Source of the DNA: Amphiscolops sp. MND2022 | Lineage: Eukaryota | Assembly: GCA_964187785.1 (NCBI GenBank) | Contig: OZ076419.1 | Span: 45,012,001 to 45,076,000 of the forward strand | DNA: 64,000 bases | Direction of reading: 5' to 3' | Shown: in pieces, positions 1-64,000 of the stretch | Position numbering within the stretch: the stretch's first letter is position 1 | How the letters are laid out: each line of letters begins with the position of its first letter | Notes under the pieces: model-generated | Told to the model about the DNA's origin: nothing | Databases searched by the model: none | The model's input: only the letters and a program-made list of their open reading frames with translations | Translations under genes and position numbers: made by a program

Positions 1-257
1 GGGGCACACTCAACAAACAGCGGAGAAGCACTACATGACAGCCAATGTTCAAAACCGAATTCAATTACTCAATCACCTGGTTAATGATCTTTATACTGTC
101 CCAGAAGCAGAGAAAGTCACATCATCACTGCCACTTTCACAACCGCCATCAGCACTACCACCGAATGACACCACGGACACAAATGACACTATTGGGGACG
201 CGACAACACTGGAGGAAAGAGAAGCTAGGCAGAAAAAAGTTGAACTAGCGGAAAGGA
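1..257 (+). pseudogene. Subfamily A2 tyrosine-recombinase exon, 3' fragment (GH...Y nucleophile box and tail); duplicate of 3864-4116
   Basis: Reads GHTQQTAEKHYMTANVQNR...ELAER, followed by a GTAAGT donor at 258. Near-identical to 3864-4255. At about 393 it joins the end of A1 exon 1/start of intron 1. Confidence 0.8.
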
Positions 258-631
258 GTAAGTTAAATTTAGAGATATTGGAATATGAAATGTATTGGAA
301 TTTCTTGAACGGAATTGTTTGTAAATCTTCGATCGAGAAAAAACGCAATGACAATGGAAGAATTTTAGAATTTCGTGAAAGACCTCAACCTTTTGATGGT
401 TAATATTGGAGTTTTTTGCAAAAAAGTACTCAATGTCTTTCAATGAATTTATAACAAAATAGATAAAACTTGTTTGAACCAATTATATTCGAGTGTCTCA
501 AAACTTCTTTAGGTAATACTTTTGAATGCTTAACAGGCTTCTTTTCAACCAATTACAAACGAGTCTCTCAGAAAATTCAAGAGTGTAATTCATTCATGTA
601 TTTTCAAATTTGTATACATCAACTCGTTTAG

Positions 632-2216
632 GATTGGTTGGATTCCTTGAGAAAGTGGAAGGTGAGCTCAGGCCTGAGCAGTGTTTCTCAGTCTTCGGCG
701 GAAAAAGCTGAGACCGAATCATGCTCGGGCCCGCGAGTTTCAACAACCACTCGTGCGAGCCGAACGTGGAGTTTGTCTGTTCGGGTACCAAGGCGAAGAC
801 CATCGTGAAGGTGAAAGCTCTTCAAAACATTATGCCCGGTGCGCAATTGCTCGTCAAGTACTCTGATGATTACTTCGGCGAGGGCAATGTCGACTGTTTG
901 TCTCAGAAATGCAACTGGACGAGGATGACGGCGCAATTCCCCCAAGTTGTAGAGCCAGAAGCCTTGGGTTACGAGCTGACGGCTGACTTGGTCGATGGTT
1001 AGCTGCTGCTTCAATTCCTGCTTTCCAAGAAGAGGAAGCGGTTGCATTGAGTTCAATGCCGGAAGAGCAGCTGATGAATCAACAACCAGTCTTCCACGAG
1101 CTCAGGAGCTCCGATGCGGACACATGAGTCATTGGAATCAGCAGCGCCGGAAGAAGTAATGTCAGTGCCGCAAGAAGTGTCAGTGCAGCGATTGATGGAA
1201 ATTCCGGCAGGGTTCGAAGCTGAGGCCTTACCAAGTCTGCCAGTTTTCACCCACAATGCAAATGATGAACAACCAGGAACATCTGATGTGCCTCAAAATG
1301 CTCCTGTTGATACCGCAGTTCCGAAAGAGAAGCGAGCCAAATACTCACAGGAGAACGAATGCATCATTTGCCATGTGTCTGTTGTGCGAATTGATCGGCA
1401 CTTGAAGCACGTGCACGGTGATCTCCTCACCGAAACCGAACAGACTCTGATTAAGGACTACTACCGCTTCCGCGATTCAGAGACAGTAGTCAGGTTCTGC
1501 TCGACGTGTATGCGCCGTGTTGCTTCGGTGCCAACTCACAAATCGCGATGCCCTGGTCACCTGGAGAAGCTACCGGAGATTCGAAGTGTGAAGTGAGTAG
1601 TCATCGGATTAACTCTTTCTAGCTCGAAAATATTTTTCATACAGCGTTATTAGAATTTCCTTAAATTTTTCATGATCGAAAATATTTTTCATACTACATT
1701 ATCAGAGTTTCGTTAAATGTTTTCCAGTTCGAAATTATTGATCGTACTGCGTTATCAGAATTTCCTTAATTTTTTTCTAGCTCGAAATTTTGTTTTTCAT
1801 TCTGCGTTATCAGAATTTCCTTCATCTCTTTCTAACTCGAAAATCTTTTTCATACTGCGTTATTAGAATTTCCTTAAATTTTTCATGATCGAAAATATTT
1901 TTCATACTGCGGTTATTTTTCACACTGGAATATTTTTCCAGGTCTCTGCCGCAGTCGCTTAGAAATAAGATGAAAGAGAGCCGCCTGGCCCGTAGAACGG
2001 ATGTCGAGCGTGTCGAAGAATACATTCAGCACCAGAGGCAAGCGCTGGAAGCATGTACCGGAGATTCTGGCGAGGACCGCAGCCGGCCTTGGCTGAAAAA
2101 CACGCTCGCGACGTTCTACGGGGAAACAAACCACTTCCAGGAACCCCACAGATTACTCCAGGTGACGACGATCCAGAAACGTCAGCGACTGGCCCCTCAA
2201 ACTATCTTGACGTACC
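632..2216 (+). pseudogene. A1 SET-ZnF-tyrosine recombinase gene copy 1 (exon 2 632-1592, intron 1593-1941, truncated exon 3 1942-2216)
   Basis: LVGFLEKV...FSVFGGKSGDRIMLGPASFNNHSCEPNVEF...YSDDYFGEGNVDC (Suv4-20-like SET) and CIICH...RHLKHVH...CSTC...C. Splicing AA|GTGAGT to TTCCAG|G joins in frame to SLPQSLRNKMKESRL. Frameshift near 995. Confidence 0.85.
1593..1941. repeat. ~48-bp minisatellite filling A1 intron 2 (also 8789-9303, 13197-13711, 26282-26795)
   Basis: Recurrent TCGAAA..TTTTTCATACTGCGTTATCAGAATTTCCTTAA units. Confidence 0.9.
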
Positions 2217-5139
2217 TTGACGCTCAGACAGAAATTCCTGCTCCGCCAGTTGCACCTGCAGCAACACGTCAAGAACCTGCAGCACAGCGTCAAAAACCTG
2301 CTGAGATGAAAAAGCAGAAGAAAGCAAAAGACTTAGATAATAATGATTGTATTGTTTGCCATCATTTCGTGAAGAGGATTGATCGTCATCTGCTCACTGT
2401 CCATGGTGCCTTCCTCACAGCCCTTGATATGCAACTGATCAAAGAATTTTACCGTTTCCGGGAATGCAGTGAAAGAGTGTTGATGTGTTACACATGCAAC
2501 CGTCGATTCATTTCAAAGTCTACCCAAGAAAAACATTGTTCCGGTCAACCGAAGAGGTTGGAAATCCACAGGAATGTAACGTAAGTGGCAATGTTTTTCA
2601 GAAATCTTTCCATTCTTATCCAACGAGCATAAGAAAATACAACCTTTTATGCAAGGAACAAATCAAAAAAGTATTCATTCATAGTCAATGAGCATAAGGA
2701 AATACAACCTTTTATGCAAGGAACAATTCAAAAAAAATATTCTTTCATAGTCAATGAGCATTAAAAAGTTAAATCTTTTTATGCCAAAAAAACCAAAAAA
2801 ATTATTCATAGTCAATGAAACTAGAAAATAGATTCGTCCCAATCAATGAGATATATCAATCAATCAATTTATCAAGATGGAATTTCAAAAACATCATTAA
2901 CTTTTCGCTTCCACTTCCAGGTCGCTTCCAGGCACTCTGACGAACAAATTGAAGGGAAGCCGAGTTGCTCGCAAAAATGATGTCCTCAAAGCTGAAGAAT
3001 ACCTCAATTTCCAGAGGCAAGCACATGAAATGGCCGGAAGAGAAGTAGCTGAAAATGAGAGTCCGAGGTTGAAACATATGCTAGCAACCTTTTACGGTGA
3101 AACTGATCATTTCAGAGATCCCAGGTTACTTCTGGACGTTGCACACAAAATCCAATTACGTCAAAAGTTAGCCCCACAGACAATGATTATCTATTTGGCG
3201 TGCCTCAAGAAATTTATAAATTACCTTGTGATGCGGGATGGCATTAATGGCTCGGAAATTCTAGCAGCAGTGGGTATTGCGAAGGCTTCTTTCAGTAGCG
3301 CAGCAGCTTCGGAAAGCAGACAGAAACAGACAAACACCACTGACTGCTTCAAGCGAGTACCATCTCACGAAATGATTGTGAAACGACATGGACAAGTGAT
3401 TGAAACATTACAGCAAAACCTCGAAGACGAGTTCCTACTTCTGAAAGAAGAAAAAGCCCTCAACTTTTTCCTCATGCAGTGTAGTTTGAACTGCAGGAGC
3501 CAGCCAATCCTACTTTTATCTTGGACGGCGCTGGTTGAAATTTAGCAAAAGGGCATAATTTTGACCAATCGACACAAAACTGGTCAGTATTACCATGTAG
3601 CCATCCGTGTCCAAGACGATCAATTCAAATTCCTGGGTCATTTGAAGCAGCAGACATACATGCAAGAGCTTTGACATATCCCCGATCTGATTTTTGGAAC
3701 CAAGAAAGGCACGCAAGACAGAAGTAGCGAAGTTCGGTGATAATGCGAACGATGTCAGATTCAATTCCAACTCGATTAGAAAGTACAGAGAGGTGAGGAT
3801 GTAGGAGTTAAGTTAGAAACAGGTCATCACTGCTGCTGTACTCTCTGAGCATCTCCATCATACGGGGCACACTCAACAAACAGCGGAGAAGCACTACATG
3901 ACAGCCAAAGTTCCAAACCGAATTCGATTAATCACCTGGTTAATGATCTTCATACTGTCCCAGAAGCAGAGGAAGTCACATTATCTCTGCCACCATCACC
4001 ACCGCCACCAGCACTACCACCAAATGACACCACGGACACAAATGACACTTTTGGGGACGCGACAACACTGGAGGAAAGAGAAGCTAGGCAGAAAAAAGTT
4101 GAACTGGCGGAAAGGAGTAAGTTAGATTTAGAGATATCGGAATATGAAATGTATTGGAATTTCTTGAACGGAATTGTTTGTAAATCTTCGATCGAGAAAA
4201 AACGCAATGACAATGGAAGAATTTTGGAATTTCTTGAAAGACCTCAACCCTTTGTTCTTCTGAAAGGTTGAGTTGAATTTCAAAATATCGAGATAGGAAT
4301 TGTATTGGAATTTCTTGAACGGAATTAGTGGCAAATCTTCGATTGAAAAAAAAACGCAATAACAATGGAAGAAAGATCGAAATTTCTTGAAAGAGTTGAA
4401 TGTGTTGTTCTACTGAAAGGTTGAGTTAGGTTTCAAGATATCAAGAAAGGAAATGTATTGGAATTTCATGAACGGAAATTTTGGCATTTCTTCGATTGAA
4501 AAAAACGCAATGATAATGGAAGAAATATTGGAAATTCTTGGAAGAATTGAATGTTTTGTTGTTCAATAGGAAAGACGAGGCAGATTCAACAACTAAAAAT
4601 GACAGGGCAGGAAGGGCATGACAGGGCTTGTGCTAGGACACGAACTCGGACAGCAGCTTCTCGCGAGGTGGCTGTTTCTGGAACAGCATCGACTGCAGCA
4701 GCTGTGGAAGAACAGCAACCTCAAGAGGAATCCTCATTGTTGCCGCTGAACAACACTCTGATGAACGTCATGGAATCGACCACGAGGTATGACGAAACAG
4801 ATGGCTGTTCAGCCTGCTGTCAAGAAGAAAAAATCAACTGCTGGCAGTGTTAGTTTCCAAGAAGGCCGCAGAATCAGTGACATTGTCCCCCAGAGTCCTG
4901 TTCAACCACTAGATAGTCCAAGAAGGGAAAAGTTCAAAATGAGCCTGGTCACATACAGAGGTGGCACCAGACCAGACTGGGTAGAGTGCATACATCTCTT
5001 CTACGGCATTCAGAAAAACGTGACACGCAAAGACATTGAAAACAAACTGAAATTCTGGAACTACGTACTTGAACCGGCAGATGTAGATACCGTGTACAAC
5101 AAAGTCAAATCGGCATTTAATAATCACTTGAAAGAATAA
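2217..5139 (+). pseudogene. Subfamily A2 ZnF-tyrosine recombinase gene (exons 2217-2580, 2921-4116, 4570-5139), 5'-truncated
   Basis: CIVCHH...RHLLTVH...CYTC zinc module, LAPQTMIIYLACLKKFINYL core-binding motif, and NCRSQP, HKTGQYY, NSIRK, GHTQQTAEKHY catalytic motifs. GTAAGT donors at 2581 and 4117 splice in frame. Several stops and frameshifts. Confidence 0.85.
4117..4569. repeat. ~150-bp tandem repeat filling A2 intron 3; a separate ~62-bp repeat fills A2 intron 2 (2581-2920)
   Basis: About three copies of GAAATGTATTGGAATTTCTTGAACGGA...AAAAAACGCAATGA. Intron 2 repeats AATGAGCAT..AAATACAACCTTTTATGCAAGG. Confidence 0.8.
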
Positions 5140-6166
5140 ACTTCGAGCAAACTATTTGGAGAATAGTTGTCGGAATTTCTTGAATTTCGCATTTTCGAAA
5201 GAAGGAGTCTCCTTGAAAACTTTTTTTCCCAATTCCTTCTCCGTGTCGCAAATTGTCAAACCTGGAAGTTCAAATTTTTTACCTTGCACATTGTGTAATA
5301 ATGCATTTTTGTGGCAATTCGAAAGGTTTTTTGAGTATCTCCAAAAAGTTGTTCTATTCGATTTCTTTCCTGACCATTCTAAAGCCCATTTTCTTTTAGA
5401 AAATCTGTCTCAGTTGACAAAAGAGAACACTTTTGGCCTGCCAGCACCAACTCATGCATGTCATTTTTAGTCAGTACTCTCGTTTTGAATATGTAGTGTA
5501 AAATGCTTCAACTCTTGGGTGACAAAGGTATCACTTCGGTTACTTTTGCGCATTTTGCCTACTTTCTACTTTTGTTTCTAGCTGAAATTGATTTGCACAA
5601 TCACTTTTCATCAATGTATTGTATTGTTTTGTTACCAGAATCGTACTGCACTGGAGCGTCGCAGAAAAAGGTGAAAAATTGGAGCATATCTCAGAATGCC
5701 GAAAAAAAGCCGTAGACAAAGTTTGATAGAATTCATCCAGCCTAAAACAAGTTTGACTCCATGCCAGGTTAGGCGTTTTTACTTAATATCCGGGCCAAGT
5801 TAACACGATGCTTTGTTAACTTGGCCGTGCAATTTAGACCTTCTATCTAGATGTGGCTTTTAAAGCGCAAAGCCAAAATAAGTATTAGAATACATTCCTA
5901 CGGTTCTACTTATTGGAAGGCGTTAGTAATAACAAAACAAAAGTTATCTTTCTATACAAACAATAAATCTTTCGGTTTGCTATAATTTACAAACTTTTTT
6001 AAAGCCAATAATAAAAAAGATTACCCCAGCCAGTTTGAAAAGCCATTTACCACATTCTTGGAATTGTTTCTTAGAACAAATTGTAGATCTATCAACTTGT
6101 CATCAGAAAAATTATCTTTCGAAAAAAGTTTTCTTGGATCTTTTCCACCGATTTCAACAATCAACA

Positions 6167-9100
6167 CCCCCCCCCCCCCAAAACATATCATTTCCTTCAT
6201 TCATCCCACAAAAGGTAGTTACATCACTTTTTAACTCATGATCATGCAACTTCTACACCTTTTGCTAATTGGAAAACAATTATTCAAGCGCAATTCGAAT
6301 TGGAAGCGCCTCAAGTTGCCAAAACTTAAGGTAATTGAATGCGGTTGAGTGGAAATGGGATGGTGTCATAGGTTTAGTGGTAATTAAAGGCACCGTTTAG
6401 AGGTCAAGTGAAATTATCTCTGAATTATTAGTAACGACCAATTAATTGTAGTATTTTATAGCTAACTGCTACTGAAACTTATTGCTGATACTGGGAGTAA
6501 AAATTAAAATTTTTGCTCTTACTGTCGGGCGGATTAGTAGAATTGATGGTTTTTCCAACCCTTTCCTCCACTCGCTGTTCAAATACTTGATCCATCGAAT
6601 GAAATGAATAAATTGTTCCCGGAACTTCCTCTTGGCAATTGAATGTTTAAGGCCTTAGACATTTTTTATTCCGAATTTCATTGGAAATTATTGAAAGCTC
6701 GTCTTCTGTTATCCTTCCCCCAACAAGCATGTTTGGAATACCACGATTTTAACGTATTGCTTACATTAATAGAATTGATAGTTGTTCCAACCCTTTCCTC
6801 CACTCGTTGTTCAAATATTTGATCCATCGAATGAAATGAATAAATTGTTCCCGGAACTTCCTCTTGGCAATTGAATGTTTAAGGCCTTAGACATTTTTTA
6901 TTCCTAGTTTCTTCAGTGGATATTATTGAAAGCTCGTCTTTTATCCTTCCCCAAACAAGCATGTTTGGAATACCACGATTTTAACGTATTGCTTACATTA
7001 ATCAAAATAGCATATCGTTTCATTTATTCTTTCGACAGAAGGTAATTTCAACACTATTTTACTCTTGATCATGCAACTTCTACACCTGTTGCTAATTGGA
7101 AAGTAATTGTATCCGAACGCATTTCGAATTAAATGTGACTCAAGCTGCTGAAATTTGAGGTAATTGAATGCGGTTGAGTGGAAATGGGATGGTGTTGTAG
7201 GTTAAGTGTTAGTTAATGGCACCTTATTAATCGCGAACTGTCAATGAAATTTGCGTCCTTTCGTAGGTGCCAAACCTCAAGCTTAGGATCCTTCAATAGC
7301 AAAATCATTAAAGCTTTTCGCCATCTCCAAGCTAGTACGCTCAACTCAACTCAACTAATCGACAATGACAAAACACACAAATTCTATATCGCCAGCGATT
7401 TTAAAGAAGCGATTAGGCAGAGAAGGGTGCTCTGAAGCTATACAATGAAATCTTTCAGAGCTACGTGCTGAGTTTGCAAAAAGTGGAGATCCGGGCGGAA
7501 GACGTAAACTACCCACCCGATCTTTCGGACAGCTTCGCAGTTTACGTGCCCAAAGAAGCAGAGGGACCGCTGCCTAAAGGCTTCATCATTGATGGTTAAT
7601 ATTAGAGTTTTTTGCAAAAAGTACTCAGAATGTCTTTCAATGAATTTATAACAAAATTGATATAACTTGCTTGAACCAATTATATTCGAGTGTCTCAAAT
7701 TTTTTAGGCTGTTTTTTTTTAATTTTCTACAGACTTATGAAATTTCTACAAAAAATGAGTCGTAAACTAGAAACTATTTGTTACTATTGTAATTCATTCA
7801 TGTATTTTCAAATTTGTATACCTCAACTATTTTAGGATTGGTTGGATTCCTTGAGAAAGTGGAAGGTGAGCTCAGGCCTGAGCAGTGTTTCTCAGTCTTC
7901 GGCGGAAAAAGCGGAGACCGAATCATGCTCCGCCGGCGAGTTTCAACAACCACTCGTGCGAGCCGAACGTGGAGTGTGTCTGTTCGGGTACCAAGGAGAA
8001 GACCATCGTCAAGGTGACAGCTCTTCAAAACATTATGCCCGGTGCGCAATTGCTCGTCAAGTACTCTGATGATTACTTCGGCGAAGGCAATGTCGACTGT
8101 TTGTCTCGGAAATGCAACTGGACGAGAATGACGGCGCAATTTCCCCAAGTTGAAGAGCCAGAAGCCTTGGGTTACGAGCTGACGGCTGACTTGGTCAAAG
8201 AGTTAGCTGCTGCTTCAATTACTACTTTCCAAGAAGAGGAAGCGGATGCATTGAGTTCAATGCCGGAAGAGCAGCTGATGAATCAACAACCAGTCTTCCA
8301 CGAGCTCAGGAGCTCCGATGCGGACACAGTCATTGGAATCAGCAGTGCCGGAAGAAGTAATGTCAGTGCCGCAAGAAATGTAAGTGCAGCGATTGATGGA
8401 AATTCCGGCAGGGTTCGAAGCTGAGGCCTTAGCAAGTCTGCCAGTTTTCACCAACGATGCAAATGATGAACAACCAGGAACATCTGATATGCCTCAAAAT
8501 GCTCCTGTTGATACCGCAGTTCCGAAAGGAGCGAGCAAAATACTCACAGGAGAACGAGTGCAACAGTTTCCATGTGTCTGTTGTGCGAATTGATCGGCAC
8601 TTGAAGCATGTGCACGGTGATCTCCTCACCAAAACCGAGCAGACTCTGATTAAGGACTACTACCGCTTCCGCGATTCAAAGACAGTCAGGTTCTGCTCCA
8701 AGTGTTTGCGCCGTGTTGCTTCGGTGCCAACTCGCAAATCGAAATGCCCTGGTCACCTGGAGAAGCTACCGGAGTTTCGAAGTGTGAAGTGAGTAGTCAT
8801 CGGATTAACTTTCTAGCTCGAAAATATTTTTCACACTGCGTTATTAGAATTTCCTTAAATTTTTCATGATCGAAAGTATTTTTCATACTGCGTTATCAGA
8901 ATTTCGTTAAATTTTTTCCAGTTCGAAAGTATTGATCATACTGCGTTATCAGAATTTCCTTACTTTTTCCTAGCTCGAAAGTTTTTCTTTCATTCAGCGT
9001 TCTCAGAATTTCCTTAATCTTTCTCAAACCCGAAAACATTTTTCATACTGCGTTATCAGAATTTCGTTAAAATTTTTCCAGTTCGAAAGTATTGATCATA

Positions 9101-11745
9101 CTGCGTTATCTGAATTTCTTTAATTTTTCTCTAGCTCGAAATTTTTTTTCGTTCTGCGTTATCAGAATTTGCTTAATCTTTTTCTAACTCGAAAATCTTT
9201 TTCATACTGCGTTATTAGAATTTCCTTAAATTTTTCATGATCGAAAATATTTTTCATACAGCGTTATCAGAATTCTTAAACTTCTAATTAAAATTTTTTC
9301 CAGGTCTCTGCCACAGTCGCTTAGAAATAAGATGAAAGAGAGCCGCCTAGCCCGTAGAACGGACGTCGACCGTGCCGAAGATTACATTCAGCACCAGAGG
9401 CAAGCGCTGGAAGCATGTACCGGAGATTCTGGCGAGGACCGCAGCCGGCCTTGGCTGAAAAACACGCTCGCGACGTTCTACGGGGAAACAAACCACTTCC
9501 AGGAACCCCACAGATTACTCCAGGTGACGATGATTCAGAAACGTCAGCGACTGGCCCCTCAAACTATCTTGACGTACCTGGCGTGCCTGAAGAAATTCGT
9601 CGACTATCTTGTGATCCGCGATAACATCGACGCTGCCCGGATCCAGGCTGCCATGAACGAAGTGAAAGCAATCTACACAACCAGCACTGCTTGCAAAAGC
9701 CGGAGGAAGGCTGACGAACGCTTCAAGCTGGTGCCCAGCCACAACATCGTGGTAGCACGCCACGAGCAAGTTCTGAAACATTGCAGGAAAACGTAGAGGA
9801 AGAGAGTCCTTATTTGGAGGATAAGGCCCTCAATTACTTCCTTCTGCAGGCGCGGCTGAACTGCAGAAATTAGCCAATTATGAACTTGACTTGGGAAATG
9901 ATCGAGGGAATCCAGCGAAACGGGTCGGTTTTGACGAGCAGACACAAAACCGGCCAATATTACGACGTCGCCCTCCGTGTGGAGCAGCCTGACCAGATCC
10001 CCCTCCTGTACCATTTGAAAAAGACGTACCGACGAGAGTTCCAAGCTGTTCCGGTGCTGAGCTTTTATACTCAGAAGGGTACAGCGGATAGAAGTATGGC
10101 TCGCGAGATCTCCGAAGTCTTCGCAGCGAAGTTCGGCGATAGAGCCACTGACATCCGCTTCAACTCCAACTCAATGAGAAAGTAAAGGAGGGGAGAATGC
10201 AGCAGCTGAGGCAGAACGAGGAAATTGCTGCTGATTTCATGACCGAGCATCTGCACCAGACTGGACATACACAGCAAACAGCCGAGAAATACTACATGTC
10301 AGCCAATATTGCCAACAGAAATCGATTGCTGGATCACCTCGTCAACGATCTTCGCGCGGTCCCCAAAGAAGGCGAGGTGTCAGAACCAGTAAATGTAATT
10401 GGCCCGGTTGATTCAACTGCCTCAACAATCGAAAATGCGACTCCATTAGCAGTGAGAGAAGCGAGGCAGAAAAAAATTGAGCGCGCGGAACGGGGTTAGT
10501 AGAACAGTGTCTCAGAATGTTTTCAAGTTTTTTCTAAGTTATCTCTAGTGGTGTGTGTCAGCCAATTACATTCGAGAGTGTCCGGATTTCTTCAGAGAGT
10601 TTTTCATGATTTCTCTAGCGTTTTGAGTCCAAAGTTTTTTTCTGTTTTAATAGGGAAGACACGGCGGCAGCTGGCTCAACGACCAACAACTGAAGAGGAA
10701 CCGGGCCGGGAAAGGAGAGGGCAAGACGTTAGGATTACAGGGCTGGGGGCATCACAGACTTTTCAGTCAGGGTTGGGGGGTGTTCCACAGGTAGGAGAGG
10801 GTCAAGTGGCAGAGGAAACTCCGTGGTTGCGAGACGACAGTCTGATGATGACAAGCAACGTCATGGAGTCCACCACGAGGGATGATGAAATTGAGAACCA
10901 AGGGTCACAGCCATCTGGGAAGAGGAAACGACCAATGGCAGGAGGTGTAGTTTTCAATGACGGTCAACGAGTCCGTGACGTTCGACTAGAAGAACCGCCC
11001 CCCTCACGCAGTCCCCAAAGAGAACGATTCATCAAAAGTTTGCTGACGTTCAAGGGCATCGAAACTCGACCGGCATGGACCGAGGCGCTGTCCATTTTTT
11101 CGACATCAAAACGAATGTGACGAAGAAAGTTGTTGAACGTATCTTGTGACGCCGGCCATTTTTTAGAGGCAAAGGAAGTCGCGGCAATTTACAACAGTCA
11201 AATTTTCGTTCAACAGCCAAATGAAATGATTTGAATTTGATCTGGAGGACCAAACAGTTACTTTCATCAACGTTTTGCAGTTACAACATTTAGACTTATA
11301 GATAATCAGATCTTTTTTTATCGAGTGGTTCCTCTAGATATTCATTTTTTTCTGTGGCCATTTCTGTCCCAAAGACACTCAACTGCAGTCGAACCACCTG
11401 AAACACCGGAGAATAGTGGAGACTGCTGCCTGGCGGAATGAACTCTGAGCCGTAGGTTGTTCTAGGATATCGAAAATTCTGAACTTTTCGCACGCTTCTT
11501 TTCAACCATTTACATTTGAGTATCTCAGAAATTCAATTTTTCGAATTTTCTGCACGTTTCCTCTTCAGCCAATTAAAACTGAGTGTCTGCGAATTTCATC
11601 AAAATATTCTGTTTCAAAATAATATGCACGTTTCCTCTGAGCCAATCAAAACCGAGTGTCTCCGAATTTCATCAAAGTATTTTTTTCTAAAATATATGCA
11701 AGTTTCCTCTAAGCCAATGAAAACTGAGTGTCACCGAATTTCAGA
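6167..11745 (+). mobile_element. A1 Crypton-like unit (about 6 kb when complete): upstream region, four-exon gene, 3' repeat region
   Basis: The same upstream-gene-downstream order recurs head-to-tail, restarting at a C-run (6167, 16253, 29332, 33816). Encodes a tyrosine recombinase. No RT, TIR or LTR seen. Confidence 0.65.
7350..11234 (+). pseudogene. A1 gene copy 2 (exon 1 partial to 7594; exon 2 7836-8788; exon 3 9304-10494; exon 4 10654-11234)
   Basis: Same SET, ZnF and YR motifs, with canonical GT-AG junctions in consistent phases. Frameshifts and stops, including two lesions shared with the other A1 copies. Confidence 0.85.
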
Positions 11746-12135
11746 ACTCAGAACGTCTTTTAATGAATTTATAACAAAATAGATGAAACTTGTTTGAACC
11801 AATTTTTTTCGAGTCTCGAAATTTCTTTAGGTATTTTGAATTTTTACAGGCTTCTTTTCAACCAATTACAAAGGAGTTTCTCAAAATTTTATCAAAATAT
11901 TTTTTGAATTTCGAATATAATTATAACAAAATTGTTGAAACATGTGTGAACCAATTATATTCGAGTGTCTCAAAACTTCTTCAGGTAATATTTTTGAATT
12001 CTTTACATGCTTCTTTTCAACCAATTACAAACGAGTTTCTCAGAAAATTATCAAAGTATATTCTGAATTTCGAATAAATTTATAACAAAATATTGAAAAT
12101 GTGTGAACCAATTATATTCGAGTGTCTCAAAGTTT
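11560..12135. repeat. Degenerate CCAATTA-N4-GAGTGTCTC minisatellite (A1 3' region joined to intron 1; also in intron 3 and in all A1 copies)
   Basis: For example AGCCAATCAAAACCGAGTGTCTCCGAATTT (11641), AACCAATTATATTCGAGTGTCTCAAAAC (478, 11950) and AGCCAATTACATTCGAGAGTGTCC (10560). Confidence 0.8.
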
Positions 12136-12262
12136 TTAGGTTGTTTTTTTTCTGATTTTCTACAGACTTCAATAGAATACAATAAGTTGTAAACTAGAAA
12201 CTATTTGTTACTATTGTAATTCATTCATGTATTTTCAAATTTGTATACCTCAACTCGTTTAG

Positions 12263-15200
12263 GCATGGTTGGATTCCTTGAGAAAGTGGAAGGCGAGCTC
12301 AGGCCTGAGCAGTGTTTCTCAGTCTTCGGCGGAAAAAGCGGAGACCGAATCATGCTCGGGCCCGCGAGTTTCAACAACCACTCGTGCGAGCCGAACGTGG
12401 AGTTTGTCTGTTCGGGTTCCAAGGCGAAGACCATCGTCAAAGTGAAAGCTCTTTATGCCCGGTCCGAAATTGCTCGTCAAGTAATCTGATGATTACTTCG
12501 TCGAGGGCAATGTCGACTGTTTGTCTCGGAAATGCAACAAGACGAGGATGACGGCGCAATTTCCCCAGAAGCCTTGGGTTACGAGCTGACTGCTGACTTG
12601 GTCGAAGAGTTAGCTGCTGCTTCAATTCCTGCTTTCCAAGAAGAAGAAGCGGATGCATTGAGTTCAATGCCGGAAAAGCAGCTGATGAATCAACAACCAG
12701 TCTTCCACGAGCTCAGGAGTGCGCCTGTTCTCCCGATGCGGACACAGAGTCATTGGAATCAGCAGTGCCGGAAGAAGTAATGTCAGTGCCGCAAGAAATG
12801 TCAGTGCAGCGATTGATGGAAATTTCGGCAGGGTTCGAAGCTGACGCCTTACCAAGTCTGCCAGTTTTCACCCACAATGCAAATGAACAACCAGGAAAAT
12901 CTGATGTGCCTCAAAATGCTCCTGCTGATACCGCAGTTCCGAAAGAAGCGAGCAAAATACTCACAGGAGAACGAGTGCAACAGTTGCCATGTGTCTGTTG
13001 TGCGAATTGATCGGCACTTGAAGCATGTGCACGGTGATCTCCTCACCGAAACCGAGCAGACTCTGATTAAGGACTTCCGCGATTCAAAGACAGTCAGGTT
13101 CTGCTCCAAGTGTTTGCGCCGTGTTGCTTCGGTGCCAACTCACAAATCGAGATGCCCTGGTCACCTGGAGAAGCTACCGGAGTTTCGAAGTGTGAAGTGA
13201 GTAGTCATCGGATTAACTTTTTAGCTCGAAAATATTTTTCATACTGCGTTATTAGAATTTCCTTAAATTTTTCATGATCGAAAAGATTTTTCATACTGCG
13301 TTATCAGAATTTCGTTAAATTTTTCCAGTTCGAAATTATTGATCATACTGCGTTATCAGAATTTCCTTACTTTTTCCTAGCTCGAAAGTTTTTTTTTCAT
13401 TCTGCGTTCTCAGAATTTCCTTAATCTTTCTCAAACCCGAAAATATTTTTCATACTGCGTTATCAGAATTTCGGTTAAGTTTTTCCAGTTCGAAAGTATT
13501 GATCATACTGCGTTATCTGAATTTCCTTAATTTTTCTCTAGCTCGAATTTTTTTTTTCGTTCTGCGTTATCAGAATTTCCTCCATCTTTTTCTAATTCGA
13601 AAATCTTTTTCATACTGCGTTATTAGAATTTCCTTAAATTTTTCATGATCGAAAATATTTTTCATACTGCGTTATCAGAATTCTTAAACTTCTAATTAAA
13701 ATTTTTTCCAGGTCTCTGCCACAGTCGCTAAGAAATAAGATGAAAGAGAGCCGCCTGGCCCGTAGAACGGACGTCGACCGTGCCGAAGAATACATTCAGC
13801 ACCAGAGGCAAGCGCTGGAAGCATGTACCGGAGATTCTGGCGAGGACCGCAGCCGGCCTTGGCTGAAAAACACGCTCGCGACGTTCTACGGGGAAACAAA
13901 CCACTTCCAGGAACCCCACAGACTACTCCAGGTGACGATGCTTCAGAAACGTCAGCGACTGGCCCCTCAAACTATCTTGACGTACCTGGCGTGCCTGAAG
14001 AAATTCGTCGACTATCTTGTGATCCGCGATAACATCGACGCTGCCCGGATCCAGGATGCCATGAACGAAGTGAAAGCAATCTACACAATCAGCACTGCTT
14101 GCAATAGCCGGAGGAAGGCTGACGAACGCTTCAAGCTGGTGCCCAGCCACAACATCGTGGTAGCACGCCACGAGCTAGTTCTGAAACATTGCAGGAAAAC
14201 GTTGAGGAAGAGAGTCCTTATTTGGAGGATAAGGCCCTCAATTACTTCCTTCTGCAGGCGCGGCTGAACTGCAGAAATCAGCCAATTATGAACTTGACTT
14301 GGGAAATGCTCGAGGGAATCCAGCGAAACGGGTCGGTTTTGACGAGCAGACACAAAACCGGCCAATATTACGACGTCGCCCTCCGTGTGGAGCAGCCTGA
14401 CCAGATCCCCCTCCTGTACCATTTGAAAAAGACGTACCGACGAGAGTTCCAAGCTGTTCCGGTGCTGAGCTTTTATACTCAGAAGGGTACAGCGGATAGA
14501 AGTATGGCTCGCGAGATCTCCGAAGTCTTCGCAGCGAAGTTCGGCGATAGAGCCACTGACATCCGCTTCAACTCCAACTCAATGAGAAAGTAAAGGAGGG
14601 GAGAATGCAGCAGCTGAGGCAGAACGAGGAAATTGCTGCTGATTTCATGACCGAGCATCTGCACCAGACTGGACATACACAGCAAACAGCCGAGAAATAC
14701 TACATGTCAGCCAATATTGCCAACAGAAATCGATTGCTGGATCACCTCGTCAACGATCTTCGCGCGGTCCCCAAAGAAGGCGAGGTGTCAGAACCAGTAA
14801 ATGTAATTGTCCCGGTTGATTCAACTGCCTCAACAATCGAAAATGCGACTCCATTAGCAGTGAGAGAAGCGAGGCAGAAAGAAATTGAGCGCGCGGAACG
14901 GGGTTAGTAGAACAGTGTCTCAGAATGTTTTCAAGTTTTTTTTTCTAAGTTATCTCTAGTGGTGTGTGTCAGCCAATTACATTCGAGAGTTTCCGGATTT
15001 CTTCAAAGAGTTTTTCATGGTTTTCTCTAGCGTTTCGTGTCAACCAATTACAATTGAGAGTCTCCGAATTTCTTTAGAAGTATTTTTCATGATTTCTCAA
15101 GCGTTTTGACTCCAAAGTTTTTTTTCTGTTTTAATAGGGAAGACACGGCGGCAGCTGGCTCAACGACCAACAACTGAAGAGGAACCGGGTCGGGAAAGGA

Positions 15201-15719
15201 GAGGGCAAGACGTTAGGATTACAGGGCTGGGGGGCATCACAGACTTTTCAGTCAGGGTTGGGGGGTGTTCCACAGGTAGGAGAGGGTCAAGTGGCAGAGG
15301 AAACTCCGTGGTTGCGAGACGACAGTTTGATGATGACAAGCAACGTCATGGAGTCCACCACGAGGGATGATGAAATTGAGGACCAAGGGTCACAGCCATC
15401 TGGGAAGCGGAAACGACCAATGGCAGGAGGTGTAGTTTTCAATGACGGTCAACGAGTCCGTGACGTTCGACTAGAAGAACCGCCCCCCTCACGCAGTCCC
15501 CAAAGAGAACGATTCATCAAGAGTTTGCTGGCGTTCAAGGGCGTCGAAACTCGACCGGCATGGACAGAGGCGCTGTCCATTTTTTCGACATCAAAACGAA
15601 TGTGACGAAGAAAGTTGTTGAACGTATGTTGTGACGCCGGCCATTTTTTAGAGGCAAAGGAAGTCGCGACAATTTACAACAGTCAAATCTTCGTTCAACA
15701 ACCAAATGAAATGATTTGA
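12263..15719 (+). pseudogene. A1 gene copy 3 (exon 2 12263-13196; exon 3 13712-14902; exon 4 15138-15719); begins inside intron 1 at a junction near 11746
   Basis: High identity to copy 2. Deletions in the SET exon. YR motifs NCRNQP, HKTG, NSMRK, GHTQQTAEKYY. Confidence 0.85.
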
Positions 15720-17445
15720 ATTTGATCTGGAGGACCAAACAGTTACTTTCATCCACGTTTTGCAGTTACAACATTTAGTCTTATAGATAATCAGATTTTT
15801 TTTATCGAGTGGTTCCTCTAGATACTATTCATTTTTTTCTGTGGCCATTTCTGTACCGAAGACACTCAACTGCAGTCGAACCACCTGAAACACCGGAGAA
15901 TAGTGGAGACTGCTGCCTGGCGGAATGAATTCTGAGCCTTAGGTTGTTCTAGGATATCGAAAATTCTGAACTTTTCGCACGCTTCTTTTCAACCACTTAC
16001 ATTTGAGTATCTCAGAAATTCAATTTTTCGAATTTTCTGCACGTTTCCTCTTCAGCCAATTAAAACTGAGTGTCTGCGAATTTCATCAAAATATTCTGTT
16101 TCAAAATAATATGCACGTTTCCTCTGAGCCAATCAAAACCGAGTGTCTCCGAATTTCATCAAAGAATTTTTTTCTAAAATATATGCAAGTTTCCTCTAAG
16201 CCAATGAAAACTGAGTGTCACCGAATTTCACCAAAGTATATTTTCAATCAATCCCCCCCAAACATATCATTTCCTTTATTCATCCCACAAAAGGTAGTTA
16301 TATCACTTTTTAACTCATGATCATGCAACTTCTACACCTTTTGCTAATTGGAAAAAATATATTCAAGCGCAATTCGAATTGGAAGCGCCTCAAGTTGCTA
16401 AAACTTAAGGTAATTGAATGCGGTTGAGTGGAAATGGGATGGTGTCATAGGTTTAGTGTTAATTAAAGGCACCGTTCAGGGGTCAAGTGAAATTATCACT
16501 GAGTTAAAAGTAACGACGAATTAATTGTAGTATATTATAGCTACCTGCTACTGAAACTTATTGCTGATACTGGGGGTAAAAACTAAAATTTTTGCCCTTA
16601 CTGTCGGGCGGATTAGTAGAATTGATGGTTTTTTTTCAACCCTTTCCTCCACTCGCTGTTCAAATATTTGATCCATCGAATAAAATGAATAATTTGTTCC
16701 CGGAACTTCCTCTTGGCAATTGAATGTTTAAGGCCTTAGACATTTTTTATTCCGAATTTCTTCAGTGGAAATTATTGAAAGCTCGTCTTTTGTTATCCTT
16801 GCCCCAACAAGCATGTTTGGAATACCACTAATTTACCGTATTGCTTACATTAATCAAAATAGCATATCGTTTCATTTAATCTTTCGACAGAAAGTAATTT
16901 CATCACTATTTTACTCCTGATCATGCAACTTCTACACCTATTGCTAATTGGAAAGTAATTATATCTAAACGCATTTCGAATTAAAATTGACTCAAGCTGC
17001 TGAAATTTGAGGTAATTGAATGCGGTTGAGAGGAAATGGGATGGTGTTGTAGGTTAAGTGTTAGTTAATGGCACCCTTTTAATCGGGAACTGTCAATGAA
17101 ATTTGCGTCCTTTCGTAGGTGCCAAACCTCAAGCTCAGGATCCTTCAATAGCAAAATCAATAAACCATTTCGCCATCTCCAAGCTAGTACGCTCAACTCA
17201 ACTCAACTGAATTACTTTTCAAACTTTTCGATCTACTTCAAAACAGCAACCTTCATTCAACCATACTTCTTCAATTTCAATTTAATTTAAAACTTTTTGC
17301 GATCTCCAAGATAGTGTGCTCAACACAACTACTTTTCAAACTTTCCCATCGGTTTCAAAACAGCAACGTTCTCTTCGATTTCAATTTCAATTCAATTCAA
17401 TTTCAATTTCGATTCAGCAACCTACTTTCTATTTCAATTTAAAAA

Positions 17446-17951
17446 ATGGCCTCTTCAAATTAGTCAAAATGCAACTTGTTGGGAGCAAGGGACGCTGAAG
17501 TTACAAAGCAACTAATCGACAATGACAAAACACACAAATTCTATATCGCCAGCGATTTTAAAGAAGCGATTAGGCAGAGAAGGGTGCTCTGAAGCTATAC
17601 AATGAAATCTTTCAGAGCTACGTGCTGAGTTTGCAAAAAGTGGAGATCCGGGCGGAAGACGTAAACTACCCAGCCCGTGCAAAGAGCAGTGTGGACCACA
17701 TGGAACTCCCTTCTTGGTGCAGTAATTGTTCTCATATTGATGCTAGTTATAAATGTAGTTGTCAAGTTCTACCTAAAGGCAGATTTCTTGACCATTCAAG
17801 TAACCAAGCAACTATCAAACCTATGTGCTGTAAAAAAGTGTGGTGTTTGTTCCCTCTTTTCCGGTTTTTTTTTGCCTTCCGGCATGTAAAGAAGGGGAGG
17901 AACTTTTTTTCAGTACTCCCCATTGGGTGTTTATTGTGTTCTTGTATTTAG
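17446..17951 (+). pseudogene. A1 exon 1 (17446-17672) fused to an unrelated Cys-rich ORF fragment; repeated at 30524-30966 and 35009-35451
   Basis: ...LQKVEIRAEDVNYP switches in frame to ARAKSSVDHMELPSWCSNCSH...CSCQ...CCKKVWC. Exon 1 here carries an early TAG and a 2-nt insertion. Confidence 0.7.
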
Positions 17952-18022
17952 TGAGGTTGTAATATAGTATATCTTTAAAATTACTATTAAAGTTTAATCC
18001 TCCTTATAGTTATACATTGTAG

Positions 18023-18113
18023 TTCATCGGATGAGCGGGCATTAGACAGAGACAAACGTAAACTCATCGTAAATCCATCAGCGGATTTCGCTAATGTCCG
18101 ATCATCCGATGAA
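18023..18113. other. 23-bp-stem hairpin (copies at 31097-31187 and 35582-35672)
   Basis: TTCATCGGATGAGCGGGCATTAG pairs with CTAATGTCCGATCATCCGATGAA, with one mismatch and one G-T pair. Confidence 0.85.
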
Positions 18114-18456
18114 TTGGTGTTAATTATTAACACTCGTGGCCGAATGCCTCAGAAAGGCATTAACACTTCAACTTAAAGCTCACTCAAATGAACTCACTGT
18201 GAAGGTTGACCTACTAATAGACTTATTCTAATTTCTCCGGATCAACCTAATTGATCACTGTCTCTCCAATCTTACTGCTTTGCATTTCTAACATAAACAT
18301 TGAAAAACAAATTTCAGAAACAAACTTTAGGAACATACTTACAAATTTAGAAAATTTTTGGAAACACTGCTCGTCTTCAAGTTACTCTGCATTTCGTCTT
18401 ATCTGGACAATGTTTTCTGAACTGCAGAATCCCATGATTGTATCTGACCACACGAG

Positions 18457-21400
18457 TTTGTGGCACTACTTTGAACGTATGATTTTAACATGGTTTCATG
18501 GTTTTACTCGTACAAGTAATACTCGTAACTCATGTTTAGGTTATTAGTCATACTCGTACATGGTTTTGCGGGGGTCACGGAATACTACGAACATGTTTCA
18601 CGATTTGATACTTCATCGTTAATTCTTTTGTTGTGCTGGAACCAGAAAAGGATGTTCGAATCAATCTGGAGTACAACCTGACAATGCCAGAGATCCTTGG
18701 AAGACATGGCTGGCTGTATAACGAAACGAAAGCCCTACATGATGAAGGAGCTATTCTGAGCTGCTCAGGTGATTCGCCATTCCAACTGAGAAAGTTGAAG
18801 GGATTCAGCACTGACGAGTCATGTCGTTCCAAAATGTGTCCCTGACTCGATGTGTGTCCAACATGAATAGAGCGGGTTCAAAGCAACAGACCCAAACACC
18901 AGGTATTGCATACAAAAAATTAGAATCAAAGGGAGTGATCCTCCCATCTAGAAAGAACAATTGACAACGAATTCAACGAGGAAATACCAAAAGAATCCCT
19001 TTTGTTTTGAAAATCAACGTTCAATACCTGCCCGGATGTTCTTCAAATGGTTTTTCGTTCGGTAGAGAGTGACCTCAAGTTACATGTTGACGCACGGCTA
19101 TTATTAAAAGATGCATGCAAATGCAATTTCAACACTTGAGTGCAATATAACTGACTGAAATGTCAAGTCTCCCCGATTCAAATTTGAGGTTGTTGACAAG
19201 CTTTGCAAAACCGTGTCACTGAGTTTCAGAGACGCCGAAGTCATATTATCTGACTGCACAAGGACGAGTGAATACGGACGGACGGACCAACCACTCTTTG
19301 AAGGAGTCTACTCTAGGAAACCCCCTACGTTTATGAAACAGATCAAACGGGGTCAACCACTCCTGACAATTTGCTTATATCATTTGTAGAAGACTGGAGA
19401 AAAATCATTCTCGAAAGGGATTGGGTTTTCAGTGAGGACACTAGCAGACCTTCAGTTTCAGTCCTTACCCCATTTACCTAAATTACTTCAGCAACAGGAA
19501 CTATCTCAGGCTGGCCACCAGAGATGTGAAAACATATATGAAACGTTCTACCAATGTACTGTGTGCCTCTTTGGAGACCGTGGTTTGACACTTTACAAAC
19601 TCAAACTCGACATGTTTCTTAGGTCGAAAAGCGTGAAATACTGCCCCATTTCTTTTACATGACAGAAGGTACTGAAAAGAGTCACCATACGGCAACGAGG
19701 ACTTTATCTCGAAAACAATGAGAGACGGTGGAAATAAGGCTTGGAATATGTCCTCAAATCATTTAGACATTCAGATTTTGTTTCTTCGGGCCATCACTTT
19801 ATGTTCATCAAAGGCAGCAATGGTTGGTCGATATCGGAACATGAATGAAAATGTCAAATCGTACCTCGAGATGTGTCGAGAGCCTACTCCAGAGCCGGTA
19901 CCTGATAATCAAAGAACTGATGACAATTTTGTTGTTCTGGGGTCTTATGGCCACATAAAAGAAACACAAAGCAGCATCGAACGGAAGATCAGAGAAAATG
20001 GTGGCACCATTCTCAACAACAGACATCGTGAGCCGAAGCAAGTTGAGTTTTATAAGTCACCAATACTGTCTTCTACCTAATCGGAAAGTCATCGATACCT
20101 TCATTGGAAGCCCACTGACCAAAGGAACAGCAACAACAAATGCGTTTTTTCTCACGACATAGGGCAATTGGACCTACATAAGCGCAGATTTCAACCTGGT
20201 GTGTTTGAAGAAGTCACTTATGGACCCCAAAATTTATATGTTCAATGTCGATGTATCCGCGAGGATTATGTTCAGAAGATTCGGTACCAGTAAATTGCCT
20301 CCCAATGGCAACGTCAATCACTGCCCATGACATCTGCCAGTGGCTTGATTACCTACAACACAGCGTTGCTGAAATACAAGAATGCACTAAAGGGACATTT
20401 GTTGAAAGGAAGATCAATTGTGTCGATTGATGTCAAAATTATTCGTAAAATTTCAAAAAATGCAAATCAGCCCAGTCGTTTTTTAGGCCTATTGAGAGTT
20501 CTAGAGCTGATTCGTCAGGATCAAAAAAGCGTGGACCCCATTGCGTGATATGATTTAAATTGTTGTGTTTTCCTTTTTCCTTGCCATCCAGTGTTTAGGA
20601 TTATGTGATTAGGCTAGGTAGGTCAGAACAAAAAAAGAGTGGATTACCTGTATATTCAGCATCTGAAACTAATAATTCGTAAACTTTGCCTCGTGATGAC
20701 TAGGATGGAAGTGTTCCTCTTGTTGGGCCCACAAAAACTCCAAACAAAAAATTGAAATGGGTTGAGAACCACCAAAAACAGCAAAAAAGAGATGGTGCAA
20801 GTGTAATTTCACGCATCTAGCTAGCAGTTTGTAGGCTCCGCCTCGTGTTTGGTTTAGCTGGATGTGTTTTTCTCGTAGGCTCACGAAAAACCAAAAAAAA
20901 ACTTTGTTGAAAAGTTAAATGGTTTGACAAAAGGCCGATACAAGGCAACTCTCAAAAAATTTGTCCTGTTTGAATGACTTTTCACTCAGTCAAAACACTG
21001 TCCAAGAAGAAAAATTCATTAGTGCATAGTATTCTCCATTTGTTTCTGTTCGGAAATGATAGGGAAGACATCCAAGTGAGGTGCAATGTCTTCTTACCTT
21101 GAGCAATCCACAGGATCTCATTGTCAAAATTCGCCAACTTATAAAATGTCCCTTTATCAAGTCAATAATCCTTCCATCGAGACTAGAATTTGAAACGATC
21201 AATTCCACGTTGAACAGGGATTTTCGATCAATCCTTGAGCCATCAAGAACGCCAAATGGATTTCGTGTCAGTTTTGTGAAGTTCTTCAAGTTCGTTGCGT
21301 CCAATGTCTACAACAAGATTGCTTCATTCGGGTTGAGAGTTTACATTTATGGAGATGCAATGTCTCGAAGAAAACGGGATGTTGTAAGAATGGCAGTCCG

Positions 21401-21988
21401 AATCTTAGACAGTGGAATCACTCAGAACAATCAACGACACAATTTTTCACGTTCGCTGTTTTTGAGGAGAGTTCAATTTGACAATTAGAATTTGCCATGT
21501 GTCATCATAGATGTGTGATGCCATTGTGTGTTTAAAGAAGCCCCCTATGGAATTATTCTAAACATTAGAGTTGGCCCTTGTGGTACTTATTTGTGGCACT
21601 AATTTGAAAGTATGATTTTAACATGGTTTTACTCGTACAAGTATTACTCGTAACTCATGTTTAGGTTATTAGTCATACTCGTACATGGTTTTGATGTGTG
21701 ATGCCATTGTGTGTTTAAAGAAGCCCCCTATGGAATTATTCTAAACATTAGAGTTGGCCCTTGTGGTACTTATTTGTGGCACTAATTTGAAAGTATGATT
21801 TTAACATGGTTTTACTCGTACAAGTATTACTCGTAACTCATGTTTAGGTTATAAGTCATACTCGTACATGGTTTTGCGGGGGTCACGGAATACTACGAAC
21901 AAGTTTCACGATTTGATACTTCATCGTTAATTCTTTTGTTGTGTTGGAACAGGGAAAGGATGTTCGAATCAATCTTGAGTACAACCTG
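18457..21988 (+). pseudogene. Degenerate RAG1/Transib-like DDE transposase with C-terminal BRCT, copy 1; C-terminal part about 18633-20548, N-terminal part about 20640-21488; flanked by ~220-bp direct repeats
   Basis: Motifs across frameshifts: LPSR..LN..TPNGFRVS, IYGDA (D1), SCSGDSP (D2) followed by Cys residues, CPDVLQMVFR (PDxLH-like), SLSFRDAEVIL, LTLY, MTEGTEKSH (E). BRCT-like FVVLGSYG...IERKIRENGGTIL...ISADFNLVCLKK...PKIY. Confidence 0.6.
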
Positions 21989-22387
21989 TACTTCAAGCTA
22001 TTCGACTTCACAGAACCAACTTTGCTTCTGCGGTCAACTACGTTGAATCTGAATTTTGCTGAAATTCCCAATCACTTTGATCTTAGTTTCTCAATTCAAA
22101 CTTCAATTGATTAAAATGCCCCGTCAACTGAGAGGAACAGCACTTGAAATTTCCCGGATAGCCACAAAGAACACTCCGAAGCCATCCAAACAAGGTTGTT
22201 GAATAAAACACAAACAATTGAGAAAAAAAAACAATTTTCTTCTTTCGGAAGAAACTCTTTGAAATGAATGACTTTTATGCTTTGCATTCCTTTGCTGAAA
22301 CTTGCAGAACGAAACGTTTGTCAAAAAATAAAAATTCGTTGTGAATAACTGTGATTTCCACGGTAGTTTTTCCGTAAGGGAAAAACT

Positions 22388-22938
22388 GTGCAGAACAATG
22401 AACAATATTTATCAATGACCTGTTCAAATTTTTGGGTGAAAAAAACAATATTTACCATTTTTGTACAAGAAACAGTGATGCCCCAAAGTCAATCTAAGAG
22501 GTTGAGAAAGGAAAAAGTTACAGAGCCACTCCCAATCTTTTCTTCGACATTTGTGGAAGAGTCAGAAACTGCAGACTGTCGAAGATAATCTAAGAGGTTG
22601 AGAAAAGAAAAAATTAGAGCCACTCCCAATCTTAACTTCGACTTTTGTGGAAGAGACAGAAAAAGTTAGAGAGCCAATAATTACCTACCGAAGACAAGCT
22701 AAGATGACCAAACTTCGCCCAGGTTTTGGCGTTAGAAAAACCACCAGTAGTTCACTGCATTAGGTATGCAAGCACTGAAGCTGTCGCTTTCATGGACTAC
22801 CCGTTTGACGTGGAAACGATTTCTAATTACAACGAGCAGTGTAAGAGGGCAACAGTGAGCGTGGTTCAAAATGGATTCCACAAAGCGGAGGAAACCAATA
22901 AGGTAAATATTGGTAAAAACAAAGACTTGAACTTCTAA
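22388..22938 (+). other. Unassigned ORF fragments with an internal ~95-bp repeat (second copy 39760-40308)
   Basis: ORFs 22388-22588 and 22726-22938 are kept in both copies, and TCTAAGAGGTTGAGAAAGGAAAAAGTT is repeated. No family recognised. Confidence 0.3.
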
Positions 22939-23042
22939 ACGGTTTGTATATTTTCATCGACTTTAAAATGGCATCTAAACGTTCACTTCGAAAGATAAAA
23001 ATGACGTCTGATTGTGCACTTTGCACCAACAATTTGCTTTGG

Positions 23043-23978
23043 GACAACACACAAATTCTATATCGCAAGCGATTTTAAAGAAGCGATTAGGCAGAAGGGT
23101 GCTCTGAAGCTATACAATGAAATCTTTCAGAGCTACGTGCTGAGTTTGCAAAAAGTGGAGATCCGGGCGGAAGACGTGAACTACCCACCCGATCTTTCGG
23201 ACAGCTTCGCAGTTTACGTGCCCAAAGAAGCAGAGGGACCGCTGCCTGAAGGCTTCATCATTGATGGTTAATATTAGAGTTTCTTGCAAAAAGTACTCAG
23301 AATGTCTTTCAATGAATTTATAACAAAATAGTTGAAACTTGTTTGAAACATTTTTTTCGAGTCTCGAAATTTCTTTAGGTATTTTGAATTTTTACAGGCT
23401 TCTTTTCAACCAATTACAAAGGAGTTTCTCAAAACTTTATCAAAATATTTTTTGAATTTCGAATATAATTATAACAAAATTGTTGAAACATGTGTGAACC
23501 AATTATATTCGAGTGTCTCAAAACTTCTTCAGGTAATATTTTTGAATTCTTTACATGCTTCTTTTCAACCAATTACAAACGAGTTTCTCAGAAAATTATC
23601 AAAGTATATTCTGAGTTTCGAATAAATTTATAACAAAATATTGAAAATGTGTGAACCAATTATATTCAAGTGTCTCAAAGTTTTTAGGTTGTTTTTTTCT
23701 GATTTTCTACAGACTTCAATAGAATACAATAAGTCGTAAACTAGAAACTATTTGTTACTATTGTAATTCATTCATGTATTTTCAAATTTGTATACCTCAA
23801 CTCGTTTAGGCATGGTTGGATTCCTTGAGAAAGTGGAAGGTGAGCTCAGGCCTGAGCAGTGTTTCTCAGTCTTCGGCGGAAAAAGCGGAGACCGAATCAT
23901 GCTCGGGCCCGCGAGTTTCAACAACCACTCGTGCGAGCCGAGCGTGGAATTTCGTCGGTTCGGGTTCCAAGGCGAAGG
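23043..23978 (+). pseudogene. A1 fragment: exon 1 3' part (to 23266), intron 1 (23267-23809), start of SET exon 2
   Basis: THKFYIASDF...FIIDG|GTTAAT, then TTTAG|GC ATG GTT. Breaks at about 23978 back into upstream-region sequence. Confidence 0.8.
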
Positions 23979-24487
23979 AACCTTCCCATCGATTTCAAAA
24001 CAGCAACGTTCTCTTCGATTTCAATTTCAATTCAATTCAATTTCAACTTCGATTCAGCAACCTACTTTCTATCTCCAAGATAGTGTGCTCAAACTTTCCC
24101 ATCGATTTCAAAACAGCAACGTTCTCTTCGATTTCAATTTCAATTCAATTCAATTTCAATTTCGATTCAGCAACCTACTTTCTATTTCAACTTAAAAAAT
24201 GGCCTCTTCAAATTAGTCAAAATGCAACTTGTCGGGAGCAAGGGACGCTGAAGTTACAAAACAACTAATCGACAATGACAAAACACACAAATTCTATATC
24301 GCCAGCGATTAGGCAGAAGGGTGCTCTGAAGCTATAATTTCAATTTAAAACGTTTTGCGATCTCCAAAATAGTGTGCTCAAACTTTCCCATCGATTTCAA
24401 AACAGCAACGTTCTCTTCGATTTCAATTTCAATTCAATTCAATTTCAATTTCGATTCAGCAACCTACTTTCAATTTCAATTTAAATA

Positions 24488-27400
24488 ATGGCCTCTACAA
24501 ACTCGTCAAAATGCAACTTGTTGGGAGCAAGGGACGCTGAAGTTACAAAGCAACTAATCGACAATGACACAACACACAAATTCTATATCGCAAGCGATTT
24601 TAAAGAAGCGATTAGGCAGAAGGGTGCTCTGAAGCTATACAATGAAATCTTTCAGAGCTACGTGCTGAGTTTGCAAAAAGTGGAGATCCGGGCGGAAGAC
24701 GTGAACTACCCACCCGATCTTTCGGACAGCTTCGCAGTTTACGTGCCCAAAGAAGCAGAGGGACCGCTGCCTAAAGGCTTCATCATTGATGGGTAATATT
24801 AGTTTTTTTGCAAAAAGTACTCAGAATGTCTTTCAATGAATTTATAACAAAATAGATGAAACTTTTTTGAACCAATTTTTTTCGAGTCTCGAAATTTCTT
24901 TAGGTATTTTTGAATTTTTACAGGCTTCTTTTCAACCAATTACAAACGAGTTGCTCAAACTTTTATCAAAATATTTTTTGAATTTCGAATATAATTATAA
25001 TAAAATTGTTGAAATATGTGTGAACCAATTATATTCGAGTGTCTCAAAACTTCTTCAGGTAATATTTTTGTATTCTTTACAGGCTTCTTTTCAACCAATT
25101 ACAAACGAGTTTCTCAGAAAATTATCAAAGTATATTCTGAATTTCGAATAAATTTATAACAAAATAGTGAAAATGTGTGAACCAAATATATTCGAGTGTC
25201 TCCGGTTTTTAGGTTGTTTTTTTTCTGATTTTCTACAGACTTCAATAGAATACAATAAGTCGTAAACTAGAAACTATTTGTTACTATTGTAATTCATTCA
25301 TGTATTTTCAAATTTGTATACCTCAACTCGTTTAGGCATGGTTGGTTTCCTTGAGAAAGTGGAAGGTGAGCTCATGCCTGAGCAGTGTTTCTCAGTCTTC
25401 GGCGGAAAAAGCGGAGACCGAATCATGCTCGGGCCCGCGAGTTTCAACAACTACTCGTGCGAGCCGAACGTGGAGTTTGTCTGTTCGGGTGCCAAGGCGA
25501 AGACCATCGTCAAAAGGAAAGCTCTTCAAAACATTATGCCCGGTGCGCAATTGCTCGTCAAGTACTCTGATGATTACTTCCTCGAGGGCAATGTCGACTG
25601 TTTGTCTCGGAAATGCAACAGGACGAGGATGACGGTGCAATTTCCCCAGAAGCCTTGGGTTACGAGCTGACTGCTGACTTGGTCGAAGAGTTAGCTGCTG
25701 CTTCAATTCCTGCTTTCCAAGAAGAAGAAGCGGATGCATTGAGTTCAATGCCGGAAAAGCAGCTGATGAATCAACAACCAGTCTTCCACGAGCTCAGGAG
25801 TGCGCCTGTTCTCCCGATGCGGACACAGAGTCATTGGAATCAGCAGTGCCGGAAGAAGTAATGTCAGTGCCGCAAGAAATGTCAGTGCAGCGATTGATGG
25901 AAATTTCGGCAGGGTTCGAAGCTGAGGCCTTACCAAGTCTGCCAGTTTTCACCCACAATGCAAATGATGAACAACCAGGAAAATCTGATGTGCCTCAAAA
26001 TGCTCCTGCTGATACCGCAGTTCCGAAAGAAGCGAGCAAAATACTCACAGGAGAACGAGTGCAACAGTTGCCATGTGTCTGTTGTGCGAATTGATCGGCA
26101 CTTGAAGCATGTGCACGGTGATCTCCTCACCGAAACCGAGCAGACTCTGATTAAGGACTACTACCGCTTCCGCGATTCAAAGACAGTCAGGTTCTGCTCC
26201 AAGTGTATGCGCCGTGTTGCTTCGGTGCCAACTCACAAATCGAGATGCCCTGGAGAAGCTACCGGAGTTTCGAAGTGTGAAGTGAGTAGTCATCGGATTA
26301 ACTTTCTAGCTCGAAAATATTTTTCATACTGCGGTATTAGAATTTCCTTAAATTTTTCATGATCGAAAATATTTTTTATACTGCGTTATCAGAATTTCGT
26401 TAAATTTTTTCCAGTTCGAAATTATTGATCATACTGCGTTATCAGAATTTCCTTACTTTTTCCTAGCTCGAAAGTTTTTTTTTCATTCTGCGTTCTCAGA
26501 ATTTCCTTAATTTTTCTCAAACCCGAAAAAAATTTTCATACTGCGTTATCAGAATTTCGTTAAAGTTTTTCCAGTTCGAAAGTATTGATCATACTGCGTT
26601 ATCTGAATTTCCTTGATTTTTCTCTAGCTCGAAATTTTTTTTCGTTCTGCGTTATCAGAATTTCCTTCATCTTTTTCTAACTCGAAAATCTTTTTCATAC
26701 TGCGTTATTAGAATTTCCTTAAATTTTTCATGATCGAAAATATTTTTCATACTGCGTTATCAGAATTCTTAAACCTCTAATTAAAATTTTTCCAGGTCTC
26801 TGCCACAGTCGCTTAGAAATAAGATGAAAGAGAGCCGCCTGGCCCGTAGAACGGACGTCGACCGTGCCGAAGAATACATTCAGCACCAGAGGCAAGCGCT
26901 GGAAGCATGTACCGGAGATTCTGGCGAGGACCGCAGCCGGCCTTGGCTGAAAAACACGCTCGCGACGTTCTACGGGGAAACAAACCACTTCCAGGAACCC
27001 CACAGATTACTCCAGGTGACGATGATTCAGAAACGTCAGCGACTGGCCCCTCAAACTATCTTGACGTACCTGGCGTGCCTGAAGAAATTCGTCGACTATC
27101 TTGTGATCCGCGATAACATCGACGCTGCCCGGATCCAGGCTGCCATGAACCAAGTGAAAGCAATCTACACAACCAGCACTGCTTGCAAAAGCCGGAGGAA
27201 GGCTGACGAACGCTTCAAGCTGGTGCCCAGCCACAACATCGTGGTAGTACGCCACGAGCAAGTTCTGAAACATTGCAGGAAAAAGTTGAGGAAGAGAGTC
27301 CTTATTTGGAGGATAAGGCCCTCAATTACTTCTTTCTGCAGGCGCGGCTGAACTGCAGAAATCAGCCAATTATGAACTTGACTTGGGAAATGCTCGAGGG

Positions 27401-28800
27401 AATCCAGCGAAACGGGTCGGTTTTGACGAGCAGACACAAAACCGGCCAATATTACGACGTCGCCCTCCGTGTGGAGCAGCCTGACCAGATTCCCCACCTG
27501 TACCATTTGAAAAAGACGTACCGACGAGAGTTCCAGGCTGTTCCGGTGCTGATCTTTTATACTCAGAAGGGTACAGGGGATAGAAGTAAGGCTCGCGAGA
27601 TCTCCGAAGTCTTCGCAGCGAAGTTCGGCGATAGAGCCACTGACATCCGCTTCAACTCCAACTCAATGAGAAAGTAAAGGAGGGGAGAATGCAGCAGCTG
27701 AGGCAGAACGAGGAAATTGCTGCTGATTTCATGACCGAGCATCTGCACCAGACTGGACATACACAGCAAACAGCCGAGAAATACTACATGTCAGCCAATA
27801 TTGCCAACAGAAATCGATTGCTGGATCACCTCGTCAACGATCTTCGCGCGGTCCCCAAAGAAGGCGAGGTGTCAGAACCAGTAAATGTAATTGTCCCGGT
27901 TGATTCAACTGCCTCAACAATCGAAAATGCGACTCCATTAGCAGTGAGAGAAGCGAGGCAGAAAGAAATTGAGCGCGCGGAACGGGGTTAGTAGAACAGT
28001 GTCTCAGAATGTTTTCAAGTTTTTTTTCGAATTTATCTCTAGTGGTGTGTGTCAGCCAATTACATTCGAGAGTCTCCGGATTTCTTCAAAGAGTTTTTCA
28101 TGGTTTTCTCTAGCGTTTCGTGTCAACCAATTACAATTGAGAGTCTCCGAATTTCTTTAGAAGTATTTTTCATGATTTCTCTAGCGTTTTGAGTCCAAAG
28201 TTTTCTTCTGTTTTAATAGGGAAGACACGGCGGCAGCTGGCTCAACGACCAACAACTGAAGAGGAACCGGGCCGGGAAAGGAGAGGGCAAGACGTTAGGA
28301 TTACAGGGCTGGGGGCATCACAGACTTTTCAGTCAGGGTTGGGGTGTGTTCCACAGGTAGGAGAGGGTCAAGTGGCAGAGGAAACTCCGTGGTTGCGAGA
28401 CGACAGTCTGATGACAAGCAACGTCATGGAGTTCACCACGAGGGATGATGAAATTGAGGACCAAGGGTCACAGCCATCTGGGAAGCGGAAACGACCAATG
28501 GCAGGAGGTGTAGTTTTCAATGACGGTCAACGAGTCCGTGACGTTCGACTAGAAGAACCGCCCCCCTCACGCAGTCCCCAAAGAGAACGATTCATCAAGA
28601 GTTTGCTGACGTTCAAGGGCGTCGAAACTCAACCGGCATGGACAGAGGCGCTGTCCATTTTTTTCGACATCAAAACGAATGTGACGAAGAAAGTTGTTGA
28701 ACGTATGTTGTGTGACGCCGGCCATTTTTTAGAGGCAGAGGAAGTCGCGACAATTTACAGCAGTCAAATCTTCGTTCAACAACCAAATGAAATGATTTGA
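24488..28800 (+). pseudogene. A1 gene copy with all four exons (24488-24791, 25336-26281, 26796-27986, 28220-28800): Suv4-20-like SET / ZnF / tyrosine recombinase / C-terminal domain fusion
   Basis: Open exon 1 MASTNSSK...THKF...KLYNEIFQSYV...FIIDG resembles the Suv4-20 N-terminal helical region. Intron phases 1, 2, 1 join the frames in the consensus. This copy has a mutated intron-1 donor, deletions in exon 2 and two 1-nt deletions in exon 3. Confidence 0.85.
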
Positions 28801-31800
28801 ATTTGATCTGGAGGACCAAACAGTTACTTTCAACAACGTTTTGCAGTTACAACAGTTAGTCTTATAGATAATCAGATCTTTTTTTATCGAGTGGTTCTAG
28901 ATTTTATTCATTTTTTTCTGTGGCCATTTCTGTCCCAAAGACACTCAACTGCAGTCGAACCACCTGAAACACCGGAGAATAGTGGAGACTGCTGCCTGGC
29001 GGAATGAACTCTGAGCCTTAGGTTGTTCTAGGATATCGAAAATTCTGAACTTTTCGCACGCTTCTTTTCAACCATTTACATTTGAGTATCTCAGAAATTC
29101 AATTTTTCGAATTTTCTGCACGTTTCCTCTTCAGCCAATTAAAACTGAGTGTCTGCGAATTTCATCAAAATATTCTGTTTCAAAATAATATGCACGTTTC
29201 CTCTGAGCCAATCAAAACCGAGTGTCTCCGAATTTCATCAAAGTATTTTTTTCTAAAATATATGCAAGTTTCCTCTAAGCCAAATAAAACTGCGTGTCAC
29301 CGAATTTCACCAAAGTATATTTTCAATCAATCCCCCCAAACATATCATTTCCTTTATTCATCCCACAAAAGGTAGTTATATCACTTTTTAACTCATGATT
29401 ATCCAACTTCTACACCTTTTGCTAATTGGAAAAAATATATTCAAGCGCAATTCGAATTGGAAGCGCCTCAAGTTGCTAAAACTTAAGGTAATTGAATGCG
29501 GTTGAGTGGAAATGGGATGGTGTCATAGGTTTAGTGTTAATTAAAGGCACCGTTTAGGGGTCAAGTGAAATTTTCACTGAAATAATAGTAACGACCAATT
29601 AATTGTAGTATTTTATAGCTACCTGCTACTGAAACTTATTGCTGATACTGGGGGTAAAAACTAAAATTTTTGCCCTTACTGTCGGGCGGATTAGTAGAAT
29701 TGATGGTTTTTTTTCAACCCTTTCCTCCACTCGCTGTTCAAATATTTGATCGATCGAATAAAATGAATAATTTGTTCCCGGAACTTCCTCTTGGCAATTG
29801 AATGTTTAAGGCCTTAGACATTTTTATTCCGAATTTCTTCAGTGGAAATTATTGAGAGCTCGTCTTTTGTTATCCTTGCCCCAACAAGCATGTTTGGAAT
29901 ACCACTAATTTACCGTATTGCTTACATTAATCAAAATAGCATATCGTTTCATTTAATCTTTCGACAGAAAGTAATTTCATCACTATTTTACTCCTGATCA
30001 TGCAACTTCTACACCTATTGCTAATTGGAAAGTAATTATATCTAAACGCATTTCGAATTAAAATTGACTCAAGCTGCTGAAATTTGAGGTAATTGAATGC
30101 GGTTGAGAGGAAATGGGATGGTGTTGTAGGTTAAGTGTTAGTTAATGGCACCTTTTTAATCGGGAACTGTCAATGAATTTTGCGTCCTTTCGTAGGTGCC
30201 AAACCTCAAGCTCAGGATCCTTCAATAGCAAAATTAATAAACCATTTCGCCATCTCCAAGCTAGTACGCTCAACTCAACTCAACTGAATTACTTTTCAAA
30301 CTTTTCAATCTACTTCAAAACAGCAACCTTCATTCAATCCTACTTCTTCAATTTCAATTTCAATTTAAAACTTTTTGCGATCTCCAAGATAGTGTGCTCA
30401 ACACAACTACTTTTCAAACTTTCCCATCGGTTTCAAAACAGCAACGTTCTCTTCGATTTCAATTTCAATTCAATTCAATTTCAATTTCGATTCAGCAACC
30501 TACTTTCTATTTCAATTTAAAAAATGGCCTCTTCAAATTAGTCAAAATGCAACTTGTTGGGAGCAAGGGACGCTGAAGTTACAAAGCAACTAATCGACAA
30601 TGACAAAACACACAAATTCTATATCGCCAGCGATTTTAAAGAAGCGATTAGGCAGAGAAGGGTGCTCTGAAGCTATACAATGAAATCTTTCAGAGCTACG
30701 TGCTGAGTTTGCAAAAAGTGGAGATCCGGGCGGAAGACGTAAACTACCCAGCCCGTGCAAAGAGCAGTGTGGACCACATGGAACTCCCTTCTTGGTGCAG
30801 TAATTGTTCTCATATTGATGATAGTTATAAATGTAAATGTCAAGTTCTACCTAAAGGCAGATTTCTTGACCATTCAAGTAACCAAGCAACTATCAAACCT
30901 ATGTGCTGTAAAAAAGTGTGGTGTTTGTTCCCTCTTTTTGTGTTTTTTTTGCCTTCCGGCATGTAAAGAAGGGGAGGAACTTTTTTTCAGTACTCCCCAT
31001 TGAGTGTTTGTGTTCTTGTATTTAGTGAGGTTGTAATATAGTATATCTTTAAAGTTACTATTAAAATTTAATCCTCCTTATAGTTGTACATTGTAGTTCA
31101 TCGGATGAGCGGGCATTAGACAGAGACAAACGTAAACTCATCGTAAATCCATCATCGGATTTCGCTAATGTCCGATCATCCGATGAATTGGTGTTAATTA
31201 TTAACACTCGTGGCCGAATGCCTCAGAAAGGCATTAACACTTCAACTTAAAGCTCACTCAAATGAACTCACTGTGAAGGTTGACCTACTAATAGACTTAT
31301 TCTAATTTCTCCGGATCAACCTAATTGATCACTGTCTCTCCAATCTTACTGCTTTGCATTTCTAACAAACATTGAAAAACAAATTTCAGAAACAAACTTT
31401 AGGAACATACTTACAAATTTAGAAAATTTTTGGAAACACTGCTCGTCTTCAAGTTACTCTGCATTTCGTCTTATCTGGACAATGTTTTCTGAACTGCAGA
31501 ATCCCATGATTGTATCTGACCACACGAGTTTGTGGCACTACTTTGAACGTATGATTTTAACACGGTTTTACTCGTACAAGTAATACTCGTAACTCATGTT
31601 TAGGTTATTAGTCATACTCGTACATGGTTTTGCGGGGGTCACGGAATACTACGAACATGTTTCACGATTTGATACTTCATCGTTAATTCTTTTGTTGTGC
31701 TGGAACCAGAAAAGGATGTTCGAATCAATCTGGAGTACAACCTGACAATGCCAGAGATCCTTGGAAGACATGGCTGGCTGTATAACGAAACGAAAGCCCT

Positions 31801-34800
31801 ACATGATGAAGCCCTACATGATTGTATACGGCTGAACTGCAGAAATCAGCCAATTATGAACTTGACTTGGGAAATGCTCGAGGGAATCCAGCGAAACGGG
31901 TCGGTTTTGACGAGCAGACACAAAACCGGCCAATATTACGACGTCGCCCTCCGTGTGGAGCAGCCTGACCAGATCCCCCACCTGTACCATTTGAAAAAGA
32001 CGTACCGACGAGAGTTCCAGGCTGTTCCGGTGCTGATCTTTTATACTCAGAAGGGTACAGGGGATAGAAGTATGGCTCGCGAGATCTCCGAAGTCTTCGC
32101 AGCGAAGTTCGGCGATAGAGCCACTGACATCCGCTTCAACTCCAACTCAATGAGAAAGTAAAGGAGGGGAGAATGCAGCAGCTGAGGCAGAACGAGGAAA
32201 TTGCTGCTGATTTCATGACCGAGCATCTGCACCAGACTGGACATACACAGCAAACAGCCGAGAAATACTACATGTCAGCCAATATTGCCAACAGAAATCG
32301 ATTGCTGGATCACCTCGTCAACGATCTTCGCGCGGTCCCCAAAGAAGGCGAGGTGTCAGAACCAGTAAATGTAATTGTTCCTGTTGATTCAACTGCCTCA
32401 ACAATCGAAAATGCGACTCCATTAGCAGTGAGAGAAGCGAGGCAGAAAGAAATTGAGCGCGCGGAACGGGGTTAGTAGAACAGTGTCTCAGAATGTTTTC
32501 AAGTTTTTTTTCGAATTTATCTCTAGTGGTGTGTGTCAGCCAATTACATTCGAGAGTCTCCGGATTTCTTCAAAGAGTTTTTCATGGTTTTCTCTAGCGT
32601 TTCGTGTCAACCAATTACAATTGAGAGTCTCCGAATTTCTTTAGAAGTATTTTTCATGATTTCTCTAGCGTTTTGAGTCCAAAGTTTTCTTCTGTTTTAA
32701 TAGGGAAGACACGGCGGCAGCTGGCTCAACGACCAACAACTGAAGAGGAACCGGGCCGGGAAAGGAGAGGGCAAGACGTTAGGATTACAGGGCTGGGGGC
32801 ATCACAGACTTTTCAGTCAGGGTTGGGGTGTGTTCCACAGGTAGGAGAGGGTCAAGTGGCAGAGGAAACTCCGTGGTTGCGAGACGACAGTCTGATGACA
32901 AGCAACGTCATGGAGTTCACCACGAGGGATGATGAAATTGAGGACCAAGGGTCACAGCCATCTGGGAAGCGGAAACGACCAATGGCAGGAGGTGTAGTTT
33001 TCAATGACGGTCAACGAGTCCGTGACGTTCGACTAGAAGAACCGCCCCCCTCACGCAGTCCCCAAAGAGAACGATTCATCAAGAGTTTGCTGACGTTCAA
33101 GGGCGTCGAAACTCGACCGGCATGGACAGAGGCGCTGTCCATTTTTTTCGACATCAAAACGAATGTGACGAAGAAAGTTGTTGAACGTATGTTGTGTGAC
33201 GCCGGCCATTTTTTAGAGGCAGAGGAAGTCGCGACAATTTACAGCAGTCAAATCTTCGTTCAACAACCAAATGAAATGATTTGAATTTGATCTGGAGGAC
33301 CAAACAGTTACTTTCAACAACGTTTTGCAGTTACAACAGTTAGTCTTATAGATAATCAGATCTTTTTTTATCGAGTGGTTCTAGATTTTATTCATTTTTT
33401 TCTGTGGCCATTTCTGTCCCAAAGACACTCAACTGCAGTCGAACCACCTGAAACACCGGAGAATAGTGGAGACTGCTGCCTGGCGGAATGAACTCTGAGC
33501 CTTAGGTTGTTCTAGGATATCGAAAATTCTGAACTTTTCGCACGCTTCTTTTCAACCATTTACATTTGAGTATCTCAGAAATTCAATTTTTCGAATTTTC
33601 TGCACGTTTCCTCTTCAGCCAATTAAAACTGAGTGTCTGCGAATTTCATCAAAATATTCTGTTTCAAAATAATATGCACGTTTCCTCTGAGCCAATCAAA
33701 ACCGAGTGTCTCCGAATTTCATCAAAGTATTTTTTTCTAAAATATATGCAAGTTTCCTCTAAGCCAAATAAAACTGCGTGTCACCGAATTTCACCAAAGT
33801 ATATTTTCAATCAATCCCCCCCAAACATATCATTTCCTTTATTCATCCCACAAAAGGTAGTTATATCACTTTTTAACTCATGATTATGCAACTTCTACAC
33901 CTTTTGCTAATTGGAAAAAATATATTCAAGCGCAATTCGAATTGGAAGCGCCTCAAGTTGCTAAAACTTAAGGTAATTGAATGCGGTTGAGTGGAAATGG
34001 GATGGTGTCATAGGTTTAGTGTTAATTAAAGGCACCGTTTAGGGGTCAAGTGAAATTTTCACTGAAATAATAGTAACGACCAATTAATTGTAGTATTTTA
34101 TAGCTACCTGCTACTGAAACTTATTGCTGATACTGGGGGTAAAAACTAAAATTTTTGCCCTTACTGTCGGGCGGATTAGTAGAATTGATGGTTTTTTTTC
34201 AACCCTTTCCTCCACTCGCTGTTCAAATATTTGATCCATCGAATAAAATGAATAATTTGTTCCCGGAACTTCCTCTTGGCAATTGAATGTTTAAGGCCTT
34301 AGACATTTTTATTCCGAATTTCTTCAGTGGAAATTATTGAGAGCTCGTCTTTTGTTATCCTTGCCCCAACAAGCATGTTTGGAATACCACTAATTTACCG
34401 TATTGCTTACATTAATCAAAATAGCATATCGTTTCATTTAATCTTTCGACAGAAAGTAATTTCATCACTATTTTACTCCTGATCATGCAACTTCTACACC
34501 TATTGCTAATTGGAAAGTAATTATATCTAAACGCATTTCGAATTAAAATTGACTCAAGCTGCTGAAATTTGAGGTAATTGAATGCGGTTGAGAGGAAATG
34601 GGATGGTGTTGTAGGTTAAGTGTTAGTTAATGGCACCTTTTTAATCGGGAACTGTCAATGAAATTTGCGTCCTTTCGTAGGTGCCAAACCTCAAGCTCAG
34701 GATCCTTCAATAGCAAAATTAATAAACCATTTCGCCATCTCCAAGCTAGTACGCTCAACTCAACTCAACTGAATTACTTTTCAAACTTTTCAATCTACTT

Positions 34801-36310
34801 CAAAACAGCAACCTTCATTCAATCCTACTTCTTCAATTTCAATTTCAATTTAAAACTTTTTGCGATCTCCAAGATAGTGTGCTCAACACAACTACTTTTC
34901 AAACTTTCCCATCGGTTTCAAAACAGCAACGTTCTCTTCGATTTCAATTTCAATTCAATTCAATTTCAATTTCGATTCAGCAACCTACTTTCTATTTCAA
35001 TTTAAAAAATGGCCTCTTCAAATTAGTCAAAATGCAACTTGTTGGGAGCAAGGGACGCTGAAGTTACAAAGCAACTAATCGACAATGACAAAACACACAA
35101 ATTCTATATCGCCAGCGATTTTAAAGAAGCGATTAGGCAGAGAAGGGTGCTCTGAAGCTATACAATGAAATCTTTCAGAGCTACGTGCTGAGTTTGCAAA
35201 AAGTGGAGATCCGGGCGGAAGACGTAAACTACCCAGCCCGTGCAAAGAGCAGTGTGGACCACATGGAACTCCCTTCTTGGTGCAGTAATTGTTCTCATAT
35301 TGATGCTAGTTATAAATGTAAATGTCAAGTTCTACCTAAAGGCAGATTTCTTGACCATTCAAGTAACCAAGCAACTATCAAACCTATGTGCTGTAAAAAA
35401 GTGTGGTGTTTGTTCCCTCTTTTTGTGTTTTTTTTGCCTTCCGGCATGTAAAGAAGGGGAGGAACTTTTTTTCAGTACTCCCCATTGAGTGTTTGTGTTC
35501 TTGTATTTAGTGAGGTTGTAATATAGTATATCTTTAAAGTTACTATTAAAATTTAATCCTCCTTATAGTTGTACATTGTAGTTCATCGGATGAGCGGGCA
35601 TTAGACAGAGACAAACGTAAACTCATCGTAAATCCATCATCGGATTTCGCTAATGTCCGATCATCCGATGAATTGGTGTTAATTATTAACACTCGTGGCC
35701 GAATGCCTCAGAAAGGCATTAACACTTCAACTTAAAGCTCACTCAAATGAACTCACTGTGAAGGTTGACCTACTAATAGACTTATTCTAATTTCTCCGGA
35801 TCAACCTAATTGATCACTGTCTCTCCAATCTTACTGCTTTGCATTTCTAACAAACATTCAAAAACAAATTTCAGAAACAAACTTTAGGAACATACTTACA
35901 AATTTAGAAAATTTTTGGAAACACTGCTCGTCTTCAAGTTACTCTGCATTTCGTCTTATCTGGACAATGTTTTCTGAACTGCAGAATCCCATGATTGTAT
36001 CTGACCACACGAGTTTGTGGCACTACTTTGAACGTATGATTTTAACACGGTTTTACTCGTACAAGTAATACTCGTAACTCATGTTTAGGTTATTAGTCAT
36101 ACTCGTACATGGTTTTGCGGGGGTCACGGAATACTACGAACATGTTTCACGATTTGATACTTCATCGTTAATTCTTTTGTTGTGCTGGAACCAGAAAAGG
36201 ATGTTCGAATCAATCTGGAGTACAACCTGACAATGCCAGAGATCCTTGGAAGACATGGCTGGCTGTATAACGAAACGAAAGCCCTACATGATGAAGGAGC
36301 TATTCTGAGC
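27340..36310 (+). repeat. Near-identical 4,484-bp tandem duplication (junction near 31825)
   Basis: Equivalent ORFs are offset by 4484-4485 bp (27689/32173, 28189/32673, 30173/34658, 31697/36182). Confidence 0.9.
31829..33284 (+). pseudogene. A1 partial copy: YR catalytic half (31829-32470) and exon 4 (32704-33284)
   Basis: Starts at RLNCRNQP immediately after a junction with the RAG1-like fragment. Exon 4 is an open 203-aa frame. Confidence 0.85.
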
Positions 36311-39300
36311 TGCTCAGGTGATTCGCCATTCCAACTGAGAAAGTTGAAGGGATTCAGCACTGACGTGTCATGTCGTTCCAAAATGTGTCCCTGACTCGAT
36401 GTGTGTCCAACATGAATAGAGCGGGTTCAAAGCAACAGACCCAAACAGCAGGTATTGCATACAAAAAATTAGAATATAAGGGAGTGATCCTCCCATCTAG
36501 AAAGAACAATTGAACATCGAATTCAACGAGGAAATACCAAAAGAATCCCTTTTGTTTTGAAAATCAACGTTCAATACCTGCCCGGATGTTCTTCAAATGG
36601 TTTTTCGTTCGGTAGAGAGTGACCTCAAGTTACATGTTGACGCACGGTTATTATTAAAAGATGCATGCAAATGCAATTTCAACACTTGAGTGCAATAGAA
36701 CTGACTGAAATGTCAAGTCTCCCCGATTCAAATTTGAGGTTGTTGACAAGCTTTGCAAAACCGTGTCACTGAGCTTCAGAGACGCCGAAGTCATATTATC
36801 TGACTGCATAAGGACGAGTGAATACGGACGGACGGACCAGCCACTCTTTGAAGGAGTCTACTCTAAGGAAACCCCCTACGTTTATGAAACAGATCAAACG
36901 GGATCAACCACTCCTGACAATTTGCTTATATCATTTGTAGAAGACTGGAGAAAAATCATTCTCGAAAGGGATTGGGTTTTCAGTGAGGACACTAGCAGAC
37001 CTTCAGTTTCAGTCCTTACCCCATTTACCTAAATTACTTCAGCAACAGGAACGATCTCAGGCTGGCCACCAGAGATGTGAAAACATATATGAAACGTACT
37101 ACCAATGTACTGTGTGCCTCTTTGGAGACCGTGGTTTGACACTTTACAAACTCAAACTCGACATGTTTCTTAGGTCGAAAAGCGTGAAATACTGCCCCAT
37201 TTCTTTTACATGACAGAAGGTACTGAAAAGAGTCACCATACGGCAACAAGGACTTTATCTCGAAAACAATGAGAGACGGTGGAAATAAGGCTTGGAACAT
37301 GTCCTCAAATCATTTAGACATTCAGGTTTTGTTTCTTCGGGCCATCACTTTATGTTCATCAAAGGCAGCAATGCTTGGTCGATATCGGAACATGAATGAA
37401 AATGTCAAATGGTACCTCGAGATGGGTCGAGAGCCTACTCCAGAGCCGGTACTTGATAATCAAAGAACTGATGACAATTGTTGTTCTGGGGTCTTATGGC
37501 CACATAAAAGAAACACAAAGCAGCATCGAACGGAAGATCAGAGAAAATGGTGGCACCATTCTCAACAACAGACATCGTGAGCCGAAGCAAGTTGAGTTTT
37601 ATAAGTCACCAATACTGTCTTCTACCTAATCGGAAAGTCATCGATACCTTCATTGGAAGCCAACTGACCAAAGGAACAGCAACAACAAATGCGTTTTTTG
37701 TCACGACATAGGGCAATTGGACCTACATAAGCGCAGATTTCAACCTGGTGTGTTTGAAGAAGTCACTTATGGACCCCAAAATTTATATGTTCAATGTCGA
37801 TGTATCCGCGAGGATTATGTTCAGAAGATTCGGTACTAGTAAATTGCCTCCCAATGGCAACGTCAATCACTGCCCATGACATCTGCCAGTGGCTTGATTA
37901 CCTACAACACAGCGTTGCTGAAATACAAGAATGCACTAAAGGGACATTTGTTGAAAGGAAGATCAATTGTGTCGATTGATGTCAATATTATTCGTAAAAT
38001 TTCAAAAAAATGGAAAGCAGCCCAGTCGTTTTTTAGGCCTATTGAGAGTTCTAGAGCTGATTCGTCAGGATCAAAAAAGCGTGGACCCCATTGCGTGATG
38101 TGATTTAAATTGTTGTGTTTTCCTTTTTCCTTGCCATCCAGTGTTTAGGGTTAAGTGATTAGGCTAGGTAGGTCAGAACAAAAAAAGAGTGGATTACCTG
38201 TATATTCAGCATCTAAAACCAATAATTCGTAAACTTTGCCTCGTGATGACTAGGATGGAAGTGTTCCTCTTGTTGGGCTCACAAAAACTCCAAACAAAAA
38301 AAATGGAATGGGTTGAGAACCACCGAAAACAGCAAAAAAGAGATGGTGCAAGTGTAATTTCACGCATCTAGCCAGCAGTTTGTAGGCTCCGCCTCGTGTT
38401 GGGTTTAGCTGGATGTGTTTTTCTCGTAGGCTCACGAAAAACCAAAAAAACTTTGTTGAAAAGTTGAATGGTTTGACAAAAGGCCGAAACAAGGCAACTC
38501 TCAAAAAATTTGTCCTGTTTGAATGACTTTTCACTCAGTCAAAACACTGTCCAAGAGGAAAAATTCATTAGTGCATAGTATGCTCCATTTGTTTCTGTTC
38601 GGAAATGATAGGGAAGACATCCAAGTGAGGTGCAATGTCTTCTTACCTTGAGCAAGCCACAGGATCTCATTGTCAAAATTCGCCAACTTATAAAATGTCC
38701 CTTCATCAAGTCAACAATCCTTCCATCGAGACTAGAATTTGAAACGATCAATTCCACGTTGAACAGGGATTTTCGATCAATCCTTGAGCCATCAAGAACG
38801 CCAAGTGGATTTCGTGTCAGTTTTGTGAAGTTCTTCAAGTTCGTTGCGTCCAATGTCTACAACAAGATTGCTTCATTCGGGTTGAGAGTTCACATTTATG
38901 GAGATGCAAAGTCTCGAAGAAAACGGGATGTTGTAAGAATGGCATTCCGAATCTTAGACAGTGGAATCACTCAGAACAATCAACGACACAATTTTTCACG
39001 TTCGCTGTTTTTGAGGAGAGTTCAATTTGACAATTAGAATTTGCCATGTGTCATCATAGATGTGTGATGCCATTGTGTGTTTAAAGAAGCCCCCTATGGA
39101 ATTATTCTAAACATTAGAGTTGGCCCTTGTTTAACATATGTGGTACTTATTTGTGGCACTAATTTGAAAGTATGATTTTAACATGGTTTTACTCGTACAA
39201 GTATTACTCGTAACTCATGTTTAGGTTATTAGTCATACTCGTACATGGTTTTGCGGGGGTCACGGAATACTACGAACATGTTTCACGATTTGATATTTCA

Positions 39301-39365
39301 TCGTTAATTCTTTTGTTGTGTTGGAACAGGGAAAGGATGTTCGAATCAATCTGGAGTACAACCTG
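36014..39365 (+). pseudogene. Degenerate RAG1/Transib-like transposase-BRCT, copy 2, same permuted layout
   Basis: High identity to 18457-21988. Direct repeats at 36014-36229 and 39150-39365. Confidence 0.6.
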
Positions 39366-40656
39366 TACTTCAAGCTATTCGACTTCACAGAACCAACTTT
39401 GCTTCTGCGGTCAACTACGTTGAATCAGAATTTTGCTGAAATTCCCAATCACTTTGATCTTAGTTTCTCATTTCAAACTTCAATTGATTAAAATGCCCCG
39501 TCAACTGAGAGGAACAGCACTTGAAATTTCCCGGATAGCCACAAAGAACACTCCGAAGCCATCCAAACAAGGATGTTGAATAAAACACAAACGATTGAGA
39601 AAAAACAATTTTCTTCTTTCGGAAGAAACTTTGAAATGAATGACTTTTATGCTTTGCATTCTTTTGCTGAAACTTGCAGAACGAAACGTTTGTCAAAAAA
39701 TAAAAATTCGTTGTGAATAACATTGATTTCCACGGTAGTTTATCCGTAAGGGAAAAACTATGCAGAACAATGAACAATATTTATCAATGACCTGTTCAAA
39801 TTTTTGGGTGAAAAAAACAATATTTACCATTTTTGTACAAGAAACAGTGATGCCCCAAAGTCAATCTAAGAGGTTGAGAAAGGAAAAAGTTAGAGCCACT
39901 CCCAATCTTTTCTTCGACATTTGTGGAAGTGTCAGAAACTGCAGACTGTCGAAGACAATCTATGAGGTTGAGAAAGGAAAAAGTTAGAGCCACTCCCAAT
40001 CTTAACTTCGACTTTTGTGGAAGAGACAGAAAAAGTTAGAGAGCCAATAATTACCTACCGAAGACAAGCTAAGATGACCAAACTTCGCCCAGGTTTTGGC
40101 GTTAGAAAAACCCCCAGTAGTTCACTGCATTAGGTATGCAAGCACTGAAGCTGTCGCTTTCATGGACTACCCGTTTGACGTGGAAACGATCCCTAATCAC
40201 AACGAGCAGTGTATGAGGGCAACAGTGAGCGTGGTTCAAAATGGATTCCACAAAGCGGAGGAAACCAATAAGGTAAATATTCGTAAAAACAAAGACTTAA
40301 ACTTCTAAACGTTTTGTATGTTTTCATCGACTTTAAAATGGCATCTAAACGTTCACTTCGAAAATTAAAAATGACGTCTGATTGTGCACTTTGCACCAAC
40401 AATTTGCTTTGGGAAAGAGTGGGATTTTTTTCAGTAAGCAATAAACGTCTGCAATTTTAAAACGGTATTCTTTCATTTTTTGCCAAATACTCCTTCTCAT
40501 GAGTGCTTAGTTCGAGCGAACCAAACCCACAATTAGCAAGCGTCAAAAAACTTGATGGAATCAAAAATTGTCGTTTTATGCCTAACTTTGAAATGCTTTA
40601 GGACTATTTGATAACGCGGGAATGCTACGAAGCCTGGCAGATTCTGGGTTTTTTGG

Positions 40657-43600
40657 ATGCGCGGGGAAGAAGTAACAGTATCCTACTCAGAAGACTACTT
40701 TAGGCCTGGCAATGTTGACTGCAAATGCCCTTCGTGTGCTTCCAAGAAGACAATTAAGGTTGCCGCTCAACTACGCCCCCCTGCTGCAGCAACACAGGAG
40801 GAGGATCAATTGCCCCTTCCTAATGAACTGATGTTGCCGCTCAAGATTCACCGCGAAGTACAGCGGCCATCTCCGCAAGCCCAATGTCCAATGGGTTTGT
40901 TGTTATTTTGCCAAGCCCCCCTGCAACTCCTGCCAAAAATAAGAAACGCGAGTGCTTCACACGATTTGCCACTTTAGTCACCAACAAGCAGGTCAACAAG
41001 TGTGACGGTTCCACTGTCCTAAAGGTGCCCAACCCGGAGAGCAGAAGTTCGTTGCCAGCGGAAATCAAAGCGGCAGCGAAGTTGAGCTTTTTGCCAAGCT
41101 TGGATGTTGCTGAGCGCTTCGTCCAATTTCAGACAGACATTTCCAAGTGCAGTGGTGAAAATCGCAAGTGGAGCCTTGACAGGGGGACATTGTGAAACTG
41201 ATGGCCCAGATGTTAAATATGATGCGCTCTTTGAGATGCCCCGAGCATCTTGTCAATGGGTGTCTTGAAATGAAGACTGCAAAGAACCTGAAGCTGCAGA
41301 CTATGCTAAACTATCCGTCGATTTTCAAGCTTTTCGTTGATTATTGCTACCTCAACAGTTGGAATACCGTCGTATGAAAACTACACTAGTTTCTCAGAGA
41401 GGGCTGTGGTTGCGATAGAAGATATTCAGAAGGACACCGAATTAGGAGGTATGAAGGGATTCGGTGCGAAAGTGAAGGAAGACCAGCTGCCGCCATCCAG
41501 CCAGTTCTACTTCAAAAGGCTGGGAATCAACGACATGGTTACGTTGGGCCCAGCCAGTTTCATAAATCACAACTGCGAACCAAACTGCCAGTACATTTGT
41601 CGTGGTGAGAGAAATTCAACAATTTTTATAAAGACTAAAAGAGCTTTAGTGCGCGGGGAAGAAGTAACAGTATCCTACTCAGATGACTACTTTGGGCCTG
41701 GCAATGTTGACTCCAAATGCCCTTCGTGTGCTTCCAAGAAGACAACGCCAATTGAGGTTGCCGCTAACTAAGCCTCTCTGCTTCAGCAACACAGCAGGAG
41801 GATCAATTGCTCCTTCCGGAGGAACTTGATGTTGCCGCTCAACAAAGCCCCCCTGCTGCAGCAACACAGGAGGAGGATCAATTGCCCCTTCCTAAGGAAC
41901 TTGAGGTTGCCGCTCAAGATTCACCGCGAAGTTCAGCGGCCATCTCCGCAAGCCCAATGTCCAATGGGTTTGTTGTTATTTTGCCACCAAGCCCTCCTGC
42001 AACTCCTGCCAAACATAAGAAACGCGAGAAGAAAGTCAAAACAGATGACCGCGTTGAGTGCTTTGTTCGCCATTAAGTGGTAAATTGAATCGATAGGCAT
42101 CTGGTTCAGACGCATTCAGACATTTTTGACGGAAAACAGCGACGTTTCTGCTTGGCTTTTTATAGATGCAGGAACGCCAAGGCCCAGAGGAAAGTTAATG
42201 ATTGCGTAGAGTGCTTCACACGATTTGCCACTTTAGTCACCAATAAGCAGGTCAACAAGTGTGACGGTTCCACTGTCCTAAAGGTGCCCAACCCGGAGAG
42301 CAGAAGTTCGTTGCCAGCGGAAATCAAAGCGGCAGCGAAGTTGAGCTTTTTGCCAAGCTTGGATGTTGCTGAGCGCTTCGTCCAATTTCAGACAGACATT
42401 TTCAAGTGCAGTGGTGAAAATCGCAAGTGGAGCCTTGACAGGGGGGCATTGTGAAACTGATGGCCCAGATGTTCAATATGACGCGCTCTTTGAGATGCCC
42501 CTAGCATCTTGTCAATGGGTGTCTTGAGATGAAGACTGCAAAGAACCTGAAGCTGCAGACTATGCTAAACTATCCGTCGATTTTCAAGCTTTTCGTTGAT
42601 TATTGCTACCTCAACAGTTGGAATACCATCGTATGAAAACTACACTAGTTTCTCAGAGAGGGCTGTGGTTGCGATCGAAGATATTCAGAAGGACACCGAA
42701 TTAGGAGGTATGAAGGGATTCGGTGCGAAAGTGAAGGAAGACCAGCTGCCGCCATCCAGCCAGTTCTACTTCAAAAGGCTGGGAATCAACGACATGGTTA
42801 CGTTGGACCCAGCCAGTTTCAAAAATCACAACTGCGAACCAAACTGCCAGTACATTTGTCGTGGTGAGAGAAATTCAACAATTTTCATAAAGACTAAAAG
42901 AGCTTTAGTGCGCGGGGAAGAAGTAACAGTATCCTACTCAGATGACTACTTTGGGCCTGGCAATGTTGACTGCAAATGCCTTTCGTGTGCTTCCAAGAAG
43001 ACAACGCCAATTGATGTTGCCGCTAACTAAGCCTCTCTGCTGCAGCAACACAGCAGGAGGATCAATTGCTCCTTCCGGAGGAACTTGATGTTGCCGCTCA
43101 ACAAAGCCCCCCTGCTGCAGCAACACAGGAGGAGGATCAATTGCCCCTTCCTAAGGAACTTGAGGTTGCCGCTCAAGATTCACCGCGAAGTTCAGCGGCC
43201 ATCTCCGCAAGCCCAATGTCCAATGGGTTTGTTATTTTGCCACCAAGCCCTCCTGCAACTCCTGCCAAACATAAGAAACGCTAGAAGAAAGTCAAAACAG
43301 ATGACCGCGTTGAGTGCTTTGTTCGCCATTAAGTGGTAAATCGAATCGATAGGCATCTGGTTCAGACGCATTCAGACATTTTTGACGGAAAACAGCGACG
43401 TTTCTGCTTGGCTTTATATAGATGCAGGAACGCCAAGGCCCAGAGGAAAGTTAATGATTGCGTAGAGTGCTTCACACGATTTGCCACTTTAGTCACCAAC
43501 AAGCAGGTCAACAAGTGTGACGGTTCCATTGTCCTAAAGGTGCCCAACCCGGAGAGCAGAAGTTCGTTGCCAGCGGAAATCAAAGCGGCAGCGAAGTTGA

Positions 43601-46258
43601 GCTTTTTGCCAAGCTTGGATGTTGCTGAGCGCTTCGTCCAATTTCAGACAGACATTTTCAAGTGCAGTGGTGAAAATCGCAAGTGGAGCCTTGACAGGGG
43701 GGCATTGTGAAACTGATGGCCCAGATGTTCAATATGACGCGCTCTTTGAGATGCCCCGAGCATCTTGTCAATGGGTGTCTTGAGATGAAGACTGCAAAGA
43801 ACCTGAAGCTGCAGACTATGCTAAACTATCCGTCGATTTTCAAGCTTTTCGTTCATTATTGCTACCTCAACAGTTGGAATACCATCGTATGAAAACTACA
43901 CTAGCTTCTCAGAGAGGGCTGTGGTTGCGATAGAAGATATTCAGAAGGACACCGAATTAGGAGGTATGAAGGGATTCGGTGCGAAAGTGAAGGAAGACCA
44001 GCTGCCGCCATCCAGCCAGTTCTACTTCAAAAGGCTGGGAATCAACAACATGGTTACGTTGAGCCCAGCCAGTTTCATAAATCACAACTGCGAACCAAAC
44101 TGCCAGTACATTTGTCGTGGTGAGAGAAATTCAACAATTTTCATAAAGACTAAAAGAGCTTTAGTGCGCGGGGAAGAAGTAACAGTATCCTACTCAGATG
44201 ACTACTTTGGGCCTGGCAATGTTGACTGCAAATGCCTTTCGTGTGCTTCCAAGAAGACAACGCCAATTGAGGTTGCCGCTAACTAAGCCTCTCTGCTGCA
44301 GCAACACAGGAGGAGGATCAATTGCTCCTTCCGGAGGAACTTGATGTTGCCGCTCAACAAAACCCCCCTGCTGCAGCAACACAGGAGGAGGATCAATTGC
44401 CCCTTCCTAAGGAACTTGAGGTTGCCGCTCAAGATTCACCGCGAAGTTCAGTTTCCATCTCCGCAAGCCCAATGTCCAATGGGTTTGTTATTTTGCCACC
44501 AAGCCCTCCTGCAACTCCTGCCAAACATAAGAAACGCGAGAAGAAAGTCAAAACAGATGAGCGCGTTGAGTGCTTTATTCGCCATTAAGTGGTAAATCGA
44601 ATCGATAGGCATCTGGTTCAGACGCATTCAGACATTTTTGACTGAAAACAGCGACGTTTCTGCTTGGCTTTTTATAGATGCAGGAACGCCAAGGCCCAGA
44701 GGAAAGTTAATGATTGCGTAGAGTGCTTCACACGATTTGCCACTTTAGTCACCAACAAGCAGGTCAACAAGTGTGACGGTTCCATTGTCCTAAAGGTGCC
44801 CAACCCGGAGAGCAGAAGTTCGTTGCCAGCGGAAATCAAAGCAGCAGCGAAGTTGAGTTTTTTGCCAAGCTTGGATGTTGCTGAGCGCTTCGTCCAATTT
44901 CAGACAGACATTTTCAAGTGCAGTGGTGAAAATCGCAAGTGGAGCCTTGACGGGGGGGCATTGTGAAACTGATGGCCCAGATGTTCAATATGACGCGCTC
45001 TTTGAGATGCCCCGAGCATCTTGTCAATGGGTGTCTTGAGATGAAGACTGCAAAGAACCTGAAGCTGCAGACTATGCTAAACTATCCGTCGATTTTCAAG
45101 CTTTTCGTTGATTATTGCTACCTCAACAGTTGGAATACCATCGTATGAAAACTACACTAGCTTCTCAGAGAGGGCTGTGGTTGCGATAGAAGATATTCAA
45201 AAGGACACCGAATTAGGAGGTATGAAGGGATTCGGTGCGAAAGTGAAGGAAGACCAGCTGCCGCCATTCAGCCAGTTCTACTTCAAAAGGCTGGGAATCA
45301 ACGACATGGTTACGTTGGGCCCAGCCAGTTTCATAAATCACAACTGCGAACCAAACTGCCAGTACATTTGTCGTGGTGAGAGAAATTCAACAATTTTCAT
45401 AAAGACTAAAAGAGCTTTAGTGCGCGGGGAAGAAGTAACAGTATCCTACTCAGATTACTACTTTGGGCCTGGCAATGTTGACTGCAAATGCCTTTCGTGT
45501 GCTTCCAAGAAGACAACGCCAATTGAGGTTGCCGCTAACTAAGCCTCTCTGCTGCAGCAACACAGGAGGAGGATCAATTGCTCCTTCCGGAGGAACTTGA
45601 TGTTGCCGCTCAACAAAACCCCCCTGCTGCAGCAACACAGGAGGAGGATCAATTGCCCCTTCCTAAGGAACTTGAGGTTGCCGCTCAAGATTCACCGCGA
45701 AGTTCAGTTTCCATCTCCGCAAGCCCAATGTCCAATGGGTTTGTTGTTATTTTGCCACCAAGCCCTCCTGCAACTCCTGCCAAACATAAGAAACGCGAGA
45801 AGAAAGTCAAAACAGATGACCGCGTTGAGTGCTTTGTTCGCCATTAAGTGGTAAATCGAATCGATAGGCATCTGGTTCAGACGCATTCAGACATTTTTGA
45901 CGAAAAACAGCGACGTTTCTGCTTGGCTTTTTATAGATGCAGGAACGCCAAGGCCCAGAGGAAAGTTAATGATTGCGTAGAGTGCTTCACACGATTTGCC
46001 ACTTTAGTCACCAACAAGCAGGTCAACAAGTGTGACGGTTCCACTGTCCTAAAGGTGCACAACCCGGAGAGCAGAAGTTCGTTGCCAGCAGAAATCAGAG
46101 CGGCAGCGAAGTCGAGCTTTTTGCCAAGCTTGGATGTTGCTGAGCGCTTCGAACAAAACACACTATCGTCCAGGAAGCAACAGGCCCTCAACTTTTTCCT
46201 CCTACAGTCCAGTAAATTAGTTCACAGTCTTGGTTCAGGAAGGGGGTTGTTTTTTTGA
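40657..46258 (+). repeat. Subfamily B tandem array: about 4.4 units of 1,256-1,259 bp, each encoding SET domain, Pro/Ala/Glu linker, ZnF and YR core-binding helix; all disabled
   Basis: ORF starts at 41337, 42596, 45108 (period ~1.26 kb). TLGPASFINHNCEPNCQY...YSDDYFGPGNVDCKCxSC; RIDRHLVQTH; NLKLQTMLNY. The last unit jumps to QALNFFLLQS, the start of the YR catalytic domain, at about 46150. Confidence 0.9.
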
Positions 46259-46499
46259 ATGTGGTCATACTCTTGAGAGTTGGAACCAGCCACACCCCGT
46301 AGGAAGTAATTAAATTTAGGTTGTGCTACCCCAACTGAAATGAAAAAAAAATGCCCTAGTTGTTTTCTCAACCTAATAGAATTCCAAAATACTACTCTGG
46401 ATGAAATGATTTTTTACCTATAGCCCAGCCGTCTCGACCTCAGTTCGGACGAAGAAAATTGCCATCGACAGGACCGACAAACCGTTGCCCACCACGAAA

Positions 46500-48240
46500 T
46501 ATAAAACGTGCAGATAATATACATTCCCTATCTTCATACAGCAGGATCAAACGGAGGATTAAACAATCAATTTTTTGATAGCCATGAAGGCATATTTTTC
46601 CAAAGAGTTCAATACGAATATTTTCAAAAATTTTCTAAAGTTGGTCAACAAGGTGCAAACAAGCATTTCTCGGGGTCTGTGAGAAATTATCCAGGAACAA
46701 TTGGAGAGAATCCCGAGAAAAAGCGATACAATGGAATTTCAATTTGAGAGCGTCCATGCGGCGTTTTAAAATGCAGGGTGAGCCAAAGTAGCGAAAAAGC
46801 TCACTTTGCGCAAACCACTCACAGTGAGAAGACGGCGAGGAAGAAGTATTATTGTGCGGGTTCGGTGCAGGAAAGAGCGCACGTGGTGCATATTTATTCC
46901 GACCGACTTGGTATTGGAAGAGAGGACGGAGATGGTCTCGGCGAGAAATTGACACGAGCTCCATCTGACTATCAGTTGGATTTCGATTTGGAGGATGAGC
47001 TGCTCGAGCTCTCACTACTCGATCTCAGGTTCCAAACACCTGAGACTGTCATCAGATTAAATCAAGCCCGGGGTTCTCTAGAGGCATCCACTGTCCGCTG
47101 TCCGGACACCCATTGCAACGACACCATAACCACATGCCCCTTCAGCAACTGAGCGGCAACTGCCTTGTACTTGCTTCATTGTTGATAATTTTCGAATCAA
47201 CTAGCAAAATGGATAACCCGCTCTGCATAAACTGTGTATTCGGATCTGGATGTTGCTTAGCGTTTCGTGGACTACCAAAAAGACCTTTCCAGGTGTAGTG
47301 CTGAGAGTCGCAAGTGTCTTCTAGAGATAGAGGGCATCGCAAAACAGATGGCCAGATGTTCAATGTGACGTACTCTCAAAATTTCAGAGCTTTCTGTCAA
47401 GGGTTTTCCTCAAGTGAACGAAACGGAGAACCTGAAGCCGCAGACGATGTTGAACTATCTGTCCACTTTCAGGCTTTCCTTCAAATGTTGCTACTTAGTT
47501 TTCCTCATCTTCATAATTTCTACTGCTCAGTGATGATTCATTTGTGATAATTACTCAAAGTTGGACTCCTTTATTCATGTAAATTGATCTGAATTTTGAG
47601 TGCGTGAATTCATGGTTGGTAGCCCCTCAGCAATAACGATAGAATCTGGTCGCGTGGCCGACTACCAGTTAGCACTTCGTTGGTAAGCCAATAAGAGCAC
47701 TCAGGTTGTGACGATTGAGGCTTAGAAACGCGAGTCTACCAACCAACTACCGTTGATCCGATTTGTGCACCGACTACAATGCGCTGGCACAACTTTTTGA
47801 TTTCACATTAGTAACTCATCTTTAACTTTAAAATCTCAATACAACTCCTATCCTACATAACTTTTCCTCCTACATTAAATGAGCCATTTCTCTCAGACTT
47901 AGAAACGGAAAACTTATTATTCAAGGAAACTCTTATCAAACTGGTATCCTTTCCCACGAATTTCTAAACGGTAACATGAAACACGCCAATAGTCACATGA
48001 ACTAACAAACACGAACTAGATCTCCGTCTCCATCAATTGCTAATGAGACTCAACGCGAGAACGAAGAACGTTTTATTATACTCCGAACCGAAATGTCCAC
48101 CTTGAAAGCAGTAATGGAGAAATTGAAACAAAATGTTAGGCAAGTTGACGCCGCCCCAACATCTTCGTTTGGCGTACAAGAGTCTACACAGTTCAACTTT
48201 TTCCTCCTACAACCTCGGATCAAAACGATGTTGGTAAAGT
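46500..48240 (+). pseudogene. Subfamily C relic of the same ZnF-YR gene, highly degraded
   Basis: LDVA*RFVDYQKDLSRCSAESRK and NLKPQTMLNYLSTFRL (47230-47500) align with B. ENEERF...LKQNV...QFNFFLLQPRI (48050-48225) aligns with the YR ALNxFLLQ region. The 5' limit is uncertain. Confidence 0.65.
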
Positions 48241-48725
48241 TTTCATGCCTTTTTGAACATGGGAAAATGTCCAAATCTCACGTTTTTTAATTATTTCTTC
48301 TCGAAATCACATCCCGCTGTTTTTTCACACTGCGTTGCGTTTTCATCAAGACTAGAAATCAGAGCCCAATATTTTTTCGTTGAAATTACTCGAAACCGCA
48401 TCTTTTTACTCGAAATCACAACCCACTGTTTCTTGTTGAAAGTACTCGAAATCAACCAATGAAATCAATTGTCATTGCTGTTTCCAGGAGAATCAAGGAA
48501 GCCGATTAAACTATTTCTTACTAGACGCCTATAAAAATCGATGTTTTAGTCTCCTATTTACACTCCAATACAATTGAAATTTGTTTTTCGTCTAAATGCT
48601 TCATCAGGTTTTCACTTCAAAATCTGGTGTTACATTTTCTCGAAAATACCTAACTGGCGTTTGAGATTCCTTAATAGCAGGGACCCAACAAAAAGCTAAT
48701 TAGTTTTCTGATGTCCTTATCCATC

Positions 48726-49419
48726 CCCAGTGTAAAATATCTTGAAACTCTTGCCAAATTCTTGGATTTTCCCGCAAATTCCCGATACCTCTTGAAACCC
48801 TTGATAAGATCTTGTTTATTCTTGTTTGACAAAAAACTCTTGAAATTCTTGACAGGAATCTTGGTAAGAGTCTCATCAAGAGTGTCAAGAAAATAAATTT
48901 TGTTTATAAGTTTTTGCTGTTGTTCGCACTACCAGCTACACTATCATTCTTTGAAGTATTGGATATAAGACAACACAAAGTATTGAAATTCAGAACATGA
49001 TAGTTTGGTTGGTAGCGCGGACAGCCGTGGTAGAATAGGTACGCTGATCAAGCCGAAGTTGGCGTGGGTTTTTGTTCGTTTTCATTCACTTTTGTTAGCT
49101 TTTCTCTTGAAACTCTTGGCAAGATTCTTGGCATTTCTTGCATTTTCCCGGATTTCTTGGCAAGATTCTTGGCATTTCTTGGATTTTCTTGGATTTCTTG
49201 ACAAGATTCTTGGTTTTTCTTGGAAGGTTTTTTGTACTAAATTTTTTTTTCGTTTTTTCTGGCAAAAAAGTTAGACATTTTTCTTGAAGTTCTTGGCAAG
49301 ATCTTGCAAGATTGTACATATTCTTGGCGCTCTTGGTAAGAATCCTGTCAAGATCCTTACCAAGGGTTTCAGGAAATTGCAAGATTCTTGACAAGAGTTT
49401 CAAGATATTTTACACTGGG
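48726..49419. mobile_element. Non-autonomous DNA transposon (MITE), possibly CACTA/EnSpm-type
   Basis: TIR CCCAGTGTAAAATATCTTGAAACTCTTG at the left end and its reverse complement at the right end. Subterminal (G)ATTCTTGGCAA repeats and a possible TC 2-bp TSD. Confidence 0.75.
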
Positions 49420-49843
49420 TCTTCAGAGAGATTGCACAATCAAAAGCGACATTTTCCCCCGTGCAGAGATAATTAGGGATGCAACTAAAAGCTGATTAAG
49501 CACAAAGTATTCAAATATTGACGCCAGTGATGTGCATCGTAACGTATTTGAATTTCTCTAAAATTTACGACTTCCTATCCGGCAAGAAGCGAATTTTTAC
49601 CTGAACAGAAAAGCGAGGCTTGGAAAACAATACGGTTCTCAGAACTTTATCAATTTGACTAATTTTGCAGAAAAAAAACTTCACTTTTTGTAATAGTCGG
49701 TCGAAAAACCTTTCGACTTTTTTCGATAAATTTTAAAAGATTATCTGTCAATTATGCATGCACGCAGTCTGTTTTTTGCTTCTGATGTAAATAAACAATT
49801 ATTTGTGTGTGTTGTGTATTTGCACATCACTGAAGCGTCATGA

Positions 49844-50924
49844 TCAAACTTTCGTTTCATAAAACAACATGTAGGGTGATGAACTCAACAATTTGGAAAG
49901 ATGAACTTGTTTTACACTCGAGTCACTCACGTGGTACCACATTGGTCCAGTCCTCCTGTGCTCCCCTGGCGACTTCCCCTCTGCTTGACCTTTGAGGTCA
50001 CTCGCTGAGGTCACTGCACGTGGCTCTCCTCTGTTGAGATTTCCCAGGAGACCACTTATGATGTCAGGGGGCACAGGTGGCTTCGATGACCCCCCCCTCT
50101 GGCAAATGTAGGCTGTAGACTGAAGTGGCCCGACCGGAGACTACCTGCAAAAAGACTACGTGTCGTCTGCTGTCTGATTGACTAACTTCAAATTGCAGCA
50201 GCAGTAACTAGACGTCAGAGTTTTGACACCGCTAATTAGTGAATTAGCGGCGGCTGCGGGGAAATTTTTCAGCCATTTCATTAGCGATTCAACACAGCGG
50301 CGGCAAATAACAAAACGTCCAATTTCAAAATTTCTATAGAATCTTACACGGAGTTGTAGGAGTTGTTCAACTCTTACCCTTGTAAGACCCTTGTACAGTA
50401 TGAAGCAATCCACTTAAGTCCACTTACCATTTAAGTCAAACATTCAATAGTTTTGAAAAAATTCAGCAAAATAGCTAATTTTAAATTAGCGGTTCTGAGA
50501 TTAGCAAAAAAACGTCTTGACGCACGTCTCAAAAAGCTCTAGATGATCATTATTATAACTGAATATCGTGCTCTATTTTCATGCTCTAATCACTTTCGAT
50601 TCACTGCGCCTTACCAACATAATAGCCGCCGCAGCGCTTCCCTATGTGTTCGCCGATGCCGTACAGTCTGTAGAGTCAGCGGGTCCTGCTGTCAGTGGTC
50701 TTGGACTCAGTGGCTGGGCAGTCGGCACTGCAGAAGGGCACTGCAGGAGGGTTGAACACGGACTGGATGCTCACCGCCTTGTTCAGCTCTTGTAGTCTCA
50801 GCCCGAACTCCGCCAATCGCTTCAGCTGCAGCACCAAAACCGACGGTGAACTGCATGATGCGGTACCACACACACGGGTCCGACAAGTTACGGTTGTCGT
50901 TCACCGGACTGATTTTATTGCAGC
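49844..50924 (-). pseudogene. USP16/USP45-like ubiquitin hydrolase 3' fragment (exons about 50924-50615 and 50112-49844)
   Basis: PSVLVLQLKR...LNKAVS, then LYRLYGIGEHIGKRCGGYYV|AYICQR (G|GTAAG spliced to CTACAG|CC), then WYHVSDSSV...LLSSSPYMLFYE. In-frame TGA at 50676-50678, a frameshift, and GGHY changed to GGYY. No upstream exons seen. Confidence 0.75.
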
Positions 50925-51159
50925 CTGCACAACAAACCAACAGCTGTTATTATATTATGACGACATAACTTGATCTACTCACACATTTTTAACAGAGGCG
51001 AAGCCGTGCCTAGATATACAGTTTCGCCCTGTAGGAACACCAAATAAGCAATATCGTACGGAGAACCAAGGGTTAAGGAATCGGACAATTTTTCTACTAA
51101 TTGATCACTTTAAAACAAGACGGGACATTTTTTGAAGTCTTTTAATACTGAAGAAACCA

Positions 51160-51660
51160 AAAGGAGACCTATTAAAATCAAAAAAAATTCAAGCCAAACA
51201 TTTTGTAGAAAGTGAAGGCACCATTTTACCGAAAAATAACTCAGGCTGTAGTCGCAGAGTGGTGCCAAAACGTTTTTCTACTAAAAATCGAGGGGAGCGC
51301 AGAGGAAAGCAAAATAGAAAAAAAATTCGGATATGGCGCAATGTTTTCGAACCTCCACTTCCTTAGTGAAACGCAATATACGGATATAACGTCAAAACTT
51401 CGGATATAGCGCAATATTTTCGAACCTGGTCTCGACCACCCCTTTAAGGATACGCAACTTACTTCGGATAGAGCGTCAAACATTCGGATATACCGTGCTG
51501 GGCCACGGAGAAAAAAATTTTTAGACACTTTGTTGTAAGGGGGACGGACCCTTCGAAAAAAAGTCTCACAGTGCCGAGAAAAATAAAGGGAGCCTTTAGT
51601 CTCCTCTGGTTTTGCATGTTTTGTAAACGTCACAATGGAATAAATGAAAGGGGACCCTCT
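51160..51660. repeat. Probable dispersed non-coding repeat with short internal CGGATATA-type repeats
   Basis: Repeated CTTCGGATATAG/ACGGATATA motifs and A-rich blocks. No credible ORF. Confidence 0.3.
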
Positions 51661-54600
51661 GCACTAACTTAGATGCGTTTCCGCTTGCCGGTCCAGTACT
51701 TTATTATTTCTGTAAAAGAAAAGTGTCCACTATTCATACATTCTGTAGTCTGACGAAAAAAAAATACAAAAACTAAGTCGAGCTCATTTTGATAAAATGC
51801 GCTGACTAAAAACAGCACAAAAACGACTCAATTCGGGTCCCGAAATAAGAATGCTTGTAGGATGACACATCCAGAAGACTTTACAAAATAGGCCCGCATA
51901 CTCAAATGGAAACATTCGCATAAAACGCATTTGGTATCATTCATTAGAAGTCGCGGCTTATAATCAGAGTTGCTTCCACCTTTTGAAAAAAAACGTTCGC
52001 TCAACAGCGATTTACCATTACCAAATGGTCAAATGCTATGTCTTTGCCTGACTTACCCAACAGTGGTTGATTTGAAAGGTAACAATAACAGTCCTTCGAA
52101 CAAACGTTTGAGATTAAGATGATCTGCATTTTAGTTGAAAGGAGGAGTTTATCAACAGGGTTCAGCACTCTGCCATATACTCAAGTGTGAAAACCATAAA
52201 CTCAAGTGCGAGTGTCATTTGTTTCCGTAAGAACATCTGCAACTACGGACGGCTCGAACTATCAGGAAAAGTCTAGACATCGGTACCAGTCATTTCGTTC
52301 CTTTTCAATTCGTTCATTTTTGTGTGGATGTTCTTTTGCTTCAAAAAGTTGTCAATTTGCATGATTGACAGCAGCGCTCAAAAAGTTGTCATGAAACCTT
52401 TGTTGACATATATTTGAAACGTTTGAGAGCTCATACAATTTGGTTCACCTTGTAGTAACAAACTCATGAATTACTATGAGGTGACCAACAAAAAACGTTA
52501 CATTTATTAATTTTTTGCTTAAATCCAGAACCAAATACGAGTAAACAAAACATCAAACTGCGTATCAAAATGAAAGGCGAGTCTGGATTGAACTGTCAAT
52601 CAAAATTACATGTAATGGAAAAAAGTGTGTTTTAGAAAGCGGTTTCATTATTGTTCCAGTACCAGTTCAAGGTACCAGTCTAATCTGACTGAAAATGTCC
52701 TTCAAATAGACGATTTAAATCTTTCGAATAACTGACAACTGCCAAAACCCAAGAGAACTTTAGACATCTTGTTGGCAAATGCTTACGCGGTCAAATTTGC
52801 GAAAATTGTACGTGTACCTTTTCAGTACTTTTTACAGTACCTGTAAAGCAGACCAAACGTTGAGTACATGAAGTCATAAAACGTGGAACACGTGAAATAT
52901 TTCATTACATGCGGGCTGAAAATGAATTAAATTGGCGGTCGCGGGCAAGATACATAAGACTATAAGCGGGTGTTTCTTATAAGCGGTTTTTTTAATCGGC
53001 GATCCACAGTATTTTCAAAAATGAAGTTTCAAAGCTTCTCAGGATGCCCAGAGATCTTTTAAGTCAAAAGTAATTGCCCCTCAATTCTTATTTTGGGTGT
53101 GAAAGTGATTTAATTCCAATAGAGATGGTCAGTTTCAATGATTGACATGCTGGGATGCATTTTTAGAGCTGTTTTGGATCCATTGTTGGCAAGTGTTTTG
53201 GGATTCGGAGCTCTCATAAAGTTTAAGAGTTCCTTTTCAGTGCACTTACTAGAGGATACGCAAAAAACGGTACGTAATTTATTACATTATTACGCTACAA
53301 ATATGAGTAATCAAAATGCGTCTCGAAACGAAAAATGTGAGTCTGAAATTGAGCTCTCAAACAAAAAGTGCTTAGCAAATTTTCCAATGCCTGTGGTTGG
53401 AAAAAACGGGTTTTGGATGAAAACTTCTTGTTGTACATGTGGGAAATGTTTGAGGCTGTCTTCTTAACAGATGTTGTTCGAATGACTGACAAGCGAGATA
53501 TTTACATCTGGCAGACAAACGCTTACTCCGTCAAATTCGCGAACCTTTTTACGTAAAGTGAACTCCGGCTAATTCGAATTCGAATAATTCGGGTCTTCGT
53601 TTAATCGAATACATCCGAGACCCCATTCTGTGACAACCAATGTAATACCATCCAATCGGTTCTCAATTCGTACTTCTCCTTATTCGTGCTGTTTTATTCG
53701 GTGCCGCCTATAGGATAAAGAGATATAGATATAATTCTATTGAGATACGAATTAGGCTGATTCCACTGTATGTGGTTCTTTTGCGGGTGACCGTAGTAGT
53801 GGGAATGCTCCTTATCTAAACTAACCAGTGAGATATTCGGGGTTATTGAAGCATTTGAGGAGTGACATGATAGACATCTCGTTCTTCTTCGACTGGTCAT
53901 CGGTTCGAGAGGTCATCGCGCAGAGTTGACATGTACAGTGTCTCAGAGGGGTCCATGGGGCTACTGCACTCGTGACTGACCCCCCCCCCCCCCCTATGAT
54001 TCTCCTCCCCCTGCCCCAGTGGCCTCAGCTGTGCCCTTTAGTGAGAAGGACACCGCCCAACCCCGCCTGTCTGCTTCTTGGCCACTCTCTTCTGATTCTC
54101 CTTCGACAGTGGGTGCCATTGTGTTCAGCAGCTTCTTTTCGTCGTCGTCGGAACATCAACGTTTAATAGGTCCACCAAAAACAAGCCGGGAACAAAAACG
54201 AAAACGGCATGTCCCGAGGGGGTTTCCAGGGATATAGACACTGGCAGAGGCCTGAACACACTGGATACTTCCTCGCACTTGTTTTTGGCATCGCCTTCAA
54301 TCAAAACGGCTGCTCCACAATCATTCCACTTCACATTTCAATAGGCACATAAACATAAATAGGTGGCAACCTTTTCAGTGCCAAAGTGATTGGATTGATT
54401 CAGTCTGGTTCGATCAATGATAATTACTTGGCAATTATGAAATTTGGAACAATCATTTGACATATCCTACTTACATTTGGCACCCAATGGATGTTAATTG
54501 AGAAAGCGGTTGAACAGATAATCAATAGCTTGTCAATCGTGAAATGAGGGCATTTAATTGCGCAATTAAGCTTGGGACGCAATTTTGTGCAACTCGAATC

Positions 54601-56786
54601 TCTGGGCACGCTTTTACAAGACTGCTAGTACAACAACCGCCGAACCATGTGAACTCAAACATTGGTTTGTTCATTCCACCAACGATATAACTTCTGACTA
54701 TTATCACTAATTAGATGACACGTGATTATTACACGCGGTTCAAAACGATAATAAGCGGGTAACCTACAATGAATGAATCCAGAGTTTTTGTGGTTAATTA
54801 GCAATTAACCGTTTTTGGCGAATAGTTCGAAGTGAATGTTTGTAGGAATTGTGTTATTTACCCACGAGAACCTTTTGTCACAATTTTCCACCAATTTGCC
54901 CCGATTATTCTCGGCTATCTTGTTTTCAGGTGAAAAGCTCTTGAACAAACTTGTTGAACTAACATTGGAGAATCTATCCCCAACAAACTATCACAGGGAA
55001 ATACACGGATATTTGAATTTTCACAAATTTCATGGGGAACGTTTTTCCCAATTTTTGCAAAGTCTCAAAATTATGAATGCTGTACCGCATGCTTTTCCTC
55101 GAATGAAAACAATAAATCAAATGAAATACTCAGGTTAAATTTTTGAAAAACTTCTCCATGTTGTTATCAACTTGAAAAGTGAAAACAATGTCAGTGAAAG
55201 TTAGAGTTACAGTTTTAAATGAAAAATTGTTTTCCGCAAAAGTTTCGGAAATGTTTTCCATTCTTGAAGCTTAAAGTGCTTGAAATTTACCGAGAATTGT
55301 TTTGATGAATTGAAAACAGTTCTTTTTCGATAACTTCATTTTGGCCATTCCAAAACACTCTTCACTTTAAGACTAACTGCAAAAAGTGCCGGCTAAAGAG
55401 TCAAACAGGACACTTTAAGAACTTTGAGACTAGAAAAACCCTTTTGCGTGCAGCTCTGATCAATCTTGCAGAAACCAGATCTTTGGAAGCATCACATTCA
55501 TTTGAAACATTTTTTGAAAAACATGGCTGCATTCAATAGGGTGGTTAATATGAACAATAGAAGAAAAACTGAAGAAAACAAAAACCATCAACAGAAGATG
55601 AAGACAACATGGTTGAATGATTGAAGTATACTTCATCTTAGTGTCTTCATCTTCATAAAAGTTTCGACAAAACACAAGTCCTCTAGATACCATAGACAGA
55701 AAAATATGAAGCAGAAGACGCTCACTGAGCACTGAGAAAATTCACGCATCGCATTAGTTTGGAAACCACGTTTTTTCAGAGCTCGAACGAAACCCATACA
55801 CAATGGAACTTGAACAAGAAGTTCTGCAGAAACAGACTTTATAGTTACCCTTTTCGTTAGTTTTTGGTACTTTTTCTTCAGCATTCTTTCCCAGTAGCTA
55901 AATTATCGTTATTAAATTCTATGGACAATGATACCCATACAAATATTCAAATTCACAGCCAAATATGCTTAAAAAACTTTTTCAAAATCATTTAGTCTTT
56001 TTGTCGATACTTAGGACACTTTTTGGTTCAAGTATCTTCAACAAAATTCAATAGCTTTCTTCCATGCAAAATCTACCAATTTTGTTTGAGTCTGACAATG
56101 GAACATTATTTAACTTGTGAGAAAATGAGCCTGAGAAGGATAAGAAAACAAAACAAAAACACTGTATTATACCTTTCAAAAGTTCACATAATAAAACGAA
56201 GTAAAAATTATTGTTATTGTAACTTCATAAAAGGAACAGTGTAATTGAAAATGATGCAAGTTTGAAAAAGTATTAGATAAGACGAAAAAATACAGAGGTG
56301 ATAAACGCTATTTAAATTGGTAGTTGCTCCAACATTTTTTCCATATTCAGGAAAGTTGATTTCGGCTTCCATTTTTGTGAGAAAGATGTTTTTAGTTTTG
56401 ATTTTGGCAGTCACGAAGAGACACTTTTTCTTGCGAATATTGTTTGGCAGGGTATTCTTGAAAAAAACGGTTTCTCAGAAAAGCAGACCTACAAAAGATA
56501 TTGAAGTAAAGAGTCTCGGATCTTATTTTGCCAGTGTCCAGTTGTGAGTCTCGGAACGCCAGGATTAGGTTGTTTATCCATTTCCAAAAGTAATAAAAGG
56601 ATATGATTTTGAGGAATTATCGGATCGGTAGGATGTTAGGATGTTTGATCTTAAGATTTGATGATCGATCGTACTTTGTTCGATTGAAACACGCTTTTAT
56701 TCCCCAATTCATTTGTTTTTCTAAGGTCGTATTAAGATTCTCAGTTACGACATTCAACAAAATTTCCGGGTAGTGGATATGACTGA

Positions 56787-59275
56787 TTACAGGGCGTTCA
56801 ATAGCAGTAAACGAACGTTTCCACTAATATAGTCTCCGGTCGAATGAAGAGTTTTGATTCCGCACGCCATTTTCCGGAGTATATGCATAACTTCTTCTTG
56901 GAATGTTAGAATTTGTTTCAGGTAGGCACCCCAATGTTTGATAGTGCTACTTGGGCGAATGATTTCATCTTTAACAATCAAGTTGGTAATTTTGTTTTCA
57001 TTGTTTTTGTTTGTGGTTTGGAAGGTGATAAATTCGCTTTTGTCTGCGTTCAATTTCAGTTGATGCTTTTCAAAAAATCACAAATATTGTTAATGTTTTG
57101 TTCCAGTAATTCAACGGCTGATTCAATTTTTTGTTTGATGTAAAGACCATGGTATCATCCGCGTATTGCACAACGGTGCATTTGTGATCAATACAAGTAT
57201 ACAAACTGTTCACGTGTATGTTGAAGAGCCCTACAACTGTACCCTGTGGAACACTTGATATAATTGGATCCAATCAGAGGTGCAACTAGGAAGAAGCATT
57301 ACATTTTGGTTTCTGTATCTGAGGAAACTGTTTGTCATTGATACTGCGTAGCTATCAAAATTAAGTGTTTTGAATTTTTCGAGAAAGATGTCGTGTGAAG
57401 TTGAATCAAAAGGTCTACGTACGAAGCGCAAACAACTTTGTTGTTAACCCTCTTTCGATTGTTTTCTGTGGCTTCTAAGATTGCGTCCGTAGTTGAAAAT
57501 TTGCTGTGGAAACCATATTATGTATTGCTCAGCAATATATGCTGCGGAAGATATTCAGATATTCCTTCATGTAGAATTTTTCGAACAATTTCGCTAATGC
57601 GGGAGTGATAGAGATAGACCTGTAGTTAATGGGTTTTTCGCAGTCAGCTTTTTTAAAAATAAGGATTACAAACGCTGATTTCAAGTTATTCGGGAACTTT
57701 GATTCTTCAAGGAATGCAATAATTTAAAAAACAGTGGTTCAGCGTTTATGTTTAAGCAGTCTTTCAACGCCCACGCGGGTATGTTGGATGGCCCTTTGAG
57801 TTTGTTTTTATTCAAAGTTTTTAGATGTCTCTTACTTTCATATAGACTAATGGGATGAAACGTGAAAGGTGCACTAGTTTTTTATTCGTGTGAGCTTTCA
57901 GTGTAGGGTTTTCGTTTTCCTAAATAGTCGACTAGTTTTGAAAACCTATAATCGAGTAATTTAGCAAGTTTTGTTTGGTCAGTTAAAATGTCACCGAATG
58001 AGTCCCGTAAACTGTTTATTTCGCCCTTTCTCTTCTAACAATTACGGCCTTCATTTATAAAATTCAAATTGTCTTTATGACTTTCAAGAATTTAAAAAAC
58101 TTTTATCTGGTCCTCAAATCGATTTTCTCCGATATTGTCTAGAACTTGATTATGTAATTATTGATACTTCACGTTATTGGATCCATATTGACTGCCATTT
58201 TGTTGTAGAGTTCCTTAGTTCAGCAGTTATCCATTTTTTGTGGAACGATAGTTCAGTTTTATTGTTACGAATGAAAAAAATTTCGTATGCGTTTTAAAAA
58301 AAATCATTTCCAAAATTATCAGTGAATGCAGAAAACATTCCTTCAGCGAAATTTTGATTATAGAGGTTACTCCAATCCGAATCTGAGATATGGTTTCTCA
58401 AAATTTCAGGCCGGTAATTTTGTTTATCAAAGTTTTCTTTTATCGTTACTCGTGCTTGAGGTTTCATTCTATGTTTGTATTTGTCGATGTAGCAAGATGG
58501 TCCACTTCCTTTTTTTTCAAGGTTCTTAGCGGGGTGTCAGTTACGTAAGTGACTGCGCCTTCAATCGTTGTAGTCCACGAGTGATTTTGAGTTACATCCT
58601 ATTCGCGTTAGCTTTGTTGTGTTAAGAATATGAAATTTGTGTTGTGTTAACAATATGAAATATGATCAAATTAACTAAGAGGTCGTCCATGAGACTGATT
58701 GTTTTTTTTAACGATAGCGATATCGATGCTAGATGATAATTCTTCCCGAAAAAGGTCAAATATTGATTTCAAAGGATTGTAGCTAATTTTGATGAGCTGT
58801 TTGTTTTTATTTGTAGGATCGTTCTAGACTTTCAAATTGGTTTTTTTTTCATGCAATTTGAGTCTTTTGGTGACTGTGGGTTCAATGTTTTTGGTATCAA
58901 AAGCATATCTCCACCTCCTTTGGTTTTGTTACCGAGCTTTCTATCGAACCTAAATTTTTTGAAGCGGTTTTTGTTCAATTCCCAAAGTTTTTGATCTTCT
59001 GCATCTTCGGCCACTCAAGATGATCTGTATTTGTTCTTTTTTCTGTACGATACTTTGGAAATTGATATGGAAGAATTTGGAATTTCTCGGTGCTTTTAGG
59101 AAGTCTTGCGGAAGCTTTTTGAAGTTTACGGTCGGTCCAGGGTTCATTTCGTATCTACCGAACATAATAAACGTTTGACTTTGATGGAGTAAAGACCAGT
59201 TACTTTCACGGGCTATTTGAACAAACTAAATTTTTTCAAAGAAAAAATTAGAAATATATTGTGGAAAGTTGGAGC
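56787..59275 (-). mobile_element. Degraded non-LTR retrotransposon (CR1/L2/Jockey-group) ORF2: AP endonuclease and reverse transcriptase
   Basis: FFHINFQSI and DRK...KGGGDMLLI (endonuclease); FDSTSH, VPQGTVVG, QYADDT and NADKSEFI..KHWGAYL (RT). Many frameshifts. Confidence 0.85.
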
Positions 59276-59289
59276 ATCTAAGTAGATGA

Positions 59290-60900
59290 TCGCCTTGTCA
59301 ATAAAGTCAGTAAAATCCATCCTCCTCAAAAGGTTAAGGAAGTCGAACAAGTTTGTGGATTGGTCAACTTCTACGGACGGTTCATCTCATACTTCACGTC
59401 GAAAATTGCCCAATATCTTATCTGAGGAAGAAGTCGGAGGCTGAGTTCCAGTGGACCGAAAAATGTCAACGTGCATTCGAAAGGCTGAAGTCTGAGCTAG
59501 CATCGAAACCTGTTGTTATGCACTATTCTCTGAAAAAAGGAAGTAACGATTACAACTGATGCGTCTGAGAAAACTAATGGCTGAGTCTTATCTCAAGAGG
59601 GGCAAAGATACTAACATTGAGCGTGAAGCCCTAGCGATTGTTTTTGTGGTAAAACGCTTGAAGCAGTTTTTACCTGGCCGAAATTTCAACCTCGAAACTG
59701 ATCATCGTACCCTGGAATTCATATTTGCAGCAAACAACGAACTCCCAAAAACCGTATCAGCAAGAATCACAAGATGGGCAATTTCGCTTTGGCTTTTGAT
59801 TACGAGATTAAATGCAAAGAAGGTTCCTCGATTCTTCATGCTGACGCCATGAGTAGACTGGATTTCGATAAGGATGACGACGAGTACAATCTAGTCGACT
59901 ACTTAAGTTCCAATCTTGATGAATTCAGTGTTCATTTTGCCGTGCATAAACTCATTCCATTCGAAGAGTTGAGGAGTGAATGTGAACGCGATGAATTGGC
60001 GAAGCGAATTATCATGCGTGTATTCGATGGCTATTGGAAGGCATGTACTCAAGTAGAGAGTATTTTCAAGAAAGTATCTGGTTTCCTCACAGTCGAGAAC
60101 TGGCTGCTATACAACGGAACTAGACCTTACATTCCAACAAGAATGCGGAACATCGTAACTGAACGAGCCCTTGACACGCATCCTGGTGAACCTAATGTCT
60201 TGGTGGCCTGGGTTCGGAAAAGATGTTGAAAAATTCGTAAGTGCCTACTCTGAATGTGCAAAAATCCGACCACGAACTGAGAAATCGATCGATACTTGGC
60301 CAGATGCACAACCATGGGAGAGACTACACATGGATTGGGCTTATATCCAAGAAGTAAGCAACATTTGCCGACGCTGGTTCAGGTTGGATAGAAGCGTTCA
60401 TATGCGGCGATCGGCCCACGGAAAAAGTCATACATTGTCTGTCCGCCATTTTTGGGAGATTTGGGGTCCGCACACTTTAGTTTCCGACAATGCAAAAGAG
60501 TTTATCAACGACAAAGTTGTCACGTGGTTACAGGCGCAAGGCTGCACCAAATTAGAGAGTCCAACCTACAATCCAAGGAGTATTGGACTTGCCGAACTAG
60601 CTGTGCAGACTGTAAAGGAAGGAATGAGGACATGGACCTCGTCTCTTCGTGTCAGTTTCCTTTCATTCCTGCAGCAAGTCCTGTTCACACACAGTAACAC
60701 TTCTTCCGCGAGAGGGAAGACTCCCTCAGAAGTTCTGCTTGGAGGGAAAATGTGACTCCCCGCTGTCATCAATTATCCCATCGGAGAGCGTGTAGTCTTT
60801 CTTGCTGGACTTCACGCTGCGTCTTTTTTTGCGAGGTATGTTGTTCGTAAGGACAATAATACAGCATGGCTCAATGAGGAAGATTTAGACGGGTCCGAGA
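59290..60900 (+). mobile_element. Degraded Ty3/Gypsy LTR retrotransposon pol fragment (RT connection, RNase H, integrase)
   Basis: GLVNFYGRF, FQWTEKCQRAFERLK, IEREALAIVF...TDHR, HADAMSRL, WERLHMDWA, TLVSDNAKEF, SIGLAELAVQTVK. RNase H precedes integrase. Confidence 0.9.
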
Positions 60901-61179
60901 GAACAATTCTAGCGAGTACTAGCCATATTGCTCCCTTTGCCGGTCCAACTACCGTTGCCCCTGATCTAGTGACGTGTAAATAGGTCGAACTTTTTTCTGG
61001 TCGAAAGGACAGAGGTCGAACCTTTTGATCGAATTGCGGTCGAATTTGATCGACGCCTTCGGGTCGAAAACGTTCTTTGTTTGCCACATGTCCATTGACT
61101 ATCTTAATGTGGGGCATATGCTGTGTATGCACGCTCACCCTCACCGTCGCAAAGACCAGCTCCCACTACGATCGCTTCG

Positions 61180-61450
61180 CGATCTCCGTTCCCGCTAGGT
61201 CTTCGCTCCTGTTCGACCTCGCTTAGCAAGATGGGAACGAGGATGAGATAATCTCACCAGATGGAAGATAACACATGACGCTTGCTGTCCTCGTGGAACC
61301 AATCCATAAACACTTGACCACGTCATCACCGACTGCCCGCTATACCGTACAGTCAAGGAGAATGTATGGCAAGATGTCCCGCCAGCTGAAGTTCTGGAGA
61401 GGCTGTCATCCGTTTTGTGACATTCGACAAGATCGTTCATTTCGTTTCAT
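61180..61450 (+). mobile_element. 3'-terminal fragment of a non-LTR retrotransposon ORF (CCHC-like tail)
   Basis: DNLTRWKITHDACCPRGTNP*TLDHVITDCPLY matches the C-x-C...H...CP tail typical of LINE RT proteins. Confidence 0.55.
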
Positions 61451-61967
61451 TTGGTTTGCAGACCTTGTGTGTGTCATCTTTCGCCTACATGATGACCTAC
61501 TCGGCACCGTTATTGACACTGTAAGGAGGCTATGCAGCTGGCAGCGTTCTGGCACCTAGCTCATCTTTTTCTGAGTGCCCATGCTTCAACTTGGCCTAAT
61601 TCCATTTCAAAAGACGCTTTTACCATGGTTCCAGTTCGCGCGGTCCTTTTTAAGTTATTTATCGAGAAGAAATAATAGAGAAACCTACACGGCATTAGAT
61701 TAATGACGACGATCTATGTCATCTGAGAGAGTAAGTTAATCTCAACAGTTAGGCTTGCGCTGTGACTGTTGTTTGCTTCATTTTTCAAGACACTTAAGAA
61801 GATTCTTGATACCTTGTATAACTGTTTATCCATCGATGTCATTTCAGACAAGTAAACTAACTGATGATGATCTGTTTAACGATCGAAAAGCTTTTTAAAT
61901 ATACATTGATTTTACTTTTCCTGAACTTAAGAAGATTGCTGTTTCAGATCCTTGTTGTTGCCAGACG

Positions 61968-62738
61968 ATGGTTGAGAAAGATGCCTCCATGTATCGGGCA
62001 GTATTGGAGAAATCTGAAGTTACGCCTATGGTAAGAGAAGCATTGTTGAAGTTGCTTGCTAATCGACCAGAAAATCCCATTTTGTTTCTCAGGGATCATT
62101 TCAAATCCTACGTAAATGTCGAGAGCCGGAACAGAACTCAACAGGCCGTTGAGCTTATCCTTCTAACTTCATACCTTAAACCAGTTTTCGAACGGAACCT
62201 TATGACTGCTTTCGATTCTCTAACGAATGCCAAAAGCTCCGGAAGTAGTGGAATTACAGGTGTAGCTTTTCAAGAAGTAATTAACGAGGTGTTAACTTCC
62301 TATTGTACTTCTCGAAGTCTAACCGATGGACATGGAAATGCTGTGGAGCAGTTGCAGAAAAAGTTAGCGGTGAGAGATCATGAAGTTGTCAATTTTGCTA
62401 TATTCCGATCCTCTGTGTATCTGACCTTGATATTCGTCGACTACCTCTGTCTTAGCATTCAATTATTCAGAGAGCTGGACTGCACTAATCAGGGAAGAAT
62501 ACCATTGAGAAATGCGGAGAGTATTTTGAGCTATTTCAAAGAAACGTTGGATGCAACGGCTGAAAGTGAAACATTGAAAATGTTGTCAAGTGCAGCTCAA
62601 TTTACAGCGAAGAACATATCACCATTGTTAGAAGCTGATGAGTCGGTCTCTCATGTTACAATTAAGTATATATCAGAGGGTGATTTCATGTCTCAAGCAG
62701 CTTCAGCATTTCTATCTAAAGTGCAAAACATTCAATGA
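61968..62738 (+). CDS. TPGS1: Tubulin polyglutamylase complex subunit 1-like protein, single exon, 256 aa
   Basis: LEKSEVTPMVREALLKLLANRPENPILFLRDHF (RIIa-like dimerisation motif), RDHEVVNFAIFR and the C-terminal DFMSQAASAFLSKV all match recalled TPGS1 motifs. ORF is intact. Confidence 0.8.
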   Translation: MVEKDASMYRAVLEKSEVTPMVREALLKLLANRPENPILFLRDHFKSYVNVESRNRTQQAVELILLTSYLKPVFERNLMTAFDSLTNAKSSGSSGITGVAFQEVINEVLTSYCTSRSLTDGHGNAVEQLQKKLAVRDHEVVNFAIFRSSVYLTLIFVDYLCLSIQLFRELDCTNQGRIPLRNAESILSYFKETLDATAESETLKMLSSAAQFTAKNISPLLEADESVSHVTIKYISEGDFMSQAASAFLSKVQNIQ

Positions 62739-63592
62739 TCTGGAAAAACCTAACAATTGTATTTATTGTTCATTGTAGTATTAATTTCAAAACGTTAGAA
62801 GTTAATTTCTTAATTGTAAATACAATGTTTGTAAATATGTAGTGTTGCTGTATATATGACGTATCATTTTAGCAATGTTGTTGTCATTTCGAAATTTATT
62901 TCACAAGTTAAATCATTAGCCATTTTCATTCTCTTAGATCTGAAATGCAGAGCCGAAACTACATACTACATCTACTGTTCTAACACTGTTTTGTCGGAAG
63001 CAGAGGGACACAACTGGTATTTTTGAAATCGGTCACTGTTTCAAACCTTACATTTTTCCAGTGTATGTTCCAACTTTTTGACGGTGATTTTCATTGAACA
63101 ATTTTGACGTCTAGCTCGATTTCATAATGCCTCGTTAAAAAAATTGATTTCTTCAGATGAACTCTCCATTTCCTTTTTCATTATTTTTTCTTGGAGGTGT
63201 CTTTTGGTTTTGGGACTGTTTGAAATTCTGAAGCACATTGTCTGTACAATTTTGACGTTGCTGAGTGTTTGGGTAGTATCTTTGATGCCCGAAGCTCGTG
63301 TAATATGAGACCAGAAAGTCTTGAAACAGGCCCGATGAGTTTTTTTGATCAGTAAACACAAATATGCTTTAGTACTTCTCTCAAGAATTGAAACTGCAGT
63401 AATACCTCTATTATTACCTTTACTATTTTGTTTAATCATCAAATCATTCAATCTTTTGTTTGTTTAGTTTTCTACAAAGTTTTCTAGGGTCTCAAACTAC
63501 AAAGATAGATTTTTCGGGCGTTAGGTATTAGTTCATTATCGGGCCTCAGTTTTTCGGTCCTAAATAGACGTTCCCGCGTGTTTCATAGTTGA

Positions 63593-64000
63593 ATGGCTGA
63601 AGAAGAGGGCACTTTCAACTTGGACGAGTTCAAAGAAGCCGCTGGCGTCGAGGAGGAAGAAGAGAAGAGACGAACTTTGTTGGATGTGTCGAGGGCCACC
63701 ATCGGAAAAGTGCGTACTGGTATCATTTTTGAGTCGGTGTATGAAAATATATACTTCGTTTCATCAAATGGAAAATGTATAAACTGAAAATTGGTATACA
63801 AAAGTATGCTGCATTATACTCCTTCCATGGAAAAGAACACAGGTCCTGATGTCCGCCGTTTACTTGATATACATAAACTGGCCTGTAAGCATTGGGACTT
63901 GCGTTCTTTGCACTAACTATAAAGGCCGTACAAATTGGAAACTAGCACTAGCTGATGCAAAATTGTTGCTACCTCATTGAAGCTGGCGATGACACTCACC
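63593..64000 (+). CDS. Probable first exon(s) of an unidentified host gene running off the window (exon about 63593-63709, possible next exon from about 63952)
   Basis: MAEEEGTFNLDEFKEAAGVEEEEEKRRTLLDVSRATIGK followed by GTGCGT. A downstream ACTAG|CTG ATG continues in frame as LMQIVATSLKLAMTLT. Confidence 0.4.

What the first reader, a model, noticed from the sequence alone, without database searches (positions are those of the whole stretch)
24488..28800. Suv4-20-like histone methyltransferase fused to a tyrosine recombinase in one spliced gene on a Crypton-like unit
Seen in sequence: the short ORFs join into a single ~1,000-aa frame through three GT-AG introns: FIIDG|LVG (phase 1), RSVK|SLPQ (AA|GTGAGT to CCAG|G, phase 2) and AERG|KTRR (phase 1). 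The joined protein is SET, linker, Zn module, YR, C-terminal domain. Established knowledge: THK...KLxxE.F.Y, LVG, FSV, LGPAxFxNHxC and YxDxxFG..NxxC follow the Suv4-20/KMT5B-C H4K20 methyltransferase catalytic module. The R (NCRNQP), K (HKTG), xxxR (NSMRK), GH and Y (eight residues after GH) pattern is the tyrosine-recombinase active site used by Cryptons. Inference: this is a DNA transposon whose recombinase carries its own H4K20 writer and could mark chromatin at its integration or excision sites (H4K20me2 recruits 53BP1; H4K20me3 marks heterochromatin). I do not know of a described element class with this architecture, but I could not search databases.
Basis: partly seen in the sequence, partly recalled or inferred. 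Interest (0 to 1): 0.95.

Follow-up and report, generated by a model that had tools for sequence, protein, structure and literature searches.

The report
Dead jumping gene with histone-tagging recombinase
This stretch is a decayed copy of an animal jumping gene whose DNA-cutting enzyme (a tyrosine recombinase) is fused to a histone H4K20-type methyltransferase domain; intact relatives show the fusion is real, and I found no paper that describes it.

Summary
This copy (24488-28800) is dead. It has six frameshifting indels, one in-frame stop and a mutated intron-1 donor, and it sits in a block of segmental or tandem duplicates that share some of these lesions.

The fusion itself is real. Related loci carry SET+zinc module+YR in single uninterrupted ORFs of 653, 728 and 1157 aa. 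The SET matches only KMT5B/C among solved structures. A model of a relative's YR matches Cre, XerH and lambda Int (Z 10-12), and R, K, R, H and Y are conserved. His-II is Asn, and no Pfam YR or DUF3504 profile hits.

Related elements of 6.6-11.4 kb carry no reverse transcriptase. They are flanked on both sides by (TAA)n or (TAG)n, two of them with short inverted end motifs, and one locus shows head-to-tail junctions. That fits Crypton-like circle integration into microsatellites.

A second YR clade carries a different SET type, which suggests two captures.

I found no paper describing the architecture, but unannotated SET+YR proteins exist in UniProt. Earlier notes of this scan report the same architecture on other pieces of this genome. 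H4K20 activity and any chromatin role are untested.

The parts
24416..24458 (.). Imperfect (TTCAAT)n-like repeat about 30 bp upstream of the ATG. It recurs at the 5' side of every unit (17374, 24014, 24127, 30452, 34937).
24488..24791 (+). Exon 1: N-terminal part of the SET region, homologous to the N-terminus of P0046.
24792..25335 (+). Intron 1 (phase 1). The donor is mutated in this copy (GGTTAA to GGGTAA). The intron is filled with 159-bp tandem repeats.
25336..26281 (+). Exon 2: SET C-terminal half and post-SET (to about 25620), linker, and C2H2-like zinc module (about 26040-26281). It is broken by indels at 25645 (-13), 25811 (-1), 26027 (-2) and 26248 (-8). NHxC reads NYSC at 25449-25460.
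26282..26795 (+). Intron 2 (phase 2, AA|GTGAGT...CAG|G), mostly a 53-bp tandem repeat.
   Evidence: junction K|SLPQ read through in P0046
26796..27986 (+). Exon 3: tyrosine recombinase. It holds the SAM-like/core-binding domain, then the catalytic domain with Arg-I 27357-27359, Lys 27438-27440, Arg-II 27669-27671, His-III 27758-27760 and Tyr 27785-27787. It is broken by -1 at 27271, a TAA stop at 27675-27677 and a +1 just after.
27987..28219 (+). Intron 3 (phase 1, G|GTTAGT...TAG|GG), with a 71-bp tandem repeat.
28220..28800 (+). Exon 4: low-complexity linker and a conserved helical C-terminal domain (RERFIKSLLTFKG... to the stop), shared with all full-length relatives.
393..2217 (+). Copy Z of the same family (about 91% identical). 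Linker plus zinc module is open as a 160-aa ORF. It joins a second family (zinc module-YR-C-terminal domain) that runs from about 2217 to 5140.
7352..11743 (+). Copy A (about 95% identical). SET to linker is open in one 179-aa ORF.
11743..16923 (+). Copy B (97% identical), 5'-truncated in intron 1. It shares the 27271 and 27675 lesions with A and C.
23044..23977 (+). Fragment P: part of exon 1, intron 1 and part of the SET exon.
31829..33284 (+). Copy D, 5'-truncated at the equivalent of 27345. It is 99.7% identical to copy C over 4.5 kb.
40400..46300 (+). Third family ('B'): a 1257-bp tandem array of SET plus zinc module with a YR remnant at its end. The SET is KMT5B-like, with FSV replaced by FYF.

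Best explanation
The locus is a decayed copy of a multi-copy, Crypton-like (YR-encoding, no reverse transcriptase) DNA element of an animal genome. Its single four-exon gene once encoded about 1,000 aa: a Suv4-20/KMT5B-C-like SET domain, an acidic linker, a C2H2-like zinc module, a two-domain tyrosine recombinase and a small helical C-terminal domain.

Shown:
- the domain order;
- that SET and YR lie in one gene in relatives;
- the Suv4-20-like identity of the SET;
- the YR fold and the conserved R-K-R-H-Y positions;
- that this copy is dead and that the copies in this window were multiplied by segmental or tandem duplication.

Inferred from related elements: the recombinase excises the element as a circle. 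Its junction is a short inverted-repeat pair around a trinucleotide repeat. The circle integrates by site-specific recombination into genomic (TAA)n or (TAG)n microsatellites. This gives elements flanked by the repeat on both sides and head-to-tail arrays.

Inferred, untested (about 35%): the SET domain is an active H4K20 methyltransferase or nucleosome tether. It would act in cis with the recombinase, either steering integration to particular chromatin or laying H4K20me2/3 over the element.
For: Domains: Pfam SET on copy A and family B. The SET hits only KMT5B/KMT5C in the PDB.

YR: the AlphaFold model of relative P0044 has core pLDDT above 90. All top Foldseek hits are tyrosine recombinases. 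VIA-align gives Z 10-12 over both YR domains against XerH, Cre, XerA, lambda Int and Tn1549 Int, and the Swiss-Prot top hits are XerC/XerD. LN.R.GP, HKTG, N.IRK and GH..TA...Y are conserved across 27 proteins.

One gene: uninterrupted ORFs P0046 (L001), P0090 (L002) and P0094 (L004) join the domains. A SET ORF lies directly upstream of the YR ORF in L006, L007 and L008. Within the family every junction is bridged by an open frame in some copy.

Mobile element: at least 5 copies lie in the window. Depth is roughly 20-30 times that of a single-copy gene. The most abundant read contigs carry the bases missing in this copy at 26027, 26248 and 27271. L001 and L002 hold 99%-identical 9.6-kb elements at different loci, each flanked by (TAA)n. 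L002 has right end-(TAA)8-left end junctions, and an 11/12 inverted 12-mer lies 5 nt inside each end. L004 is flanked by (TAG)n and has a 12/14 terminal inverted 14-mer. L008 is flanked by (ATA)n. No RT lies inside these elements.

Selection: dN/dS between L003 and the window copies is 0.2-0.4 for the YR, the zinc module and exon 1. The SET motifs are kept in families that are about 50% or less identical.
Against: - No RNA evidence for splicing or expression in this genome. The runs found behave as DNA, and no RNA-Seq run was listed.
- No Pfam YR or DUF3504 hit even at E<=1.
- His-II of the YR pentad is Asn, Thr or Pro.
- The ends of this particular family are unresolved. The window holds no microsatellite of 5 or more units, and the two outside loci of the family (L003, L010) are collinear with each other including flanks.
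- dN/dS of the SET exon 2 between L003 and the window is about 1.2, on only 16 changes.
- The SET fold could not be modelled (pLDDT 40).
- Copies in the window share lesions, so here they spread by duplication, not transposition.
Confidence: 0.85

Rival explanations
1. The SET-YR gene is only the integrase gene of a larger element (a giant or virus-like YR element carrying further cargo). The roughly 6-kb unit seen here would then be a fragment of it.
For: Related elements are 9.6 kb (L001) and 11.4 kb (L008), with extra ORFs such as a weak FLYWCH-like ORF on the other strand. Earlier scan notes report JmjC and other chromatin genes next to SET-YR genes on other pieces of this genome. YRs with a C2H2 zinc domain that insert into simple repeats serve endogenous nimaviruses (PMC10871703).
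Against: L004's element is 6.6 kb between its (TAG)n flanks, and the 1157-aa ORF is the only large ORF there. In the window the unit repeats head to tail about every 6 kb with no other conserved long ORF. No viral genes were seen.
Confidence: 0.15
2. The SET domain is catalytically dead in the element lineage and serves only as a nucleosome or H4-tail binding tether, or is a passenger.
For: dN/dS is about 1.2 on the SET exon 2 between L003 and the window copies. The window copies have NYSC (copy C) and Cys to Ser in the post-SET zinc cluster. Family B replaces the FSV serine by Tyr. SET-less relatives exist as complete ORFs.
Against: NH.C, the Y..D.FG..N motif and the C.C..C post-SET cluster are intact in L003, L007, L008 and P0046, which are deeply diverged families. 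The defects listed are in dead copies. A second YR clade independently carries another SET.
Confidence: 0.25
3. It is a host gene family (a domesticated recombinase fused to a host KMT5 paralogue, as SETMAR is), not a mobile element.
For: Introns are present. Long-term purifying selection acts on the YR. UniProt entries are annotated as ordinary SET proteins.
Against: There are tens of copies, most of them decayed. Near-identical copies lie at different loci with defined ends and microsatellite flanks and head-to-tail junctions. Several divergent families sit in one genome.
Confidence: 0.05
4. SET and YR are unrelated neighbours brought together by nested insertions, and the joint reading is a chance artefact.
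For: This copy itself gives no continuous frame.
Against: Single ORFs span both domains in L001, L002 and L004. The same order is found in at least 6 families and 3 samples.
Confidence: 0.02

Closest known systems
Cryptons (YR-encoding DNA transposons; Goodwin 2003; Kojima & Jurka 2011, PMC3212892; active CryptonF in Chlamydomonas, PMC9977147)
   Same: A DNA element with one YR gene, often with introns. It has no RT, no long TIRs or LTRs, and short direct repeats at both ends that match the target. The model is circle excision and site-specific integration. Accessory domains differ between Crypton groups.
   Different: There is no DUF3504 match, which all animal CryptonA/I YRs give (PMC3212892). 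His-II is Asn. A zinc module lies upstream of the YR. The flanking direct repeat is a whole trinucleotide microsatellite. The N-terminal SET fusion is not reported: per PMC3212892 the only recognisable domain of animal Cryptons is the YR.
Microsatellite/telomere-repeat-specific tyrosine recombinases of endogenous nimaviruses (Kawato et al. 2023, PMC10871703)
   Same: Animal YRs with a C2H2 zinc-binding domain plus an N-terminal SAM-like domain. Some are multi-exon. The elements are flanked by simple repeats on both sides.
   Different: Those serve giant viral genomes and target (TAACC)n or 28S rDNA, and no SET domain is reported. Homology to the present family was not tested, because no sequences were at hand.
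KMT5B/KMT5C (SUV420H1/H2), the H4K20me2/3 methyltransferases
   Same: The SET C-terminal half and post-SET region are about 45% identical to SUV420H1 over 85 residues in P0046. The FSV serine, LGPA.F.NH.C, Y..D.FG..N and C.C..C are present.
   Different: The domain is fused to a recombinase inside a mobile element. Similarity of the N-terminal helical domain is not shown. Activity and substrate are unknown. The window copies carry damaging substitutions.
SETMAR/Metnase (primate SET domain fused to an Hsmar1 mariner transposase)
   Same: One polypeptide combines a SET methyltransferase with a transposon recombination enzyme.
   Different: SETMAR is a single-copy host gene that captured a DDE transposase. 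Here the fusion is carried by the mobile element itself, with a YR and a different SET subfamily.
Chromodomain-bearing integrases of chromoviruses (Ty3/gypsy)
   Same: A mobile-element recombination enzyme carries a chromatin-mark module that may direct integration.
   Different: That module is a reader, not a writer. The integrase is of the DDE type, and the element is a retroelement.

Membership tests
Tyrosine recombinase superfamily | Two-domain fold (core-binding domain plus catalytic domain) | tested here: met
   Tested on a model of relative P0044. VIA-align gives Z 10-12 over residues 170-506 against XerH, Cre, XerA, lambda Int and Tn1549 Int. All top hits are YR or topoisomerase IB. 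Window pieces align to this protein family.
Tyrosine recombinase superfamily | Catalytic Arg-I, Lys, Arg-II, His/Trp-III and the Tyr nucleophile 9 residues after His-III | tested here: met
   LN.R.GP, HKTG..IRK and GH..TA...Y are conserved in the 27-protein alignment and are present in the window copy at 27357, 27438, 27669, 27758 and 27785. This rests on alignment only; there is no residue-level structural superposition.
Tyrosine recombinase superfamily | His-II of the H-x-x-R box | tested here: not met
   The position three residues before Arg-II is Asn (NS[IM]RK), or Thr or Pro in relatives.
Tyrosine recombinase superfamily | Match to a curated YR sequence profile (Pfam Phage_integrase and relatives) | tested here: not met
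   Only a sub-threshold Phage_int_SAM_1 hit was found (E 0.009, 16.7 bits, below the 22.3 cut-off). Nothing hit for full-length relatives at E<=1.
Crypton (broad sense) | DNA element encoding a YR and no reverse transcriptase | tested here: met
   No RT lies inside the L001, L004 or L008 elements or the roughly 6-kb window unit. The RVT_1 genes in L001 lie outside the (TAA)n flank.
Crypton (broad sense) | [quoted passage not shown] | tested here: inconclusive
   Met in relatives: (TAA)n or (TAG)n on both sides, and only 12-14-bp inverted motifs. The termini of the window's own family are not resolved.
CryptonA / CryptonI (animal Cryptons) | The YR matches DUF3504 (PF12012) | tested here: not met
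   No DUF3504 hit for window pieces or full-length relatives. Swiss-Prot structural neighbours are XerC/XerD, not ZMYM, QRICH1 or KIAA1958.
DIRS / Ngaro YR retrotransposons | RT/RNase H (and MT) genes alongside the YR | tested here: not met
   None found in the unit or in the related elements.
KMT5B/C (Suv4-20) SET subfamily | SET C-terminal half and post-SET closest to KMT5B/C, with NH.C, the FSV serine and the C.C..C zinc cluster | tested here: met
   The PDB search hits only KMT5B/KMT5C for copy A (4.6e-7). For P0046 it gives 1.6e-16, against 1.5e-5 for the next SET type. Copy C itself has NYSC and C.S..C.
KMT5B/C (Suv4-20) SET subfamily | N-terminal helical domain and overall fold of KMT5B/C | tested here: inconclusive
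   The structure prediction of P0046 residues 1-240 failed (pLDDT 40). The sequence match covers only the C-terminal about 85 residues.
KMT5B/C (Suv4-20) SET subfamily | Groups with KMT5B/C in a SET phylogeny; methylates H4K20 | not testable with these tools
   No outgroup SET sequences could be fetched (one search returned only the family itself). Activity needs a bench assay.
SETMAR-like host fusion gene | Single-copy, syntenic host gene | tested here: not met
   The family is multi-copy and decayed, with several families and element ends.

The most novel reading that the evidence does not exclude
A widespread animal superfamily of microsatellite-targeting tyrosine-recombinase transposons has at least twice independently fused a histone-lysine methyltransferase domain to its recombinase (one Suv4-20-like, one of another SET type). 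The fused writer would methylate H4K20, or another histone lysine, at the recombination synapse. The element would then set the chromatin state of its own insertion site.
Probability: 0.3. Interest if true: 0.85.

Novelty: new variant of a known kind. Interest (0 to 1): 0.72.

Why it matters
Mobile elements are known to read chromatin (chromodomain integrases, tethering factors). A transposon whose own recombinase carries a histone-mark writer would be a new way for a selfish element to control, or hide in, host chromatin.

The family is invisible to Pfam recombinase profiles. Its members are therefore likely annotated as ordinary 'SET domain' or hypothetical genes in animal proteomes, which would contaminate KMT5 gene counts.

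The microsatellite-flanked ends give a concrete, testable recombination site. Naturally intact ORFs exist (P0094; the L008 gene), so a methyltransferase assay and a recombination assay are both feasible without rebuilding anything.

Tried and rejected
- **RNA evidence.** The four runs that hold the sequence cover introns and flanks evenly, so they behave as DNA, and none shows a joint at the three introns. A second search restricted to RNA-Seq listed none.
- **SET fold.** AlphaFold on P0046 residues 1-240 with a 10-row alignment gave pLDDT 40 and was unusable.
- **SET relatives for a phylogeny.** The word-indexed protein search with the SET region returned only the family itself, so no tree with KMT5B/C was built.
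- **Protein Atlas with P0090.** It gave only weak SET leads.
- **Pfam for the YR.** Nothing hit, even at E<=1.
- **Termini of the window's own family.** L003 and L010 turned out to be collinear with each other at about 94-95% including flanks, so they are the same locus or a duplicate and not independent insertions. No microsatellite lies in the window.
- **P0094-type SET as KMT5A/SET8-like.** I considered this and dropped it. A profile search puts KMT2A first (1.4e-8) and KMT5A only at 1.3e-4.
- **DIRS/Ngaro.** Rejected, because there is no RT.
- **Consensus.** I built no frameshift-corrected consensus. Pieces were searched apart, and a piecewise alignment (A1) served as the profile.
Full report
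**1. What is in the sequence**

The window is repeat-rich DNA from an animal. A TPGS1-like ORF at 61968-62738 matches metazoan clusters.

Between 24488 and 28800 on the + strand, short ORFs carry these features in order:
- an N-terminal region;
- a SET C-terminal half with FSV, LGPASFNN(Y)SC and YSDDYF.EGN;
- an acidic linker;
- a C-x2-C...H-x4-H / C-x2-C zinc module;
- a region with NCRNQP, HKTG, NSMRK and GH...Y;
- a conserved C-terminal tail.

The three proposed introns have canonical ends and the stated phases:
- intron 1, 24792-25335, phase 1;
- intron 2, 26282-25795 is not correct as a range to quote loosely, so to be exact: 26282-26795, phase 2, AA|GTGAGT..CAG|G;
- intron 3, 27987-28219, phase 1.

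In this copy the intron-1 donor has mutated from G|GTTAAT, which is kept at 7585, at 23257 and in L003, to GGGTAA.

**2. This copy is dead, and here it was multiplied by duplication**

The same family occurs at 393-2217, 7352-11743, 11743-16923, 23044-23977 and 31829-33284, at 91-99.7% identity. These copies sit inside larger blocks that repeat over 4.5-7.4 kb, and units follow each other head to tail about every 6 kb.

Aligning the copies with the outside locus L003 shows these lesions in copy C:
- exon 2: -13 at 25645, -1 at 25811, -2 at 26027, -8 at 26248;
- exon 3: -1 at 27271, a TAA stop at 27675-27677 and a +1 just after it.

The exon-3 lesions are shared by copies A, B and C, so these copies descend from one defective copy. 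The intact reading is seen in P0001/L003 (..VLKLLQENV.. and ..NSMRKYREGRMQQL..).

The most abundant read contigs in public runs of this organism carry the missing bases at 26027, 26248 and 27271. Depth over the gene is roughly 20-30 times that of the single-copy ORF at 62-63 kb. This is a rough figure, because it is an assembler word depth.

Two further families lie in the window:
- a zinc module-YR-C-terminal family at about 2217-5140;
- a 1257-bp tandem array of SET plus zinc module with a YR remnant at 40400-46300.

**3. The fusion is real**

Within the family, every junction is bridged by an open frame in some copy:
- SET to linker: 7885-8424 and 721-1002;
- linker to zinc module to ..RSVK: 1114-1596 and L003 8922-9677;
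- the whole YR through the Tyr: L003 10001-11035.

A profile made from the pieces (A1) found only 66 proteins among 1.84 billion representatives. Among them and their neighbours are these ORFs and loci:
- P0046, 653 aa, one uninterrupted ORF holding SET, linker, zinc module and the YR N-domain.
- P0090, 728 aa, with the same content.
- P0094, 1157 aa, one ORF from another sample, a complete SET-repeats-zinc module-YR-C-terminal protein.
- L006, L007 and L008, where a SET-bearing ORF of 197-557 aa lies directly upstream of the YR ORF.

**4. Domain identities**

SET. Pfam SET is above threshold for copy A and for family B. Against all PDB sequences, copy A hits only KMT5B and KMT5C (4.6e-7 to 3.4e-5). 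P0046 gives 1.6e-16 for SUV420H1, against 1.5e-5 for the next SET type. The alignment covers FSV, LGPA.FINH.C, Y..D.FG..N and the C.C..C post-SET cluster. Family B gives 2.6e-12. The N-terminal half could not be tested, because the model failed.

YR. No Pfam YR or DUF3504 profile hits. The AlphaFold model of P0044 is confident in the core, and the structural matches are these:
- all top Foldseek PDB hits are tyrosine recombinases;
- VIA-align gives Z 10-12 over both domains;
- Swiss-Prot neighbours are XerC/XerD.

Arg-I, Lys, Arg-II, His-III and Tyr (His+9) are conserved. His-II is Asn, Thr or Pro.

Selection. dN/dS between L003 and the window copies is 0.2-0.4 for the YR, the zinc module and exon 1. 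For the SET exon 2 it is about 1.2, on few changes.

**5. Mobile-element anatomy, seen in relatives**

L001 and L002 hold 99%-identical 9.6-kb elements at different loci. Their features are:
- each is flanked by (TAA)n on both sides;
- L002 shows right end-(TAA)8-left end junctions twice;
- an 11/12 inverted 12-mer lies 5 nt inside each end.

L004's 6.6-kb element is flanked by (TAG)n and ends in a 12/14 inverted 14-mer. L008's 11.4-kb element is flanked by (ATA)n.

Circularised, such ends form two inverted arms around a trinucleotide-repeat spacer, which is the layout of a YR core site. This fits the Goodwin model of Crypton integration, which was confirmed for active Cryptons in Chlamydomonas (PMC3212892, PMC9977147). 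It also resembles the simple-repeat targeting by zinc-domain YRs of endogenous nimaviruses (PMC10871703).

No RT lies inside these elements. For the window's own family the ends remain unresolved.

**6. Evolution**

In a tree of 24 family proteins, the lineages known to carry the Suv4-20-like SET lie on one side of a 96/99 branch. The P0094/P0096 clade carries a different SET, whose best PDB match is KMT2A at 1.4e-8. SET-less complete proteins form a third group. This suggests two separate SET captures. The tree is unrooted, and the SET status of many rows is unknown.

**7. Novelty**

Full-text searches found no description of a YR element with a SET domain. Kojima & Jurka state that the only recognisable domain of animal Cryptons is the YR.

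AFDB clusters nevertheless contain structurally matching UniProt entries named 'SET domain-containing protein' and 'SETD8-A'. A Protein Atlas lead points to 1162-aa SET-bearing clusters. The architecture therefore exists, unannotated, in other animals. Repbase and Dfam could not be searched.

Earlier notes of this scan, including one follow-up, report the same SET-YR architecture on other pieces of this genome.

**8. Verdict**

'Crypton' holds only in the broad sense, and the chromatin function is untested.

Noticed in passing
window 40400-46300: A 1257-bp unit is repeated about four times in tandem. Each unit holds a KMT5B-like SET ORF plus the zinc module of a third family, and the active-site FSV reads FYF (Ser to Tyr). 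A YR remnant follows the last unit (45848-46258).
   Followed up: partly
window 17677-23044 and 35240-40414: A stretch of about 5.4 kb interrupts exon 1 of the next head-to-tail unit and is duplicated along with it. Other first-stage notes call it a RAG1/Transib-like remnant with BRCT. Pfam found nothing on its two longest ORFs (19718-20080, 21081-21488).
   Followed up: partly
window 59559-60755: Remnant of an LTR-retrotransposon pol gene (RT_RNaseH 1.3e-11; weak integrase zinc and core hits).
   Followed up: partly
window 61968-62738: An intact 256-aa ORF with TPGS1_C (tubulin polyglutamylase complex subunit 1-like, 1.5e-32). It is single-copy by read depth and is probably a host gene.
   Followed up: partly
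window 24831-25202, 26303-26767, 28049-28189, 29117-29323: All three introns and the 3' region are filled with 53-, 71-72- and 159-bp tandem repeats. Similar units (..CAACCAATTACAAACGAG..) recur across the window and are strongly expanded in L003 and L010.
   Followed up: no
window 28662 joined back to 24489 (reads of runs X3, X4): Contigs join position 28662, in the C-terminal domain exon, to the start codon at 24489 with AAAAAAAC in between. This is some rearranged or head-to-tail copy elsewhere in the genome.
   Followed up: no
L001 4431-6368 (minus strand): Inside the 9.6-kb element, upstream of the SET-YR gene, three minus-strand ORFs may form a second gene. One has a weak FLYWCH zinc-finger match (E 0.0012).
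   Followed up: partly
L003 557-14831 vs L010 1042-14512: Two contigs of one ENA assembly are collinear at about 94-95% over more than 13 kb, element and flanks included. They are either divergent haplotypes or a segmental duplicate.
   Followed up: partly
L005 (Logan contig of 2829 nt, run SRR30000402): A complete 706-aa SET-less relative (zinc module-YR-C-terminal domain) sits on a contig of transcript-like size. This hints that relatives are expressed in another organism.
   Followed up: no
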